Shown here one piece after another: positions 1 to 64,000 of a stretch of 64,000 bases of DNA; positions within the stretch are counted from its first letter, which is position 1, and every line of letters begins with the position of its first letter. A program made the translations under genes and the position numbers. This stretch comes from a virus, in the IMG/VR virus record IMGVR_UViG_3300031952_000005, positions 32,001-96,000 of that record; one strand, given 5' to 3'. The notes under the pieces were generated by a model, which was not told the origin of the DNA, made no database searches, and saw only the letters and a program-made list of their open reading frames with translations.

Positions 1-1258
1 ATTTAGAATAACCACTAATATCACTAGCAGCAGTTGTTGGATATAAAATTAAGTTACTTGGTAAATCTTGTAAAGATATAAAATGTGTGCTACCATTATC
101 ACCATCGTTTATTAATTCTGATGTTTTGGTTACCGTTGTACCCAATGTACCATCACCTTTTACATATTGAGCTGTTGTACCTGCACCTGTTATAGCAAAT
201 GTTCCTGATGAAGTTATAGGAGTAGTAGGTGTAACATTAAATGCTGAAGGTAAAGTTAGTCCAACAGAAGTTACTGTTCCTGAACCTGAAGATATTGTCC
301 AACTTCTATCAGCAGTTAAATCATAAGTAACGCCATTAATAGTTAATGTTCTTGCATTTGTTACAGGAGTATACCCAAGAGCTGTTGTTACATCTGAAGA
401 TGTTATTCCTGTTAAGTATATAGATGTATCAAGAGTGAATACGCCTGCGGCTGTCATTTTTACAAATGGTGTACCGCTAGTCCATGTAGGATAGTTTAAC
501 GCTCCCCAAGTACCTACAGTTGGTATTGTAGGTTTATTTAATATCTGATTGTTACCAGTTGCTGAGTTCCAATTCATAGGTTGTTGAACAATTGGAAATC
601 CTGTACCAATATTTGTCCAATATAGTGTACTAGTAGGTATTATAGAATCGTTACTAGCTATGCATCTGTAAACATCTCCAAGATAATATACAATATCACC
701 TATTACATATTCATTATTTGTTGCTGCTAAGTGGTCTGTTGAAAATGGTAAAGCTGAAAGTATAGTTGGTGGTGGACTTACAATACTTGACCAGTTATAT
801 GACACACCATCTATATTAATTGTATCAAGATCAATAGTTAAATTATGTGCAGCATTTAAATTATCAACTATTTTTATAGTTGCAAATGCATCATTATTTA
901 AATAAAGTGTTCTGTTATTTACAAAATTTGTAGATTGAATATCTGCAGTACTAGTACCACCAAAGTTAGAAATAGCATTTCCCGCATTAACAACTAACTG
1001 TAAAGATTGTTGTGGATTAATATTACTAATAGCATAATCTAATTTTTCAAGTGCTGATAGTACAGTATCATTTGCAGTAATTACGCCTGGAAGAGGTGTA
1101 AAGTTATCAAGTGGTCTATCTAATACTACATCAGAAATAGTTGTACCATCAAATAGTTTAAAATATCCATCTTTTAAATAAAATTTTTTAAAACCAGTTT
1201 GTACACCTCCAGGTGCTCCTGTATAATTAATAACATGTATAGGTGCAATAAATTTCAT
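1..1258 (-). CDS. Tail fibre / virion appendage protein, partial (runs off the left edge; absent from the ORF track)
   Basis: Manual translation from ATG at 1258 (MKFIAPIHVINYTGAPGG...) stays open to position 1. Thr/Gly/Ser-rich, with fibre-type motifs (ITSSDVTTALGYTP, RTLTINGVTYDLTADRSW, GSGTVTSVGL, QYVKGDG) and a CBM5/12-like segment (YVIGDIVYYLGDVYRCIASN...YW). Confidence 0.75.
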   Translation of the reverse strand, partial: MKFIAPIHVINYTGAPGGVQTGFKKFYLKDGYFKLFDGTTISDVVLDRPLDNFTPLPGVITANDTVLSALEKLDYAISNINPQQSLQLVVNAGNAISNFGGTSTADIQSTNFVNNRTLYLNNDAFATIKIVDNLNAAHNLTIDLDTINIDGVSYNWSSIVSPPPTILSALPFSTDHLAATNNEYVIGDIVYYLGDVYRCIASNDSIIPTSTLYWTNIGTGFPIVQQPMNWNSATGNNQILNKPTIPTVGTWGALNYPTWTSGTPFVKMTAAGVFTLDTSIYLTGITSSDVTTALGYTPVTNARTLTINGVTYDLTADRSWTISSGSGTVTSVGLTLPSAFNVTPTTPITSSGTFAITGAGTTAQYVKGDGTLGTTVTKTSELINDGDNGSTHFISLQDLPSNLILYPTTAASDISGYSK

Positions 1259-1272
1259 AGTAAATAATATGT

Positions 1273-1287
1273 TACACTATAATATAC
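1273..1287 (-). promoter_or_regulatory. Putative phage late-promoter motif (GTATATTATAGTGTA, one base shorter than the other copies)
   Basis: Intergenic, just upstream of the ATG at 1258; resembles the motif at 29988, 45501, 52481 and 60332. Confidence 0.4.
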
Positions 1288-1302
1288 AAAATTATATACA
1301 AA

Positions 1303-4300
1303 TTATTGATTACGTTTCATAATATCTATTCTCCAATTTGGATCTGCAATGTCTCTAAAGTTTTTAATACCAGTAAGATCGTAAAAATCTTTCATGATTT
1401 TTGCATCACCTTTCTCGTAACCACCAGCTTGTCTCATGTAGTGAGAATCTTTCCAGATTTCATATTTCCATCCACCATCATCTTCATCTGGTTCTTCTGA
1501 ACCATTAATTATCATTGATAGCATTAAGTTTAACATGTGACTACTTGTTGCCATTATTGCGTTTAACTCTCGAGTGTATGCAGTAAATGTTGTAAAGTTT
1601 TTAATATATTCTTTAGAACCTCCTCCAACAGGAAACATTGAGTTTGTTTCACCTTGCACACCCCATAAAACTCTGATTGCATTACCTTCTAAGAAAGAAA
1701 GTTCTTCATCATCATCATCTTTTTTACGAACATATACTAGTGCCATCATACTTAATACAGTAAATAACGCCATCATTATTGCATCGCGTTTTGCTTGATT
1801 AACTTTTCTACTATAAAAGTCATTCATTTTACTTTTGTTAGAACGCATTATGTGTTTGCTACCTAGTACTACATGTTTTGCAACTTCTCCTGGACCATAG
1901 TATTTTACTGCAGTAGCAAATGCTCTCCAGTATCCAACAGCAACTTCGCCTGCTTCATAGTTAGGTCTAAGATATCCAAATCTATTTAACATCTGAGGTA
2001 TTACATATTTTCTAAAGAAAAATACAAGTTTACCAGTTACAGTTTCTTCAAATGCAGTTTGATCTGATTTAGCATAGTTACCCTGTGCTCTACGCATTTC
2101 AGAATAAATAGTATTTCGCAATCTGTTTTCATCTTCTTGTGTATATTCTACATCAGCACGTCTTACAATAGCACCACTGGTATCTTTAATATATACTTCA
2201 TGTGCAGGTATAACTTCCTCTTCTCCTTCTGCATTCTTTCTGTATACTTTTTGACCATTTGCATCAATATCAAATGTTTTATATTTGTAACGATTTAGTA
2301 TAGCATACATTACTGTTACACCTATTTCAGTGTCACCTTTATCTTGTAATAAATATCCAAGTTCTTGTACATTCATTGCTTTTGCTAATAATCTTCTTGA
2401 GCTGTCACCAGTAACTTCATCAACGTATTTTAGATAATCTTTTTGCATTGGATTAAATAATCTGTACATCATGGTAGATTTACTAATGTCACTAACTCTA
2501 CCCCAGTCACCAAAATAGTTTTTGATAAATGCGTTTTCACCAAGTCCATATACTTGTCCTTTTGCCCACATGTAGTCTTCTTGACTGTAGTGATCACTTT
2601 CTAATCCACCTGCAGCAATGAATGCTTGTACATTACCAGATACGTAGTTCTTAGTCTGGTTAACAACATCAAATCCAATTCTGATAAAACTGGTATACGA
2701 CATTACATTATTTACAATCTTGGTAAGTTTTCTATTAAGATATGTAAGTGACTGATCTTGTGCATTAATAAACTTTCTCCTTTCAAATTTAAGTATAGAA
2801 ACCACATTATCAAGTTCTTTAAGACGTTTGTTCATATCAATAGGTCTACCATCTTTATCTGTTACAACTGCTTTGTTTTGAATAGACTTTTTTAAATCTT
2901 CAGATAGTAATTCTATACCTGCAATAAATATATCTCCTACTGGTGCAATTTCTTGCATTGCAATATTATAATGTGCTTCAGTAGTCCATTTAATTAAACA
3001 TCCTATTGCGTCTTTTGATTGCATGTTCTCAGGAAGTTGATCATTAAATCGCTGTCTAATTCTACCACCATTATCACCAAATGTATTATTTACAGTATCT
3101 TGTACACTATGCGTTTTCCATGCTTTGTCAATGTATTGCTCCCATCTATTTTTTGCACCTTCAATTACACCTTCTCTTGAGAAGTTCTGCATTGTAGTTG
3201 ACGCAAATCCAGGAACCATGTATCCAATTTTTTTACCATCTGTTCTTACTTGCAGGTCAAAAAACATCTTAGTTAGTTTATTATAGAAATTGAACAACTG
3301 TGGATCTTGCATTATGTTCATGTATTTACCACTAATATTTTCTGCTTTATAAGCAGAACGATCAATTTGATACACATCATCAGCATCTTTGTATATACCT
3401 TTTGGCATTGGTATACCATCAGGTGATTTTAAAAAGTCTGGATTATAAGATGATTCCTTAAGTTTTTTGATTTTGTATTTTGGATGAGGCAATGTTTCCA
3501 TAAATTCAGCAGCAGCACTAGGTGCAGGAAGTCTCTGATAGTTAAATGATTTTGCAACCATTCTTTTATAAATGTCTTCTTCAGTATCTAGTATACTTTT
3601 ATACGCTTCTTCATGAGTTAGATTGTACCATTTTTGAAATTCTTTTTCGTGTATGTCAAACTGATTTTCTTGGTCAATAACAGCTTTTGTTGCTTCAGTA
3701 ATTAAAGCAGCATCTTTTAAATCTTTTGCTTTTTCTAATGTTAGTTTTGCATTTACTAGTAATTTCTTAGAACTATACAATGCTTTTATTTTTACATCTC
3801 TTATTCTAAGATATGATTTAGTCAACTGCATTGACGCAATTCTGTTAATCTGTTCTTTTATAGAAGTAGATCTTTGTTTTTCTTCTGGAGTTAACTTACT
3901 CATATCAAAAGTCTTACCTTCAAATATAGACTCAAGTTGTGCTTCTATATCAGCAATGTTTTCAGCATCTTCTTCTGTAACAAATTGTGATTGAAGTATA
4001 CCTGCTACTTTGTGAGGTTTTAATATTTCTGAACGCTGTTTTATTAAATCAGCAACAGCAGAATCAGAACCAAATATTTCTGCGCGTTGTTCGTATAAAT
4101 CTGATAATACAGTGTACCATCCTTTTACCAGTTGACCATTAACTTCTTTGTCAGAAGTAGGAACAGTAACCTGGTTATCTTCAAACCATTTTTTAAGTAA
4201 CTCAGGATGCTCTTGAAACTTTGCAATTGCATCTGCTTTTTTTCTTTCAAAGTATGCTATACTTGTATCAAAATCAAAAAGATTATTAAACTCTTCCATG

Positions 4301-7215
4301 TATACAGCATACTGTGGATTAATCTTTTTTGCTTTGTTTCTTAATACACGAATGTCATCTTCTAATTCTTGCAGTCTATCAAAGTCATTGTCATCAAGTA
4401 ACACTTCATTTCCTTTTCCTACTTGGAATGTAATTTGTTGAATTTCAAAATATTTTTCCTGCAGTTCATTTCTAATGTCTTCAGGCATTAACTCTTGCAG
4501 TTTATAAAATGATTCATTAAATGGTAAAGATGTATTATATATTAACCATCTAATTCTTTCTGTATTAAACGCTTCTTTTTCTTTATACTTGTCAAACAAC
4601 TGTTGTTTAGCAGCATCATGTTCAGGAGTGCCAAATTTAGTATTTACCTCACTTACAAGAACACGTATATCAGCATTTAATTCTCTTAGTTTTGAAGTGT
4701 ATTCTTTATAGGTGTTTTCATATTGCTGACTGTATGGTTTATTAAAAGTAAGATTTCTTCTATCTTCATATTCACCAGTGTCTTTATTGAAAACTTTATA
4801 ATCTCTCCACTCAGATATTGCATCATTTAATTCATCAACAGTAAATCTTTTTAATAACTCATCTCTGTCTTTATCAAATTGCATAACAGCAAGGTCATTT
4901 TGCATATTGTATACAGCACGTGCTTGTCCATTTTTGTACATTTGTGTCATTGCAGATATTGCAAGGTCACTATTAGATGCAGATGCAATACCTTGGTCTA
5001 ATAATAATCCTGAAAATAATGATGTACTATTATAAATATCTTGTGAACCAATGTACACTTGTGAATTTGGATCAGTAACAGCATTAATATATTTCTTTAA
5101 TGCTTCTACGTTAAATTCTATTCCAGTAGTAACATACGCGCGTAAACGTAATAACTCAAGTTCTTTACGTTGTATATTGTCTAGTAGATTTTTATTAGTA
5201 ACATTACCTTTTGTAACTTTTTCTACAAACTCAGGTGATATTAATGATATTAAACTTCCTTTTAATTGCTTGAATAATCCTGCTGCTTTACCAGCTTTCA
5301 TATCCTCTAGTTCTTTTTCTAGTTGTGCAATTTTTGGTAAAAGTGCTTCACGTGTTTGTTTATTTACAGAAGAAAACACTGCTTCACCTGGAGTCATAAG
5401 TATCTTTACACCGTTTAGTAAAAATGCCTCTCTAAAATTAGACTCAATAGTTAAGTGATTTAATTCTAGCCGAGTTAATTTCTGATATACAGGACTGCTT
5501 AATGAAATATTATTTTCTGGATTTTTACTTGCGTCGTTAATAATGTTTTTTAATATTTCAACAATATCGCGTAGACCTTTGGATCTTGAAAATGCTTGAT
5601 GTATTTGTGTAGTATCTGTAGTAAAAAAATCTAGTGTGCCATTTCTAAATGATTTAATTGCTTCTTCTGACAAATCAGATAACTTTTGTAAGTCTTCTTC
5701 AGCAGCTGCTAGTATATTAAAAAAGTTATTTTGATATGCTTTATCTGTATTAGATGACTTTTCAACATACTGATTAAACGTTGTAAGAGTTTGTCTTCTT
5801 GTTGCAAGTAACTCGCGTAATGGTGTAGTGTTCTTACCTTGAGAATCTAACTCGTTAATTCTATTACGAATTTCTTCAATCTGTTGTTTATACGCTTCTT
5901 TTAATGCATCCATTATTCTCTGGTTTTCTTCTGCAGTAGGAGTAAACTCTAGAGTCTGAAAGTTTTTTAAAAGTTTATCTTCAACTTCTTTGTTACCAAT
6001 TGGTATTTCTTTATCGATGGCATCACGATATTCTTTTAATCTTCTAGCAGTTTCTAGTGGTTGTGTAACCCAGAATCCTGTAGTATTAGATGGAGTTACT
6101 GCGTATGTTGCATAGTCCCAGTAGTTATTACCTTGAAATATATGTAAAACCTCGCCTAAGAATTTGTTGTTAGCATCTGTCTGATACATAAGAGCAACAA
6201 TCTTACTTTCTTCTGTAACAAGTCCTATTTGACCAAGCATGTTTTCATATGCTTTTAACTGCAGTGTCCAGTTATCGTATGCTGTTCTATTTAAATTTAC
6301 ATTTTCTAATTCACCAGCCATTCCTTTCTGACCTTTTACAAGATAAGAAGTATTAGCAAGATTTTCAAATGCTCTATCTCTATCTACTTCAACACCAAAT
6401 GGTGTAACAGTGACCATGTTGTGAACTTTTTTAGTCTTAAAGTCAAACACTTTTACTTTACCAGAGTTACTGATAAGAAGTAAATCTAAACGACCAACTA
6501 CAAAGTTACCATTAGCATCTTTACCAGCAAGTGTAATTTCAGGTAATATAATATAACCTTCATCTTTGTTTATAGATACATGTTTTGCAACGCGTGTTGC
6601 CATGTCAAATATCTTTTCTTTAGATAGTTCTTCAATATAAAATGGAGTTCTTTCTAAATACTTCTTGTATGTTTCATCAAAAAATTCTTCAGTAAGTACA
6701 ACTTCAATACTTGAGTTTTTCTTTAATGCTTCTATCTGTGCTTTCTCTAACACATTATGCATAAATGTACCAAACAATTTAAATGCTTCATACTTTAAAG
6801 GATCACCTTTAAACTCAGAAGAACCAATAAATGATGTTACAGAATAAGAAGGTAGTGTATTTCGACCATCTTTGCGTAATTCAATATTCTTTTCTAGAAA
6901 CGCTTGATAGTCTCTGTTGTTTTGCATTAACTTGCCAATTGCCTCACGTTGTGCATTGTTTGCAAATAAACTAATATTTGCTAGAGTAGCTGCTTGTTCT
7001 TTAGTTCTTTCCAGTTTAAATTCATCAGAGTGTCGAACATGTCGCTCATCAGTTTCTTCAACTTTCATACCAGCAATAAGAGCTTTTGCTTCATCAACTG
7101 ATGGAATAATATCTTGATTTAATGTAACAGCAGTTCTTGCAAGAGCTTCATTACCTTCAAATGCAGCAACAAGTGCTTTGAACATTGGATCATTTATGTT
7201 AATACAATTTGTCAT
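1303..7215 (-). CDS. Giant virion ejection (polyvalent) protein, 1970 aa, N-terminal PD-(D/E)XK nuclease domain and C-terminal transmembrane helix
   Basis: RecB-like motifs GTFMHNVLE...PEITL...GRLDLLL...VFDFKTK...QLKAYENML; long helical middle; hydrophobic AIMMALFTVLSMMALVYV followed by RKKDDDDEE; directly downstream of the virion RNAP gene as in crAss-like phages. Confidence 0.75.
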   Translation of the reverse strand: MTNCININDPMFKALVAAFEGNEALARTAVTLNQDIIPSVDEAKALIAGMKVEETDERHVRHSDEFKLERTKEQAATLANISLFANNAQREAIGKLMQNNRDYQAFLEKNIELRKDGRNTLPSYSVTSFIGSSEFKGDPLKYEAFKLFGTFMHNVLEKAQIEALKKNSSIEVVLTEEFFDETYKKYLERTPFYIEELSKEKIFDMATRVAKHVSINKDEGYIILPEITLAGKDANGNFVVGRLDLLLISNSGKVKVFDFKTKKVHNMVTVTPFGVEVDRDRAFENLANTSYLVKGQKGMAGELENVNLNRTAYDNWTLQLKAYENMLGQIGLVTEESKIVALMYQTDANNKFLGEVLHIFQGNNYWDYATYAVTPSNTTGFWVTQPLETARRLKEYRDAIDKEIPIGNKEVEDKLLKNFQTLEFTPTAEENQRIMDALKEAYKQQIEEIRNRINELDSQGKNTTPLRELLATRRQTLTTFNQYVEKSSNTDKAYQNNFFNILAAAEEDLQKLSDLSEEAIKSFRNGTLDFFTTDTTQIHQAFSRSKGLRDIVEILKNIINDASKNPENNISLSSPVYQKLTRLELNHLTIESNFREAFLLNGVKILMTPGEAVFSSVNKQTREALLPKIAQLEKELEDMKAGKAAGLFKQLKGSLISLISPEFVEKVTKGNVTNKNLLDNIQRKELELLRLRAYVTTGIEFNVEALKKYINAVTDPNSQVYIGSQDIYNSTSLFSGLLLDQGIASASNSDLAISAMTQMYKNGQARAVYNMQNDLAVMQFDKDRDELLKRFTVDELNDAISEWRDYKVFNKDTGEYEDRRNLTFNKPYSQQYENTYKEYTSKLRELNADIRVLVSEVNTKFGTPEHDAAKQQLFDKYKEKEAFNTERIRWLIYNTSLPFNESFYKLQELMPEDIRNELQEKYFEIQQITFQVGKGNEVLLDDNDFDRLQELEDDIRVLRNKAKKINPQYAVYMEEFNNLFDFDTSIAYFERKKADAIAKFQEHPELLKKWFEDNQVTVPTSDKEVNGQLVKGWYTVLSDLYEQRAEIFGSDSAVADLIKQRSEILKPHKVAGILQSQFVTEEDAENIADIEAQLESIFEGKTFDMSKLTPEEKQRSTSIKEQINRIASMQLTKSYLRIRDVKIKALYSSKKLLVNAKLTLEKAKDLKDAALITEATKAVIDQENQFDIHEKEFQKWYNLTHEEAYKSILDTEEDIYKRMVAKSFNYQRLPAPSAAAEFMETLPHPKYKIKKLKESSYNPDFLKSPDGIPMPKGIYKDADDVYQIDRSAYKAENISGKYMNIMQDPQLFNFYNKLTKMFFDLQVRTDGKKIGYMVPGFASTTMQNFSREGVIEGAKNRWEQYIDKAWKTHSVQDTVNNTFGDNGGRIRQRFNDQLPENMQSKDAIGCLIKWTTEAHYNIAMQEIAPVGDIFIAGIELLSEDLKKSIQNKAVVTDKDGRPIDMNKRLKELDNVVSILKFERRKFINAQDQSLTYLNRKLTKIVNNVMSYTSFIRIGFDVVNQTKNYVSGNVQAFIAAGGLESDHYSQEDYMWAKGQVYGLGENAFIKNYFGDWGRVSDISKSTMMYRLFNPMQKDYLKYVDEVTGDSSRRLLAKAMNVQELGYLLQDKGDTEIGVTVMYAILNRYKYKTFDIDANGQKVYRKNAEGEEEVIPAHEVYIKDTSGAIVRRADVEYTQEDENRLRNTIYSEMRRAQGNYAKSDQTAFEETVTGKLVFFFRKYVIPQMLNRFGYLRPNYEAGEVAVGYWRAFATAVKYYGPGEVAKHVVLGSKHIMRSNKSKMNDFYSRKVNQAKRDAIMMALFTVLSMMALVYVRKKDDDDEELSFLEGNAIRVLWGVQGETNSMFPVGGGSKEYIKNFTTFTAYTRELNAIMATSSHMLNLMLSMIINGSEEPDEDDGGWKYEIWKDSHYMRQAGGYEKGDAKIMKDFYDLTGIKNFRDIADPNWRIDIMKRNQ

Positions 7216-7218
7216 ATC

Positions 7219-10200
7219 TTATAAACATTTAAGTTTTTCTATAATTTCTTGATTTGTCATTCCTGTTGTTTTCAAATTAGCAGCATAAGCAGCAAACTCA
7301 GTAGAGTAAGTATCAAATGATTTACCAGTAGCACTCTGATCATAAAAATATTTTACCATATCAAAGGTAACATTAATATTCTGAATATCTAAATCCAATT
7401 TTGATGGTGTAGTTGTTTCAAAATAATCAACATAATAATCAGTAGGATCACTTTTTAAAGTTTCTAATGATGTTTTTAAGTTGTTTATTTTAGTTATAAT
7501 ATTTTGTTTTTCTGCAGCATTAACAGCTTTAAAAACAAAGTTATCTACAGAACCTGTTTTTGTGTAACCATCTTTATCTATTTTAATAGTGTATTCTTTA
7601 TTTTTAGCTGCTCTACCTTTTACAATTGCATAATCAGTATATCTTTCAATTTCTAAAACTTTAATTTTATATTCAGAAGAATTATCATCATTGTAAACTG
7701 TAAGAATGCTACCCACAGTAGTTTCAGTTGCTCCTGTAAGTTGTTGTCTTAATGATTCAAGTTCTTTATTAATTTTTTCATTATTAGATTTAACAGTATT
7801 ATATTTTTCTTCAGCTTTTAAAAAATTATACGCTTGTTTAATAGTGTCAAAATCTTTTTGTTCAATTTTATCTTGTAGACTTCTTAATGAAACACCTTGT
7901 TTTAATTGATCTATTGTATATTCTTTAAAAATGCTTTCTAAAGTTAAAATAACAGGTGTTTTAGGTTTAACAGAATAATCTTCAAACATGTCTGCAGTTA
8001 AACCTTGAGTCATTTCTTCTGCAACATCTACTTCTGACACATCAAGTCTTGCTTTTTTATTAACCAAACTTGTGTAGCGTTTTGATTCTGCAACACTGAA
8101 TCCAATAGGACTTATTGTATTTACTGCAAGTTCCATTGGAAGTGCCACATATTTTGCAGCATTACCTACTGTTTTAAATTCACCAGTACCAGATATTGAA
8201 TTGATAACAGATTTACCAAAACTTTGATTATAAATTTGACTGTCTACACCTTGTAACAAAAATGTAGTTTTACCCATTCTTAACATAATAGGAAACTTGT
8301 ACTTGTTCTTTTCATCTTTGTCTTTAAAGATATTTAGTTTTTCACCAATTGCTGCAATAGCACCACTTGTTGTTTCTTCCATCTCATTAGCACCTTTCAT
8401 GTTAATGATAATTTCTTCAAGTTTTTGATCAGCTCCAAATATAGTATCTGTTAGTAAGAAAGATTTTTGTGTTGGACTTAGTGTAAGACCTAATACTTTA
8501 CCAACTATTTCATTTGCAATTGCTGTACGTTCATTAACATCAGTAGTTTTAAAATTAATATTTTTCATAAGTTTAGAAGAAAACCCTTCTGACTGATTGA
8601 ATGAAATAGTATTACTCTTTTTATTAGATGTAGATTTTATCTTTTTATTACCAACTTCTTTTGATGCACCATATGCCATCAGTACAAACAAGTCATCAAA
8701 TAACTTGTACACATCTTCTTGTGTAGCAGGATTGTCAGGAGTACTAATGTAATCTTGTATTGCATCAACTAATTCTTTTTTATTACCTTGTGCATTATCG
8801 AGTATTTTAATAAACTCTTCTATGTTTTTAGATAATGGTATTTGTAAATCTGCTGGCAAATACTGTAAGAATGAACCTGATTTATATTGCAAACCTGTTC
8901 TAGCAAGTTCATGATAAAATAATTTTTTCATAAACAAGTTCTCTTGTTGCAATAAGAAATAAGCATCATCAGCTATGTTATCAGCTAACTCACCAGCAAT
9001 CTTTGCTTTACTTACCATCTCTAAAGTTTTTTCTTGAATGTTTTCTCCATCAGTAGTAAGTACTGTTGATTTACTATTAGACACTTTTAAGAACTGTAAA
9101 AACCTATTTTCAGGATATTCAGTCTTCATTGCATCTAGTTCTTTCTCAATTGAATTTGTAAACCATTGATCTGCTTTAAATGTATTAATTAAGTTTTTAT
9201 CATCTTCATCAAAACTTGCTTGCATAGATGGATTAGTACTTTTTCTACTACCAGGTACAGATATCTGATACTTACGTATAGCAATAAAACTTGTAATAAG
9301 TCTTGCAATATTTGATGAGTCTGTATATACAGTTTCAAATGCATTTTTAATTGGTTGAAAGAAAAGAGTTCTTTCTAAAAATATTTTACCTGCTTGTTCA
9401 TCTAAATCATTCATTGCATCTGCTAATGGAACCCATGCTTGTTTACCATCAAATAATTTATCACTTGATTCTTTAGTAAACATAGACTCACCATTACGTA
9501 GTTCATTGATACTTCTTTGTAATTTATCAAATGATATAAAAGTTGGATTAATTTTCTTATACAAGTTTACTAATGAACCTGCGTTTCTAATACCCCATGT
9601 TTGCTGTGTTTGTTCTTTATATAACTGTAATAATATTACTTTCTGTGCTTCATTAGATAATAGAGTAGTTACACCTTTTATATGAGAAGATACAGTAAAT
9701 CCAATATCTTCAACAGTAAGGGTGTTACTTTCTAGTCTACTTTCATTAAGAGCATTCTGTTGAAAATCAATCATCAAGTTTTCCTTGTTGATTTTAACAT
9801 TACCAGGAAATGAATCTTGTGTAATTAATCCTGCATCTTTTAGTTCATTTAATAATGCTGCATTACCATTGTTTTTGATAAAGTCTTCCATTTCAGTTTT
9901 TAACTCATTAGTCAAAAACTTGAACTCAGTTGATATAGAGTCACTTACTGCAAAACGAGATGCTTGTACTTTATTAATTGCATTGTTAATTTCTGGAATA
10001 AAGTTAAATCCAAATGCAAATGCGGGATCTAATCCAATACCTATCATTGCAAGAGTAACTCCTGTATTTATTTCATTCATTCCAAGTGCTGCTGGAATAG
10101 GTTTTTTCATACCATCTGCAGCAATACCTAATACAACACCATTTAACATGATTACTCGTTGTCCATTTTTGTTTATTACACCAAATTTAAAAAGATTATT

Positions 10201-13200
10201 TTGTGTAACAACTGTACTACCATCTGATTGTAAATCATTACTTGCATATTTCCAAATTACATTATCAGAATTAAGTTCTAATTCATACTGACTTGCAAGT
10301 GCCAAGAACTTCTGCAATGATGCAGCAATACCAATCATGTCTTTGTATGCAGCACCTAATGCTTTAGATTCAATAACTGATGTAATTGTGTTGGGATCAG
10401 ACTTAGGTCCAAAGTTATCAAGATCTCTACCATATCCTGTTACAATACTTTCAAAATATTCTGTAGAAGAAGTCTCGTGTATATACAAGTTTTTAAATAC
10501 TGCTTCGTTAGATAGTATATCTATTTTTGCTTGTAAGTTTTTATTTTGATGTATTGGTAGTACTGACAAATGATTTACAATATTACTATCAAAGTTTGCT
10601 TGGTCTACTGGTAAACCATATTTTTCAAATACTTGCAGTGCTGCTTCTATACGTAATGAACCATTTGCAAAAGTTCTTAATCTACGTTTTTCATCACGTG
10701 TCTTTTTAAGATCTTGATATGTTTCATCAAGTTCAGTTTTTAAATCAAAATGTTCTTTACCAAATTTTCTACGATTTGCTTTTGCAAGATAATCATCAGG
10801 ATCATTTTCTGTATCTTCAATAGATTGAACAAATGCTTGTTTAACTACTTTTTTTTCAGATTTTATTTGTTTAATATCATCTTGTAAATCTTCTTCATAA
10901 CTTTCGAGTTCTTCATATATACCTGAAGTCATTGCTTTAATATAGTCTTCTTGAGTGTATCCCATTGCATACATAACTTCTAGAGCATTTGCACTTACAG
11001 AAAAATTATTTGTTTCAGTTAATGCTTTTCTTTTTGCACTGATCAACTTTCTAAAGTTTTCATCATCTGCCCTGTAATGTATGTACTCAATAAACTTACC
11101 TTGTGCAGGAGATTTATAAATGTTATAGTTACCATATTTTGCGTAGTCACCAACAGCATTTACATAATGAGCAAATGTTTGACCATAAAGTGAGTCAACG
11201 TCAAAGTCAGATCCAGCAAGTAAGTGTATAAATTGTGGTACAATAATACTATTTATGTGAGAACTATCTATATAATCTACCACTTTTAATACAATCATAG
11301 AACGTTTATCCTCAGTAGGAATACGTAATGCAAACATTTCACGAAGATTTTCCATAAAAAAATCTTCTTGTTGTTGACTTCTAAAAAATTGTTTTGGTAA
11401 TATACATTCTACAAAGTATTTTTTACTAACCAGTTCTCCTGCATCATCATATTCTGCTTCTATACGTACACCTAATGGTCTTACTTTTGTATTACGATAT
11501 TTTCCTGGATTATTTCTGTATTCTTCAGTTGTTATTACTTCACCATTTTCATCTTCTCTTACATCATAACCAAATGATGATACGTGAATGTTTTTAAATC
11601 CAGAACCTTTTTCATCTGTTATATGCTTACTATAAAGCGAAAAGAAATAATATTCTAGCATACTTCTTATTCCAGGTAAGTTAGGACTATGAACTGGTTT
11701 ACCAAAAGCATCAACATCAAATAGTTTTAATACTGAAGATGGTGCATTCTGTTGCTCAAGATTTTCTCTTATTAAATCAAATACTTTACCTAAATCAAAG
11801 TCTTCACCTTTACGTAAAAAGTGCTGTAACGACTGCAGATTAGAATCAGAAATATCATAAAGTGACTCTTGATATTTAAGAAGACTGTCACCTAATTCAT
11901 TCATTGCTTTTCTTTCAGTAGAAGACATAATTGTACCCGCCTCTGCATGACGTTTGTTTGCAAGTTCTTCTATGTAATTTAAATCTGCAGGTAATAATAT
12001 TTTACCTTGTACAGAGAATCGTGCAGTGTCATGTACACCAGAAGTTTCTACTTGAAGATACTTGTCTTCATTGTTTACTTTTAATGATGATATATTTAAT
12101 GGTAAGTAGTCATTATCAGCATGTGCAAAATAATCAACAGGAAGTTTTGTAGCATTTTTAGATGCTTCAGTATCCATGATTTGATCAATATTATGATACT
12201 CCATAGAATTTAAAATTTTATGCAATTTTATTCTATTTGGTTCATATTTTGCATGTATCTCAAGATATGTTTTTTGAATTTGTTGTTCTAATTCTTCAAT
12301 ATTACTGCTTACACTACCATCTTTGTTTATCTTATGATGTTCTTGTATTTGTTTACGTAAGGCGTATATAGTCATGTATTTGTCATGCAAATTATCATAT
12401 ACTTGATCACGAGTCATTCCTTCAGGTATAATTAATATACTTACATCATTTCTATCAATGTAACTTTCTGATTGTTTGTGATAAATATTACGAGAAGCAG
12501 TAACAGTCTTTTTAGGATTGTTTACTACTTTGTTTTTTTCCATTTTGAGTACTTCTTCTTCAGTAAGTTCACGATAATGTTTTGCAATTATAGAATGCAA
12601 TATCTCAGGAGTAAGTCTTCCTAATGATTCATGCATATCTGCTTGATGAAACAATGATGAAATACTCTGACCATCAAATACTTTTTGATTTAGTTTAAAG
12701 TTCTCATAGATTGTTTTACGTATTGTTTCATCTGGAATTTGAATATCATCTAGTACTTCTTGTGGAGAATAAAATGGACCATAATTAGGATGTTCTTCAT
12801 TAATATATCCAAACAATGTGTTAAGATAAGCAACTGTGTGTTTACCTTCTTTCATTGTACTACCAGATGCAAGAAACTTTTTATTACGTTTAGTAGAATC
12901 AATACCATCTTTAACGTTCATTGCTTTATCACCTGTATACAATTCATTTACCATTAGTGAATTATACCACTGATTGAAAAAGAAATCTGCTAGTAATCCA
13001 TTTAAATCAGCACGAGATTCTAATACACCTTGTACATTATAGTTTGGTTTTGTATTTGCATAAACAGAAGTAGTACTTACTGCAAGATTGTTATCAATTT
13101 TTAAAGTATCAGCAATAAGAGAAGATGTTAAGTATCTTAACGATGGTTGTTTTGTTTCAAACACTACAGGATACCCTTCTTCTTCAATAACTTTTCCTGT

Positions 13201-16200
13201 TGCAGGATCTTTCTTAATTGCTTTTACAGATTCTTCTTTTTCATTTACAACACCAAGTTTTTTTAAAGTGTTAATGTATGTGTTTAGTTCTTCTAACGCA
13301 AAATCATTTAATCCTTGACGTAAATCTGCAAGTGTACTTTCATCAATGTCTTCAAAGGATGCTTTGTCATCTTTAGCATACTCTAGTAATTTACTAGTAA
13401 GTAACTCATTTTTAGCATTTGCAAAAAAGTATGGTAAGTAATTAAAGTTATATGCTCTTAAATTTTCACTATCAACAGTTGCTCTTGTTTTATCATCCTT
13501 GCTTAGTACACCATTGTAGTTATTAATAAGTTTGTTAGAACTACCATCATCAAAGTTTTTTTTGTTAACCTCTCTTCTGTTCCATTCTTTTTTGATTCTG
13601 TTAAATTCTTGTTTTACTTTTCCTTCTAAATCATTTACAATTTTTAAATTCTTACCATCTTTTACAAGACCATTTTTATCAGCGTATGTTTGATAAAGAG
13701 ATGTAATTAAAAAGTTTGTTTGAGATGCCTCAAGAGTATCAAATGTACGAAGGAATGTCTGGATACTTGTTTTAGGAGTAGTTATGTTACCATCTTCATC
13801 AACAACAGTTTCATATGAAGAAACAGTTGTTCTTTGTAAAAATGATAGTATACTCATTACATGGAATGATTGTTTATCAAGTTTACCAAAAGTTTTACCT
13901 TCCTTGTATGTCTGGTTATTCATCTGAGCAACTCCACCAAACAATGATATGTTAGTATTGTCTAATAGTAACTTAGCAATTGTTGCTTGTTTACTAGTTT
14001 TGTCTTTTAACAAGTCGCCAAATAATGGATTGTCATTATAAAAGTCTTCTAAGAAATCATCATAGTATGGATCAGTTCTTAATGTATCTTTTAATCCTTC
14101 TCTTCTTAATGATTGACCTGTTAAAATTAATGGTGTATATTTCGTATAACGATACACAGGTTTACCAGCAGCATTACGAAATACACTTGGTAAATCAGTT
14201 GCATCATATTTTAATATGTATTTAGCAAATCTAGTAGAGATGTTAAAGAATGCACCTAAGTTTTTATTATTTTCATCAAGTGTTTTTCCAAATGCGTTTG
14301 AACTAATAGACTCATTTATTACTGGATCATATATTGATTTTATACTTCTAAAAAATTGTTTTTCAAGATACGCTTTATCAGCAATCATTGCAGAATTTGT
14401 AGCGTAATGATCTAGTGTCTTCTTGTCTATGTTTTCAAGAGCACCGTTAAGATTGTCAATTTTATCTATTGCAAGAATAGACATTCTGATTAATGATTTT
14501 GGTAATGTAATGCCTACATCTTTAAATGCATTATACAATTCAAATGTCATAGTTTCCAATACTGTATTTGCATTTAATAAACTACCTATAAGTATTTTTT
14601 TATTAATAATGTTTTCAGATAAAGTAACAAGTCTTTTTACTGCAGTTACATATTCAGGATCAGTTCTTTTTTTAGCGTGTGTTGTTATCATAGATGATAC
14701 CATGTCACGTCTTTTCTTTAATGCATCTGCTTGAAGAACTCTATCTGTTAATGTAAAACTTTCAATATTATTACCTGCTTCTTCAATTTCTGCAGTTTTT
14801 AAACGAGCATTTAACATTACATATTCTATTTCAGTACCATGAAGTACATCTATAAACATATTATATAATTCTTTGTTTGTTGATGGATTACCATTGGTAT
14901 CCATTCCTGTGTACTCTTTTAACTGATTGTAAATTGCTTGTAAATCAGCAGCTGCATCAAAATTACCATCTTCTTTATAGATTTTAGCAGTAACTTGCAT
15001 ATTGTTTATAATCTCATCTACTTTGACATCAGCTGATATTTTTAGTAATGAACCAAAAATACTTTCTCCATCAATTACTCTTGGAAATAGTATACCAGAT
15101 TCTGTATCTTCTTTCTCATAACTTATAATACCAAGAAATCTTCTTAATTGTCTTGGAGCTGAGTCAAGTCTGTTGTGCTCACCAAATCCTTCATCAATAT
15201 TTATATCATCAGAAATTTCTTCACCATCTTCAAAGTCTTCATCAACTTGTGACTTTTTTTCATTTTCACCTGCTAATTCTTTTAACAGTGTATTTTTATC
15301 AATTGCTGTACCAGTACCATCCAGTAATGAATATAACTCTTGAGTTTTTTTCTTAACTAGTTTTTTTAATACTTCAACAGATACTTGTCCAAGATTATTA
15401 TCTAAAGGATCTGCTTCATATTGTTTTACTTTATTTGGTAATACTTTACCCTTGTATGCAGCATTGCCTGAGTTATTTATATCATTAACAGTTTCATTAT
15501 TTAACCTTGCTCCTAACATAAATCTATATTGAGAAACAAGATTGCTATATTGTTCAAGAACTTGTTTTTCTTTACCAGGATTCTTTTTAATCAATTCATC
15601 AAGATTATATACTTTTTCAAGTAACAATGTTTGCGCTGTTTTAAATTTTGCATCAAAAGTTTGTCCAGATGTATTTTCAATAACATATTTTGTCATCATA
15701 TATACCAACTGATTTTGTTCAGCTTTTAATAATGTTGTAGGTGATTGACTAACGCCAGATGATGAATACTTGTCGTTAATAATTTTTTTCAATCCAGGTA
15801 TTAACTCATATGCTGCTTGTCCATCATATAATTCAGATTGTATTTGTTCTGATTTATAGTATCCTCTTTTGATATTCTTGTATGTACTGTCAACTAGATT
15901 ACTTCTTTGAGTAAACATGTCAATCAGTTTTTTTAGTAACTCAAATAATTTTGCTACAAGACCTTGTGGTTTTGTATTTTTATTCATGTAGTTTTGAAAA
16001 CCATCTGCAAGAATTTCTTCTGCTTGTAACTGAAACATTTTATCATACTCATACACATAGTTTTTTTCACTTGCAAATTTCTTTAATGCTGCAGGTGTAA
16101 ATGCACTCTTGTGTTTTTTATTAGATGATACTGCATCAATTAATCTTGAACGTTGTTCTGGTGTCATCAAGTATCTAAACACACCATGAAATGCCTCGTG

Positions 16201-19200
16201 AAATACTACACCTTTTGACAAGATAGAGTTATTCAAATAGATAACTTTGTCTTTAAACATTCCTAGTACGTTACCATCAATACTTGACAAATCAATTATA
16301 CTTGCAATTTCTTCTTGACTGATACCAAACTGAGGAAGATTTTCTTGTAACCATTGTACAGCATTCTGTCTTTCTGCTTCTGTTTCTGTTTGTACTTCTG
16401 TATTAGAAATAGAAAACATTTCATTTTCAGGAATATCATCTATAGTAACATTATTACTGTCTGTTACAATAATAGGTTGAGCTTGTACAACAACAACGTT
16501 TTCTACAGGGTGCTGTGTAACTTCTAATGGACTTTTATTAGATAAAGGTATTCCAGCAGCAGTTGGAGATTTTGAAGTGATTACAAGACGATTTCTTGGT
16601 ACATCTGATATATTAAAACTATTTACATTTCTTTCATAATCTTTTTTTGCTTGTGTGTCATTTAAATCTGAAAATACAACACGAGAAACTTGTTTACCTT
16701 CATCATCAATATCTACTACTAAATGTTTTGGTTCTGGATAGTCATTCATAAAGTTTTCAATAAATCCAGGATATTTTTTACCATTTTCTAGTAACTGTCC
16801 AATAACTTTATTAATTATTAATTTTGAAAACCCTTCTTGTTGTTCTTTTATTGCATCAATTAATTTTACTACATTAGGAGAAGAATTTGTATTACTATAC
16901 ATTTCATTTACCATGGAGTAAAACTTTGCAAGATCTTTTTGTTTGTTTAAATCTAATTTAGAAAATGCAATATTTTCTGCAACAACATCTGCTACTAATG
17001 AAGCATTGCCTCTTAGTGTACTTGCAAATGCTATTATTTTTCCTTCTTCACCATTAACAATTTTACCATCTACTACTCTTGGACCAAACGTAAAGTTAAA
17101 ATCTGATTTGTTATCTTCTATAAAACCATACTTACTATCTTTTGATTTATTAGATGGTCGTACTTCAATTTGCAAATGTCCATTTTGATCACTTGCAAAA
17201 TTTATAAATAATTCTACTTTTTTATTTGCTGATGCAAACGCTTTAAATTTGTAAACTTTTCTATCAAATGATTGTAATTGTAATTTTCTATCAGCAGCAT
17301 TTAATACATCAGATAACGTAGTTATAAATGTAGCAAACCCTTCTACTTGTGATAATACATTTACAGGAGATACTGCTCGCCATCCATATGTACCATTATT
17401 ATTAAACCTTATAATAATATGTCTCTGCGTATTATAACTACTACCTTTAAATATTTGATCTTTAATGTATGAATCATCAAGTTTTATTCTAGAATCAAAA
17501 TGTGAATTTACGTATTCTTCCTGTGTAACAATATCTTGTACATTACCTTGATTATCTTTTACAACAATTCTTTCATTAGAATTTAGTGTATTTAATAATC
17601 TAAATTTACTTTGTTTTGCTTTTTCAGGATAGTTTCCATCCTTATTTTTTTTGTCAGAAAACTTAGTAAATGCAAATACTACATTACGCTCTTCTTCTTT
17701 TATAGTTTTACCAACCTGGTCAATAGTGGCAATAGTTAATTTACGTGATAAATTTGTTTCTTCTTCTATTACTTCAGAAAGATTTTTAATTTTTGTGTCA
17801 CCTGTTTTTTGAGAACCAATGTTGTACTGAGAAAAGAATTGTTCTGTTACATCAACAGAATTTACATCATCAGTAAACTGAGGTTCTACAATTGCTGATA
17901 GTTGCTCTTTAAAGTCATTGTATAACTCATAAGCGTTTTTCATTGTGTTAATATCGTTCTCATCTAAACTATCTGTAGTATTATCATTTAATCTTTTGAT
18001 AGACAGTTCTTTAACTTTTTCAAGATGTACAGGATTTGAAAAATCTATTTTTTGTGAAGTGTTATCACTATTTAAAAATACATAGTTATCTAATGGATAC
18101 AAGTAAAATTTTTCACCAGTACCAATTATCTCACCAACTAATGCAAATTTACTTTCAGATTGTTGTGGTCTAGCAACTGTAATAACAGTTCCTTTTGAAG
18201 TTGATTTTAAATATTTTATTTGAGTTTCATTTTCAAATGTTTCATGTGTTCTGTTTGCAAGTCCTTTATATTTTGGATTAGTTGCAGCAAGTCCTTGTAT
18301 TCTACTGATACGATCATCACCAACAGTACTTAATGAAACAGCATGTATTCTTACACCTGCTGATGGAAAACCTGTTTTAGCAAGATTCTTTAATGCATCT
18401 TCAACTTTTTGTTGTAAACCAATTTCACTTCTTATAGGTTTAATAGTAAAGTTAGATGATATTCTATCCTGATAAAATTCTTGTTGTCCTTTGTTACTAT
18501 TAGATGTATCATCATTACGTGCAGGTCTTTCTGTTAAAATATCTTCAGCATCAAGTTTAAATTCATCACCATTTTCAGTTGTTATAAATAATCCTTCAGG
18601 TTTACTTGTTGCTTCAACCATGTTATTATCCTTAAATGTAACAAGAACAGTTTTTAATTCAGCAAGATCTGATATATCTCGTATTGCAATAAAATCAGAT
18701 TGTTTATTTAAAGATTCTATAACAGAGGTCATTCGACTTAATAAAAAACTTTTGTTATCAAAATTATTTATAACATCTCTTAGTTCAGATGTAATATAAA
18801 TTAATATAGTATTTTTTGTTTCAAGATCTTCAAAATCATTTGTGTTAAAATAGTTATTAATCATTGTGAGTACTTCTGTAAGATCATCACCAGTTATAAC
18901 TTTTTTATTTTCAAGATTTAGTATTGCTCTTTGAATTGCTTCAACTTTTCCAATAGGTGTTTTCTTAACAGTATATAATGGAGATATTGAAGAAAGAAAA
19001 TTATCAGCATCAGATAATAATATTTTTGCATCAATGATTTTTTCTGCATTTCCTACTTCATAAAATGATTGATCTAATCCATTTAAACCAACATATATTT
19101 CTGCAATAGAAAATAAAGAAAGTGATTTTTCATAATTAGAAAGACCACTTTTTAAAATAAACTTTGCAGTATTGTCAAAGTTCTTATATGTTTCAGGATT

Positions 19201-19263
19201 TAGTTTGATTAAATTTCTTACAACTGATACAAATTTGTCAGTTGATAATTCACATTGTTTCAT
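7219..19263 (-). CDS. Virion-packaged single-chain two-barrel DNA-dependent RNA polymerase with fused zincin metalloprotease domain, 4014 aa
   Basis: Catalytic DxDxD motif GSDFDVDSL (11194-11208) preceded by LRIPTEDKRSM (RxP), plus an upstream VFDGQS motif; zincin HEAFH (16186-16200) with downstream EEILAD. Architecture matches crAss-like / phi14:2 gp66-type virion RNAPs. Confidence 0.9.
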   Translation of the reverse strand: MKQCELSTDKFVSVVRNLIKLNPETYKNFDNTAKFILKSGLSNYEKSLSLFSIAEIYVGLNGLDQSFYEVGNAEKIIDAKILLSDADNFLSSISPLYTVKKTPIGKVEAIQRAILNLENKKVITGDDLTEVLTMINNYFNTNDFEDLETKNTILIYITSELRDVINNFDNKSFLLSRMTSVIESLNKQSDFIAIRDISDLAELKTVLVTFKDNNMVEATSKPEGLFITTENGDEFKLDAEDILTERPARNDDTSNSNKGQQEFYQDRISSNFTIKPIRSEIGLQQKVEDALKNLAKTGFPSAGVRIHAVSLSTVGDDRISRIQGLAATNPKYKGLANRTHETFENETQIKYLKSTSKGTVITVARPQQSESKFALVGEIIGTGEKFYLYPLDNYVFLNSDNTSQKIDFSNPVHLEKVKELSIKRLNDNTTDSLDENDINTMKNAYELYNDFKEQLSAIVEPQFTDDVNSVDVTEQFFSQYNIGSQKTGDTKIKNLSEVIEEETNLSRKLTIATIDQVGKTIKEEERNVVFAFTKFSDKKNKDGNYPEKAKQSKFRLLNTLNSNERIVVKDNQGNVQDIVTQEEYVNSHFDSRIKLDDSYIKDQIFKGSSYNTQRHIIIRFNNNGTYGWRAVSPVNVLSQVEGFATFITTLSDVLNAADRKLQLQSFDRKVYKFKAFASANKKVELFINFASDQNGHLQIEVRPSNKSKDSKYGFIEDNKSDFNFTFGPRVVDGKIVNGEEGKIIAFASTLRGNASLVADVVAENIAFSKLDLNKQKDLAKFYSMVNEMYSNTNSSPNVVKLIDAIKEQQEGFSKLIINKVIGQLLENGKKYPGFIENFMNDYPEPKHLVVDIDDEGKQVSRVVFSDLNDTQAKKDYERNVNSFNISDVPRNRLVITSKSPTAAGIPLSNKSPLEVTQHPVENVVVVQAQPIIVTDSNNVTIDDIPENEMFSISNTEVQTETEAERQNAVQWLQENLPQFGISQEEIASIIDLSSIDGNVLGMFKDKVIYLNNSILSKGVVFHEAFHGVFRYLMTPEQRSRLIDAVSSNKKHKSAFTPAALKKFASEKNYVYEYDKMFQLQAEEILADGFQNYMNKNTKPQGLVAKLFELLKKLIDMFTQRSNLVDSTYKNIKRGYYKSEQIQSELYDGQAAYELIPGLKKIINDKYSSSGVSQSPTTLLKAEQNQLVYMMTKYVIENTSGQTFDAKFKTAQTLLLEKVYNLDELIKKNPGKEKQVLEQYSNLVSQYRFMLGARLNNETVNDINNSGNAAYKGKVLPNKVKQYEADPLDNNLGQVSVEVLKKLVKKKTQELYSLLDGTGTAIDKNTLLKELAGENEKKSQVDEDFEDGEEISDDINIDEGFGEHNRLDSAPRQLRRFLGIISYEKEDTESGILFPRVIDGESIFGSLLKISADVKVDEIINNMQVTAKIYKEDGNFDAAADLQAIYNQLKEYTGMDTNGNPSTNKELYNMFIDVLHGTEIEYVMLNARLKTAEIEEAGNNIESFTLTDRVLQADALKKRRDMVSSMITTHAKKRTDPEYVTAVKRLVTLSENIINKKILIGSLLNANTVLETMTFELYNAFKDVGITLPKSLIRMSILAIDKIDNLNGALENIDKKTLDHYATNSAMIADKAYLEKQFFRSIKSIYDPVINESISSNAFGKTLDENNKNLGAFFNISTRFAKYILKYDATDLPSVFRNAAGKPVYRYTKYTPLILTGQSLRREGLKDTLRTDPYYDDFLEDFYNDNPLFGDLLKDKTSKQATIAKLLLDNTNISLFGGVAQMNNQTYKEGKTFGKLDKQSFHVMSILSFLQRTTVSSYETVVDEDGNITTPKTSIQTFLRTFDTLEASQTNFLITSLYQTYADKNGLVKDGKNLKIVNDLEGKVKQEFNRIKKEWNRREVNKKNFDDGSSNKLINNYNGVLSKDDKTRATVDSENLRAYNFNYLPYFFANAKNELLTSKLLEYAKDDKASFEDIDESTLADLRQGLNDFALEELNTYINTLKKLGVVNEKEESVKAIKKDPATGKVIEEEGYPVVFETKQPSLRYLTSSLIADTLKIDNNLAVSTTSVYANTKPNYNVQGVLESRADLNGLLADFFFNQWYNSLMVNELYTGDKAMNVKDGIDSTKRNKKFLASGSTMKEGKHTVAYLNTLFGYINEEHPNYGPFYSPQEVLDDIQIPDETIRKTIYENFKLNQKVFDGQSISSLFHQADMHESLGRLTPEILHSIIAKHYRELTEEEVLKMEKNKVVNNPKKTVTASRNIYHKQSESYIDRNDVSILIIPEGMTRDQVYDNLHDKYMTIYALRKQIQEHHKINKDGSVSSNIEELEQQIQKTYLEIHAKYEPNRIKLHKILNSMEYHNIDQIMDTEASKNATKLPVDYFAHADNDYLPLNISSLKVNNEDKYLQVETSGVHDTARFSVQGKILLPADLNYIEELANKRHAEAGTIMSSTERKAMNELGDSLLKYQESLYDISDSNLQSLQHFLRKGEDFDLGKVFDLIRENLEQQNAPSSVLKLFDVDAFGKPVHSPNLPGIRSMLEYYFFSLYSKHITDEKGSGFKNIHVSSFGYDVREDENGEVITTEEYRNNPGKYRNTKVRPLGVRIEAEYDDAGELVSKKYFVECILPKQFFRSQQQEDFFMENLREMFALRIPTEDKRSMIVLKVVDYIDSSHINSIIVPQFIHLLAGSDFDVDSLYGQTFAHYVNAVGDYAKYGNYNIYKSPAQGKFIEYIHYRADDENFRKLISAKRKALTETNNFSVSANALEVMYAMGYTQEDYIKAMTSGIYEELESYEEDLQDDIKQIKSEKKVVKQAFVQSIEDTENDPDDYLAKANRRKFGKEHFDLKTELDETYQDLKKTRDEKRRLRTFANGSLRIEAALQVFEKYGLPVDQANFDSNIVNHLSVLPIHQNKNLQAKIDILSNEAVFKNLYIHETSSTEYFESIVTGYGRDLDNFGPKSDPNTITSVIESKALGAAYKDMIGIAASLQKFLALASQYELELNSDNVIWKYASNDLQSDGSTVVTQNNLFKFGVINKNGQRVIMLNGVVLGIAADGMKKPIPAALGMNEINTGVTLAMIGIGLDPAFAFGFNFIPEINNAINKVQASRFAVSDSISTEFKFLTNELKTEMEDFIKNNGNAALLNELKDAGLITQDSFPGNVKINKENLMIDFQQNALNESRLESNTLTVEDIGFTVSSHIKGVTTLLSNEAQKVILLQLYKEQTQQTWGIRNAGSLVNLYKKINPTFISFDKLQRSINELRNGESMFTKESSDKLFDGKQAWVPLADAMNDLDEQAGKIFLERTLFFQPIKNAFETVYTDSSNIARLITSFIAIRKYQISVPGSRKSTNPSMQASFDEDDKNLINTFKADQWFTNSIEKELDAMKTEYPENRFLQFLKVSNSKSTVLTTDGENIQEKTLEMVSKAKIAGELADNIADDAYFLLQQENLFMKKLFYHELARTGLQYKSGSFLQYLPADLQIPLSKNIEEFIKILDNAQGNKKELVDAIQDYISTPDNPATQEDVYKLFDDLFVLMAYGASKEVGNKKIKSTSNKKSNTISFNQSEGFSSKLMKNINFKTTDVNERTAIANEIVGKVLGLTLSPTQKSFLLTDTIFGADQKLEEIIINMKGANEMEETTSGAIAAIGEKLNIFKDKDEKNKYKFPIMLRMGKTTFLLQGVDSQIYNQSFGKSVINSISGTGEFKTVGNAAKYVALPMELAVNTISPIGFSVAESKRYTSLVNKKARLDVSEVDVAEEMTQGLTADMFEDYSVKPKTPVILTLESIFKEYTIDQLKQGVSLRSLQDKIEQKDFDTIKQAYNFLKAEEKYNTVKSNNEKINKELESLRQQLTGATETTVGSILTVYNDDNSSEYKIKVLEIERYTDYAIVKGRAAKNKEYTIKIDKDGYTKTGSVDNFVFKAVNAAEKQNIITKINNLKTSLETLKSDPTDYYVDYFETTTPSKLDLDIQNINVTFDMVKYFYDQSATGKSFDTYSTEFAAYAANLKTTGMTNQEIIEKLKCL

Positions 19264-19281
19264 AAGAATAATTTTTTTTAA

Positions 19282-22200
19282 TTATTTGAAGCAAGAAAGA
19301 GCATCTTTCAGTTGGTCAATTATTGAGGCGTCAGTAATAATGTCCTCCTTTACAAATTTACTAATTTCTTTTGACTTTTCTGCATTTACAGTTTTGAAAT
19401 CTTTAAGTTCCTCATTTAATGATTCTAACATGTTGCGATTAGTTGACAATACATTAGGAGTATTTACTACATCAAACAAATCAATTTGTTGTTCTTTACC
19501 AGCAGTAGGTGCTTTTTTCTTTGGTGCATACTTGATTGGTTTACCAGTTATAACAGATTCACGTATTCCTTCAAGTTTAGTTTTACCTTCTTTTATTGAT
19601 GCATATTCTTGTAATGTTTTAAAGTCAGTACCATTTTTACTATTATGCACTTTCATAGATTTTTCACCACGCGCTTGCATACTACTATACATCATAGTAT
19701 CTAGTTTGTCTTCTGGATTAGTCAATGCACTATCCATAAATGTTTTTACAAACTCAATATCCTTTCTAGTATTATTAGCAGAATCTACAATTTCCTGTGC
19801 TTTTACTTCTGTCTCAACAGTTTGTACTACATTATCATTTTTATCTTTTACATCAAATGTTTGTTGAGTATTTGTTTGAACAACAAAAGATTCTTTAGTC
19901 ACTGGTTCAACAGCAGGTAAATCCATCATTTGACGAAGTAAAGCACTTTGATCTAATGCATTTTCATTTTCTTCAGGAGCAGCATTTACATTTGGAGTAG
20001 GAGCTGGCGTAGGTGCAGGAGTTACAATTGGTGCAGGTTGTGGTGGTGTAGGTGGTTCTTCTTCTTCTACATTAACAACAGGTTCTTCAGGTATTTCTTC
20101 TACTGGTACAACAGGTGCACTTGATGCAGAAGTTTTATTTATTATTTTATTTAACGCTGCAAGTATATATTGTTTTTCAAGTAATATATCATCAATTTGT
20201 TCTTGAGTACCGTCGATAGTTAATTCATCATAAATTTCATTTACCTCAGTAAGTTCATGTCGTAACTCAAGTTCTGACATATCCAAGTATTGTTGTCCAG
20301 GTGTTGTCTCAGGAATTTCGTGTACAGGATCTTCAGATGTATTTAGTAAACCATTAGCTGCAGCAACTGCTTCTTCTTCAGTTGCATGTCCTTGTGTAAT
20401 AACTGTTTTGTTACTATCCATAACACCAAATGTACCATCAGGATCTTGAAAAGTTTGATTATCTAAATTTACTGGAGTAATATTTTGTTTAGCAATTTCT
20501 ACAAGTGCTTCAATTGATTGTTTAAATTGTGATGAGTTTACAAGTTTTTCTTCATTAGGACCTAGTGCAATTTCACCACGAGCAATTTTATCTACAAGTA
20601 ATTGTTCTTTAACTGGTTCAATTTTACCAGTAGCAATCATTTGATCATACTCTTCATCTGTAATGTCTTCTACATACTCGTTTGGTGCATACTTTTTAGT
20701 TATGTCAGCAAACTTTGCAATCATGTTATCTTTAAGATCATCAAACAACTTTTGTGCATACTCACCATTTGCAATACCAAGATTTGGATCAAGTGATATG
20801 GTCAATAAGTTTTTATAGTTTTCATCTTCATACAGCATGTTTATTACTTCAAAACCAATTTGCACTTTATCTGATTGATTAAATGCACCATTTACTTCTT
20901 CTAAACTATCAAGTAATCCACCTTGACCATATACACTTGCGTATATATCAAGTTGAAATCTATTTAAAAATGATATAATTTGAAACTTCATTTTACCATC
21001 AGACATTTTGCTAATAGCATACTTAAAGTTTTTAGGATTCATCAATGTATCAACAGCACTCATGTAATCTTTTGTGTCTTTATCAAGTTTCATATAATCT
21101 ACTAACTTGTTATGCACATCACGCATTGCTGTTTCAGATATTTCAGTATCAACACCTGCCTGTTTATTTTTTACATTTAATAGTTTTCTAAATACTTCGA
21201 TTACTTCTGCATCATGTGAGTCAAATGTAGTATTAGTACTTGCAACATCTTCACCATCTTCATTAGTAACTGTTTGTACTTTATCTAATCGTTTACCAAC
21301 AAATGTATCTAGTACAACATTATCTCTTGTTACAACTTCTCCTTCTTCGTTTAAAGCAATACCTACATCAGTACGTTTACTAAAGTAAGACTGCCACTTT
21401 TGTAAATTTTCTAGTTCATCTTTCTTATCTTCAATTTGCTTTTTAATTTTAGGTGTCAGTGATGCATCAGTATTTTGTTGTAAGTTATTTTCATATATTC
21501 TTAATTCAGACATGATGTTACCTAATTCATCATTAAGTATTTTAGGATCTGTTAATACACGTATAACATAATCTGAACTAGTAGCAATACTTGAGTTGCT
21601 TAATAACTCTTGTGATATTTGACTAGCACGTTTTGCAGTCATATCACCTTTGACAGCATTCATTGCAATTATATGAACAGCATCTTCTTCTGCAGAACGA
21701 GCAATCATTGCTGTATAATGTTCTTTACTACCTGGAGTATATAAACTAGGTTCTGTAAAATTCTTTATCTTATTTCTCAGACCATCTGTTACGTCAGAAT
21801 ATTTTTTAATATCATTTGCCAGATTCTTAGAAAAGTCTAATGGTGTTGCATACTTAGTATCTTCTAGTTTAACACCAAATGATTTTTCAAAATCCTCATT
21901 ACTCATGTCCACACCCATCTCACGAACAGCTCTTTGCAATACATCGATAGAATCTGTACGTTTAGCGGCAGATATTGCAGATACTAATGCATTATCTCTA
22001 CTATTTTCAAATTCATATTGTAAACCTTTTGCTGCAGCTTCTGCTTGATTCTGTCCTTCTTGTACTTGATTAACAAAATTTACTATTTTATGTTTAAAGT
22101 TTCTTTCTTCTGTTTGTTTGAAGAAAGTATTTAAATATTCTATGTCTTTATCAAACTGTTTTTTAACAGCAAGTACAGGATTATCTCCAGGAGTTTTTGC

Positions 22201-24096
22201 ATATTGACGCTCACTCATTTTGTCAGAGATACCTTCTAATGCTTTTGTTGTAACATGTACAGGTAATCTAACAAGTGTTCCTGTTAATGCACCCATCAAG
22301 AATGTTTTTAATCCTTGTTTACTTATCTCATCTTCAAATGCTTTACCAAATGATTCACTTAGTATAGAATTAGATTTCTGATACTGACCAACATAATAGT
22401 CTTTCCAACCATTTGCTGATATACCTTGCATGTTTTCTTGTAAACCTTCTACAAGTTCAAACCTTGCCATGTCTTTAAAGAATGCTTTACCTACTTGATA
22501 GGTTGCTTCTTTTTTACCAAAGTCTTTTGCTATTTGTCCAGTTACACCATACGCTCCAGCAAATCCTTTTTTGTAAAATTTCTTTAATCCATTCTTTTCT
22601 ACTAGTAATAAGTTATCTTTTGTTGCTTCTACCAACTCACGCATAGTTTTGTTTGCTGGTATAAACTTATTAAACATATTACCAAACTGTAACTTGTTAG
22701 TTGCCAGTAAGATAGCCATGTTTGTTTTGTAATTAGCTCCACTTGAATCCATTGAGATTTTTCTCATTTCTTCAAACTGAACTTCATTAGGATCATCACC
22801 ATTATTACTATTACGATGATCTTCAATAAGTTTGTTTAATGTATCACCATAAGAAGACACTGCTTCAAAAGATGATTCTGTCGCAGACATATTTAGTTCT
22901 TGTGCAACACGTCTAAGACCTTGTGCACCTATACCAATAAGTTTACCAGTAGAAAGTCCTGCTTCTACACCAGCTGCAACTCTTTCACCATATCGTATAC
23001 CACTACCTAGTAATGGTAATCCTCTTGCAACATTGCCAGTTAACTCAGCAATGCTTTTTGATTTCATTATACCTGGCAAATTACCACTAAATACAGTAAA
23101 CGTATCATTTAATGCTTGACGTGCAACAGAACCAGATACATTTGCAATTTCTGATGCTTCTCCTATTTTGTTTAATAATCTGATTTCTTCTGCAGATTTA
23201 TTACCTAACGTAAATCCTTGTGCAACATCTCTAAAAATATTTGTTTTTGTTGCAAGTGCTTCTGCAGATTCTCTTGCACCAACTTCTAGTGCATCCTTTC
23301 CCATCATTCTTCCAAATCCTGCACCAATTTTTGCAAAGGTAGGAGCAAATAATGCTGCGCCCGCACCACCTTCAGGAAGTGTTAATCCTGTAATTAATAT
23401 GTCTGCTGCAATTTCTAATGATAATGCACCAAATGTTCCAAGCATAAATCCACTACTACCTATAAATTCTGATATGGTTCCTTTAGTAAATATGCTATCT
23501 TGATCTTCAGGTGTTTGAAATACAAAGTTTTTTTGTGCATCTTTTTGGTCTTGATAATACTGTTGCATCATCTCATCTTCAGATGGCATAAGTAATGACA
23601 TATCCATGTTTGCTATTGCAGAACCTATTCTACCATAACCAATAAAGTTTTCTTTAAATGCTGCACCAAACTTACTTGACATAGAATCAAATCCTTTTGC
23701 AAGAGCAGTACCCCATGTTTCTTCTTTTAATGCTCTGTCAAAATTGGTAGAATCTAATGGGTTAAATCCACTAGCATTAAATGATTCTTGTTGTGTAAAA
23801 TTTGCAATAGTATCTGCATCCTGATATCTTACCCCAGGTGACTCTTGATAAGTCATAGAATCAATAAGAGACTTTCCAGGATTTATTTCTCGCGCAAGTT
23901 GTTGGGCACTTGCATTTTGTGCGTTACGCATTGTTTCTGCAAATGATCCATCACCAGGACCAGTAGGTATATTTTCTGGTACTATATTGGTGTTATTTGC
24001 TTGACTTTGTGATGACATTATTGAGGCAAAATCCTGTTGTTGATTTGCATCTGTAGCGTTTAATGATGCTGCTTCTAATTCTGTATTTTCTGCCAT
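19282..24096 (-). CDS. Large virion ejection protein, 1604 aa, with hydrophobic Gly/Ala-rich segments and a Pro-rich linker
   Basis: Hydrophobic stretch GFMLGTFGALSLEIAADILITGLTLPEGGAGAALFAPTFAKIGAGF; helical body; PPTPPQPAPIVTPAPTPAPTP linker; only one Cys; located immediately upstream of the RNAP gene. Confidence 0.65.
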   Translation of the reverse strand: MAENTELEAASLNATDANQQQDFASIMSSQSQANNTNIVPENIPTGPGDGSFAETMRNAQNASAQQLAREINPGKSLIDSMTYQESPGVRYQDADTIANFTQQESFNASGFNPLDSTNFDRALKEETWGTALAKGFDSMSSKFGAAFKENFIGYGRIGSAIANMDMSLLMPSEDEMMQQYYQDQKDAQKNFVFQTPEDQDSIFTKGTISEFIGSSGFMLGTFGALSLEIAADILITGLTLPEGGAGAALFAPTFAKIGAGFGRMMGKDALEVGARESAEALATKTNIFRDVAQGFTLGNKSAEEIRLLNKIGEASEIANVSGSVARQALNDTFTVFSGNLPGIMKSKSIAELTGNVARGLPLLGSGIRYGERVAAGVEAGLSTGKLIGIGAQGLRRVAQELNMSATESSFEAVSSYGDTLNKLIEDHRNSNNGDDPNEVQFEEMRKISMDSSGANYKTNMAILLATNKLQFGNMFNKFIPANKTMRELVEATKDNLLLVEKNGLKKFYKKGFAGAYGVTGQIAKDFGKKEATYQVGKAFFKDMARFELVEGLQENMQGISANGWKDYYVGQYQKSNSILSESFGKAFEDEISKQGLKTFLMGALTGTLVRLPVHVTTKALEGISDKMSERQYAKTPGDNPVLAVKKQFDKDIEYLNTFFKQTEERNFKHKIVNFVNQVQEGQNQAEAAAKGLQYEFENSRDNALVSAISAAKRTDSIDVLQRAVREMGVDMSNEDFEKSFGVKLEDTKYATPLDFSKNLANDIKKYSDVTDGLRNKIKNFTEPSLYTPGSKEHYTAMIARSAEEDAVHIIAMNAVKGDMTAKRASQISQELLSNSSIATSSDYVIRVLTDPKILNDELGNIMSELRIYENNLQQNTDASLTPKIKKQIEDKKDELENLQKWQSYFSKRTDVGIALNEEGEVVTRDNVVLDTFVGKRLDKVQTVTNEDGEDVASTNTTFDSHDAEVIEVFRKLLNVKNKQAGVDTEISETAMRDVHNKLVDYMKLDKDTKDYMSAVDTLMNPKNFKYAISKMSDGKMKFQIISFLNRFQLDIYASVYGQGGLLDSLEEVNGAFNQSDKVQIGFEVINMLYEDENYKNLLTISLDPNLGIANGEYAQKLFDDLKDNMIAKFADITKKYAPNEYVEDITDEEYDQMIATGKIEPVKEQLLVDKIARGEIALGPNEEKLVNSSQFKQSIEALVEIAKQNITPVNLDNQTFQDPDGTFGVMDSNKTVITQGHATEEEAVAAANGLLNTSEDPVHEIPETTPGQQYLDMSELELRHELTEVNEIYDELTIDGTQEQIDDILLEKQYILAALNKIINKTSASSAPVVPVEEIPEEPVVNVEEEEPPTPPQPAPIVTPAPTPAPTPNVNAAPEENENALDQSALLRQMMDLPAVEPVTKESFVVQTNTQQTFDVKDKNDNVVQTVETEVKAQEIVDSANNTRKDIEFVKTFMDSALTNPEDKLDTMMYSSMQARGEKSMKVHNSKNGTDFKTLQEYASIKEGKTKLEGIRESVITGKPIKYAPKKKAPTAGKEQQIDLFDVVNTPNVLSTNRNMLESLNEELKDFKTVNAEKSKEISKFVKEDIITDASIIDQLKDALSCFK

Positions 24097-24099
24097 GAT

Positions 24100-26745
24100 T
24101 TATTTTTTCTTTTTTTGATCATCATAATATGCTTTTAAAAAACCCAAGTAATTATTGTAATCTGTTTTAATGTTTTTATCAAGTGCTAAAATACTATCAA
24201 TATCATCAGGTCCTGTCATTGGTAAAAACTCAACATTTGAACTAACCCACTTGTCTGTTTGAGGATCCTGAAATTTTGTACTATATGAAACAGAGTAGTT
24301 ACCATATTTGTCATAATTACCAGTAGCAGTAAAATCAAATCCTGCATCTTTGTATACCTTTTTAGCATTAATAGTAGTAGTTGGATTTTGAAACAAAGAA
24401 TTAAAATCTCCAATAGAAGTATTATTCATTGTAGATTCACTTACATTTTTCTTAAGTCTTGACAATGCTGGATTTGTGTTTATAGTATTGTAAGGTAATG
24501 TAATTACTAATGGTACTGTTGCAGTTTTAGGATTATCATTTTTATTTCTAACAGTAATTGTAACAACCTTTGCAGCAGGATTACTACTAATTTCATATTC
24601 ATTTCCTAATGCGTCTGCTTTTGCTGTGTTATTCATAGAAGCAAACTTGGTAAATACTTCAGGATTATTTGAATTTTTTGCAGCAACTGAACCAAATATG
24701 TTACCCCATTCATCTGGAGTTACACCAGTATTCATTCTTGTAAAAGTAGTACCTGCTGTTCTACCTTTAAACTCTGGTGTTATTATGCGATCTAATCCTG
24801 CTCTTTGTTGTACTGATAATCTAGATAAATCAAATATTGGATAATTTTTACTTGTTTTTCCCATTACTTTTACTTTACCTTCATACATCTCTTTTACAGT
24901 TCCATCAGGATTCATTATTGCTTTTGCAATATTTTCATAATTCTTTTCTAACTGTGCTTTCTGAGAAATTGTTTGATCAAATTTACCTAACATATTACTA
25001 AGCGTATATATCTGGTCTTTATAATTCTGAGCACTTCCTTGTTTTGAAAGTGTTGGAAGTAATTTTCTTGCTTTGTTATGTATACCAAGAGCAACAGCAT
25101 CAATCATTGTTTGTGCAACTTGTGCTGTTTTAGGATCAACTACTTGTACACCAGCGTGTCCACCAAGAATACCAAATAATTTTTTATCAGGTTCAGTAAG
25201 TTTTTCTTGACTGCCATTAGCAATTCTTTTTACTTTATCCATTACTGAATAAAACTTACCAGAATTTGCAGCACCTACAACAATGTTTAATACACCTTCT
25301 TTAGGATCAAATGCATCAGAAAATATTTCATTACGATTTTTGTTTAATGAATCTAATACAATATCTACACCAGGAACAGCATCTGCTTGTGGAGTACTAG
25401 GATCAAAATCTGCTTGACTAGTACCTATAATACTACTACTAGGTAATTCACCTTTTGCAACTGCTTGTTTAATTTTTAATTGCATATCATCTACATGAAA
25501 TCTTTCATCTTGTGCCATTTTTTTTGCAGCAAGATCTGCTTCTTGATTCATTTTTGCATATGCAAGACTCTGATCCATTTTGATTTTGTACAAACTCATC
25601 TGAACATCATCTTGGTCAATCTCAACTTTTGCAGTTACATTTGCATAATTCTTACCCCAGTCTAATGCAGTTTTTATCATTGCATTATTCTTATAAAGAT
25701 TGTGTAAATTATTAGCAATATATTCATAACCACCATTAGTTACATCAGCAACATCTTTATCAGCATTTGCACTAATCTTTTCAAGTTCTTCTTTTTGTTT
25801 CATCAAATCATCATAGTACACTTTTTTTATTGCAGGAACTCCATCAGGATATTCTCTGTCAAATACTTCAAGTTTTTCTTTAACGTCTGACAATCCTAAG
25901 TTTGTTTGTGTTTGCACTTTTGTTGCTTCTGCAACAGTAGGTTGTTCAATTTTTTTTGCAAGATTCTGTAACGCTTGGTCTCTAGAAACTTTAGTAGTTT
26001 CCATTTCCTGTTGTATATCATTTTCAGCATTCATAAAACCCATTACCTGCATTTGGTCATTAAATCTGCCATCATTTTTTATTTCTGACATTGCCCATTG
26101 TGCAAATGATGGAGCAACATCTGCTCCATTAGTTTTTTTAATTTTGTAAAAACCATGTAGTTCATCTCTAACAATTATAGCATCTATCTTTTTTGCACGT
26201 TCATCAAGAAAACCCATCACATCTTCAAATGGTACAAAGTTTCTTGGTTGTGCTTTTAGTATACTACCATCACCACGTTTTGAATTCTTTAGTTCATTAA
26301 TACCATAGTTCATGTACGCCATACTATAATCATTTGCAAGTGCTCTCTGTTTAGGATCATCACTTGCTTTTAAATTATTATACTTGCCTATTTCAGTACC
26401 ATAGTATTTTGTAAGTGCAATATCGCGACCAAACTCTTTATCTTGTGTAATAGGATCTACAATAGAATTTGCAGTACTAATGTTTGCAGGATTTGATAAA
26501 TCTAGATTTGAAATGTCTTTTAATGAACCTTGTATTTTTTTAAATACTTGTTTACGATATTCTTCATTAGAAGTAGAAGTCAATGGGTCATTTAATGCAG
26601 AGTTAACTATGTTTTTTACATAACTAAATCCACGATCATATTCACCTTGTTTGGTTCCTAGTACTTGTGTAAGAAAACCATAATCTGGTTTGAACATATT
26701 TCCCTGTGGAAACTCATCAGTAACTCCCTTTATAAATGTTGCCAT
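24100..26745 (-). CDS. Putative internal virion (cargo/ejection) protein, 881 aa
   Basis: Long ORF in the cargo cluster, helical/coiled-coil composition, no Cys seen; no catalytic motif recognised. Confidence 0.55.
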   Translation of the reverse strand: MATFIKGVTDEFPQGNMFKPDYGFLTQVLGTKQGEYDRGFSYVKNIVNSALNDPLTSTSNEEYRKQVFKKIQGSLKDISNLDLSNPANISTANSIVDPITQDKEFGRDIALTKYYGTEIGKYNNLKASDDPKQRALANDYSMAYMNYGINELKNSKRGDGSILKAQPRNFVPFEDVMGFLDERAKKIDAIIVRDELHGFYKIKKTNGADVAPSFAQWAMSEIKNDGRFNDQMQVMGFMNAENDIQQEMETTKVSRDQALQNLAKKIEQPTVAEATKVQTQTNLGLSDVKEKLEVFDREYPDGVPAIKKVYYDDLMKQKEELEKISANADKDVADVTNGGYEYIANNLHNLYKNNAMIKTALDWGKNYANVTAKVEIDQDDVQMSLYKIKMDQSLAYAKMNQEADLAAKKMAQDERFHVDDMQLKIKQAVAKGELPSSSIIGTSQADFDPSTPQADAVPGVDIVLDSLNKNRNEIFSDAFDPKEGVLNIVVGAANSGKFYSVMDKVKRIANGSQEKLTEPDKKLFGILGGHAGVQVVDPKTAQVAQTMIDAVALGIHNKARKLLPTLSKQGSAQNYKDQIYTLSNMLGKFDQTISQKAQLEKNYENIAKAIMNPDGTVKEMYEGKVKVMGKTSKNYPIFDLSRLSVQQRAGLDRIITPEFKGRTAGTTFTRMNTGVTPDEWGNIFGSVAAKNSNNPEVFTKFASMNNTAKADALGNEYEISSNPAAKVVTITVRNKNDNPKTATVPLVITLPYNTINTNPALSRLKKNVSESTMNNTSIGDFNSLFQNPTTTINAKKVYKDAGFDFTATGNYDKYGNYSVSYSTKFQDPQTDKWVSSNVEFLPMTGPDDIDSILALDKNIKTDYNNYLGFLKAYYDDQKKKK

Positions 26746-26766
26746 GTTTATCTATTATATAAAATA

Positions 26767-29700
26767 TTAATCTTCAAAAAAGTACAATGGTAATGCACCA
26801 AAATCAACTACTGTTCCACCATATTTTTTTATGTATCCACCGTATTTTCCTACTCTTTGTGGTATTGCTTGTCCTGCTGCAACTATATCACGCATATTAT
26901 TTCTTTGTGATGAACCTGTTCCAGAACCTGATTTACCAAGTTGACGTAACACTGCTTCGTGCGCTTGGTCAGAAGTCATTCCATTATTCATGTAGTCTTT
27001 TTTCATTGCTGCAAATTGAGGACCTGTAACATAACCATTACCAGATGCTACATCATTTGGATATGCAGCATTTTGATATGGATCATATAAAAGATTACCA
27101 TTCTCATCGTATGCCTCTCTACCTTGAGTAAAGTTAACATTACCATTTATACGATTAAATGCATACTGAGGAAACATACTTTCTAATTGATTAGTACGTT
27201 GCATATTAGTTGTACCATTATTAAACGCATCTATTACACCCCATTTTAAATCTCTACGTGCATTGTCGTATTGTTGATTTGCTGTTGCAGATTCTGCAAG
27301 ATATTTTTGTTGAGCATTTGCATTCAAAAGTCTTTCTTGATTTACAATTTGCGCATTTCTTGGAAGTGCTTGATTAACAGTATTAACATTTCTATTTTCT
27401 ACAGTACCAATAGTATTTGCAATTTGTCCAAGTCTTTGATTGGATTGTCCTACCATAGATGCACCTGCAACATTACCAGCAGTTGAGTTATAAGCACCTT
27501 CTCTTGTAGCTGCTGCATCTTCTTGTAGTGCTGCAATTTGTCTAGCAGGATCTTCTAATACGTAAGGAGAAGTTTCAAGATTTACTTTTGCTAATCCTGG
27601 ACCATACTTGCGCGCATCATCAGTCATTTTACCAGCAAAATAAACCTGGTCTTGTAACCACCATGGTTTTCTTTCTTGTGGTCCCATCTGATTTTCCATA
27701 ACAGGAATATCAAACTCTTGTTCTGCAGCAGGAGTGGTTTTTACAACTGGTGCAGGTTTTTTACTGATACCTGGTAAGTTATAATTTTCAACACCTGGTA
27801 CTAACGCACCTTCAATACCCATGTCAATGTACGGTTTGTTTCCAGAAACTGTTCCGATAGCAGCATTTTCATATTCTAACAAATGTGTCATTGCTGGATT
27901 TGCTTTACCTTTTCCTGCAATCTGATCTTGTCTCCATTTAGCAGCACCACCTGGATATGCATTAATTGCATCTGCGTGAATCTTCATGTATTCATCTAGT
28001 CCTCTTGTACCAGGTTTTATATCTTTATATAAAAATCCTGATTCTGGATCTATTTTATAACCTGTCTGAGAAGTTTGTGGTCCAACTGTTTTTTCTTTGT
28101 ATCTAAGATCTTCTGGTAGATAACCAAAGTTATAACCTTTGTCTTGAACAGTTTTTGTCAGGTCAGCATCTTCAACATCATATAAAATTACTTGTCCTTT
28201 TGTACCATCACTATACACAGGTCTTTTGTTACCTGTCTTATTAGAGTACTCATATCCTACAACTGTTTTACCAGAACCTTGTACAGTACTTGGTACACCA
28301 GGTTGTGTTCCTTGATGTTTAGGTAAATACAATCCACCATCTGCAAACTCTTCATCTGTATAAATAATATTATTATTAGGATTTGATGATTGCGCAGCTG
28401 CTTTTACTGGTACTTTAGATGCAACAGGTTTAACAGCATTGGTTACAACAGGTGCAGAAGCAACTACTACTTGTGGTTGTTTTACAGTGGGAGCATTTTC
28501 TTTTACAACAGTTCTGACATTTCTTTCTTGTGCTGTACGAGTTGTATCAATTGGTGTTGGAGCATAAACACTTTTAACTTTTGGTTGTGGTGTTACTTCA
28601 ACATTTGTATTTTCATTTTCATCAACTGCATGTAGTCCTGCTTGACCAATTCTACTTGCAATTGAATACCCTTTTGATAAAAGTTGTTCAAATGGTATTT
28701 TACCAATATATTGTGCTAGAAATTTACCAGCTTGTTTTCCATATTTTGCAGTTAATTCAGCAGCTTGTGCAACGTATGGGGCTGCTACTTGTACTGCTTT
28801 ACCAGTAAGTTTTACTGCACCTTTTCCTAATGCTACAGGTATTTCTGGATATATCATTGGATCTGTTGCAACATCTCCCCAGAAATGTTGAGTATCAGAT
28901 ACTGGTGAGTATCTTGATTTAGTATCCATGGGAGACTCATAGTAACCAGTTAACAACGAGTTAATACCTTTTTGAGGAAGAGTAAACATGTTAGCAGCAT
29001 AATCAAGTACACCACTAGAACCATTAAAAGGAATAAGTTCTTTTAATGCTTGTTTCATTCTTGGATCATCATCAGGATTATTAAGACTCTTTTTGAAATC
29101 AACACTACTCCAGTTTTCTCCAACTCTATCCCAATATCCTGTTGATGTATCTGGACCAACTTTATATGTATTTGTTGGTATGTATGGTTTTTCTTTTGCT
29201 ACTTTTTTCTTACCAGGTAATTTTTTAGTTTGTGGTTGTTTGGTTGTACCAGCTCTCTGATAGTATGCACTACCACCATAACGCATCTGACCTTCTTCTG
29301 CAGCTTCTTGTCCTTCCATCATTTCTTCTGGAGCACCTTGTTCTTGACCAGGTGCTTGTTGTCCTTGTAATCCTGCCATAACAGATTCTGCAATTGCAGG
29401 TATACCATCAGGAAATCCTTTCATAGATTCTTGTACCAATGCAAGCATACCAAGTTTCTCTAAATTGTTTTCTAACATTTTAGATGCAGTACGTTTACTT
29501 ATTTGATCATAATTATTATCCTTTAGAATATTCATATAGTTATTCATAGGATACTTATTTGCAATTTTTGCAGGAGTTACACCACCTTTGTCAAAACTAG
29601 TAATACCAAATATAGAAAGTACTTCTGGATCTTTAATTTTTAACTTCTTTGTATCAGAGAATATAAAAGAACCTGGTGCAACATTAAGAGGTACTCCACC

Positions 29701-29949
29701 TCCAGTATGTCTTTTACCAACAATTTTATTATGTTCTAAAAAACCATCATTGTTTATATCACCAATTACAGTTTCACCACCTTCAGCTTCTATATTTGCT
29801 TCTTCACGTGGTACTGCACTGATAGTGTTTTTGACATTACTATCTTGGTTAATTGGATTTACTTTAATGTATAAATCATTTCTATCAACTAAACTATAGT
29901 TACGTTGATCACCATTTTTTGGTAGTTGTTTTATTCTAATGTTGTACAT
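26767..29949 (-). CDS. Modular internal virion cargo protein, 1060 aa, with xxGG motifs
   Basis: N-terminal ANIEAEGGETV...GKRHTGGGVPL...FIFSD domain typical of crAss-like cargo genes; low-complexity linkers; MRYGG, FADGG, GKYGG, KKYGG motifs; Gln/Asn-rich coiled C-terminal region. Confidence 0.6.
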   Translation of the reverse strand: MYNIRIKQLPKNGDQRNYSLVDRNDLYIKVNPINQDSNVKNTISAVPREEANIEAEGGETVIGDINNDGFLEHNKIVGKRHTGGGVPLNVAPGSFIFSDTKKLKIKDPEVLSIFGITSFDKGGVTPAKIANKYPMNNYMNILKDNNYDQISKRTASKMLENNLEKLGMLALVQESMKGFPDGIPAIAESVMAGLQGQQAPGQEQGAPEEMMEGQEAAEEGQMRYGGSAYYQRAGTTKQPQTKKLPGKKKVAKEKPYIPTNTYKVGPDTSTGYWDRVGENWSSVDFKKSLNNPDDDPRMKQALKELIPFNGSSGVLDYAANMFTLPQKGINSLLTGYYESPMDTKSRYSPVSDTQHFWGDVATDPMIYPEIPVALGKGAVKLTGKAVQVAAPYVAQAAELTAKYGKQAGKFLAQYIGKIPFEQLLSKGYSIASRIGQAGLHAVDENENTNVEVTPQPKVKSVYAPTPIDTTRTAQERNVRTVVKENAPTVKQPQVVVASAPVVTNAVKPVASKVPVKAAAQSSNPNNNIIYTDEEFADGGLYLPKHQGTQPGVPSTVQGSGKTVVGYEYSNKTGNKRPVYSDGTKGQVILYDVEDADLTKTVQDKGYNFGYLPEDLRYKEKTVGPQTSQTGYKIDPESGFLYKDIKPGTRGLDEYMKIHADAINAYPGGAAKWRQDQIAGKGKANPAMTHLLEYENAAIGTVSGNKPYIDMGIEGALVPGVENYNLPGISKKPAPVVKTTPAAEQEFDIPVMENQMGPQERKPWWLQDQVYFAGKMTDDARKYGPGLAKVNLETSPYVLEDPARQIAALQEDAAATREGAYNSTAGNVAGASMVGQSNQRLGQIANTIGTVENRNVNTVNQALPRNAQIVNQERLLNANAQQKYLAESATANQQYDNARRDLKWGVIDAFNNGTTNMQRTNQLESMFPQYAFNRINGNVNFTQGREAYDENGNLLYDPYQNAAYPNDVASGNGYVTGPQFAAMKKDYMNNGMTSDQAHEAVLRQLGKSGSGTGSSQRNNMRDIVAAGQAIPQRVGKYGGYIKKYGGTVVDFGALPLYFFED

Positions 29950-29965
29950 AAACTTTTGAAGTTTA
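29949..29965. promoter_or_regulatory. 17-bp palindrome TAAACTT-TTG-AAGTTTA abutting the start codon (possible operator or translational hairpin)
   Basis: Perfect 7-bp arms; near-identical element at 60352-60368. Confidence 0.3.
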
Positions 29966-29987
29966 AAGTTAAAAATGATAAATCTCT

Positions 29988-30003
29988 TACATTTAGAATT
30001 TAC
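29988..30003 (-). promoter_or_regulatory. Putative phage late-promoter motif GTAAATTCTAAATGTA
   Basis: Intergenic; shares GTAAATTC-N4-TGTA exactly with 45501-45516 and 52481-52496. Confidence 0.55.
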
Positions 30004-30045
30004 AAATATAATTTGTTTTTTCCTATTTTGTTACAGAGTTTGTTA

Positions 30046-31659
30046 TTAATTGATGAATTCAATTTCTGCACCATCTTGCATAAGTTGCAATAGTTCATCT
30101 TCTGATACTTGATATTCACCACCTTGTGCAAATGACTTTTTCATAAAACCACCATATCTGGCACTTTGAATAGGTGTTGTCATACCTGGTTGGAAATTTT
30201 GAGATGGTCCAACATTAAGTGTGTAATCACCAAATGGATTTGGACTATTATACGCCATACCAAAATCAGTATTTCCAGTACGTCTTAACATGTCTTCATA
30301 TTCTCTTTGTTGTTTTTCCGCTTCTCTTGAACGAATAGTATTGGCAAATGCACCTAACCCTGCTAGTGATTTTTGTGCATACTCCATTCCATTAAAAGAG
30401 TTGTTATTTATGTTATTATTTCTTCTTGCATCACGAATATATTTTTTCTCTAAAGGATTTGTCTCATAAAGATCATTAGGTTCTTCTGTAATTAATTGCT
30501 GTTCATCTAACATGTATTGGTCAGGTACATTATTATTTCCTTGCATTGGCGCAAATTGTGATTCATCAATAGTAGAATCTTCATTAGCAGGAATTGCAGG
30601 TTTTGGAAATTGTATTTTATTGTTATTAAAAGCATTCAATTGATTGCTGGTCATGTTATCTGTATTGAACGGTTGTCCAAAAGAACGTATAGCATTATTA
30701 TATTGATTATATGCATCAGCACCTTGCGCTCTTGCAGAAGCATCTACTGTTGTATTTTGTGGATATTCATTTGGATCAGGTGTGTTATTTTGTTGTGCGT
30801 ATGGTGGTCCTTGAGGATTACTAAATCCAAACTGTGCTTGTGGTAAAACACCACCATAAGCAGCAACCATAGAATCATACTCACCATTGTACTGTGGTTG
30901 TTTTGTAAAATCAGTATTTCTAATTTTGTTATAGTTTATTGAAGGAGCAGGTGTAAGGTTTGGAGCAGGAATATTATTCATATTATTAATATTTCTATTT
31001 CTGTTATAACCTAAGTCAGTACTAAAGTCCACAACATTTCCTAAACTGTTATTTGTATTTTGTAAAATATTACTACCAGGTTTTATTTTGTTACCAATCC
31101 ATTGTGCAGCTTTACCATATCCTAAAGCAGCACCTGCTGTAGCACCTACAAGTCCTAGTACACCAGAAGCGTCATTTAACAGTTTTCCAAATGGTCCTTT
31201 TCTTTCTGAAGTAAGCGCGTTGATTGTAGGATTAATATATGGAATACCTTGTCCAAATCCAACTGCACCACGTGCACCATAAGCACCACCACCTTGATAA
31301 GACTCCATCTCTTGAGACTCATCATTATCTGCATATGACATTGGAGCTTCTTGTTGCTGAGGTTCTTGCATTTGTTGTTGTTGCATTTGTCCAGCACCTT
31401 GTTGCACTTCAGCAACCATAGTCTGAATTGCTTGTTGCTGACCATTCTCATCAAGTTCCTGTAATTTTTGTACAATCATTTTGGGATCAACACCATGTAT
31501 CTTTGCATACATAGTAATTAACTGCATGATCTGTTCTTGCTCTCCTCCTTGTTGTGCTTTATGTAAACCACCATGTTCTAAAACAGTTAATGGATTAGTA
31601 AAGTATTCGTATGGTAATACAAATTTATTTTTTTCGCATTCTGTACACTTCTTATTCAT
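30046..31659 (-). CDS. Low-complexity internal virion protein, 537 aa, with multiple xxGG motifs
   Basis: Gln/Asn/Pro-rich; LEHGG, KAQQGG, SYQGGG, AAYGG-VLPQAQFG, ARYGG, FAQGG; hydrophobic GVLGLVGATAGAALGYG. Confidence 0.55.
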   Translation of the reverse strand: MNKKCTECEKNKFVLPYEYFTNPLTVLEHGGLHKAQQGGEQEQIMQLITMYAKIHGVDPKMIVQKLQELDENGQQQAIQTMVAEVQQGAGQMQQQQMQEPQQQEAPMSYADNDESQEMESYQGGGAYGARGAVGFGQGIPYINPTINALTSERKGPFGKLLNDASGVLGLVGATAGAALGYGKAAQWIGNKIKPGSNILQNTNNSLGNVVDFSTDLGYNRNRNINNMNNIPAPNLTPAPSINYNKIRNTDFTKQPQYNGEYDSMVAAYGGVLPQAQFGFSNPQGPPYAQQNNTPDPNEYPQNTTVDASARAQGADAYNQYNNAIRSFGQPFNTDNMTSNQLNAFNNNKIQFPKPAIPANEDSTIDESQFAPMQGNNNVPDQYMLDEQQLITEEPNDLYETNPLEKKYIRDARRNNNINNNSFNGMEYAQKSLAGLGAFANTIRSREAEKQQREYEDMLRRTGNTDFGMAYNSPNPFGDYTLNVGPSQNFQPGMTTPIQSARYGGFMKKSFAQGGEYQVSEDELLQLMQDGAEIEFIN

Positions 31660-31709
31660 AACACAAATTTTTAGTTACATGTTTATTATCACATGATTAC
31701 ATTACTAAT

Positions 31710-33728
31710 TTACAATTTATTTCTTGGATTTATTATGTTTTCTCTATAATATTCATCAAAGGGTACAGGACCTCCTACCACTTTTCTTTTCATAAAATCT
31801 ATAACAGTTTTACCAGGTGCAAGATATTTTGCCATTGATTGTTCATGTGGTAACTTGTTATTGACATTTGCATATAACATTCCTCCTAGTTCTTGTATTG
31901 CCATTCTATCAAATCCTGTCATATCACTGTAAGGACTTGACAAGTCACCACCATTTTTTTGTTGTTGTAATGTTGCTGCTCCTACTGCTGCAGGAACCAT
32001 TGCACCAAGTCCTATTTTATTTAAAGATTTTAATAATGCATTCATATCAAAATCTTCAACTTTTACTCCTTTTAAATATTCATGTCCTGTATTCATTAAA
32101 CTTTGCAGTTTGTTTTTGATTTCAGGAATATCTTTTTCTGTATAAACTCTGTTTCCTTTTATATCACCAAGAGATGCTCTTAATTCATTTTGTACTGCAA
32201 ATGCTTCTTCAGCAGGCATTCCAAAATCATTATTTTTTATCATAGGTTCCCAAGCTGCACTAGCAATTTTTTCTTCTTGCGGAGTTGCTTTTAATCTTAT
32301 AGATCTACTATGGGTTGCTTCATGCATTGCATCAGTATAAGCAGATGTTGTTGGAATATTTGATGTATTTGCTCTAAATTTATCAACCATTACTACGTCA
32401 TTCATATCCCCATGATTATTTGCAAGATAGTTACCTCGTGAATTTCCTAACTGTTCTGTTACATTTTCAGGATAATCTAAATTACCATTGTTTCTAAATG
32501 CCTGATATTCATTGTTTAACACAGGATCATCAATAAATCTTGCTTGTTGATTAGAAACATTAAATTCTTGATTAGGTCTAAACTCTTGTAATTTTTGTCT
32601 ATTAAAAGGTGAGTTTGAAAAAGCTGTAGCATCTGCATTAGCTCTTGCTAACTCTTGTTCTGCAAGTAACGCTTCTTTTTGTAAAAATGTAGGCGCAGAT
32701 GATGTTGATATAACAGGTGCTTTTTTACCAAATCCAAACAAGTTTAAATCTATATTACTTGCATTACCCATATTTCTTTTAGCATTAAATGCTGTTATAT
32801 ATGGATCTTCTACATATGGTGTGTATGTGTTTATATTTTTAGGTGCAGGAATAACATTACCATTAGCATCATAAAATATTGTATTTTCTAATTCTTTTGC
32901 AGCAGTATATTTACTACCCATAACATTTCTAAACACTTCTTCTTCTCTACTAATACCTGCTTCTCCTACCTGAGAAAGATATGGTTCTAATCCTTTTGCA
33001 GATTCTGCTACATATGGTCGATATTTACCAATTGATTCAGCAATTGAAGGAACTCTGTATTCTCCTGTAAACGGTAAAACTGTTTTTGAGTTTACAAACT
33101 GATTTGCTGCGGAACCAAGTTCTGTTAATGCTTTTTTAACAGGTCTTGCTACATATCCTAATGCTTGACTAACATAAGGACTTATTACTTCACCTACTGC
33201 ACCTGCTACCAGTGGTTCACCAATTGCTTCAACGTAAGGCGTATACGAGTCTTCTTGTTGTGCTCTCAAAGGTGCTTGACCTAGATTTGCTGCCATTTTA
33301 CCAATCCAACTTGCAGGATTTATGTAATCATCAACCACATTAGGTTCATCAGAAACTCTAAATTGTGATTCTAAACCTTTTGCAGATTCTGCTATGTTTT
33401 CTCTTGTCCAGTTTTCAGGATTTAAAGACACTGCAAACTTTTGATTTAAAGGATTTGCACTAGATTTTTTTCTATCAATACCTCTTTGTACACCTGGAAC
33501 ATTTTGTATAGTTCCTTGTTTATCAATTAATGCTTGTACTCTTCTTTGTTCTATCTGTTGCGGTGTAAGTTGTATACCTACTTTTGGTTTAAAGTTAGGT
33601 GTGTTATCTTTAGTAGCAACTGCTATCATTCTTTCATCTCGAGGTACTATTTTACCAAGTTGTGCTTTTGGTAATTGATTATTAGAAAGAAACTTTTCTA
33701 AAATAAACATGTTTCCTTGACGTGCCAT
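31710..33728 (-). CDS. Modular cargo protein, 672 aa, with zincin-like metallopeptidase module
   Basis: HEATH (32310-32324) followed by EEAFAVQNELR; LPKAQLG at the N-terminus; QKNGG, QELGG, KVVGG at the C-terminus. Confidence 0.6.
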   Translation of the reverse strand: MARQGNMFILEKFLSNNQLPKAQLGKIVPRDERMIAVATKDNTPNFKPKVGIQLTPQQIEQRRVQALIDKQGTIQNVPGVQRGIDRKKSSANPLNQKFAVSLNPENWTRENIAESAKGLESQFRVSDEPNVVDDYINPASWIGKMAANLGQAPLRAQQEDSYTPYVEAIGEPLVAGAVGEVISPYVSQALGYVARPVKKALTELGSAANQFVNSKTVLPFTGEYRVPSIAESIGKYRPYVAESAKGLEPYLSQVGEAGISREEEVFRNVMGSKYTAAKELENTIFYDANGNVIPAPKNINTYTPYVEDPYITAFNAKRNMGNASNIDLNLFGFGKKAPVISTSSAPTFLQKEALLAEQELARANADATAFSNSPFNRQKLQEFRPNQEFNVSNQQARFIDDPVLNNEYQAFRNNGNLDYPENVTEQLGNSRGNYLANNHGDMNDVVMVDKFRANTSNIPTTSAYTDAMHEATHSRSIRLKATPQEEKIASAAWEPMIKNNDFGMPAEEAFAVQNELRASLGDIKGNRVYTEKDIPEIKNKLQSLMNTGHEYLKGVKVEDFDMNALLKSLNKIGLGAMVPAAVGAATLQQQKNGGDLSSPYSDMTGFDRMAIQELGGMLYANVNNKLPHEQSMAKYLAPGKTVIDFMKRKVVGGPVPFDEYYRENIINPRNKL

Positions 33729-33732
33729 AGTA

Positions 33733-36700
33733 TTATCTTTTCTTTTTAGGTTTAACAGTTACCTCATTAAGTTCCATTGCACCATCTTCATTAGGTGTCA
33801 TTTGTCTATACAAATTATTTCTCCAGTTTTGTTCTACTTTGTAAGGATAACTTCCAGGATCTCTTTGGTATTTTTGTCTCATTTCATCTTCACCACTTTC
33901 TGTAAATGCACCTTCTGTAAAATTACTCATTGTTCCTTCATTAAATGGTATATAATCATCATCATTTTCCCAAGTAGTTCCAGATGCAATAGAAGAGAAT
34001 TGATTTCTTAAATAAGGAGAATATCTACCAACACCATCATCTAATGCATTGCTATTAACATCAGTATATAAATCATCTGTTTGGAATCCTCCAGATGTTG
34101 TACCATCTGCATTGACCATCTCTGGTCTAGTAAATCCAAATAAGTTTTTACTAAGTTTATTTTGTTCACCCCAGTTCTCTAAAACTTGTTTATCTTGTAA
34201 ATCCATTGCAGTCATAAGAGGTAATACTTTTTCCATATTATACAAATCATTTGGTGATTGTATACCAAACTTTTGTTTTAACTCAGTAGGAATACTATTA
34301 AACTTAATCTGTCCAGGTCCTACTGATAATCTTTTACCACCACCTACTGATGTTAAAACACTTTCTGCAATGTTTTCTGTAAGTGAACCTAATCCTTTTC
34401 CACGTGATGTAGTCCAGTTGTTTTCAGCACCTAGTTCACCAAATACATTTAGTAATGAATCTTGTATTTCTTCTTTAGACTTACCTGTCTTCTTAACAAG
34501 ATCATTTACTTTATCATTATCATTTGCAAATAATAAAAACTTATCCATAACATTTTTAGTAGTGTTATTGTAGTTTTTTGCATTAGGTGATATACTCCAT
34601 TTATATGACGCTTTAGATGCAGATTCTTTTTTTACAAAATCTTTTTTGTCTTCATAGTTTTGTTTTTCTTCAGGTGTTAATCCTAGAGGATTTGCATCAT
34701 TGTATGGATTAACTTTATAAATAGATGCAGAAGGTTCTGTTGATGTTCTTGCACGATCAAGTAAATCTGCTACATCACTTTCAGAATATGTTCTTTCTGT
34801 TTTCCAAAAATTATCAAAAAATCTAAGTTCACCATTTGCATTTTTACCTAAGTAAATCTGAGCGTGTCCTGGATAAAAATTACCTTGTTCATTTTTACGA
34901 TTGTTACGTTGCAACATATCACCTGGTTCAAGATTAGTTATGCCTTTAACACCATATCCATTGTTTGCAGTAAATCCATACTCTTTTGCATTCTTAGAAA
35001 AACTAGTGTTAGACCAATCTATGTTTTTCATTACACCTGCTTCTTTGTACACATCACAAACTCCACCAATACAACTGTTAGCAGATTGGTCAAGTGCTAC
35101 TGCAGCTTTTTTTAAATCATCAGGTACAGCAATATACTTACCAGTTTTGATTCTGTCTTCTGCAATTTGCACAACTCGCTGTGCCATTTCTTTAGTGTGA
35201 ACATTTCTGTCAGAAGGATTAATAACTTCTACTTCTGGTGGTGCCACCATGCTATCCTGTCTTTGTTTTTTTAGTATTTTTTCTATTAATGCAAGATTCT
35301 GTTGCATAGAACCATCTGTTAATCCTTGTGCTCTAGCAGTACTCCATGGTTGACCTGTTAGTTTTGTGTATTGTTCTGCTACACCATTTCCTGTTGTACC
35401 ACCAATGTCATAACGCTGGTGTTCACCACCATATTTGTTAGGAGAAACTGTTTTAAAAGCATCAACACCTCCAAAGCTTTCCATATTACCCATTCTATTT
35501 AAAAGATCAGGTGTCAATATTTCATCACTCATAATAAGAGATTTCAAATAATCAGGATTAGCAGTTCTAACTTTACCTGTTCTTTCGAAAATTGTATTAT
35601 TCATTTGATTTTGAAAATCTTGAGCATCAAATGCTTTTGCATTATTCCAGTCAGAAGCCAGTGTTTTTTTAAACATTGTTGGATTTGTAATATCTTGATG
35701 TCCAATATCGCCAAATAAACTTAATTTAGATTTAGTATTTTGATATTGCTCAGGAGTCATAAATTTTTCTTGAAAACTGCGAGGTACTAGTTCAGGAAAT
35801 TTTTTGTCAAATACTATATCAGCATCACTTAAAGGATATTCATCTGCAAATTCAAAATACTTATTCCAATAATTTTTTTCTTTTGCTATTTTATCAGCAA
35901 GTTCTTTGTCAGTATAAAAATCTTTTTCTGCAACTAATGGTTTTTTACCATATGTTGCTTTAACAATTTGTTCATCAACTGCATTGTTAAATGGTTCTAC
36001 TTCTGAAATACCTCCTTTGTTTGGTAACTCATCCATATATTTCCATTCACCTGTTGGAAAATTTTGTGTAGCATTACTATCATAAAATACTTTCTCACCG
36101 TCAATATTTTCAATAGCATTTGCAAAATCATCTCCTATTTTAGGTATTTTACCTTTGACCATTCCTTTTGTAAAAAACGGTAGTTTTCTTAAAGAACCTA
36201 ATTTTGAAAGAGCTTTTTCTTTTGTTAATATTCCTGCACCAATTAAGTTTGCAGGATCTGCAAAAACATTTAAAAGAGTGTCATCAAGATTTCTACCAAA
36301 TGCACTAGGACTATCAAACCATCCTTCCTTGGTATTATGTCCCCATGCTTCAGAAGGATCTTGAACTTTACCAGTTGTTGCATAAGTAAGAGCATGCTGT
36401 CCAACAGATGCAGGGTATTTTACTACACTACCTATTGCTCCTAATAAACCATCATCTGCATTATCTTTTAAATACTTATCTCTAGACTGTTCCCAGAATC
36501 CTCTAGGTCTTTTATAGTTATTCTGTATAGTAACTTCATCAAGTAGTATTGGAGAACGTTGTCCATCTTCTGTTACAACCTCACCTCTGTTATATGCTTT
36601 TTCATATTCTGGTGTACCATATTTTACTGTTCCTGCTTTTTGATACTTATTACTAACAGACATTACATCTGCATTCTTAAACCAGTTACCTGTGTAGTTT

Positions 36701-37749
36701 CCACCATTTTGCATTATCTTATTTTCATTACCACATTTGTGACAAGTACTAACATCATTACCACCATCTGCAGCTTTCCATAACCAACCACAATTAGAAC
36801 ACTTAATAGTCTTATTAAGTAATCCACCATACTTTGCAATAGGCATTTCAGATTGATCATTGTTCTGAGCAATGTTATTCATTAACCATATAAGATCTTC
36901 ATCAGAATAATTTTCTAATGCTCTGTTTTTACGACCAGTATTTTTTAACTGATTAAGATGTTCTTGTGTAAACTCTTCATAACCAGGATTATAGATACCA
37001 AGTTTTGCAGCTTCATATTGTAATGCTTTTTGATCAGCATAATTTTCATCTGCTCCTCTTGACATTTTATTATTTTTGTTTCTTGATTGTAGTTCATTAT
37101 AATCATATTGATTATAATATGGTACATTACTTCCAATGATAGAATCACTTGAGTCTAATACAGAATGTCCAAACTCATGTGCAAGTACACTGTCATTATC
37201 ATTTGGTAAAATAGATTTATCTTTTGTAACCCATTGTTTAAGATCTCTATTAGGTGAATGATGTATAGTATTACTACCAGTATTATAATAAGAACCATCT
37301 CTATTTTCATCAAGTTTGTATTTAGTTCTGTTTACATTTGCTTGTCTTCGTTCTAATACTTTCTCAACATCTTTGTAACCTGACTTTTCTAAATTCTCTT
37401 TATATAAAGGTGATTCTATATATTTATTAAACCATGTTTTTACATTATTAAATTCTTCTTGTGGTCCACCTTCTTGAGCAATAGGCATTTCTACTACACG
37501 CGTACCAGGATACTGATATTTTTGTCCAGGAAACATTTGTTGCTTATTACCAAATTCATCCATACCTATAAGAGGAGTACTTACGCCTTGCATAGTTATA
37601 GATGTACCTTGTGGTGTACCATAAATAGTATTACTAGGATTGTTTCTGTAAGGAGAATCATCCTTGTAACCTTGCATAGAAATATCCTGTTTTACTTTTT
37701 CATTTTGTCCAGTTATGAACTTCATCAAAATTTCTCTATTACCACTCAT
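33733..37749 (-). CDS. Multidomain cargo protein, 1338 aa: zincin, Zn ribbon, putative PG-binding module, NlpC/P60-like peptidase and lysozyme/transglycosylase-like domain
   Basis: HEFGH (37165-37179); CSNCG...CHKCG; NSCIGGV...LEPGDML...GHAQIYLG (Cys/His dyad of NlpC/P60/CHAP); FGELGAENN...SVGPGQIK (lysozyme-like E...GxxQ). Domains are separated by xxGG motifs. Confidence 0.7.
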   Translation of the reverse strand: MSGNREILMKFITGQNEKVKQDISMQGYKDDSPYRNNPSNTIYGTPQGTSITMQGVSTPLIGMDEFGNKQQMFPGQKYQYPGTRVVEMPIAQEGGPQEEFNNVKTWFNKYIESPLYKENLEKSGYKDVEKVLERRQANVNRTKYKLDENRDGSYYNTGSNTIHHSPNRDLKQWVTKDKSILPNDNDSVLAHEFGHSVLDSSDSIIGSNVPYYNQYDYNELQSRNKNNKMSRGADENYADQKALQYEAAKLGIYNPGYEEFTQEHLNQLKNTGRKNRALENYSDEDLIWLMNNIAQNNDQSEMPIAKYGGLLNKTIKCSNCGWLWKAADGGNDVSTCHKCGNENKIMQNGGNYTGNWFKNADVMSVSNKYQKAGTVKYGTPEYEKAYNRGEVVTEDGQRSPILLDEVTIQNNYKRPRGFWEQSRDKYLKDNADDGLLGAIGSVVKYPASVGQHALTYATTGKVQDPSEAWGHNTKEGWFDSPSAFGRNLDDTLLNVFADPANLIGAGILTKEKALSKLGSLRKLPFFTKGMVKGKIPKIGDDFANAIENIDGEKVFYDSNATQNFPTGEWKYMDELPNKGGISEVEPFNNAVDEQIVKATYGKKPLVAEKDFYTDKELADKIAKEKNYWNKYFEFADEYPLSDADIVFDKKFPELVPRSFQEKFMTPEQYQNTKSKLSLFGDIGHQDITNPTMFKKTLASDWNNAKAFDAQDFQNQMNNTIFERTGKVRTANPDYLKSLIMSDEILTPDLLNRMGNMESFGGVDAFKTVSPNKYGGEHQRYDIGGTTGNGVAEQYTKLTGQPWSTARAQGLTDGSMQQNLALIEKILKKQRQDSMVAPPEVEVINPSDRNVHTKEMAQRVVQIAEDRIKTGKYIAVPDDLKKAAVALDQSANSCIGGVCDVYKEAGVMKNIDWSNTSFSKNAKEYGFTANNGYGVKGITNLEPGDMLQRNNRKNEQGNFYPGHAQIYLGKNANGELRFFDNFWKTERTYSESDVADLLDRARTSTEPSASIYKVNPYNDANPLGLTPEEKQNYEDKKDFVKKESASKASYKWSISPNAKNYNNTTKNVMDKFLLFANDNDKVNDLVKKTGKSKEEIQDSLLNVFGELGAENNWTTSRGKGLGSLTENIAESVLTSVGGGKRLSVGPGQIKFNSIPTELKQKFGIQSPNDLYNMEKVLPLMTAMDLQDKQVLENWGEQNKLSKNLFGFTRPEMVNADGTTSGGFQTDDLYTDVNSNALDDGVGRYSPYLRNQFSSIASGTTWENDDDYIPFNEGTMSNFTEGAFTESGEDEMRQKYQRDPGSYPYKVEQNWRNNLYRQMTPNEDGAMELNEVTVKPKKKR
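36823..37491 (-). repeat. Imperfect 27-bp direct repeats encoding EMPIAQEGG (37465-37491) and EMPIAKYGG (36823-36849), flanking the zincin module
   Basis: Plus strand tccaccttcttgagcaataggcatttc vs tccaccatactttgcaataggcatttc; identical 14-bp core gcaataggcatttc. Confidence 0.75.
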
Positions 37750-40700
37750 TATCTTGGACTTATTAAATATTTATTATTCACAAATTTAAGAATCATTTTC
37801 TTATCTGCACTAACAGTTTTACGTAAAATTACTTTGTTACCATAGTGTCTGAACTTTTTATGTTCCAGTGGACTCTTTGCATAATTCAAATATGCAGCAT
37901 TTAAATCTTTATGATATCCATCTGGTTGTGTAATCCACATAGGTATTGTGTTACCAGTAAACTCTCCTCTGTCATTAGTAACATCATAAAACTGATTGAA
38001 TCTAAACTTGTTTTCTTCTTTACTAAATAGTATATCAATTGAATCTATGTTAACTACTGGATAGTTTAATAATGCAAATGGATTATTTTTTGGTTTTACA
38101 TTTAGTTTTAACAGTCCACTATTTTGTTCTGAGTTATAAATAATTGCTCTGTCAAAATTTACATCAAGAACATGATTAAAATCTTTACCATTATTATAAT
38201 ACTTATACGCATCAAGAGTGTACTCAAAATTTCTTAACGTGGTAATTGTATTTGGTGTAACAACAGGATACTCAACTTCCCATGGATAATCATCACCATA
38301 GTAATTTGCAAAACTATCTGTTCTTACATTGTGTCTCCAAATTTTTGTTACATCTTCCTCTTCTTCAACAAGTGTTTTAATAGTAAGAAAATGATTGTAA
38401 GATGGTATTAACCATTCAGGATGCCAGTCATGAAATGATAACCATATTTTTAGTTTTGGATCATAACTAATAGTCCATTCTATTTTTTCAAATGCTGCTG
38501 GATTATCAAATGTATATGTTGTAACTACATCATTAATGTTAGTATAAAAAGTATTGTTAAACTCATTATACTGCAATGCTTCTATAAGTGGTTTATAATC
38601 TTTTTTAGTAAAATATAATAAATCATATTGTGAATCAAATATTGCTTGTGCAGAAATACCTTCTATAACATTATCGTATAGTTTATAGTTTGGAAACTTT
38701 TTTAACAATGGTGATGGTAAGTTTTCTAAGAACCAGTACTTCATATCGTTTTTAGATATTTCATCTAGTACACTTCCTGTAAAATTAATTATCTTACCAG
38801 TTTTCTGAGAAACCCAGAATAATCCATAAGGTGTGTTAACTGCAGATTTACTAGATATACATGTACCATATTCAAATGCGTCATCTGCATTAACAAGTGA
38901 CTGCATGTTTTGCTGAAATAACCCTGCATCACCAATAGTATATTTTACACCACCTTGTGATTGGAAAGTATCAACACCCACAAATTGTGTTGGTTCAATA
39001 TCTTCAAACAAAATAACAGCACCTTGTGCGTTTAATGTTTTTATAACATTTACTTTTCCTTCAAAGTCTCTGTAGTTATTCTGTAAATAATTTCTCCAGT
39101 TGTCGCGTTTAAGTCCTTCTTGTTGTTGTAATGAATACACAACTCTCCTTGGGTAGTATTGGAAACAACTTGTATAGATGGCAGGATCATAGTCCCTTGG
39201 AAGTATATTTCCCCAGGAAGCAAAGTTGCTGTACAACTTGGATGCGCTAAGTGATAAGTCATATTCATAGTATATTGGTCTTGTTATTAAATCACTTCTG
39301 AACATAGTATCTAAATCAGTAAATGAGTTACCAACAGAATCATAAAACTTTTCCCATGGTTCTTCACCATAATCTCTAAATGCAACATTCAATTCTGATT
39401 CTGTAAAGAAATCTCTTACACCATTAAATGATAAGTACATCCATGCATTATAAAAACTAAGACTAAATGCTGGAATACTACTTGTGTTAACTCTACCACG
39501 CTCATCTAATTTATATAAATCTGCAGGAGTACCAAAATTAAATTCTGGAACAATTAATAATTTCCATGTAATTGAAATGTTAAAATCAGATGAATCGTAA
39601 AGAGATGAATCTAACCAGTAAGTTGGTATTGGTCCATTACGATAATTATCATAATTCCATTCTGTACCATTTGGCACGTCTATTAACCATGTATTGTAAA
39701 AATAATAAACATTTTTTTCAGTATATCTGTTAATATAAACGTCACCTCCTAATATTTGTGAAGTCGCATGTTGTCTATTTACAGTACCAATAGTATTATA
39801 TACACACGACTGCACAGGTATTTGAACAATAGCATGTAATTGACCATACTGATTTTCATAATCAACTTTTATGGCACCATAATATGATGCAACATTTCTA
39901 GTATAAATTTTTGAAATGCTACTTGGATCATCTAATAATGATTTTGATGAATCAATAGTATTTGTAAAGTTAATATCTGTTGTTGTTTGTAACGCAAGAA
40001 ATTTATTTCTATTAACATTGTTTATTCTTTGTATACTATTAAAATCTTGTAATCCAGAACCAACATATTTTGCTCCTTGTGGTACAACAGGTCTTGTAAT
40101 TGATGGTTGTAATGCGCTTGGAACATTTGTATTAACAACACCTGTAAAACTATTATAAAAAGCATGACTATTTAATTGTACAACATAATCTCTATATTTA
40201 ATAACACCATATAATATGTCTATTAATGACGCCAATGTTTGTGTAAATACACTATTAGCTGCTGCTGCTGCTGCCCAAACTGAACTAATTAATCCAACAG
40301 CTGCTCCAAGACCAACTGCGCCTGAAAATGCAGCATTTGCTGCTGTAACAAGTTTACTATTAGTAATTGTATCTACAATGTTACCAACTCCCCCTTGTGT
40401 TGTTGTAGAAAAAGTATTATCATAATTAATAACAGGATTTCTAGTAATCATATTGGTATCACCTAAATAAGTTCCAGTACCTGATACCCAAGGAAGACTG
40501 ATAGTAACCACATCTAATTCTCCTGAAGGTCCTGTTGTGTGTCCTGTAGTAGTAGATGATGTTGCTTGTTCTCCAAACAATGCTAAAACAGCAAGTCCTG
40601 TTGCATATGCTACAGAAGATGTAAATGCACCTTCGTTTATAAATTTAAATTTAGGATGTTGATAAGGTATTATACCATATATATTTGCATTACCAGTTTC

Positions 40701-43124
40701 TTCTGTATATAATTTTACATGACCTCCAGAACCCATGTATGGTCTTACTAAATTATTTTCAGGTGCATGAAATGAAAATATATTTTTTTGTACTTGTAAA
40801 TTATTTACTATAGTGTTAGTTAAACTGCAAGGAGCTTGATTTAAACATCTACCTGTTAAAAATGGATCGTCATTTACATCATTGTAAGGATAATTCTGAA
40901 ATAATCCTTTTTGTGATGTTGTATTTTGAAGATCATATTGTATCATGTTATTAAACATACCTTTTGCAAGAATGCTTCTATTTCCTTCGCGTGAACCACG
41001 TAAGATTTCATAACCTACAATATCTAAAATAGGATTACCACTAGTGTCAACAGGATGTGATATATTAGAAAACTCAACTCCTAGTATATTTATTTTATCA
41101 CCTGTTGTATTATGTATGTGAGTAGTTTCATTAGAAGGCATCTTGTGATGTCTAATAGGTTTATTACACAAATCTCCCCATATTTCTGGATGATTATTTG
41201 GATACAACTCAGTAGATTCCCAGTATGCCATGTTACCACGTAAGTTGACAATACCACCATCTATTCTAGCGTAATTTGGCATACTTGTTATTGTAGAAGT
41301 ATCATATACTTGCCATGTTTTTCTACGTGTCTGATCAATTAAATCAGGATTAGTTATAGGTAATAATGCAAGATCACTTGTAACTGCTTCTCTACCAGGT
41401 ATATGAAATGATGCAGATCTTGCACCTGTTTTATATACCCATCTGATAAAGAAAGGATAAACTTCATCTCTATAATAACCAACTTCATGACCACCATCCC
41501 AGTAGTAACTTGCAGGATATTCTATAGACACCCAGTTACATTCTATCTGATTTGCTAGTGGTTGATAATTAAAAAATGGTTGAGTAGTTACACTTGAGCG
41601 TATCAAGTATCCACTTACATTAAACATTTTTTCACTTTTCTCATATATAACTTTTTTAATAGGTATAAGAGAAAGATCTACAGTAATAAGAGATGCATTA
41701 TATAAATCTAAATGTACATTTGTTTGATTAATAGAATAGTATCCAATTTTCTTTGCAACAGATTGTTGATTAATAGTAGCAATAATAACCAGTTCATATT
41801 CTTCAAAATTCTGATCAAGATTGTCTAATGTTATATTAATTGAACCACCCATTCCAGTGTGATCCCATAATGTCTGTGCATTACTAGGCATACTATAATC
41901 AGTAAGTTTAACACCGTTCTCAGAATATGCAATAACTGCTTGATAAGAACCATTGTTTAATTGCCCACTACCTTTTGATTTACGTACTGTGACACATGGT
42001 TGTTCAACTAATGGATGTAATCTTAACTCATCACAATCTAATCTATCTGTACATATTTTTTCACCACATGCATCAGGATCAGGAATTGTTTGGTTTACTT
42101 CTTTACATATTGTACCAGCAGCAGAAACAGAATAACCATCTGCCATATTATCAATATCAATACTTCCTTCTAATGCACATATAGTAACACTTTGTCCATA
42201 GTCCATGCTTAATACTTGCAGAATATTACCATCAACATCTGTATAATAAATACCAGTATCTATAACAGGCATAGGTGGTGTTTCAGGTGTAACAACAGGA
42301 CAATTTACTGTATAATCCCACTCAGTACCAGTTGGTCCTGTGATTCTTATGTAACAAGTAGAAGTTGTTGAAAACTTATTAAATGTTAGTGACCCTGCTC
42401 CTGATACTGGTCCACCTGTTGTAACTGTTGGAGGATCTATTGCTGGATTAGCATCAAACCATATATCCATTCTATCTGTTATAGTATACATTTCATAATT
42501 TACAGTCACGACACCATACATTTCTCCAAGTGAATGTATAGTATTTGTAACACCTGGACCCCCAGAATTAGTTGCAACTCCACAAGGATTTGCAGAACTT
42601 GCTCTAGCAACAGTATAATTATTCCATGTTTTATTTACGTCTACAGTTTTTATAGAACATATATATGGAATTTTATTTGGATCCAGATTTAATACTCTAT
42701 CTGGATTTCTATTATCTTGCCAGTATGCAGAATAAGAACAATCATAATTTTCTTTAACTGCTCCTGTAATTAAATTATAAGTACTAAAATTTAAACAAGT
42801 ATCTCTAATAAGTTTTGTATATGAACAAGTAGACTCATCAAATATTCCTATTTCTGATGTACTATTATCTGTACTATATACTACCCATTCAGTTTTAAGT
42901 TTATTTATAATACCTATTACTGTAAATGGAAAAGTAGCACATTCCAAATTTGACTGCTCATTACTGATTGTACCTACCTCACCATTATGAGCGTTGTTAA
43001 TTGCATTAATTGCATTTGTCCAAACACCTTCAGGTATATATACATCAGTAGTATCCTTTAACATTCCTTTTGAGAATGCGTTAATCAATTGTGGAGTTCC
43101 TGTATTTTTAGTTTGTTCTGCCAT
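37749..43124 (-). CDS. Tail stabilization / muzzle protein (crAss-like Tstab, P22 gp10-like), 1791 aa
   Basis: N-terminal FSKGMLKD...NAIN...G.I.NE.SN, YYRDEVYPFFI, GGDVYINRY and WTISYDP...WLSFHDW motifs; beta-rich; follows the tail tubular genes. Confidence 0.75.
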   Translation of the reverse strand: MAEQTKNTGTPQLINAFSKGMLKDTTDVYIPEGVWTNAINAINNAHNGEVGTISNEQSNLECATFPFTVIGIINKLKTEWVVYSTDNSTSEIGIFDESTCSYTKLIRDTCLNFSTYNLITGAVKENYDCSYSAYWQDNRNPDRVLNLDPNKIPYICSIKTVDVNKTWNNYTVARASSANPCGVATNSGGPGVTNTIHSLGEMYGVVTVNYEMYTITDRMDIWFDANPAIDPPTVTTGGPVSGAGSLTFNKFSTTSTCYIRITGPTGTEWDYTVNCPVVTPETPPMPVIDTGIYYTDVDGNILQVLSMDYGQSVTICALEGSIDIDNMADGYSVSAAGTICKEVNQTIPDPDACGEKICTDRLDCDELRLHPLVEQPCVTVRKSKGSGQLNNGSYQAVIAYSENGVKLTDYSMPSNAQTLWDHTGMGGSINITLDNLDQNFEEYELVIIATINQQSVAKKIGYYSINQTNVHLDLYNASLITVDLSLIPIKKVIYEKSEKMFNVSGYLIRSSVTTQPFFNYQPLANQIECNWVSIEYPASYYWDGGHEVGYYRDEVYPFFIRWVYKTGARSASFHIPGREAVTSDLALLPITNPDLIDQTRRKTWQVYDTSTITSMPNYARIDGGIVNLRGNMAYWESTELYPNNHPEIWGDLCNKPIRHHKMPSNETTHIHNTTGDKINILGVEFSNISHPVDTSGNPILDIVGYEILRGSREGNRSILAKGMFNNMIQYDLQNTTSQKGLFQNYPYNDVNDDPFLTGRCLNQAPCSLTNTIVNNLQVQKNIFSFHAPENNLVRPYMGSGGHVKLYTEETGNANIYGIIPYQHPKFKFINEGAFTSSVAYATGLAVLALFGEQATSSTTTGHTTGPSGELDVVTISLPWVSGTGTYLGDTNMITRNPVINYDNTFSTTTQGGVGNIVDTITNSKLVTAANAAFSGAVGLGAAVGLISSVWAAAAAANSVFTQTLASLIDILYGVIKYRDYVVQLNSHAFYNSFTGVVNTNVPSALQPSITRPVVPQGAKYVGSGLQDFNSIQRINNVNRNKFLALQTTTDINFTNTIDSSKSLLDDPSSISKIYTRNVASYYGAIKVDYENQYGQLHAIVQIPVQSCVYNTIGTVNRQHATSQILGGDVYINRYTEKNVYYFYNTWLIDVPNGTEWNYDNYRNGPIPTYWLDSSLYDSSDFNISITWKLLIVPEFNFGTPADLYKLDERGRVNTSSIPAFSLSFYNAWMYLSFNGVRDFFTESELNVAFRDYGEEPWEKFYDSVGNSFTDLDTMFRSDLITRPIYYEYDLSLSASKLYSNFASWGNILPRDYDPAIYTSCFQYYPRRVVYSLQQQEGLKRDNWRNYLQNNYRDFEGKVNVIKTLNAQGAVILFEDIEPTQFVGVDTFQSQGGVKYTIGDAGLFQQNMQSLVNADDAFEYGTCISSKSAVNTPYGLFWVSQKTGKIINFTGSVLDEISKNDMKYWFLENLPSPLLKKFPNYKLYDNVIEGISAQAIFDSQYDLLYFTKKDYKPLIEALQYNEFNNTFYTNINDVVTTYTFDNPAAFEKIEWTISYDPKLKIWLSFHDWHPEWLIPSYNHFLTIKTLVEEEEDVTKIWRHNVRTDSFANYYGDDYPWEVEYPVVTPNTITTLRNFEYTLDAYKYYNNGKDFNHVLDVNFDRAIIYNSEQNSGLLKLNVKPKNNPFALLNYPVVNIDSIDILFSKEENKFRFNQFYDVTNDRGEFTGNTIPMWITQPDGYHKDLNAAYLNYAKSPLEHKKFRHYGNKVILRKTVSADKKMILKFVNNKYLISPR

Positions 43125-43127
43125 GTC

Positions 43128-44231
43128 TTAGTACATATAACTTTTAAACATGTCATAATAATTATGATATTGTGCTCTTCTGTTCAAATCATGAAGTCTT
43201 CTCATTTCTGCAAAGTCAGGAGTATTAACAAATGACAATGCGTTTGCACGTGCACCACGCAGCTTCTGATCCATTAACTGCATATGATTGGATACATTCT
43301 CTCCACTCATAAATAAGTTCTCGTAAATGCGTTGTTTTATAGCGTATTCATAATACTCGTTACAGTATGGATGATCAAGAACTAATAAATTACCATCATC
43401 ATCTTCCATAAGTGATTGATAGTTGATAAAAATTACTCCTTCATCAAAATTAGTATGCATAAATCCATTTTTAATATATGCGTCATATCTACCTCTTGTG
43501 TTTACATTAAAACAATCATCAGAAACAGATACTGATTTTTGCATTCTTAAAGGAATTAAAGTTTTACTATCAGTTCTTCTACCATTTGTTACGTAATGCA
43601 CACGAGGTGTTCCATCAGCAGTACAGTCTAATAACGCAGGACAACTTCCTGAACCAGTACCCATAGTACTTATTTTAGCACCCATTATAATTACTTTTAC
43701 ATTAGGTATAGTTACTATTGAAGTTGAAAATAAACTAATGTTCTCAGAATCAATAATATTAATATCAAAATCTAGTGCAATACCATCACTATCAAATGCT
43801 TGTACAATAATATTTTGTGTATGCAACTGATGGTTAATAATGTTAGAACCTATTAAAATATCAACTATTGTTGTAGACTGGTTAACAAACTTATCTGCTA
43901 AAAAGTTTTGAGCAAGACTGACACCTTCTAATATACCTTCAGTATATGTTTTATTGTAACTAGGTATTTCTTCAGTGTAATGTTCTTCACAAACTAAACC
44001 AAAATTTAATACATAAAAGTCTTGAGGAAGTTTTCCTTTTCCTTTGTGTATTTCAATTGCTTTACTACGTGCTTGATTGATGCGCAATCCTAAATCATAA
44101 TTTACACGCATTGCAACTTTAATAAGTTGTTGTGGTGCAATTAATCCTTCAAGATCCCATGTGTATAAATCAATTTTTACACTGTCTAGTAAATCATCGA
44201 ATGTTCTATATTGAGGTTCAGTTAATGCCAT
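43128..44231 (-). CDS. Tail tubular / ring protein (crAss-like Ttub, P22 gp4-like), 367 aa
   Basis: KGKLPQDFY, YIKNGFMHTNFDEGVIFINY...DDDGNLLVLD motifs; sits immediately upstream of the muzzle gene. Confidence 0.65.
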   Translation of the reverse strand: MALTEPQYRTFDDLLDSVKIDLYTWDLEGLIAPQQLIKVAMRVNYDLGLRINQARSKAIEIHKGKGKLPQDFYVLNFGLVCEEHYTEEIPSYNKTYTEGILEGVSLAQNFLADKFVNQSTTIVDILIGSNIINHQLHTQNIIVQAFDSDGIALDFDINIIDSENISLFSTSIVTIPNVKVIIMGAKISTMGTGSGSCPALLDCTADGTPRVHYVTNGRRTDSKTLIPLRMQKSVSVSDDCFNVNTRGRYDAYIKNGFMHTNFDEGVIFINYQSLMEDDDGNLLVLDHPYCNEYYEYAIKQRIYENLFMSGENVSNHMQLMDQKLRGARANALSFVNTPDFAEMRRLHDLNRRAQYHNYYDMFKSYMY

Positions 44232-44239
44232 TGTAATTA

Positions 44240-44911
44240 TTAATTAATTATGTTTCTATTATCTTGTTGTGGATCTGATGGTACTGCCATCATTGCACCA
44301 AGATCTTTTATTACATTTTGTTCTATTTCTGAATATAAGTATTCTGGAATAGCAAAATTCTTATCTTGTATATAAATACAATCATCTGTAGTATCACAAT
44401 TGTAACCACTTATATCACCTTCAAATACACCTTCAATTCTTACAGCATCCCATACAGTATTTGGAAAATAAATATGTCCATCTGAATACCAGTAGTATTT
44501 CTTTTTATTATACTTAAATGTCTTTTGATTAGACATTTTTTCAAATGTGTTAGGATAAGTAGGTGATACTTCTTCTGACAAATCTAATGAAGTAACACTT
44601 CTAAAAATAGGTCCCCAGTGTCCTTCCATCATATTGGGTAATTTATTTTTTGTACGTTTAAAAGTACAACCAGATGTAATACAATGACATTGAGATTCAG
44701 CGCGATCTATTTCGATTAACTCTACATAATTTAGAACTTGAAATACACTGTTGAATTTCATTATTCTATTCTGTATGTCTTGTCTACGCACAAGCATTTT
44801 AGCATGCTTCATTACCATAGAATATAAAAATCTATCAGTAAGGAACGCATCCTGCTTAACTGCTTTTATTTGATTACGTACTCTTGATAGTACTTCACCT
44901 ATTGTTATCAT
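44240..44911 (-). CDS. Putative tail ring / connector protein, 223 aa
   Basis: TIGEVLSRVRNQIK...D..LTDRFLY, KRTKNKLP, YYWYSDGHIYFPN; gene-order position in the tail module. Confidence 0.55.
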   Translation of the reverse strand: MITIGEVLSRVRNQIKAVKQDAFLTDRFLYSMVMKHAKMLVRRQDIQNRIMKFNSVFQVLNYVELIEIDRAESQCHCITSGCTFKRTKNKLPNMMEGHWGPIFRSVTSLDLSEEVSPTYPNTFEKMSNQKTFKYNKKKYYWYSDGHIYFPNTVWDAVRIEGVFEGDISGYNCDTTDDCIYIQDKNFAIPEYLYSEIEQNVIKDLGAMMAVPSDPQQDNRNIIN

Positions 44912-44919
44912 AATCTTAT

Positions 44920-45492
44920 TTATATATCGAACTCATCATAGTATTTAAGTTCATCTTGTTCTTGTTCTTTTTTATCAAGTTTATAATTATTTGATTTATA
45001 AATATTTGATATTTTTACTCTTGGATCTACTTGTAAATACTTCTTCCAGTTTTCTGGATAAGTAGCACTTACTGTTCTACTAAACTCACGCGTTGAATTA
45101 AACGCCCACAACTCATGATTCTTAAATCTGTACTTACTACCAAAAGTAGTAAAAAAGATTTTTGCAAGATACTGATCACTTTCAAAATTTCTATGTTGTA
45201 CAGTACTTATGTATTCTTCACTTGCTTTAAAATCAATGTTTTTCTTTTTTGGTGGAGGACATGTTCCTACAAACAAATGTCCAATTTGTTCTGGTAGTTC
45301 AACACCATCACGTTTGTTAATTACAGTTTTCCACATGTTTTCATTAAACTTACTTACTATCAATTTGATTTGCTCATTGGTCAAATCTACTGATGAAGGA
45401 ACCTTTTCTTTTAATGATTTTATAAAATCTGTATTCAATGTACCTTCTGTCATTTTTCTGAATCGAGGTGCATTTAAGTTTGGTTTATTCAT
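44920..45492 (-). CDS. HU/IHF-like DNA-binding protein, 190 aa
   Basis: Helix-helix then GVELPEQIGHLFV beta-arm pattern; crAss-like phages carry IHF-like genes at this position. Confidence 0.5.
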   Translation of the reverse strand: MNKPNLNAPRFRKMTEGTLNTDFIKSLKEKVPSSVDLTNEQIKLIVSKFNENMWKTVINKRDGVELPEQIGHLFVGTCPPPKKKNIDFKASEEYISTVQHRNFESDQYLAKIFFTTFGSKYRFKNHELWAFNSTREFSRTVSATYPENWKKYLQVDPRVKISNIYKSNNYKLDKKEQEQDELKYYDEFDI

Positions 45493-45500
45493 GAGTTATA

Positions 45501-45516
45501 TACATTAAGAATTTAC
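45501..45516 (-). promoter_or_regulatory. Putative phage late-promoter motif GTAAATTCTTAATGTA
   Basis: Intergenic, 8 nt upstream of the ATG at 45492; matches the other copies. Confidence 0.55.
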
Positions 45517-45555
45517 TAAAAAATATGAACATATTAAAGGATTTACCTAATTATC

Positions 45556-46824
45556 TTATACTGAATAAGTAAACTCAGATATAAGTCCTTTGTTTATTTC
45601 GTGTATGTGTATTATTGCAGACCTTTGATTTCCAGTCCATTTGTTATGATAATGATAATAATCTGAAGATGTAAGCGCAGGAATAATACGTGTAACAAAT
45701 CCTTGTTCTTCATTCTCAGTAATTACTTCTTTTGTTTTTCTACCATGATAGTGTCCTGTGTATAGCATTCTATGTTCAGAGTTACCCCATTCTGTAGAAA
45801 ATTCTACTGCATATACTAATGGATTATTTTTAGATGATACATCACCATGTTCAACAGCAATCATGTTTTTACCATACATAATGACTTTGCGTTCTGCATA
45901 CTCTACGTTAAATGTAATATCAGTATCTTTTTTAAATACTTGTGATGATGCATGGATCATATGATATGAAGATAGTCTATCGTGATTACCTGGTATAAAC
46001 ACAACCTCTAAGTTCTCACAAAACTGTTTAAGTTTATCAACAGCGTTACATACTGCGTCAAACGCTTTTAAATATGCTTTAGTTGCCACTTCTGAGTTTT
46101 CAACAGGTGTTCCTTTTGTAGTAGTACCATCAAAAGTATCCATGTTAAGTGTATCAGGTCCTATTATTAATATAATTTTATCTAAATGATAATTTCTGTA
46201 TGCTTTACCAACAAGATATGTAAGTGCAATATCCATTACTTCTGCCATGTTTTCATTACCTGGTTTACCAAAATGTAAATCTTGTAATGAAATAACCCCG
46301 CACACTTTCTCAGTTGATACTGAATTTAAATGTACAGGGTTTACTTTAGGAAAAACAGGTAACTTATAAGTTAATAGTTCTTGTAGAAATGATTTTTGTG
46401 CGATTAGTTCAGTAGGCAATCTTGTTATTAGTGCAGATACTAACCATTTGTTATTTTGTTCCTTATTCCAGAACTGAGACAACTTCCATTTTGTAGTATC
46501 AATACTTAGTAAAGCAATAATTTCATCAGGTGTTTTTGGTTCTGTACTTGATATACCAGTAATCTTACTAGTACCTGTTTCAAGATTTTGATGAACTTCT
46601 GTTACTTTTGAATTTGTTTCTTTTTGTGGAAACAACTTATTGTCAATACTATGAAAAAAAGAATCATCCATCACTTCATCATCAGACATGTTTTTTATTA
46701 CATCTAATGTTTCTTTTTTAATAAACATGTATTCATGTAGTGATAACTCTAATCTGTCTGCTTCTTTTTGATTTGAATTTTTTCTTGTTAATCCTTGGTA
46801 AATTAATTTACTAATTAATTTCAT
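45556..46824 (-). CDS. Calcineurin-like metallophosphoesterase (start more likely ATG 46824 than TTG 46848)
   Basis: Five metal-binding motifs: QDLHFG, GPDTLNMD, PGNHD, EHGD, TGHYH. Confidence 0.85.
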   Translation of the reverse strand: MKLISKLIYQGLTRKNSNQKEADRLELSLHEYMFIKKETLDVIKNMSDDEVMDDSFFHSIDNKLFPQKETNSKVTEVHQNLETGTSKITGISSTEPKTPDEIIALLSIDTTKWKLSQFWNKEQNNKWLVSALITRLPTELIAQKSFLQELLTYKLPVFPKVNPVHLNSVSTEKVCGVISLQDLHFGKPGNENMAEVMDIALTYLVGKAYRNYHLDKIILIIGPDTLNMDTFDGTTTKGTPVENSEVATKAYLKAFDAVCNAVDKLKQFCENLEVVFIPGNHDRLSSYHMIHASSQVFKKDTDITFNVEYAERKVIMYGKNMIAVEHGDVSSKNNPLVYAVEFSTEWGNSEHRMLYTGHYHGRKTKEVITENEEQGFVTRIIPALTSSDYYHYHNKWTGNQRSAIIHIHEINKGLISEFTYSV

Positions 46825-46845
46825 GTTTGAACATTTTGAGTTATA

Positions 46846-46853
46846 CAAATATA
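46846..46853 (-). promoter_or_regulatory. Possible Bacteroidota housekeeping -7 element (TATATTTG = TAnnTTTG)
   Basis: Match 22-29 nt upstream of ATG 46824; the -33 TTTG element is not clearly present. Confidence 0.3.
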
Positions 46854-46882
46854 TTATTAAAATAAAAAACTACATAAAATAT

Positions 46883-49105
46883 TTATAGATTATTATATGC
46901 AACACCTTGAACATTTAAAGTTATAATTGCATTTTGTGCATTTAAAGTTAATATTGATTTTTTGTGAGTTGTTGTAATACTTTTTGGTTTACCAAAATAT
47001 GAATTCCATGTTACTAGTGCTAAATCTATAACTAGTTGACTTGTGTCTGCTATAGTAAAATCAGCATCGTCTATATATATATGTTGTACACCTTCCGCCC
47101 AAGTTTTTGTAGCATACTCTAAATCAGTAGAATTACCTCTTATATCAAAATAAAGAAGAGTAGATGGAATGTTGTGTATTTCTCCAGTAATAGTGTTTAA
47201 ACCTCTACTATCAAATACTTTTAATCCTAGAGCACTCATTGTTTGTAATGTTCCTGTAACAGCATTTTGACCTTGATTATCATAGAACTCTAATATTGCT
47301 GGCAAACTATTAATATTACCTGATGTAACTTGAAAAGGAGCTACATCAGTACTCAACGTTCCAGCACCCCAGTTTTGAAAAGTTTTTAAACTTGCTGGTA
47401 AATTTGCTATATCACCACTAGTAGTATTTTTACCTTTATTACTATAATAAGTTAAAGAAGTTTTATTTGTTAAACCAAAAAGATTTCCTGTTGTTGTTTG
47501 AAAAGGAGCAATCTGATCACGCAGGGTTCCATTTCCTTCATTTAAAAAGTACGTTATTCCAACTGGTAAATTACCTATGTCACCACTAGTGTAATTTATA
47601 CCTCTATTACTATAACTTGTTAAAGTAGGTTTTAAATTACCAATATTACCAAAAGTTCTATTAGCACCTTCATTAGCATAAGTAATTAATGTAATAGGTA
47701 AATCTTTTATATCACCAGATGTGGTATTATTACCCCTGTTTCTGTAAAGTGTTAAATTAGGAGGTAAGTCTTTAATATCTCCACTTGTGGTATTAAGACC
47801 TGTGTTTTCGTAAATAGTTAAACTACGTGGTAATGATATCATTGTACCAAATGTATTGTTACTACCTCCACAAATAAACGATTGCAATCCTGCAGGTAGT
47901 GCATCAACATTACCAGATATTTTATTAGAAATAGTACCAACAGTTGAATCAGTACATATAAATTTAGTTAATCCTGTGAATGCTCCTAGTTGAGCAGTAG
48001 TAAATGCTATACTATTAAATGTATTATCTGTTACTATAAAATTAGAAAACTCTTTGATATTTGCATTACCTAATGAACTTCTCATTCTTATTTCTCCAGT
48101 ATAAGCAGCACCATATGTATGAGATATAGTTATAGTATCTGTTGCAGTAGTATATCCTTCTATAGTACCATCACCCCAATTCACTAATAAACTAGAAGAA
48201 CTGGTAGAAAGTTTAACATCAAATTTATTTTCTTCACTACTTATTAATGATAATGGTAACAATGGACAAGTTGCTATGTTAGTAATTATGCCTGCTAGTA
48301 TTGTCACAACAATTATGTCTGAAACATTAGTATAATCTTGCACTTGATTATTAGGAATATACCAGTAATTCCCATTAGGAATAACCTCACAATCTGTTGC
48401 ATTCCATACAACATACGCAGTTTGTCCAACTGTCATGCTACCTGTTTCAAGTGCATAAGCAGAAGTAAAACCAGTAGTTCTAACTGCTTTATAATCAACA
48501 TATGCTGAACAAACTTGTTCAACAGTTCCACTAGAAAAAGGATAATTAGTTACACCATCAGTCCATGCGTATGCTAAGTATGATTGTAACGTTAAACCTG
48601 CAGGTCTAACACAACATTCTACTGTTTCTGATGGTGGTCCGCATGGTGTTCCTCCATTTAATGGTTGTTGAATAATTGTTCGAGTACGTGTTTTTTCACC
48701 ATCAACACATGGTCCAAATGGTCCCCATTCAGATTGTATACAATCAACAGGACATGTTGTTGTTTCTGTAAGTGGTGGACATGCTGGTGCACAAACACTT
48801 GGTTCTGTAATTGCTGTTCTAGTTCTAGTTTTTGTACCTGTTGCAGGATTACATGCTGACCATGCACTCCAGTCAGAAACCTGACAATTAGTTACACAAC
48901 AAGCTAAACTTATTGTTTTGAATATTTCGAATATTTCATATACAGTCATACCTGTTGTAATATTCAAACAAGGAATATCTGCACCTGTATATATTACACA
49001 TTTATCATCATGAGATGATGTACATAACGTATGTGAATAATCTGTACCTGGATATAATGGATCAGGACAAGGAACACAAGCAGTACAGTTGTTATTTGGA
49101 TACAT
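46883..49105 (-). CDS. Surface/adhesin-like virion protein, 740 aa: Cys-rich anchor, two thrombospondin type-1 repeats, PKD-like domain, LRR-like solenoid
   Basis: CQVSDWSAWSAC...TKTRTRT...C.P.C and CIQSEWGPFGPC...EKTRTRTIIQQPLNGGTPC; VNWGDG...SHTY; about 11 repeats of a ~22-aa unit NTTSGDIxxLPxxLxxYxNxGx. Confidence 0.75.
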   Translation of the reverse strand: MYPNNNCTACVPCPDPLYPGTDYSHTLCTSSHDDKCVIYTGADIPCLNITTGMTVYEIFEIFKTISLACCVTNCQVSDWSAWSACNPATGTKTRTRTAITEPSVCAPACPPLTETTTCPVDCIQSEWGPFGPCVDGEKTRTRTIIQQPLNGGTPCGPPSETVECCVRPAGLTLQSYLAYAWTDGVTNYPFSSGTVEQVCSAYVDYKAVRTTGFTSAYALETGSMTVGQTAYVVWNATDCEVIPNGNYWYIPNNQVQDYTNVSDIIVVTILAGIITNIATCPLLPLSLISSEENKFDVKLSTSSSSLLVNWGDGTIEGYTTATDTITISHTYGAAYTGEIRMRSSLGNANIKEFSNFIVTDNTFNSIAFTTAQLGAFTGLTKFICTDSTVGTISNKISGNVDALPAGLQSFICGGSNNTFGTMISLPRSLTIYENTGLNTTSGDIKDLPPNLTLYRNRGNNTTSGDIKDLPITLITYANEGANRTFGNIGNLKPTLTSYSNRGINYTSGDIGNLPVGITYFLNEGNGTLRDQIAPFQTTTGNLFGLTNKTSLTYYSNKGKNTTSGDIANLPASLKTFQNWGAGTLSTDVAPFQVTSGNINSLPAILEFYDNQGQNAVTGTLQTMSALGLKVFDSRGLNTITGEIHNIPSTLLYFDIRGNSTDLEYATKTWAEGVQHIYIDDADFTIADTSQLVIDLALVTWNSYFGKPKSITTTHKKSILTLNAQNAIITLNVQGVAYNNL
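47132..47926 (-). repeat. Tandem ~66-bp / 22-aa leucine-rich-repeat-like units
   Basis: Units such as NTTSGDIKDLPPNLTLYRNRGN, NTTSGDIKDLPITLITYANEGA, NYTSGDIGNLPVGITYFLNEGN, NTTSGDIANLPASLKTFQNWGA. Confidence 0.8.
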
Positions 49106-49138
49106 AATTAATCTAGTTTATGACAATGTGTATTATTA

Positions 49139-50794
49139 TTAAAAAGTTCTAATAGCACGAACAGCAGTAAGGTTGGTTTTGCTGTAGTCATTTGTAGAAC
49201 CATCGCTAAAATCTTGGTACCATACACCATTACTACTATCCTCAGAAGAACTCCAATAGTTAGAAGTACTAAAACCACCAATAGCAACTCTGTTTATATA
49301 CAATTGATTTAACTCATCTCTGCTTGGCAAATACCAATCATTATGACCACCTTCAACTAAATCTTTGCACAATTTAGCAGCAATACCTGGTTCAAAACAA
49401 ACTGCTACTATATCTTCAGTATTTTGATTACCAGTTCCTATTACCAAACCATCTGAACCTATAAGTGTACCCTCACATCCCCATTCTACACCTTCTGATA
49501 TATCTGCAACTGTTGCAATAAGTCCATGTTGTACATTTTCATTATACCCAGTGTCACCATCTTGCAAAAGATACGCTACTACACCACCATGTGCAAGGTC
49601 TCCTATTTCATAGTCTTTTACTAATCTTACTGATTGACCAACAAGTTTACCATTTCCTGTATATTGACATTCACTACCATAACTATTTAATGCTCGACCC
49701 TCTCCTACTGATGGATCAAGTATTGATTCTGTAGAAGTCCAATAGAAAGCAAAGTCATTAAAAAGAGTAAAATCAGTTAGTGTTCCTGATCGTAAACCAG
49801 TTGGTTGACCTGTAAATCCACTACTATTAGTTGCGCCTGTATTAGGTGTTGTCCAGCAACCATCACTTCCTTCTATTGTACCAATTGTTTTCATTTCCCC
49901 ACCTGCTACACTTGATCCTCCTAGATAATCTATTAACACGGTCCACTCTGCATCAGAAGGAACATGATATCCTAATGGAGCAAACTGTTTTCTTAGTAAT
50001 GGATCAGATAAAGATGCTGCATCATAGATACCAACTACTGCATACCAATTATACAATTTACCATGAATAGCTTCGTTTGCAGGATCATTATCAAAATAGC
50101 ACCATGCACCAGTTGTCAAACCATCCCATAATGTTTGGTCAGTTACTTCTGGTATTGATATACCATCTCTATATGTTACATTTACTGCATTACATTCTTT
50201 CCAAGTTTGAGTTCCAATCACTACTTCAGTTCCTTCACAATCAGGACAAACAAATGATGGAGTGGTAACCACACAAGAATCTCCCCAAGGTGTAAATGCT
50301 GTAGCAGCTCCTTTAGATCTCACTCTTATTGTATACGCTGTATTATATTGAGCACCTCCTGGAGTTTTAGTATATAAATCAAAAGTATAAGTACTTTCTG
50401 TTGAAACGAACGTTCCAAAATCAGGAATAGTAACCTCAAACTCATAAACTGTTGCACTTGCTACTGGAATTGCTTCAACAAGTTCAGTAATGGAAAGTAA
50501 TGTTTGATTACACTGAGAAGATATAACTTTAGTTAATACAGGTGGTGGTGCAGGAATACATGTTTCACATAACTTAACTGCCATATTTTGAATTACAGTA
50601 GTAAGATTCATATTTTGTGTAATATTTAAACAAGGTATTGCAACACCTGTATAAGTTACACAAGAACTATCATATAATTCTGTACACGCTGTTCCTACGC
50701 ACGCAGGAGGTGTAGGTGTAGGTATCGGTGGTGTCGGAGGACAACAATTATTGCAACTACCTCCTGTATTGCAATTTGGATCTATACATGCCAT
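49139..50794 (-). CDS. Receptor-binding/adhesin-like protein, 551 aa: Cys-rich anchor, FN3-like, Fib_succ_major domain and DUF1566 (Lcl-C) domain
   Basis: IGTQTW...GAWCYFDND...GKLYNWYAV...GYHVPSDAEW...YWTST...SVRLVKD (Fib_succ_major); YEIGD...GGVV...DWYLPSRDEL...YWSSSE...VRAIRTF (DUF1566). Confidence 0.8.
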   Translation of the reverse strand: MACIDPNCNTGGSCNNCCPPTPPIPTPTPPACVGTACTELYDSSCVTYTGVAIPCLNITQNMNLTTVIQNMAVKLCETCIPAPPPVLTKVISSQCNQTLLSITELVEAIPVASATVYEFEVTIPDFGTFVSTESTYTFDLYTKTPGGAQYNTAYTIRVRSKGAATAFTPWGDSCVVTTPSFVCPDCEGTEVVIGTQTWKECNAVNVTYRDGISIPEVTDQTLWDGLTTGAWCYFDNDPANEAIHGKLYNWYAVVGIYDAASLSDPLLRKQFAPLGYHVPSDAEWTVLIDYLGGSSVAGGEMKTIGTIEGSDGCWTTPNTGATNSSGFTGQPTGLRSGTLTDFTLFNDFAFYWTSTESILDPSVGEGRALNSYGSECQYTGNGKLVGQSVRLVKDYEIGDLAHGGVVAYLLQDGDTGYNENVQHGLIATVADISEGVEWGCEGTLIGSDGLVIGTGNQNTEDIVAVCFEPGIAAKLCKDLVEGGHNDWYLPSRDELNQLYINRVAIGGFSTSNYWSSSEDSSNGVWYQDFSDGSTNDYSKTNLTAVRAIRTF

Positions 50795-50795
50795 A

Positions 50796-51461
50796 TTATG
50801 GTATAGGATTAGTTGTTAATATACTATTTAAACTTGAAGATGGTGACTGACCACATTTGTATATAGAAGATATGTGAAGTACATATTCTTCATCTTGTAC
50901 TATATTTGGACTTGTTATATTTAAAGTATTTGGTGTACCATCTACTTCAAGAGTTGATTTTGAATAAATAGGATAACTAAAAGTAGTATCTGCAAGTGTG
51001 TAAACATTAATACTATATCCTGTAGGAGATTGTATATCAGGAACACTTGATTTACTCCAAGAAATATCAGCTGATGTAGTTCCAATTGTATCAACAGTTA
51101 AATTTTCTGGAGCTAATAACACACATGCAATAAGACTTCCACTATTTGTGACTTCTATAATCTTGTTTCTCATGTCTGCTATTGTTACCCATAAATTTGT
51201 TATAGAGTCACCTATATTATTTACACTAGTTAACCATCTTGGTAATGCACTCATCGGGGATGAAGTATTCATTAACTGTGGTAAGTTAGATAAGTTAGGT
51301 ATCTGTGCAGTTATGCCATTAAATAATGAAGTAGTAGTTCCTATTGCAGATGTTAAATTACAATAGTTTCTTTCAAATGTAAAAAATGCATTTTGTATTA
51401 GTACTTCTTGTCCAGGTGTACCACTTGATGCACATTGAGATATAATGTAAATATTATCCAT
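50796..51461 (-). CDS. Virion protein with C-terminal FN3-like domain (start re-assigned to ATG 51461)
   Basis: APENLTVDTIGTTSADISW...GYSINVY...EEYVLHISSIYKCG.S is FN3-like. ATG 51461 follows the upstream gene's TAA directly, removing the overlap in the ORF track. Confidence 0.55.
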   Translation of the reverse strand: MDNIYIISQCASSGTPGQEVLIQNAFFTFERNYCNLTSAIGTTTSLFNGITAQIPNLSNLPQLMNTSSPMSALPRWLTSVNNIGDSITNLWVTIADMRNKIIEVTNSGSLIACVLLAPENLTVDTIGTTSADISWSKSSVPDIQSPTGYSINVYTLADTTFSYPIYSKSTLEVDGTPNTLNITSPNIVQDEEYVLHISSIYKCGQSPSSSLNSILTTNPIP

Positions 51462-51463
51462 TA

Positions 51464-51688
51464 TTATAGTGTATTTATTTTTTCTTGAATTGTTGTTAAT
51501 GAACACGCACTGCTCATTATACATTCACATGCTTCCATTTCAGTTGCACGAATTAATAAATTGCGCAAGTCATCAGCAAAATCAGCATCAATAACAGTGT
51601 TACAGTTTTTAAAACCATACCTCTTTTGCTTGTATTTTGCGTAAACACTTTGAGCGTATACTTGATTAATTCTGATTAGTGGAGTCAT
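51464..51688 (-). CDS. Small hypothetical protein, 74 aa
   Basis: Tiles between neighbours with an ATGA overlap upstream; 4 Cys. Confidence 0.6.
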   Translation of the reverse strand: MTPLIRINQVYAQSVYAKYKQKRYGFKNCNTVIDADFADDLRNLLIRATEMEACECIMSSACSLTTIQEKINTL

Positions 51689-51852
51689 TTGTTATTATCG
51701 TTATTTAATTTTTCAGTAGCAAGTTTTTGCTCATTGGCAAGTTGTTGTTCGTATTGTGCAAGACAACTTGCACATACACTTGCACCATTCGATGCATTTC
51801 TTTGTTGACATTCACAACTTAAAGAAGTTTTACAATTGTTACATTGAGCCAT
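51685..51852 (-). CDS. Cys-rich microprotein, 55 aa (absent from the ORF track)
   Basis: MAQCNNCKTSLSCECQQRNASNGASVCASCLAQYEQQLANEQKLATEKLNNDNNK*; CxxC, CxC, CxxC; its TGA overlaps the next ATG (ATGA coupling). Confidence 0.75.
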   Translation of the reverse strand: MAQCNNCKTSLSCECQQRNASNGASVCASCLAQYEQQLANEQKLATEKLNNDNNK

Positions 51853-51869
51853 ACAATTTTTATTTAAAA

Positions 51870-52454
51870 TTAAACGTTACATGATACACAGCATCCAGTA
51901 AGATATTTAGAAAGTAATGTTTCTGCGTAGTTATACATTTCTATAGCTTGTTTAGGAGAATTACAATATTCTGCTTTTGCTTTTGCAGCATCAACATACA
52001 TTTTAATATATCTTAAATCATGCAATTTTTGATGTTGTTCTGCAGTAGGTTCACACGCTTGTAATTGTACTTTGCAAATTTCTCTATAATAAGTATTTAC
52101 TAAATGTGTTGTTCGTAAATGATAGCATTCTACAAATACTGTTTCATTTGGTGATACACTATATTTTATAGTATACAGTCCATCAGGAAATATTCCAATA
52201 GGTTGATCATTAGCAGTAATTCCTAAATCAGTAGTAGAAAAGTTTTTTACAAATCCTGGATTTAATGTCTTAGGTGGTATTGCTGTTGGATCAGGAATAT
52301 AGTAAATAGGTAATGCAAAACCAGGTAGATATATATCAAGTCTTGGACAATCAACTGCCAATCCTGCACCGTATACAGAAGCATCCCATATTCTTATAAT
52401 ATTTTCGCATGCAGTTTCTGGTATATCTAATGCGAGTGTATGTTTAATTGCCAT
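51870..52454 (-). CDS. Hypothetical structural protein, 194 aa
   Basis: PDGLYTIKYSV beta motif, helical C-half, ends GCCVSCNV; first gene after a terminator and promoter motif. Confidence 0.55.
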   Translation of the reverse strand: MAIKHTLALDIPETACENIIRIWDASVYGAGLAVDCPRLDIYLPGFALPIYYIPDPTAIPPKTLNPGFVKNFSTTDLGITANDQPIGIFPDGLYTIKYSVSPNETVFVECYHLRTTHLVNTYYREICKVQLQACEPTAEQHQKLHDLRYIKMYVDAAKAKAEYCNSPKQAIEMYNYAETLLSKYLTGCCVSCNV

Positions 52455-52480
52455 AAGTGATTCAGTATTAATATCATTAC

Positions 52481-52496
52481 TACAATATGAATTTAC
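52481..52496 (-). promoter_or_regulatory. Putative phage late-promoter motif GTAAATTCATATTGTA
   Basis: Directly downstream of the terminator at 52508-52548 and upstream of ATG 52454. Confidence 0.55.
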
Positions 52497-52507
52497 GAAA
52501 AATAATT

Positions 52508-52548
52508 AAATAAAACAAAAAGAGGAGACAAATTAATATCTCCTCTTT
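52508..52548 (-). terminator. Intrinsic (rho-independent) terminator
   Basis: Minus strand AAAGAGGAGA-TATTAATTTG-TCTCCTCTTT followed by TTGTTTTATTT, just after the 543-aa gene. Confidence 0.8.
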
Positions 52549-52567
52549 AGTGTTTATATACTTATGA

Positions 52568-54199
52568 CTACGGTAACAATGTGAATTTTGTATCGTAGTT
52601 GTTAGCAGTTTGTAACCATTTAGTTATACCTTCTTCCAAAGCAGTCAAACGACCAGTTGCAGTTGGTACAAAAATTCTGATTAAGTATTGATCATTATCC
52701 ATTGTTCCAGAAGGATTACTCTTACGAGGAACACTGTGTAACAAGTTGTAAATAATATATTTACTTGCACGAGTTACTTCTGCAAAAGGACTATAATCAA
52801 GAACTTCTCTCAAACGAGGATCTTGTTGCCATGGTTCTTGTTGGTATCTTTTAGCAAGAATTAATTCTCTAATAAGAGTTTCACCAAATCCTCTACCTTG
52901 GATTGCTTGTTGAATTTCAGCAGGATTAAAACATTGTGCTAAACATTGATTTCCTAATGGATCCATTGCAGTAACAGAAGCATAAATTTCAATTGGTTGA
53001 TATTCTACGTGATCTCTAGGAGCAAAAGAACAATCACCAAATACAGTATCTACATAAGCACCTACAATTTCTAAGAAAGACTCAACAGTATCAGGAGCAC
53101 TAGCACCTGTTAGTGGAGTATAAGTAGCAGTTGTAATTGATTCATAAATTTTAGTTACAGTACCAGCAGTAGTAGTAACATTACTAATTGCAGTACTACC
53201 ACTTGTAGTTTGAATTGTGTTAGCAGCAACTAATGCGACAGCACCAGCTCCAGTAGCAGCAGTGTAACTAGCAGCAACATAAGCAATTACAGGAGAAACA
53301 GAACTAATAGTTGCAGAAGCAACAGTTTGAGAAATGTTTACAGTAAATGTAGAACCAGTACCCCCACCACCAGAAACTCTAGATACAATAGTTGTACCAG
53401 CAGCAACACCTGTTCCAGTAAGAATTTGTCCTACAGAGAAAATTGTGTTAGTAGCAGTACCTACTGTAAATAAATTACCAGCAATACTTGAAGTAGTTGC
53501 AGAAGTAGCAGTAGTTGGTGTAAACACAACTCTGTCATTTGCAGCAATACCAGTTCTTTCAGTCATTGTTAATGCAGCAGCTGCAGAAGCAGTAGCTGTA
53601 GCAGCAACACCAGAAACCAATACACGATTCCATACAGTTCCTTGTACAAAATCTTTTACAGTTGGATAAAGAGCAAGTCTATCTGCCCATCCTAACAATA
53701 CAATATTTGGATCCACATTGTTTGAACTTGCGTCACAACATCCTGTGTCAGCATCAAGTGTGTAGTAAGCATTGTGAGTTAAGAAACGCAATGCAGGAGA
53801 ACCTTTAAGATCCAATCTTAATCTGTAAGTAGTGTTACAAGTAACAGCACATCCAGCAGTAGCAGATATTTGTTGAATATCTTGAACAGGATTAGATGGT
53901 TCAGATACAGTAAATGAACTGATGTACTTAGGATTAATACCTTTAGATTTTACAGACTCTTTGTAACCACCATGAAATGGTCCAAGTTTGTCTACAGTGT
54001 GAAAACTACCTTGTGCTAAGTATGCAAGTGGAGTCACCGCATAATCAGGAGAAGCAGTTGATAATACAACTGACGCGTTGGTCGTTGCACTAATTAATGC
54101 AAGTTGACCTGCAGTTAATGCAGAACTTGCTGTACCAGCTGTTGCAACTAAAGAGTTAGCAACTAGAGCCTTCTGGTAGGCATGTGGAAAATAAGCCAT
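52568..54199 (-). CDS. Abundant structural protein (auxiliary capsid / decoration-type), 543 aa, with Ala/Thr-rich inserted domain
   Basis: Follows head genes and ends at a terminator; conserved-looking N- and C-terminal parts (SVKSKGINPKY; QGRGFGETLIREL...DPRLRE...LHSVPR) flank an Ala/Thr-rich insertion. Confidence 0.55.
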   Translation of the reverse strand: MAYFPHAYQKALVANSLVATAGTASSALTAGQLALISATTNASVVLSTASPDYAVTPLAYLAQGSFHTVDKLGPFHGGYKESVKSKGINPKYISSFTVSEPSNPVQDIQQISATAGCAVTCNTTYRLRLDLKGSPALRFLTHNAYYTLDADTGCCDASSNNVDPNIVLLGWADRLALYPTVKDFVQGTVWNRVLVSGVAATATASAAAALTMTERTGIAANDRVVFTPTTATSATTSSIAGNLFTVGTATNTIFSVGQILTGTGVAAGTTIVSRVSGGGGTGSTFTVNISQTVASATISSVSPVIAYVAASYTAATGAGAVALVAANTIQTTSGSTAISNVTTTAGTVTKIYESITTATYTPLTGASAPDTVESFLEIVGAYVDTVFGDCSFAPRDHVEYQPIEIYASVTAMDPLGNQCLAQCFNPAEIQQAIQGRGFGETLIRELILAKRYQQEPWQQDPRLREVLDYSPFAEVTRASKYIIYNLLHSVPRKSNPSGTMDNDQYLIRIFVPTATGRLTALEEGITKWLQTANNYDTKFTLLP

Positions 54200-54232
54200 T
54201 TTATAAAATATTTAAGGTTAATAATACATTTA

Positions 54233-54673
54233 TTATTTAAGGAACAGTAGTTTATATTTAACACTGTTCAGTGTACTTTTGATAGTGTCAAGATCATTTA
54301 TGATTTCACTATATGGCATAATTGCCTGTAATGAAGTAACTTGTTGATATAAATCTCTTATATAAGATAATGCTTCTTCTACAGAATTCAAAATTCTTGG
54401 AGCAGAATCTTCATAATTTAACAATTTTTCACAAGCACCCTGAAATCCTTCTGCTAAATCATCAGCATGCCCAGGCATTGCATCATATAATTCATTCAAT
54501 GCTTTGTGAGAAGCAAATGAACCTAATCCAGTTACTTTTAAATGTAACTTGTGAAAACTTGTACCAGCATTCATAAGTTCACTTACTAGTGAACCAGTTT
54601 TGCTTTCAAGTGATGAACCAGCAGAACTTGTCACACCTGGTTTTTTTAATTTATAATTTCCTGCAAAATCCAT
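54233..54673 (-). CDS. Dps/ferritin-like four-helix protein, 146 aa
   Basis: FHKLHLKVTG.GSFASHKALNELYD...ADDLAEGFQG matches the Dps-type H-x-x-H...H...ELY...D-x-x-AE ferroxidase signature. Confidence 0.7.
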   Translation of the reverse strand: MDFAGNYKLKKPGVTSSAGSSLESKTGSLVSELMNAGTSFHKLHLKVTGLGSFASHKALNELYDAMPGHADDLAEGFQGACEKLLNYEDSAPRILNSVEEALSYIRDLYQQVTSLQAIMPYSEIINDLDTIKSTLNSVKYKLLFLK

Positions 54674-54677
54674 ATGT

Positions 54678-55388
54678 TTAATTATTTATTGTTGCATTTT
54701 GTTTGTTTCTTTGATATTGATTCATTGATTCAATATCACCAGCAAGTATTGAACATGCTTCATCGATTATTAGTTCAACAATGTCATCTTTAAATTCACA
54801 ATTGACATTTACAGTAGTAACAACTCCAGTGTTTGGATTTACACAACCTACAAATGCCACATCAAGTGGTTTTCTAAAATAATACAAAACAGGTCTATCT
54901 ATTGTAAACTGACCATTTGTGTATATTTTAATTTTATTATTCTGTATAGTGCAAATAGTTTCTCCCCACTCTACACTAGGACTTCTAAAATTATCAGATA
55001 ACAAGTTGTCAATATCACCTACTTGAGCAAGATATGTAATCATTGGTCGTGGTGTAGGACAGCATGTAGAAATTGAATTTACAGACAGTCTTTTAAAATA
55101 CAAATAATCAACTGGTAATACTGCAGTTTCATAATACAAAGGAAACGCTGTTGCTGACCATGTAGTTCCAGTATCTGTTATCATCAATTGAATATCATCA
55201 ATATTCATCTTGGTAGATTCATCACCTTCCTTAGCTTGGTTGTGTCCATGAATTTGTCTGCGAAACCATTCTAGTTGTGCTTTATTAAATGCTTCAGTAA
55301 CCTGCCAACACTCGATATTATCATAATCGAGTGAAGCAAGTTTGTTCAACCTTTGTTTTATTTTTATTTGTAATAAACTATTTGTCAT
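54678..55388 (-). CDS. Head-tail connector / ring protein, 236 aa
   Basis: IKQRLNKL.S.DYDNI, FNKAQ, LP.DYLYF, YFRKP motifs; conserved position downstream of the capsid gene in crAss-like phages. Confidence 0.55.
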   Translation of the reverse strand: MTNSLLQIKIKQRLNKLASLDYDNIECWQVTEAFNKAQLEWFRRQIHGHNQAKEGDESTKMNIDDIQLMITDTGTTWSATAFPLYYETAVLPVDYLYFKRLSVNSISTCCPTPRPMITYLAQVGDIDNLLSDNFRSPSVEWGETICTIQNNKIKIYTNGQFTIDRPVLYYFRKPLDVAFVGCVNPNTGVVTTVNVNCEFKDDIVELIIDEACSILAGDIESMNQYQRNKQNATINN

Positions 55389-55391
55389 TTC

Positions 55392-55634
55392 TTAACATTT
55401 CCATTTTTTTAACGCCAATGCTTTTCTTGTTGGTTCTCCATTTGGTTTTTTCATAGGACCAGATACTCCAGACATTCTTGCACAAAAAGATTCTTTTCTA
55501 GGACCACCTTCTGGTTGAGGTGCTTTTAAGTTAGAACCAGGATTTGCTTTGTTGTAAGAGTCTCTTCCTTTCTGATTTAAACCACCAGAAGGAGATTTAC
55601 CTTCTTTTCTTGTCCATGCAAGTGTCTTTGCCAT
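55392..55634 (-). CDS. Small basic protein, 80 aa (DUF6321-like)
   Basis: AWTRKEGK.P.GGLN.KGR.SY...NLKAP...SFCARM.G...KALALKKWKC pattern common in aquatic phages. Confidence 0.65.
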   Translation of the reverse strand: MAKTLAWTRKEGKSPSGGLNQKGRDSYNKANPGSNLKAPQPEGGPRKESFCARMSGVSGPMKKPNGEPTRKALALKKWKC

Positions 55635-55635
55635 G

Positions 55636-55782
55636 TTATTTACCTTTAGATTTTATTTTTTTTTCTTGTTTGATCATCTCAGGTGTAGGTTTCTTACCTG
55701 AACCTTTGTTTGCTCTTATGTTATCCCAAAGACCTCTCTGAGAACTAGAACCATCTGCGCGTTTTATCATTTGCTTTGCCAT
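55636..55782 (-). CDS. Small basic protein, 48 aa (absent from the ORF track)
   Basis: MAKQMIKRADGSSSQRGLWDNIRANKGSGKKPTPEMIKQEKKIKSKGK*; tiles between neighbours. Confidence 0.7.
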   Translation of the reverse strand: MAKQMIKRADGSSSQRGLWDNIRANKGSGKKPTPEMIKQEKKIKSKGK

Positions 55783-55794
55783 GACAGTTACTTA

Positions 55795-55938
55795 TTAACA
55801 TTTTTTAGTTTTACCACCCATTCTCATTACAGGAGTAGCAAGACTTTTTGTTGCAATGATTGGTGTTCTTTGTTGTTTACTAATAGGTTTTTTTGCTTCT
55901 GCAGCATCTTTGCCTAACTGTTTTTTATTGAATGACAT
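55795..55938 (-). CDS. Small basic protein, 47 aa, ending MRMGGKTKKC (absent from the ORF track)
   Basis: MSFNKKQLGKDAAEAKKPISKQQRTPIIATKSLATPVMRMGGKTKKC*. Confidence 0.65.
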   Translation of the reverse strand: MSFNKKQLGKDAAEAKKPISKQQRTPIIATKSLATPVMRMGGKTKKC

Positions 55939-55957
55939 ATTTATATAATTTAAATTG

Positions 55958-56974
55958 TTACACGTTCCAATAATGTTCTGTTGTCAATGTGATTTCTGAT
56001 AAGATCTCATCATTCAATGGGTTCTTTAAGAACATAACAACATCAGATGGATTCTTACCTAAACTAGTTCCTGACTTGATATGATAAATAAATCCATCAC
56101 CTCTTGTAGAAATTAATTTATAAAAGTTTGCATCTTTTACAAGTGCTCTTAATTTTAATGTCTCCATGTCTAATGTAGCAATATCTAAGAACTTACCTGC
56201 AGTTTTACGTTTGTCTTTGTCAACTGTATCACCATTAATATAACTATCCATGTTATCATACATTACATCAAGTGGTGTAGATTTTTTATACTGAGTAGAA
56301 TTAGGATCAACTACTTTACATACATAAAATAATTTGTTACTATTTTTCTCAAATAATTTTTGCAATTCAGATAATGCTCTGTTTCTCAGTTTTTTAACTT
56401 CAGTTTTAACAGATGCAGTTTCTTCATATTTATCTAAGTAAAACTTAAATGGAACTGATGCACTTCTTGCAGCTTCTAATGACTTTGCAACTATACTAAA
56501 TCCACCTGCTTCTATACCACGTAGTTTAATCAAATCATATGGATCACCTACAGGATCTAAATAAACAGGTTCATTACCAAATCGCATGGTAATCTTTCCC
56601 CAAAAATCATCATTATCTGGTCTAAGTAATTTACACTTGTTCCAAAACTCTACATCATCAACATTTAAAACATTTGCTGCCAATTCTCTTTCTAATTGTG
56701 CAACAGTTTTTCTAATGTCTTTAATTGCAGCAGCTGCATCATCAGGATTCATAAGTTTTATTTCAGGTGCAAATTCATTTAAACCTGATACATATCTTCT
56801 AATACCATTGTACTCAAGACATGCTAATGATTCTTCATGAAACACTCCTTCAAAGAGTGCCATCTGATACTTTTCTAATCCCATGTTTGCCATCTCGTTA
56901 TCAACGTATGGTCTAATTGTCAATGAACTGTTTCTTTTTAACGACTGGTGTTTGTCGATTACTGTTACTTCCAT
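55958..56974 (-). CDS. Conserved crAss-like head-module protein, 338 aa
   Basis: Long ORF directly downstream of the capsid gene; position equivalent to the conserved post-MCP gene of crAss-like phages; no catalytic motif recognised. Confidence 0.55.
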   Translation of the reverse strand: MEVTVIDKHQSLKRNSSLTIRPYVDNEMANMGLEKYQMALFEGVFHEESLACLEYNGIRRYVSGLNEFAPEIKLMNPDDAAAAIKDIRKTVAQLERELAANVLNVDDVEFWNKCKLLRPDNDDFWGKITMRFGNEPVYLDPVGDPYDLIKLRGIEAGGFSIVAKSLEAARSASVPFKFYLDKYEETASVKTEVKKLRNRALSELQKLFEKNSNKLFYVCKVVDPNSTQYKKSTPLDVMYDNMDSYINGDTVDKDKRKTAGKFLDIATLDMETLKLRALVKDANFYKLISTRGDGFIYHIKSGTSLGKNPSDVVMFLKNPLNDEILSEITLTTEHYWNV

Positions 56975-57019
56975 GTTTGTTTTTTAATTTAATTGACTGC
57001 GTTCTTCTTTCTCTGTTTT

Positions 57020-57162
57020 TTGTAACTACTAGTTTAAAGCTCCTAAACCACGTCAAGGTTGTTACATCTTAGGAGTGCCTGTATTGCTACAGGTTGTTGT
57101 TGACTAATCAACATCGGGGAGAGAGGTTATCTCTTCAACTTGCCATACTATGTACAAGTTAT
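57020..57162 (-). ncRNA. Candidate structured RNA (five consecutive hairpins)
   Basis: Minus strand stems AACUUG/CAAGUU, AGAG/CUCU, UGUUGA-UUAG-UCAACA, CCUGUA-GCAA-UACAGG (GNRA loop), CUCCUAA/UUAGGAG; more GC-rich than the other intergenic regions. Confidence 0.5.
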
Positions 57163-57169
57163 AGCAAAT

Positions 57170-57295
57170 CTAACACTTTTTATACTTACTTGGTGAAGCA
57201 CCTGCAAGTTTTTGTGTTTTTGGACCAGATTGAGGAGAAGTAGGTTTCTTTACTACAATCTTGTTACTCATTGCTGCTTTATTTTTTCCTGTCAT
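57170..57295 (-). CDS. Small basic protein, 41 aa, ending YKKC (absent from the ORF track)
   Basis: MTGKNKAAMSNKIVVKKPTSPQSGPKTQKLAGASPSKYKKC*; no acidic residues; A-rich leader. Confidence 0.6.
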   Translation of the reverse strand: MTGKNKAAMSNKIVVKKPTSPQSGPKTQKLAGASPSKYKKC

Positions 57296-57313
57296 GATTT
57301 CTTATTATTAGTT

Positions 57314-57348
57314 GTACTTACCTGGAGATATTACTTCTCCAGGAGTAC
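57314..57348 (-). other. Strong hairpin immediately 3' of the capsid gene (mRNA stabiliser, processing site or weak terminator)
   Basis: GTACT-CCTGGAGA-AGTAATA-TCTCCAGG-TA-AGTAC; no U-tract follows on the minus strand. Confidence 0.6.
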
Positions 57349-57358
57349 ATTATTAATA

Positions 57359-59011
57359 CTAAAATGATCCACCAGTAATAGGGTTTCTCATAACAATTTT
57401 CAACACTTTAGTTGGATCTTTTACCCAGATACTTGGCATAGTTTGAGTCATAAATACTCTATAACCATTAAAGTTTCCAGAAGATGCAAATCCTTGAGAT
57501 CTACCCATATAGTCCATAGTACCATTTTGGTAGAACCACTTCATCTCGCTATCCCATTTAAGTTTCAACAAAAAGATGTTATCATTTGTATTGTCAGTAA
57601 TATCAAATACAATGAAGTTGTAAGATGATAATGGATATCCATCAATGATAGGATTTTCAATATCATTTGTATGAACGTTGTCAAATGCAGGATTCAATAC
57701 AAATTTCACATTTGCCAAGAAAGGAATTGTGTAAGATGTAAATGCAAATCCAAAGTTTAAGTCCATTGCGTTATTACCAGTAATAGCACCAACACCAGAC
57801 TTATCCATGTTTGCAACAAGTCCATTGTAAGAAGAACCTAAGTTTGCACTAAACGCTTCTTTTTTGATAGACTCATTAACCATTCTCATACCAGCCATAC
57901 CCGTTTGTACAATGATTTGACGACCTGGATCTGGTCCTTTGAATTCTACTTTACCATTGTAGAAGTTGAAGATTTCTGATCTGAACAATTCTAAGTTGAA
58001 AGTAGACTTGTTGTAGATTCTCTTGAATGAGTTATCTAACTGAGACCAAAGTCCTACTGATAATCTAATATCATCTGGACCATCTTGTTTGATTCTACCA
58101 CCTTGTCCCCACATCAAGTAAGTCTCAATGTCATTTGCAACTTTTGATAAGTGAGCTGCTTCAAGGTTTGTAACAAATGAACGAGATAGATTACCATTAT
58201 CATAAGATTTTTTAATCCAATCTTTACCCATTGTTTTTACCATGTCATCAATCTTAGTGATAGATGGATCAAGGTTTTTGTCAAATGATCTCCAGATTTC
58301 AGTTACAGGAACTGTACCATCTGCATTAAGACCACCTTTCATCATCATGTCTGCACGAGATGAGATAGAATAATGTACGTGAGCCTCAGCACCTCCAACA
58401 AAGTTGTAGTATTCTCTGAAACCATTCTGTAATTCTCCGATGTCAGAAAATTTTTCACCATATTCTCCACGAGCAGAACCTTTTCTGAAGAATTTAGTAC
58501 CTGGTTTAAGGTATTTTTTGTCTAACGTAGCAGTGTTATTGTTGTTTACCAACTGTACAGTGTAGATGAAACCATCTCCTGTAGGAAGAATATCTTCTGA
58601 AGGTACAACATACAATTCAAGACCTTTGTATTTGTCATAAGTGATGATATCACCAGAACCAAATATACGTCTGTTGATTTTAATTTTGAACAATACTCCA
58701 TCAGCTCCTAGAGCAGTTTGAGTAGGTTCTACATCTTCAACAATGTAAGGAAGATCTTGTACGATTGGTGTTTGCCATTTGTACTCTCCACGAGCATTGT
58801 CTACCATTATGGTGTTTTTACCACCAAAAGATGCCATCTGATAAAGAGGCATTTCTACCTTTTGCGTCATTGCCCATAAGTCAACAGGTCCTAAATCCAT
58901 AGGTTCTGAAGTCTTTAGCATATTTTGCAAATGGTATGAGTCTACATGCGAACTTACCTTGTAAGTTGTGTCACGCAAGAAGAGACCATTGTTTAAAACA
59001 GGTGTTGCCAT
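57359..59011 (-). CDS. Major capsid protein (crAss-like, HK97 fold), 550 aa
   Basis: Position terminase-portal-acidic protein-MCP; size; codon usage richer in C-ending codons (AAC, TTC, ATC), as expected for a highly expressed gene; E.YLMWG.GG...GLW.QL motif. Confidence 0.85.
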   Translation of the reverse strand: MATPVLNNGLFLRDTTYKVSSHVDSYHLQNMLKTSEPMDLGPVDLWAMTQKVEMPLYQMASFGGKNTIMVDNARGEYKWQTPIVQDLPYIVEDVEPTQTALGADGVLFKIKINRRIFGSGDIITYDKYKGLELYVVPSEDILPTGDGFIYTVQLVNNNNTATLDKKYLKPGTKFFRKGSARGEYGEKFSDIGELQNGFREYYNFVGGAEAHVHYSISSRADMMMKGGLNADGTVPVTEIWRSFDKNLDPSITKIDDMVKTMGKDWIKKSYDNGNLSRSFVTNLEAAHLSKVANDIETYLMWGQGGRIKQDGPDDIRLSVGLWSQLDNSFKRIYNKSTFNLELFRSEIFNFYNGKVEFKGPDPGRQIIVQTGMAGMRMVNESIKKEAFSANLGSSYNGLVANMDKSGVGAITGNNAMDLNFGFAFTSYTIPFLANVKFVLNPAFDNVHTNDIENPIIDGYPLSSYNFIVFDITDNTNDNIFLLKLKWDSEMKWFYQNGTMDYMGRSQGFASSGNFNGYRVFMTQTMPSIWVKDPTKVLKIVMRNPITGGSF

Positions 59012-59054
59012 TGTAATTGATTAATTAAGGTTATTATTATTATTGTTTGTCAAG

Positions 59055-60299
59055 TTATCTTCTAAATATATTTTGAGGTTTACTCAATTTCTTTGTTGGT
59101 ATTTTATCATCTTCTTCTTCTTTAACATAAGAAGATATCTTACGAGCTTCTTCTGTTTTCAGTTTCTTTACTGTTTCTTGTACCACTTCATTCTTTGCTT
59201 GTTTTCTAATGTTTTCTTTATAATCATCTGGATCAGAAAGTAACCATAGTGTTTCAGCAATTAAATCATATCTTGGTTTTTGACCAAACTGATAATCTTC
59301 TAATAGTTTACCAAGCAAGTTGGTTGGTCTACCAGTAAGACTTTCATACTTTACTGTTGTAAGTTCATCCCACAACATCTTTTGTCTTTTACCATCTATT
59401 TTAACACCATTCAACTCAGATGGTTTTAAAGTTTCATATATGTTAGACATATACGCTTCTTTCTTTTGTTGTTGTTGTTGCTTGTATGCTTCTTGTTGTG
59501 CAAGTTTTGATTGAACAACTTCTTCTTGCATGTCATTCAATTTTGGTTGAAACTGTATTGCTTTCTTTTGCAAATTACCATTGTCAAACCATTCTTGAAT
59601 TTGTTCTTCAATTAACTCTTGATCACCACCACCAAATCCAGATGCTTGTAAATATTGTCTAACAATAATTTCCTGATGTTCTGGTTGACGCGCATCAAGT
59701 GATCTTACTTCTTCAACTTGTGAAAGTGCTCTAAATAGACCTTTTAAATCTTGTCCACCTTTAGCAACATACTCTGCAGCATATTGTAATTCTTCAGGTA
59801 AACTTTCAAAGAACTCTTTTGGCGTAGCAGACGCAACTTCATTTTTCATGTTGTCCACATTTGCCTTCCATAAATCTTCAAAATCTTTCTCAGAAAGACC
59901 TCCAAGATATTCATCTAATGATTGTTTAGAATCATCATAATCATCAAAGGCAAACATCTCATTACCTTCAATTCTTTTTTTAAGAAAATCTACTAAACCA
60001 CTTTTATCAGTTTTCTTTCTACCTAATTTTGGTTTATCATCTTCTTCAATTTCTTCACCAGTTTCTAATGCATTGTCTAATTCTGCAATAATATTATTAG
60101 TACTATTTTCATCATCATCTTTTGTATTGTCATCCAAGAAATCCATGTTAACTGATTTGTTGGGAGCAGTAAACAAACTTGGTTTACTATTTTCATCATC
60201 TGATGTTACAATACTTTCTGCACCAGGCATTGGTAAAAAATCGTCAATGTTATCTAATGTAACATTATTAACTGTCAAATTGTCTTTTTCTGAACTCAT
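59055..60299 (-). CDS. Acidic putative scaffolding protein, 414 aa
   Basis: Asp/Glu-rich disordered N-terminus, coiled-coil C-terminus; lies between portal and MCP. Confidence 0.6.
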   Translation of the reverse strand: MSSEKDNLTVNNVTLDNIDDFLPMPGAESIVTSDDENSKPSLFTAPNKSVNMDFLDDNTKDDDENSTNNIIAELDNALETGEEIEEDDKPKLGRKKTDKSGLVDFLKKRIEGNEMFAFDDYDDSKQSLDEYLGGLSEKDFEDLWKANVDNMKNEVASATPKEFFESLPEELQYAAEYVAKGGQDLKGLFRALSQVEEVRSLDARQPEHQEIIVRQYLQASGFGGGDQELIEEQIQEWFDNGNLQKKAIQFQPKLNDMQEEVVQSKLAQQEAYKQQQQQKKEAYMSNIYETLKPSELNGVKIDGKRQKMLWDELTTVKYESLTGRPTNLLGKLLEDYQFGQKPRYDLIAETLWLLSDPDDYKENIRKQAKNEVVQETVKKLKTEEARKISSYVKEEEDDKIPTKKLSKPQNIFRR

Positions 60300-60331
60300 G
60301 TTTTTTGTTATTAGTTTAATTCCTGTTCTTC

Positions 60332-60347
60332 TTCATATATAATCTAC
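60332..60347 (-). promoter_or_regulatory. Putative phage late-promoter motif GTAGATTATATATGAA
   Basis: Degenerate copy in the portal-scaffold intergenic region; adjacent to a 17-bp near-palindrome at 60352-60368. Confidence 0.4.
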
Positions 60348-60421
60348 ATAATAAATTTTTAAGATTTATTAATATGCAATAATATTTTTAACTTTTTTCG
60401 ACTATAACGCTATGATTACTT

Positions 60422-63169
60422 TTACTTCTTTTTCGAAGTACTATTAGCATCATATTTGTTCTTGTTCATTGCAGCAATCTGAACTTGTTTGTCAGCAATA
60501 CGTTCACGTGTTTGTAACTCTTGTGTTTGAATATTTGCTTTACGTTGTTCGTTTACTTGCTGGTTAATTTGTTTATCACGTTGCATTGATGCGTTATCAT
60601 CACGTGCATTCTTTTCATCAAGATACTTTAACGTATCAATATAATCAGATTGTTTGTTCTCATCACGATCTTGCATTGCTGTAAATCCAGCAGAACGTAT
60701 CTCTGCTTCTCGTATATTGTTATCTCTATCCAGTTGATTTTGTTCTGCGTCAAATGCAAGTTTCTTATCTTGTCTTTCAGTTTCTGCTTGTTGCGCCATT
60801 TCAATACCTTGTTGTGTAGCTTGTTGTTCTTGTTGACGTTGAGCATTAACTTTCTCTTCAATTGCTTTAAGAGTATGTGTAATCTCTGCCATAGAATCTG
60901 CTTTAATAATATTACCAAGATCATAAATAGATGCACCAGCAGTATTATTAGATAATGCAAGTGATCTTATCTGTTCAGTAATAGCACGTTGATTTACTTT
61001 TGTAGATGTAAATACATTTAACTCTCTGGACAATAATTCTGTACCATTCATTTCAAAATTTACCTTTTCATCCATTGTGGTCATATACTGCAATCTAACA
61101 CTTGGTCTATTACTATGATAGTATTGTGCAAGGTCTGTACGCATCTGATGCACGCGAGGCATTAAGTGTTCACTATGTTGAACAAAGTACATTTCTGTTT
61201 GCGAGTAAGATGCATTCAATGCTTGTGTTACACCTGTTGCTGTTTCTTGTGAAGTAGGACTACCAAGACGTTGAGGTGTAAGACCTATTAGTTCAAATGC
61301 TTGTGTTTTAAAATAAGTAGATAATTGTATACGAGAAAGTAAACGTTGTGTCTGTTCTAAATTAAGTACTTGATAATGTTGGAAATTAAGAGCATTTTCT
61401 GTATTTGTAATAGAAGTATCAAGAGGTAACATTTGAAAATCTTTCATTGCTACATATGCTTTTGCAAAATTGTTTGCTCCCCAGTCTTCTCCCATAGAGT
61501 GACGTGGTAATGCATTCTGATCTAACATGATTACGGTACCTAACTCATCTACAAGAATATCAGCAATCTGATTATTAACAAGATTGTATCCTATTTGGAA
61601 AGGTTTCATCTTATCAATAAGTGATCTTGACTTAGTATTTCTATCTGAAAATACACGACCTTCTACAGGAAGTTTGCAACCATATAAAGTAAAGTCTCCT
61701 TTGAACTGAAACTTTACAGGACCAATATTAAGGTATATTGGAGCAAATCCCGTACTGTCGTTATTACCATAGAATGATGGTCTATTTGGTCCAATCTTAA
61801 CACCACCCCACGTTTGATTGATCCATATCCAATCAATATGTTCTCCATAAAGTAAATTATCTTTTGATTTGTTTTTTAATACTGTGTTATCATATAATGG
61901 TTTATCAGTAACCTTATAATTCTCATCAATAATCATTTCTAATGGAATACCTTCTTCGTCAATTTTTGTAAGATGTCCCACCATACGTTGTGATTTCCAG
62001 TATACAGTAGTTACACGCAATAATGAATAGTTACTAAAGTCCATTAAATCTTCAGATTCATTTAGTATTCTATAAATAATATCATCACCTGTATTTAATA
62101 TTGCATCTCTATGTGCAACAAATTGACGCATGCCAAGAGAAGGTCCTTCAACATTCCACTCATGAGAACGTGTAGCATCGTAGAATGAACCATCATTTTG
62201 TACACCAGGTAACATGTATCCTGCAGATTTTACTGGATATATTACTTCTAGTGCAGCAAGTTGTTCTTCATTCATCATGTATCCATACTTATCAATGATG
62301 TCAGAAATAGTCATAAGATCCATCCGACCTGCCCAGTTAGATTGAGATATATATCTTGCTTCTGGTGATTTATGATAAAAAGTTAATAGTGGATTCCATA
62401 GTTCTAATTCATAATCATCTTCGCGCATGTTAAAATGCCAAAACTCTCTATCTGTAATAAGCATGTCTTTAAATGCAAGATTCTCAAGTTCTTTCATTGT
62501 AAAACGCTCACTATCAACTTCATGTTGATGTGACGCCCATTGTTCAATCATAGAACGATAATCTTTTTTAAAGAACTGTTCTATTTCTGGTAATGATTTT
62601 ATTTTATCAGGACTCATCATTTCCTGTGCTTGTTTTGCTTGTTCAGGATCTTGCAAATCCATACCCATTTGTTGGATTGTTTGTTGCATTTTTTGTTCAC
62701 CATAATGAACAAGTGTCTCCTCAATCATGCTTCTTTTCATTTCAGCCATTTCATTGAATGACGCGTCATCTACTGCACGATATGTAATTTTATCATTACG
62801 CTTTGCAAATTCACCAGTAAGCACATTTATTACATTTGGTATAATAGGAAAGAATTTTAACTCAAACGCAGACTCGTCTTCTTTTGTAAGAGTGTCAATT
62901 AAATCTGCCATTTCATTATCTTCTTCAATCAGATAGTCAGATTTATCTATAATACCATTTGCAAGTTTGTAGTTCTTCATTAAACGTCTAGCATTACGTC
63001 TAATCATCTTCAGTCCTTGCATTTCATGCCAGTCCATATTCCATGCACCCCATGTTACATCTTTGTCTTTTGTTAACAAAAACTGAACAGGTTGGGTAAT
63101 TGTACCCATTCTGTTATATTCTGATTTTGCACCACTTTTTAGTTGTAGAGCATTATATATTTTTGGCAT
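60422..63169 (-). CDS. Portal protein, 915 aa
   Basis: Immediately downstream of the terminase; FFPIIPNVINVLTGE, SLIDKMKPFQIGYN, ELIGLTPQRLG...ETATGV motifs; Gln-rich coiled-coil C-terminus typical of P22-like / crAss portals. Confidence 0.85.
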   Translation of the reverse strand: MPKIYNALQLKSGAKSEYNRMGTITQPVQFLLTKDKDVTWGAWNMDWHEMQGLKMIRRNARRLMKNYKLANGIIDKSDYLIEEDNEMADLIDTLTKEDESAFELKFFPIIPNVINVLTGEFAKRNDKITYRAVDDASFNEMAEMKRSMIEETLVHYGEQKMQQTIQQMGMDLQDPEQAKQAQEMMSPDKIKSLPEIEQFFKKDYRSMIEQWASHQHEVDSERFTMKELENLAFKDMLITDREFWHFNMREDDYELELWNPLLTFYHKSPEARYISQSNWAGRMDLMTISDIIDKYGYMMNEEQLAALEVIYPVKSAGYMLPGVQNDGSFYDATRSHEWNVEGPSLGMRQFVAHRDAILNTGDDIIYRILNESEDLMDFSNYSLLRVTTVYWKSQRMVGHLTKIDEEGIPLEMIIDENYKVTDKPLYDNTVLKNKSKDNLLYGEHIDWIWINQTWGGVKIGPNRPSFYGNNDSTGFAPIYLNIGPVKFQFKGDFTLYGCKLPVEGRVFSDRNTKSRSLIDKMKPFQIGYNLVNNQIADILVDELGTVIMLDQNALPRHSMGEDWGANNFAKAYVAMKDFQMLPLDTSITNTENALNFQHYQVLNLEQTQRLLSRIQLSTYFKTQAFELIGLTPQRLGSPTSQETATGVTQALNASYSQTEMYFVQHSEHLMPRVHQMRTDLAQYYHSNRPSVRLQYMTTMDEKVNFEMNGTELLSRELNVFTSTKVNQRAITEQIRSLALSNNTAGASIYDLGNIIKADSMAEITHTLKAIEEKVNAQRQQEQQATQQGIEMAQQAETERQDKKLAFDAEQNQLDRDNNIREAEIRSAGFTAMQDRDENKQSDYIDTLKYLDEKNARDDNASMQRDKQINQQVNEQRKANIQTQELQTRERIADKQVQIAAMNKNKYDANSTSKKK

Positions 63170-63200
63170 AATTTATATATTTTGACGAAGTTATATATTA

Positions 63201-64000
63201 TTATTTAATATTTTTAAATGGATTGTATGGTTTTCTTACTGTTTCTTTATTACCAAACATAGACTTACCAGAAGTACCAATATGCTTAAAAGGACTCACT
63301 CTTAATTTAGCATATTTATTTGACTTTTGCAAATTATCATCTTCTCTTTCAATACGTTTGGTGTATCCACGATTAGATTGTTGTACTTTTGCAAATGCAA
63401 CTAATGCACAAAATGCTACAATTCTATCTACGTTTAATCCATCTCGATATGCTGCCATTTCTTTAAGTAACATAATATCAGGTATTCTTTCTACACCATA
63501 TGTAGTTTTTACAATAGTACCATCTGTTTTTGTTTCATGATCTAACTCTTCTTCAAGAAACTGTTTACCATAAGGTATTATATTTCCTTTAAACATTGTA
63601 CCTACGTTTTTCCAACCATACTCTTGAAACACATTCATATTTGCTTGTATTTCTTTTAAGAACATAATCTGATTTTTTGGAACCAAATACTTTTGCTTTC
63701 TACGTGCAATCATGTGCTGAATAAATGCACTAACGTTATTTTCACATATTGTCCAAGCATTATACCACTCTATTATAAGTTCGAGTCTCTCGTGCGTTTT
63801 ATTTAAGTCATCAAATCTTCCACACCATGCAGCAACAATTTTGTCTCCTTCAATTGCAGATTCAATTGTACCATCTGATTTATGTGTAGTAATTTCTTGT
63901 GATGTTTTATAAATATATATAGAACACAAAGAGTCAGAAGTATTTGTTTTACCTTCTGCAACAGGATCGACAGAACCATAATACATTCCAAAACCAGGAT
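63201..64000 (-). CDS. terL: Terminase large subunit, C-terminal RNase H-like nuclease domain (partial; frame open to the right edge)
   Basis: YYGSVDPV...SDSLCSIYIYK, YNAWTICENN, NVDRIVAF motifs; upstream of the portal. Confidence 0.85.
   Translation of the reverse strand, partial: PGFGMYYGSVDPVAEGKTNTSDSLCSIYIYKTSQEITTHKSDGTIESAIEGDKIVAAWCGRFDDLNKTHERLELIIEWYNAWTICENNVSAFIQHMIARRKQKYLVPKNQIMFLKEIQANMNVFQEYGWKNVGTMFKGNIIPYGKQFLEEELDHETKTDGTIVKTTYGVERIPDIMLLKEMAAYRDGLNVDRIVAFCALVAFAKVQQSNRGYTKRIEREDDNLQKSNKYAKLRVSPFKHIGTSGKSMFGNKETVRKPYNPFKNIK

Follow-up and report, generated by a model that had tools for sequence, protein, structure and literature searches.

No phages are more abundant in the human gut than crassviruses. 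How their cargo proteins, about 5 MDa in all, are packed in the particle and leave it in order is a question on which the cysteine placement described here bears. The order of cargo ejection is likely controlled by packing and mutual interactions (PMC10172136).

Three giant proteins with cysteines at facing ends

The sequence studied is a 64,000-nt window (positions 32,001–96,000 of IMGVR_UViG_3300031952_000005), and all positions follow the numbering of the whole window. Three consecutive genes, separated by 3 nt and 18 nt, encode the proteins in question:

19282..24096, minus strand: p1604, 1604 aa, first link; one Cys, none at the N-terminus
19291..19293, minus strand: codon of p1604 Cys1602 (LSCFK, then stop), third residue from the C-terminus and sole Cys
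7219..19263, minus strand: p4014, 4014 aa, middle link and putative crAss-type virion RNA polymerase (RNAP); three Cys
19252..19254, minus strand: codon of p4014 Cys4 (MKQCE)
7225..7227, minus strand: codon of p4014 Cys4013 (KLKCL, then stop), second-last residue
1303..7215, minus strand: p1970, 1970 aa, last link; two Cys, none at the C-terminus
7204..7206, minus strand: codon of p1970 Cys4 (MTNCININ)

Four of the six cysteines sit 1–3 residues from a terminus that faces the neighbouring gene product, while the outer ends of the chain, the p1604 N-terminus and the p1970 C-terminus, carry none. The two internal residues, C2620 in p4014 and C1406 in p1970, are clade-specific. Cys frequency is 0.079% in the three proteins vs 1.26% in 19 other ORFs of the window; about 96 cysteines are expected and 6 are seen (P(≤6) = 3e-33). 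With 6 cysteines among 7588 residues, the probability of at least 4 landing by chance in the 16 terminal positions that face a junction is 3e-10.

The two C-termini at the junctions (p1604 and p4014) share the motif (I/M)T(D/N)xxII(D/E)xLK, of which homologues keep IIE(Q/K)LK...C. The facing N-termini begin with MxxC and have an aromatic residue 7–8 positions on, with the homologue forms CExxTDK(F/Y) and CPNxNxPE(W/F). Recounting of the ORFs shows the description in the earlier note to be exact in its Cys counts (1, 3 and 2), terminal positions, quoted peptides and Cys-less free ends; the common C-terminal helix motif and the MxxC starts with a later aromatic are likewise present as claimed and conserved in homologues.

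Identity of the cargo proteins

Two catalytic regions anchor the functional assignments:

11194..11208, minus strand: DFDVD catalytic motif of p4014, residues 2686–2690
6421..6777, minus strand: PD-(D/E)XK nuclease domain of p1970, residues 147–265 (Pfam PF12705, E 7e-6, above cut-off)

The p4014 motif lies within GSDFDVDS (residues 2684–2691), and its three aspartates are invariant in 34 homologues, an alignment with only 10 invariant columns that include the DFDxD aspartates and C4013. A profile of the RNAP core (A3) matches PDB 6VR4 chain A, which is phi14:2 gp66, with E 2.4e-31 over chain residues 1062–1585; the p4014-family HMM (A1) matches phi14:2 gp66 (2e-39) and crAss001 gp50 (2e-37). 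Single-sequence PDB searches and tblastn of the p4014 C-terminus against named phages give no match. PHROG matches to terminase, portal, major head and tail proteins occur at 33733–63986 on the same strand, and p4014 lies downstream of that block. The sequence evidence supports p4014 as a crAss-type virion RNAP of the Crassvirales phi14:2 gp66 type, with packaging and injection proposed from its relatives.

For p1970, Foldseek of the N-terminal model returns weak matches only, to the PD-(D/E)XK nucleases AdnAB/AddAB, Exo5 and Cas4. Pfam searches of the proteins find PDDEXK_1 only, with no intein or docking-domain family, and PHROGs holds no family for p1604, p4014 or p1970. Of the roles proposed earlier in gene order (channel former, RNAP, nuclease), the second is supported for p4014, by its DFDVD motif and the 6VR4 profile match, and the third for p1970, by PF12705; a channel role is conjectural for p1604, which has only one hydrophobic segment.

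A terminal-cysteine rule across Crassvirales

Sets of 71, 44 and 23 homologues (the last figure being that of p1604) retain the terminal cysteines even where identity falls to about 30%, and in many cases there is no other Cys in 2,000–4,000 residues. Each of the 23 p1604 homologues has a single Cys, at -3 or -2. In p4014 homologues the N-terminal Cys lies at residue 3–5 and the C-terminal one at -1, -2 or -6. In the p1970 family a Cys occurs at position 3–8 in 69/69 full-length homologues, down to 26% identity; 36 of these contain no other Cys.

Pairing was surveyed in 81 crAss-like loci (the window and 80 further loci from IMG/VR) by scoring adjacent gene pairs. In 72 pairs the first protein has a C-terminal Cys and the second begins with M-x(1-3)-C, in 105 pairs both features are missing, and 20 pairs are discordant, mostly through start miscalls. 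The resulting Fisher value, 1.7e-31, carries no correction for phylogeny, and common descent inflates it. Of 73 non-redundant junctions, 68 have the C-terminal Cys at -1 to -3 and 67 have the N-terminal one at residue 3–4. Both TGT and TGC are used, and neighbouring residues and exact offsets vary while the Cys itself is kept. In the loci surveyed, an N-terminal Cys is always missing from the first protein and a C-terminal one from the last. A few junctions do not fit the rule: in L018 and L023 the last protein, whose start is uncertain, lacks the N-terminal Cys.

Gene fusions and splits follow the same rule. Proteins in which a p1604-like part is fused to the RNAP (L068, L028 and L023; HMM E 1e-78 to 1e-99) have no junction Cys. 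Conversely, in L008 and L009 the p4014 equivalent is split near residue 3775, and the new ends read NNC before the stop and MKC at the start; the unsplit p4014 of the window has no Cys at that point. Extra links of 142–859 aa bear Cys at both termini. HMMs of the 160-residue end regions find no counterparts inside the fused proteins because sequence around a junction changes too quickly. The C-terminal tails show no significant charge complementarity to the N-termini that follow them (Spearman -0.12, p 0.32).

Cultured phages (phi14:2, crAss001, DAC15, crAss002 and p-crAssphage) obey the rule. In phi14:2 gp67/gp66/gp65, Cys occurs only at -1 | 3 and -2 | 3. In crAss001 and DAC15 the first link is on the opposite strand and the pattern [..C][C..C][C..] still holds; the rule persists with partner genes 11 kb apart on opposite strands. 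Two-protein systems also exist (p-crAssphage gp45/gp44 and cr127_1).

Two expectations of the earlier note are thus borne out: the terminal cysteines are conserved, and the pair co-varies, being absent in fusions and newly formed at extra splits. These comparisons support strong selection on the terminal cysteines, and strongly support a pairing between the C-terminal end of a protein and the start of the one that follows it.

Predicted helical modules at the junctions

The residues around the terminal cysteines form small conserved or predicted modules:

19285..19374, minus strand: conserved C-terminal tail of p1604, last 30 residues (SKEISKFV...IIxQLK...C(F)K)
7222..7401, minus strand: C-terminal module of p4014, about 60 residues; four short predicted helices, the last ending K-C-L
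7066..7215, minus strand: N-terminal module of p1970, about 50 residues; predicted coil with Cys4, then three short helices

The p1604 tail is nearly invariant among homologues of 48–96% identity. In the AlphaFold2 model of p4014 the last 60 residues have pLDDT 85–94, the terminal helix is predicted to end at the Cys (pLDDT >90), and the linker before the module is of low confidence. Homologues of this module form the last 56 residues of the separate 'link' proteins in L008 and L009; across 20 diverse C-termini, K-C are the only invariant columns. The p1970 N-terminal model has a mean pLDDT of 76.6, with 72–91 over the first 50 residues and a low-confidence linker at residues 51–61. Those first ~50 residues are the most conserved stretch in 26 N-termini that are otherwise 12–17% identical; C4, L15 and P38 are invariant and N6 nearly so. 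C4 is also invariant in both p1970-family alignments (labelled A2 and A4, the latter not to be confused with phage A4).

At junction 2, AlphaFold2 places a small helical end module behind a flexible linker on both sides. The complex prediction for the p4014 C-terminal 180 and p1970 N-terminal 280 residues scores 0.07, a value that speaks neither for nor against docking.

Comparison with known systems

A solved precedent comes from the cyanopodophage A4 (Anabaena phage A-4L), whose cryo-EM structure shows the gp27 C-terminal helix in a cleft of gp26 with a Cys1715–Cys5 disulfide (PMC12002296, PNAS 2025). Our own count gives a single Cys at -3 in ORF27 (1717 aa) and a single Cys at residue 5 in ORF26 (1114 aa). 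The pre-ejectosome proteins gp27 and gp26 are consecutive ejection proteins, otherwise Cys-free, and their geometry, C-x-x-stop and M-x-x-C, matches that of the window junctions. However, phage A4 belongs to Saffermanviridae, has no virion RNAP and forms one link rather than a chain of two to four; its description gives no general rule and no co-variation with gene splits (PMC12002296). None of A-4L ORF25–29 is matched at E ≤ 1 by the HMMs built for p1604, p4014 and p1970 homologues, and no A4 chain is among the Foldseek matches of the p1970 N-terminal model. The same mechanism as in gp27/gp26 is proposed, without family membership.

Closer relatives are phi14:2 gp67-gp66-gp65 and crAss001 gp47-gp50-gp49, in which the RNAP is homologous to p4014 and the terminal-Cys pattern identical, although split points and protein lengths differ and the flanking proteins are too diverged for HMM detection. 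Their cargo proteins are packaged in the virion, according to the record annotation for phi14:2 and to mass spectrometry for crAss001 (PMC10172136).

The ejection operon of Schitoviridae (N4, DEV) resembles the window in its giant injected virion RNAP and in the strong suppression of Cys in all ejection proteins (PMC11445570). The premise that N4-type virion RNAPs are Cys-free is confirmed by the same source. Schitoviridae differ in having no Cys at all, and so no terminal pair, and their RNAP is an unrelated, T7-like single chain of 3,500 aa. Docking domains of PKS/NRPS systems also use short helical C- and N-terminal modules, here predicted only, to order giant polypeptides; they are non-covalent, serve an assembly line rather than ejection and show no homology (Pfam). 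That comparison is an analogy.

A literature search found no paper describing terminal-Cys linkage in Crassvirales, and neither the phi14:2 RNAP preprint nor the crAss001 virion literature examined mentions cargo cysteines. The earlier belief that nothing similar had been described stands for Crassvirales but not beyond, given the head-to-tail disulfide of cyanophage A4 (PMC12002296).

Proposed head-to-tail linkage

Head-to-tail disulfide tethering of injected RNAP cargo, in the order p1604-p4014-p1970, is the best reading and a reasonably probable one. The three genes would specify the RNA-polymerase cargo that a crAss-like podophage packs into its virion and injects. Each junction end would be a small helical module with one Cys 1–3 residues from the terminus; the C-terminal module would dock on the N-terminal module of the next protein, and within the particle the two junction cysteines would bond as an inter-chain disulfide. 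This would join p1604, p4014 and p1970 into a single quasi-linear chain of about 7,600 residues, able to pass the tail channel partly unfolded. With Cys at the extreme ends, the joint adds almost no branch, so passage like that of a single polypeptide is possible. The reducing host cytoplasm would open the links and free the subunits. Of these steps, we infer that the cysteines of this phage form disulfides, that ejection follows this order and that reduction releases the proteins.

Purging of Cys from the remainder of each protein would avoid wrong cross-links. Gut lineages retain the terminal pair although their RNAP protein can contain as many as 23 internal Cys, so this argument is not universal.

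A disulfide in crassvirus cargo is feasible because in the crAss001 virion disulfides join subunits of tail and portal-vertex proteins (PMC10172136).

The 105-kb record (87% complete) encodes no thioredoxin and no Erv1-type (Erv1/ALR) oxidase; the Erv1 control matched nowhere, which makes the Erv1 blank weak. Phage particles assemble in reducing cytoplasm, and gut crassviruses inhabit an anoxic habitat. The reducing assembly site, the anoxic habitat and the lack of these genes in the record count against the disulfide.

Alternative explanations

The pairing evidence does not specify the chemistry, and assembly in reducing cytoplasm would also suit modules that pair non-covalently, with the two cysteines in a shared metal site or another reversible contact. 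This is unlikely: each terminus offers one Cys with no conserved His, Asp or Cys partner nearby, the invariant positions are limited to K-C in the 20 C-termini and C4, L15 and P38 in the 26 N-termini, and the solved cyanophage A4 case is a disulfide. Nor do counts alone fix the topology: N- and C-terminal Cys are equally numerous, which is compatible with several schemes, including a cyclised p4014 with the first and last proteins joined, or homodimers at each end. Such schemes are somewhat less probable still. Every new split gives one Cys per side, at ends contiguous in the fused ancestor; p-crAssphage gp45/gp44 and cr127_1 allow only a hetero-pair or homodimers; homodimers give no reason for co-variation of the two ends; and cyanophage A4 directly shows a hetero head-to-tail pair.

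That the cysteines are independent signals (for packaging, processing, lipidation or portal/capsid attachment) with no mutual contact is improbable, since Cys never occurs at the two free ends of the chain, fused forms lack it at the internal junction, and a Cys at one C-terminus predicts a Cys at the following N-terminus. Neighbouring cargo proteins may nevertheless be processed, to judge from xxGG motifs, and cleavage of fused forms has been proposed (bioRxiv 10.1101/2020.03.07.982082). Tight gene packing (3 nt and 18 nt) could suggest chance, composition or a DNA-level stop-start feature such as translational coupling. These explanations have next to no probability, and chance and translational coupling are rejected: P is about 3e-10 in the window alone, flanking residues and offsets vary with the Cys kept and both Cys codons occurring, and the rule survives in partner genes 11 kb apart on opposite strands. 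A split intein with trans-splicing, which needs fragments of about 100 and 35 aa with Cys1 and Cys+1, is excluded because cysteines 1–3 residues from the termini leave no room for the fragments; Pfam finds no intein domain.

Significance for Crassvirales

Head-to-tail disulfide tethering may extend beyond this locus. Tentatively, and with a likelihood a little short of even, Crassvirales cargo including the virion RNAP would form a covalent 'train' of two to five proteins joined by terminal disulfides, which would replace peptide bonds where the gene for an ancestral polyprotein was split, fix the ejection order and be uncoupled by reduction in the host cytoplasm. Within such a train, that reduction may also time RNAP activation.

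An order-wide sequence rule offers a concrete, cheaply testable mechanism for ordered, all-or-none delivery of the RNAP and its partners. It explains why cargo genes can fuse and split freely, marks members of the injected protein set and corrects start codons: the start of crAss002 gp33 is probably annotated 32 codons too far upstream. It also suggests redox control of early transcription.

Cysteine distribution in the three giant proteins

On the minus strand of the window a run of structural genes precedes a group of very large ones, the last three of which encode p1604, p4014 and p1970:

33733-63986, minus strand: terminase, portal, major head protein and tail proteins (PHROG matches)
19282-24096, minus strand: p1604, 1604 aa, one Cys
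7219-19263, minus strand: p4014, 4014 aa, three Cys
1303-7215, minus strand: p1970, 1970 aa, two Cys

On translation, the sole Cys of p1604 is C1602 (...LSCFK*); p4014 has C4 (MKQCE...), C2620 and C4013 (...KLKCL*); p1970 has C4 (MTNCININ...) and C1406. The outer ends, namely the N-terminus of p1604 and the C-terminus of p1970, carry no Cys. The earlier note had proposed from these residues that the three proteins are joined head to tail, and its counts and coordinates agree exactly with the translation. Cys makes up 6 of 7588 residues (0.079%, against 1.26% in 19 other window ORFs), where about 96 would be expected; the probability of at least four of the six falling within the 16 junction-facing terminal positions is 3e-10.

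The two internal Cys codons lie at 11404-11406 (Cys2620 of p4014, 66 residues ahead of its DFDVD motif) and 2998-3000 (Cys1406 of p1970), both minus strand. They are kept only in the closest clade (~60% identity or more); proteins of the 'MACQ...' clade have the two terminal Cys only, with counterparts of neither.

p4014 contains GSDFDVDS, and its core profile (21 relatives) matches phi14:2 gp66 (6VR4, the solved crAss-like virion RNA polymerase; E 2.4e-31); the family HMM matches both gp66 and crAss001 gp50. p1970 has a PD-(D/E)XK nuclease domain at residues 147-265 (Pfam), with weak structural matches to AdnAB/AddAB, Exo5 and Cas4. Because p1604 lacks any recognisable domain and shows a single hydrophobic segment, its earlier label of 'channel former' is not established.

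Four proteins upstream of these genes (24100-33728, minus strand; 881, 1060, 537 and 672 aa) are almost Cys-free, with 2 Cys in 3150 residues and none in three of the four; this would fit injected cargo like crAss001 gp45 and gp46. Both Cys of the cargo-like 537-aa protein (30046-31659, minus strand) sit in an N-terminal CxxC (MNKKCTECEKNK), for which a redox-active or metal-binding role is possible. Its motif C-x-E-C-E-K-N is kept in three close relatives (L092, L093, L094), some with further internal Cys; it was not found in L095 and L096, which are more distantly related. The protein encoded upstream offers no partner Cys at its C-terminus. Two proteins of 740 and 551 aa (46883-50794, minus strand) differ sharply from the cargo block, their N-terminal regions being very rich in Cys (3-4%).

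Conservation of the terminal cysteines

Of the 71 homologues in the p1970 family (26-97% identity), all that are full-length have a Cys between positions 3 and 8, and in 36 it is the sole Cys in ~2,000 residues; only two lack it, both of them gene calls truncated at the N-terminus. Nearly all of 44 p4014 homologues carry Cys at residue 3-5 and at -1, -2 or -6 (counted from the C-terminus), and many have those two only. An alignment of 34 p4014 sequences has just ten invariant columns, three being catalytic aspartates and one C4013. Exactly one Cys, at -3 or -2, is present in 23/23 p1604 homologues.

For residues 1-450 of p1970, AlphaFold2 (26-row alignment, mean pLDDT 76.6) predicts an N-terminal module made of a coil with Cys4 plus three short helices (residues 10-48, pLDDT 72-91), then a low-confidence linker (51-61) and the nuclease body. 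The last 60 residues of p4014 are predicted as four short helices, preceded by a poorly predicted region, the final one ending at K-C-L (pLDDT 85-94). Although 26 compared N-termini share 12-17% identity elsewhere, all have C4, L15 and P38, and nearly all have N6; K-C are the only invariant columns among 20 C-termini.

Scanning IMG/VR with the RNAP alignment yielded 80 loci, down to ~23% identity and including human-gut crAss-like phages. Almost all have a giant protein ending in Cys and a next protein starting M-x(1-3)-C; the RNAP proteins of gut lineages have many internal Cys. Among adjacent gene pairs in 81 loci, both facing Cys are present in 72, neither in 105, the C-terminal only in 12 and the N-terminal only in 8 (Fisher 1.7e-31, uncorrected for shared ancestry). 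In most discordant pairs the longest ORF begins upstream of an internal M-S-C start, or a small ORF lies between the partners. In 68/73 non-redundant junctions the C-terminal Cys falls within -1 to -3, and in 67/73 the N-terminal one is residue 3 or 4; both TGT and TGC are used.

The small intervening ORFs, of 165 aa in L018 (13390-13887; ...PCK* / MACT...) and 162 aa in L025 (between 4281-aa and 2147-aa ORFs; ...KCFK* / MSCI...), lack terminal Cys and look like inserted genes outside the chain. Longest-ORF calls in L029, L035, L072, L078, L079 and L085 probably start too far upstream. The last large protein of L023 (19293-23561) and L018 (19862-23908), as called, lacks an N-terminal Cys and comes after an extra chain protein ending ...TCA* or ...ECG*; it begins ~200-300 nt past the previous stop (MAYTPEWEE... 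in L023), and a different true start or a frameshift may account for the missing Cys.

Cultured crassviruses have the same pattern. In phi14:2, gp67 (1797 aa) has a single Cys as its last residue, the RNAP gp66 (2180 aa) has Cys at 3 and -2 only, and gp65 (1421 aa) has a single Cys at 3. In crAss001, gp47 has a single Cys at -3, the RNAP gp50 has Cys at 5, -1079 and -9, and gp49 a single Cys at 5; gp47 is encoded on the other strand, with 11 kb between it and the gp50 start, and DAC15 is arranged similarly. Since these phages follow the rule, it belongs to the proteins and not to the stop-start DNA junction. Two-protein chains occur in crAss002, p-crAssphage (gp45/gp44) and cr127_1. The first Cys of crAss002 gp33 (L097, MN917146.1, locus 9089-21826) is at residue 35 from the annotated start; relatives L080, L083 and L084 begin M-S-C at that point, so the annotated start is probably 32 codons too far upstream.

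Co-variation with gene splits and fusions

The strongest argument for terminal pairing is that the facing Cys co-vary with gene architecture. In three loci (L068, L028, L023), fused proteins of 4,300-4,800 aa are homologous to p1604 over their N-terminal 900 residues (E 1e-78 to 1e-99) and have no Cys at the fused junction; in L068 and L028 a C-terminal Cys is the only one of the whole protein. In L008 and L009 (37-39% identity), the p4014 equivalent is split near residue 3775, where unsplit p4014 has no Cys. There the RNAP part ends ...NNC* or ...LDC*, and the new link (193 or 665 aa) starts MKC or MAKSC and ends ...IKCL, its last 56 residues being homologous to the p4014 end. Links of 142-859 aa in five loci (L012, L051, L021, L023, L041) each carry N- plus C-terminal Cys. 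At the outer ends of the chains, an N-terminal Cys never occurs in the first protein, nor a C-terminal Cys in the last.

Known systems and proposed mechanism

Injected proteins of Schitoviridae (N4, DEV) show Cys suppression, attributed to periplasm passage (PMC11445570). Inter-subunit disulfides are present in tail and portal-vertex proteins of crAss001 virions (PMC10172136), so disulfides occur in crassvirus particles; that paper has nothing on cargo cysteines, and the preprint on the phi14:2 RNAP nothing on cysteine. The unrelated podophage A-4L (cyanophage A4) provides a solved example with exactly the junction geometry of the window proteins: in its cryo-EM structure the gp27 C-terminal helix sits in gp26, with a Cys1715-Cys5 disulfide (PMC12002296). 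In its genome ORF27 (gp27, 1717 aa) contains one Cys only, at -3, and ORF26 (gp26, 1114 aa) likewise one, at 5. No resemblance between the A-4L and the window proteins was detected in sequence (HMM) or fold (Foldseek).

Pairing of each C-terminus with the following N-terminus is well supported and very probably correct. The earlier reading as a whole is partly supported. The chemistry would most likely be a disulfide, because each end has one Cys with no conserved metal ligands nearby, the A-4L precedent is a disulfide, and crAss001 virions contain disulfides. No phage oxidase was found in the window's phage record (a 105-kb contig, 87% complete), which bears on the timing of oxidation. That record has no thioredoxin; p-crAssphage (L087, BK010471.1, locus 24456-25723) encodes a thioredoxin, along with a truncated one, a few kb away from its RNAP genes.

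The known kind is the A-4L-type disulfide-linked ejection-protein pair, and no paper describing a terminal-Cys chain for Crassvirales was found among open-access papers and preprints. Beyond that pair, the arrangement proposed for crassviruses is a chain of several links, one of them the virion RNAP; its pattern is conserved throughout the phage order and follows the fission and fusion of genes. Such a cargo chain would be threaded in gene order; Cys placed at the extreme ends would avoid branch points, and the links may be released by cytoplasmic reduction.

Follow-up and report, generated by a model that had tools for sequence, protein, structure and literature searches.

The window, the whole 64,000-nucleotide stretch analysed here, comes from the 105-kb genome of a marine crAss-like phage with an estimated completeness of 87%. 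Four adjacent minus-strand open reading frames, P0001 to P0004, were found where the initial annotation had placed them, directly behind a homologue of the muzzle protein, which is the position of the cargo genes in crAss001 (Table 1). Because of this synteny, and because the motif-bearing proteins gp040 and gp041 of Cellulophaga phi4:1 are both MS-verified in the virion, we infer that P0001–P0004 are packaged and delivered and constitute the cargo (ejection-protein) block of the phage, an assignment that forms part of our best explanation. All four products are built as chains of modules that are autonomous and can be exchanged.

Table 1. Genes, modules and junction peptides of the cargo block and of the related head-module genes (window coordinates).
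Feature	Residues	Position	Strand	Remark
Muzzle-protein homologue, 1791 aa		37749..43124	-	fixes cargo-block position
P0001, 1338 aa		33733..37749	-	first cargo ORF behind muzzle gene
MPIAQEGG junction	88-95	37465..37488	-	N-module/zincin joint
Zincin (gluzincin-type) cassette	96-293	36871..37464	-	
MPIAKYGG junction	302-309	36823..36846	-	zincin/Zn ribbon joint
Zn-ribbon cassette	310-342	36724..36822	-	CSNCG...CHKCG
KIMQNGG + NKYQKAG junctions	344-350 + 367-373	36631..36723	-	
NKYGG-EHQRYDIGG doublet	771-784	35398..35448	-	
Conserved C-terminal part	840-1338	33736..35232	-	
P0002, 672 aa		31710..33728	-	cargo ORF
QLPKAQLG leader junction	18-25	33654..33677	-	N-terminal
HEATH zincin-like module	~380-590	31959..32591	-	
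LQQQKNGG junction	587-594	31947..31970	-	
IQELGG		31881-31904	-	weaker site, after LQQQKNGG
RKVVGG		31770-31793	-	weaker site, after LQQQKNGG
P0003, 537 aa		30046..31659	-	cargo ORF
LEHGG-LHKAQQGG doublet	24-39	31543..31590	-	
SYQGGG single site		31285-31308	-	
AAYGG-VLPQAQFG doublet	263-278	30826..30873	-	
ARYGG-FMKKSFAQGG doublet	497-514	30118..30171	-	
P0004, 1060 aa		26767..29949	-	cargo ORF
QLPKNG half-junction	8-13	29911..29928	-	N-terminal
N-domain	39-181	29407..29835	-	modest structural match to crAss001 C1
MRYGG-SAYYQRAG doublet	219-234	29248..29295	-	
FADGG-LYLPKHQG doublet	532-547	28309..28356	-	
GKYGG-YIKKYGG doublet	1031-1045	26815..26859	-	15 residues from C-end
47-aa basic ORF, ends PVMRMGG-KTKKC		55795..55938	-	single weak motif copy
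48-aa free-standing gene, head module		55636..55782	-	
80-aa gene		55392..55634	-	adjoins 48-aa gene

In P0001, a constant N-module (residues 1–94), a zincin and a Zn ribbon are followed by variable cassettes and then by a conserved wall-hydrolase-like C-terminal part, for which language-model-based prediction suggests CHAP/NlpC-P60-like and SLT/lysozyme-like units, as a lead only. The zincin proposed for this protein carries HExxH and the additional glutamate (H191, E192, H195, E235 and D239 are invariant; HExxH + E + D is invariant in 47 sequences). Its AF2 model reaches a pLDDT of 84 and has weak fold matches, exclusively to zincins, including anthrax LF, PepO and ArdC. The Zn ribbon is recognisable as CxxC...CxxC and precedes the zincin in three relatives (L003, L004, L013). 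P0002 starts with a leader ending in LPKAQLG (residues 19–25), followed by helical or unknown modules, the expected second zincin-like HExxH module (HEATH; 66% identical to the end of a 2344-aa fusion in L002) and small C-terminal modules. P0003 is mostly of low complexity, with seven junction sites and the conserved C-terminal peptide EYQVSEDELLQLMQDGAEIEFIN. P0004 combines a conserved N-terminal domain, two internal doublets and a C-terminal helical region, likewise conserved, which is followed by a terminal doublet, KYGG-x-KKYGG.

The peptide that recurs in these proteins reads, in its full junction form, aromatic-G-G, then 1–3 residues, then LPK(A/Y)Q-x-G. The second half, (L)-P-K-(A/Y/H)-Q-x-G, often follows the first by 1–3 residues, and the composite joint peptide can be written as an Asn-rich spacer followed by (L/M)-P-hydrophobic-(A/Y)-(Q/K)-x-G-G. 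Counted from the last glycine, the profile has L/M at –8, P at –7, A/M/Y at –5 and Q/K at –4; conservation sits N-terminal of the GG and is weak behind it. Including degenerate forms (AQLG, KHQG, QRAG and the N-terminal LPKNG), about 24 copies occur in the four ORFs, so that the previous figure of about 20 was fair. Plain GG is not enriched in these ORFs (31 against 25 expected from Gly content, with 224 of 2,000 shuffles reaching 31). The predicted enrichment over the remaining proteome does hold for the consensus [MAFY][QKRA]xGG, which occurs 11 times in the four ORFs (3,607 residues) against twice in the other 29,468 aa. Shuffled sequences gave a mean of 1.1 and never reached 11 in 2,000 trials, an excess of ~10x over shuffles and ~45x over the remaining proteome. 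Similarly, [KRA]YGG is found seven times in the four ORFs and nowhere else in the genome. A matrix trained solely on relatives, with a cut-off of 9 bits, yielded 14 sites in the window genome, all within the four ORFs, a few of them homologous domain-internal GGs such as IEAEGG.

Motif sites form conserved islands inside variable linkers. The P, hydrophobic, A/Y and Q/K positions are kept in relatives of ≤30% identity and in an unrelated phage genus, the motif being present, as newly found here, in a non-crAss Cellulophaga phage. In P0003, Y502, G503, G504, G513 and G514 are invariant in seven homologues; motif columns are over-represented among the invariant ones (12 of 33 against 40 of 504, p = 1.5e-5). 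The start of P0004 is likewise conserved as LPKxG, with P10 and K11 nearly invariant and G13 invariant in 51 homologues. Across 120 P0004 homologues, GG is retained in 119 at MRYGG-SAYYQRAG and in 119–120 at FADGG-LYLPKHQG, within regions of 20–40% column identity, with the main hotspots of insertion immediately after each doublet. The motif is real, conserved, specific to cargo ORFs and located at joints, and the peptide is under purifying selection; by itself, it is predicted to be disordered. No searchable paper describes it.

That the motif marks domain boundaries, as initially proposed, is borne out by three agreeing observations: both sites flanking the zincin fall into AF2 segments with pLDDT <55 adjoining the confident domain, BLASTP alignments to relatives break in P0001 at 94/95, 300–309, 373 and 774–779 and in P0002 at 25, 594 and 607, and P0004 has the hotspots described above. 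The breakpoints also answer the question whether module gain and loss in homologues falls on the motifs. One relative (L004) is without residues 372–783 of P0001, with the deletion joint inside NKYGG-EHQRYDIGG, and others carry entire small modules inserted between the halves of LEHGG-LHKAQQGG. Among relatives L002–L017, cargo architecture is permuted, fused and deleted, and motif sites coincide with these changes as well as with the breakpoints and hotspots.

A gene boundary in one phage can be a junction in another. L002, L012 and L013 carry P0001 and P0002 as a single fused protein, and the P0002 leader, LPKAQLG-KIVPRDER, recurs in L012 and L002 as an internal junction ahead of the same module. 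The free-standing 48-aa gene of the head module equals the module between GG and KQMGG in P0003 homologues of L011–L013; both equivalences are new. In other phages, the 80-aa unit is fused behind the 48-aa module via a ...KMGG or ...ARTG joint, and several of these fusions carry Pfam DUF6321. The 47-aa basic peptide ending in MRMGG-KTKKC also exists as described previously. The zincin cassette is a mobile module carried by 332 representative proteins, at any position in proteins of 186–2433 aa. Behind its conserved MNNIA helix, ..[AY][QK]xGG follows in 72 of 149 distant relatives (median 16 residues) and a one-G form in a further 32. We also report that 34 of the 149 proteins end inside the motif, 7–24 residues past the helix (most at 10–15), typically with ..IA, ..FA or ..YG; the first half is thus kept even with nothing behind it. 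At many natural N-ends, a short basic leader is followed by MPDGG, KKAQKGG or GWLDKY..IPKAQAG.

Because zincin cassettes end naturally in the first half, and because natural N-ends, the P0002 leader and the P0004 LPKxG resemble the second, a junction can be read as tail plus leader. We tentatively favour the hypothesis that the motif represents fused terminal cargo tags, a C-terminal tail and an N-terminal leader, which stay uncut in the virion and act as a flexible docking handle. Free-standing cargo proteins would carry tail and leader, and in-frame gene fusion would leave a tag at each joint. The handle would be recognised by sites in the portal or tail interior or by an assembly factor, so that motif-flanked modules of any kind would be loaded like a string of beads and threaded out from the N- to the C-terminus. 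In the mature particle, the peptide would remain uncut by analogy with crAss001 C1; cutting after ejection is compatible with this tag reading.

The closest comparison is C1 (gp45) of crAss001, whose gene block also lies directly behind the muzzle gene. Residues 39–181 of P0004 have chain M of 7QOG, the portal-bound C1 domain, at rank 1 of 48,161 chains, but the match is modest (Z 5.5, rmsd 3.5, 94 aligned, 21% identity; next row Z 5.0), and a Foldseek search returned no match. gp45 starts with MAKKKIKRRGKMPPNIFDTGG, has a basic leader ending in ..DTGG and terminates in ..LTYG. Its pieces resolved by cryo-EM, 214–245 and 425–552 (Bayfield et al. 2023, PMC10172136), both sit between motif sites, and SAYGG, FAEGGG, KAFGG, NAFGG, TQGG and FAYGG occur between them; that paper does not describe the motif. 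In this solved portal complex, as we newly note, the cargo chain is modelled from residue 425, beginning at AFGG and spanning two GG sites (A425-F-G-G-W-L-N-T-Q-G-G435). That the modelled chain runs from AFGG through the second GG speaks against cleavage in the virion. Positions 1–5 of Pfam crAss_CARG1 (PF25725) span NAFGG; at E up to 10 (threshold 27 bits), the family gives no match in P0001–P0004 or in the genome in six frames, and gp45 itself scores 222 bits. The window phage differs from crAss001 in that its block comprises four ORFs, contains enzyme cassettes (zincins, putative wall hydrolases) and has the longer half-site LPKAQ-x-G, which gp45 lacks. Counted against the tag reading, AF2 leaves the motif disordered, and the structural evidence comes from two sites in a distant relative.

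Rather doubtful, in our estimation, is polyprotein processing, in which an embedded zincin, a host protease or a phage protease of unrecognised type would cleave the junctions, either behind G-G or within the motif. Cleavage would take place in the head or once the proteins have been ejected and would release the modules as small effectors or structural proteins. The equivalence of the 48-aa gene with a GG/KQMGG-bounded module, the ..KMGG fusion of ORF48 and ORF80 elsewhere, the interchange of stop codons and junctions and the permuted module order are all consistent with processing; a cleaved polyprotein would look like these freely ordered, motif-bounded genes, which also counts against the tag reading. 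The same holds for the conservation profile, which is concentrated N-terminal of the GG and weak beyond it, as protease sites typically show; the specificity would be a non-prime one, and the two residues ahead of the putative cut are small. The motif directly borders the zincin cassettes, which occur often, but AF2 does not put it into their cleft, and the motif-rich cargo ORFs of L011, L014 and L015 have no HExxH, so that embedded zincins cannot be the general processing enzyme. The 2018 crAss001 gel data, of low sensitivity, show no full-length gp45 among bands of ≥70 kDa; this lends processing weak support and counts against the tag reading. Against processing stands the gp45 chain running through two GG sites in 7QOG. 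Moreover, motifs lie 9–25 residues behind natural N-ends, and a cut there would release no more than a tiny peptide, and motif avoidance in other virion proteins is not significant (0 against 2.1 expected, p ~0.13).

A published precedent for processing is provided by the polyvalent proteins, for which zincin-driven processing was predicted and never shown (Iyer, Burroughs, Anand, de Souza, Aravind 2017, PMC5512222). These likewise carry many unrelated domains on one virion-delivered polypeptide (delivery being probable for our proteins), contain zincin-like metallopeptidase cassettes and shuffle their architecture rapidly. Iyer et al. do not describe a motif at linkers or junctions (the words 'linker' and 'glycine' appear 0 times each in their text), whereas the window phage has a defined peptide at nearly every joint and at natural termini.

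Known Gly-Gly proteases were searched for directly. Of the adenain-, ASFV- and Ulp-type proteases, the families covered, Peptidase_C5 (adenain, PF00770) and C48 (PF02902), are undetectable in the genome; C39 (PF03412) gives no hit at E up to 10, and the prohead-type S77, S78 and S49 proteases (PF03420, PF04586, PF01343) are absent from the ~87% complete genome. The lack of these GG-type and head-maturation families, together with the non-universal zincins, is a new result and speaks against processing. Gly-Gly closes a conserved stretch here as in adenovirus and ASFV Gly-Gly-X sites and double-glycine leaders; however, the residue four before the putative cut is Q/K, unlike the M/I/L at adenain sites, and the leader consensus (L-12, E-8, L-7, I-4, G-2, G-1; LSxxELxxIxGG) is absent from the motif profile. 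The initial interpretation stands for modularity, the motif at joints and module gain, loss, permutation and fusion there, and falls for membership in these protease systems. In T4, capsid-targeting sequences of internal proteins are removed by the prohead protease gp21 at a consensus of L/I-x-E, unlike our motif. Both systems place a short N-terminal leader on unrelated cargo, which could serve targeting as well as trimming, but S77/S78 proteases are absent here and the motif is also internal and C-terminal.

A passive hinge or recombination joint, a flexible and fold-neutral spacer recognised by no protein, is improbable. In-frame recombination between copies would spread such a peptide by giving viable chimeras, in line with its predicted disorder, the swapping of modules at joints, the deletion joint inside one motif and a recurrent TAT GGT GG(T/A) microhomology, although DNA identity between copies extends over just 8–9 bases. 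The conserved non-glycine positions and the over-representation of motif columns among invariant ones argue against a mere spacer, and a hinge is unneeded at natural C-ends and N-ends, where the first and second halves, respectively, are kept. An artefact of chance, or of the composition of Gly-rich, low-complexity proteins, accords with the plain GG frequency, is refuted by consensus enrichment, matrix sites and conservation in 120 homologues, and merits practically no credence.

In the window phage, the four proteins are probably packaged, and the peptide may dock them and presumably stays uncleaved. A further-reaching possibility, which we regard as unlikely, is that the two parts of the peptide, an aromatic-G-G tail and an LPKAQ-x-G leader, together form a portable and sufficient cargo signal, and that the chain is then cut at this peptide by an unrecognised Gly-Gly-specific phage or host protease. 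If true, the signal would work in crAss-like and some other Bacteroidota phages, any flanked protein would be loaded into cargo zones of the head or tail and ejected into the host, and the peptide would represent a packaging-and-release grammar without a described counterpart in tailed phages.

Four adjacent ORFs of this marine crAss-like phage, P0001 to P0004, share a short Gly-Gly peptide that joins their modules and in its full form is a doublet, an aromatic-G-G half followed by an LPKAQ-x-G half. The initial annotation had noted a recurrent xxGG motif in these genes, an observation borne out by context-specific enrichment, conservation and position at module joints. Whereas plain Gly-Gly is not enriched over the expectation from glycine content (31 copies versus about 25), the four ORFs hold 11 copies of the pattern [MAFY][QKRA]xGG, against two in the remaining 29,468 residues; shuffling gave a mean of 1.1, and none of 2,000 shuffles reached 11. 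Likewise, [KRA]YGG is found seven times in the four ORFs and nowhere else in the genome. Fifteen relatives were fetched via the muzzle gene, which lies directly ahead of the four ORFs, and the residues preceding GG, numbered backward from the first G, were profiled in ORFs downstream and upstream of it. Downstream, L/M (-6), P (-5), K/I (-4), A/M/Y (-3), Q/K (-2) and Y/E (-1) are enriched; nothing comparable was seen in the upstream ORFs or in the muzzle itself. Matches to a matrix trained solely on these relatives are confined to the four ORFs in the window's genome, and a few of them are conserved domain-internal GGs. Avoidance of the motif in other virion proteins (0 seen, 2.1 expected) is an underpowered comparison. 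Resemblances of the junction peptide to the sortase LPXTG signal and the transglutaminase Q-tag were considered but dropped. No searchable paper was found that describes the motif, Gly-Gly cleavage of ejection proteins or crassvirus processing.

The virus contig measures 105,464 bp, of which the window spans bases 32001–96000, and the large genes of the window all lie on the minus strand. The portal shares 22–31% identity with portals of Crassvirales and other Bacteroidota phages. In crAss001, the muzzle gp44 is followed by the cargo proteins gp45 and gp46 and then by the RNA-polymerase-associated giants (PMC10172136); P0001 to P0004 therefore sit at the cargo position. Searching the four proteins against Pfam, NCBIfam, PHROGs and PDB sequences yielded a sole match, phrog_24249, for the zincin, and tblastn of P0003 and P0004 against 50,697 phage records returned no match.

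Table. Positions of the genes, motifs and proteins discussed (window coordinates unless a genome is named)
Feature	Position	Strand	Description
Genes in reading order		minus	portal (915 aa), major head protein, tail genes, 1791-aa homologue of virion structural PHROGs (muzzle homologue)
Next in reading order		minus	ORFs of 1338, 672, 537 and 1060 aa (P0001 to P0004), then 881, 1604, 4014 and 1970 aa
Second P0001 motif, internal copy	36526-36543		P0001 residues 403-408 (ILLDEVTIQ)
Second P0001 motif, C-terminal copy	33736-33770		P0001 residues 1327-1338 (MELNEVTVKPKKKR)
48-aa head-module gene	55636-55782		free-standing
80-aa gene	55392-55634		adjoins 48-aa gene; fused partner of 48-aa module in other proteins; small basic ORF
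Small basic ORF	55795-55938		near head genes
Small basic ORF	57170-57295		near head genes
2344-aa fusion ORF	L002:10001-17035		IMGVR_UViG_3300002447_000010
crAss001 gp47	L019:16120-23145		HExxH at residue 2157
Longer-tail carriers			zincin relatives P0034, P0041, P0063, P0078, P0086, P0119, P0127, P0144

Across seven P0003 homologues (29–55% identical), invariant columns make up 12 of the 33 motif positions, compared with 40 of 504 others (p = 1.5e-5). Among 120 P0004 homologues, the GG is retained at both internal doublets in 119–120, in a region of 20–40% column identity, with the consensus (R/K)(Y/F)GG, 1–3 residues, L-P-K-(A/Y)-Q-x-x-G. Breakpoints of module gain and loss in homologous loci, expected at the motif from the initial annotation, indeed fall on or at it, as do fusions, a deletion and insertions. 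BLASTP breakpoints against relatives coincide with the motif at residues 94/95, 300–309, 373 and 774–779 of P0001 and at 25, 594 and 607 of P0002. P0001-type and P0002-type modules are fused in single ORFs of the relatives L002, L012 (2162 aa) and L013 (1910 aa), a Zn ribbon precedes the zincin in L003, L004 and L013, and P0001 residues 372–783 are missing in L004, the joint lying inside the motif between SVSNKY and DIGG. Relatives carry additional small modules precisely between the halves of the N-terminal doublet of P0003, and P0004 has its main insertion hotspots directly behind its doublets. One more motif per extra module was a rule we rejected, as motif count is uncorrelated with length in the 120 P0004 homologues (rho -0.12). 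Ambiguous bases leave several X residues in the L002 fusion ORF, so that its exact sequence is uncertain; its module joints are all legible.

The AF2 model of P0001 residues 80–315 contains a confident zincin (model residues 17–214, P0001 96–293), with pLDDT below 55 in both motif segments. Docking of the junction in the zincin active site was rejected: AF2 with both flanks, themselves of low confidence, places neither there. Foldseek against the PDB gave no match at E 0.001 or better for the zincin and P0004 N-domain models. Among 1.84 billion representatives, 332 relatives of the zincin cassette were found, the proteins ranging from 186 to 2433 aa, and the cassette takes the motif well outside this clade. 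Out of 149 zincin relatives, 72 carry ..[AY][QK]xGG after a conserved MNNIA helix at a median distance of 16 residues and 32 carry a one-G form there; a further 34 end 7–24 residues past the helix (mostly 10–15). The last residues of these 34 are typically ..IA, ..FA or ..YG, which means that natural C-ends retain the motif's first half. Natural N-ends of relatives frequently start with M and basic residues, followed by MPDGG, KKAQKGG or GWLDKY..IPKAQAG; the P0002 leader recurs as internal junctions in L012 and L002, and the P0004 N-end has a conserved LPKxG. With the first half at natural C-ends and the second at natural N-ends, the junction has the appearance of a C-terminal tail joined to an N-terminal leader. 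We propose that it would represent the tail and leader of free-standing cargo proteins, joined by fusion.

Many distant zincin relatives carry a longer, conserved tail behind the one-G junction: AKNG, 6–12 residues, L(D/N)QLTNFTNYN(K/T)P, 2–5 residues, GGWLDKY. This tail is frequently the protein C-end, and GWLDKY also starts some N-ends; the longer tail may be the tail-plus-leader tag at full length.

Free genes also occur as modules. The 48-aa head-module gene matches, at 81% identity (E 1e-22), a module of the L013 P0003 homologue that is bounded by ..KTGG and KQMGG. Over 3,000 longer proteins contain the same module, and some of these fuse it via ..KMGG or ..ARTG to the module of the 80-aa gene. 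Across these proteins, from many sources, the module (..KRADGS.S.RGLWDNIRANKGSGKKPT..) is 85–95% identical, the window's own version being a tiny basic virion-module protein; it is located at either end of small proteins, with EF-hand, dockerin or DUF6321 parts as fusion partners. The three small basic ORFs near the head genes have a C-terminal cysteine, in K-x-K-K-C or KKWKC.

In Cellulophaga phage phi4:1 (genus Lightbulbvirus), gp041 has LTYAQAGG directly ahead of the same zincin and gp040 carries NFQAGG, SYQNGG, TFQIGG, KFQSGG and KLKWGG; MS/MS underlies the annotation of both as virion proteins. The motif extends beyond Crassvirales. The crAss001 cargo protein C1, gp45, has AYGG/AFGG-type sites at 209, 263, 332, 427, 434 and 562, and its cryo-EM-resolved pieces (214–245 and 425–552) lie between its motif sites. 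Pfam crAss_CARG1 (PF25725), not found in the window's genome, spans gp45 residues 424–555, with NAFGG as its opening profile positions, and the proteins P0032, P0082 and P0083 share the order zincin, AAFGG, CARG1. In a wide structural search, the P0004 N-domain model best matched gp45 in the crAss001 portal complex (7QOG chain M, range 425..547), which may loosely link P0004 to C1; BLASTP of P0004 against gp45 gave a weak C-terminal match alone (E 0.06). The HExxH of crAss001 gp47 (TTYHEAFHVVF), the sole one among the virion-block proteins checked, suggests that this RNA-polymerase-associated cargo protein may end in a zincin.

We tentatively favour the reading that the junctions are fused terminal cargo tags, uncut in the virion. 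That they are processing sites is somewhat less likely. A cleaved polyprotein would account just as well for the interchangeability of gene boundaries and junctions, the free module order and the location of the conserved residues on GG's non-prime side. However, the solved gp45 chain begins A425-F-G-G and runs on through T-Q-G-G435; being continuous through both GG sites, it argues that those two are intact in the crAss001 particle. Moreover, no GG-type or head-maturation protease family (C39, C5, C48, S78, S77, S49) was found in the genome, which is 87% complete and in which divergent enzymes could be missed. Some motif-rich relatives also lack zincins; the zincin was rejected as a universal processing enzyme because the cargo ORFs of L011, L014 and L015 are without HExxH. 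The two-way reading of the initial annotation, packaging tag or cleavage site, is partly supported, namely for modularity and joint position, but the comparisons it drew with adenovirus, ASFV and bacteriocin leaders do not hold as membership of those systems, C5, C48 and C39 being absent. A role as passive hinges is improbable.

We also re-analysed the crAss001 gel bands published in 2018 by peptide-mass fingerprint, using the MALDI peak lists of PMC6235969. Bands 1–9 were fitted by gp44+gp34 (bands 1 and 2, >300 kDa), full-length gp50+gp47 and gp49+gp44 (bands 3 and 4), portal, gp26+gp22, gp22+gp25, gp25 and gp23. The pairing of the muzzle gp44 with gp34 suggests an SDS-resistant complex. In this underpowered fingerprint, gp45 and gp46 were not significant in any band of at least 70 kDa.

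P0001 contains a second recurrent motif, (E/D)DG, 4–6 residues, L-(D/N/Q/P)-E-(V/I)-x-(V/I), then basic residues, which is conserved in position in L002, L003, L004, L006, L012 and L013. We take it to resemble the TonB box of Bacteroidota SusC/RagA transporters, which would make it a possible TonB-box mimic carried by an ejected protein.

The most abundant human-gut viruses belong to the Crassvirales (PMC10172136), and the motif may bear on the loading and ejection of their megadaltons of cargo protein. It provides a practical rule for splitting otherwise unannotatable giant ORFs into modules and, if a sufficient signal, would be a tag for placing foreign proteins in phage particles. Reading the junction as a fused tail and leader would make the question of tag or cut site experimentally addressable in cultivable phages (crAss001 gp45; phi4:1 gp040 and gp041). 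A peptide present at joints and natural ends is a concrete, mutable handle on loading, threading and possible processing.
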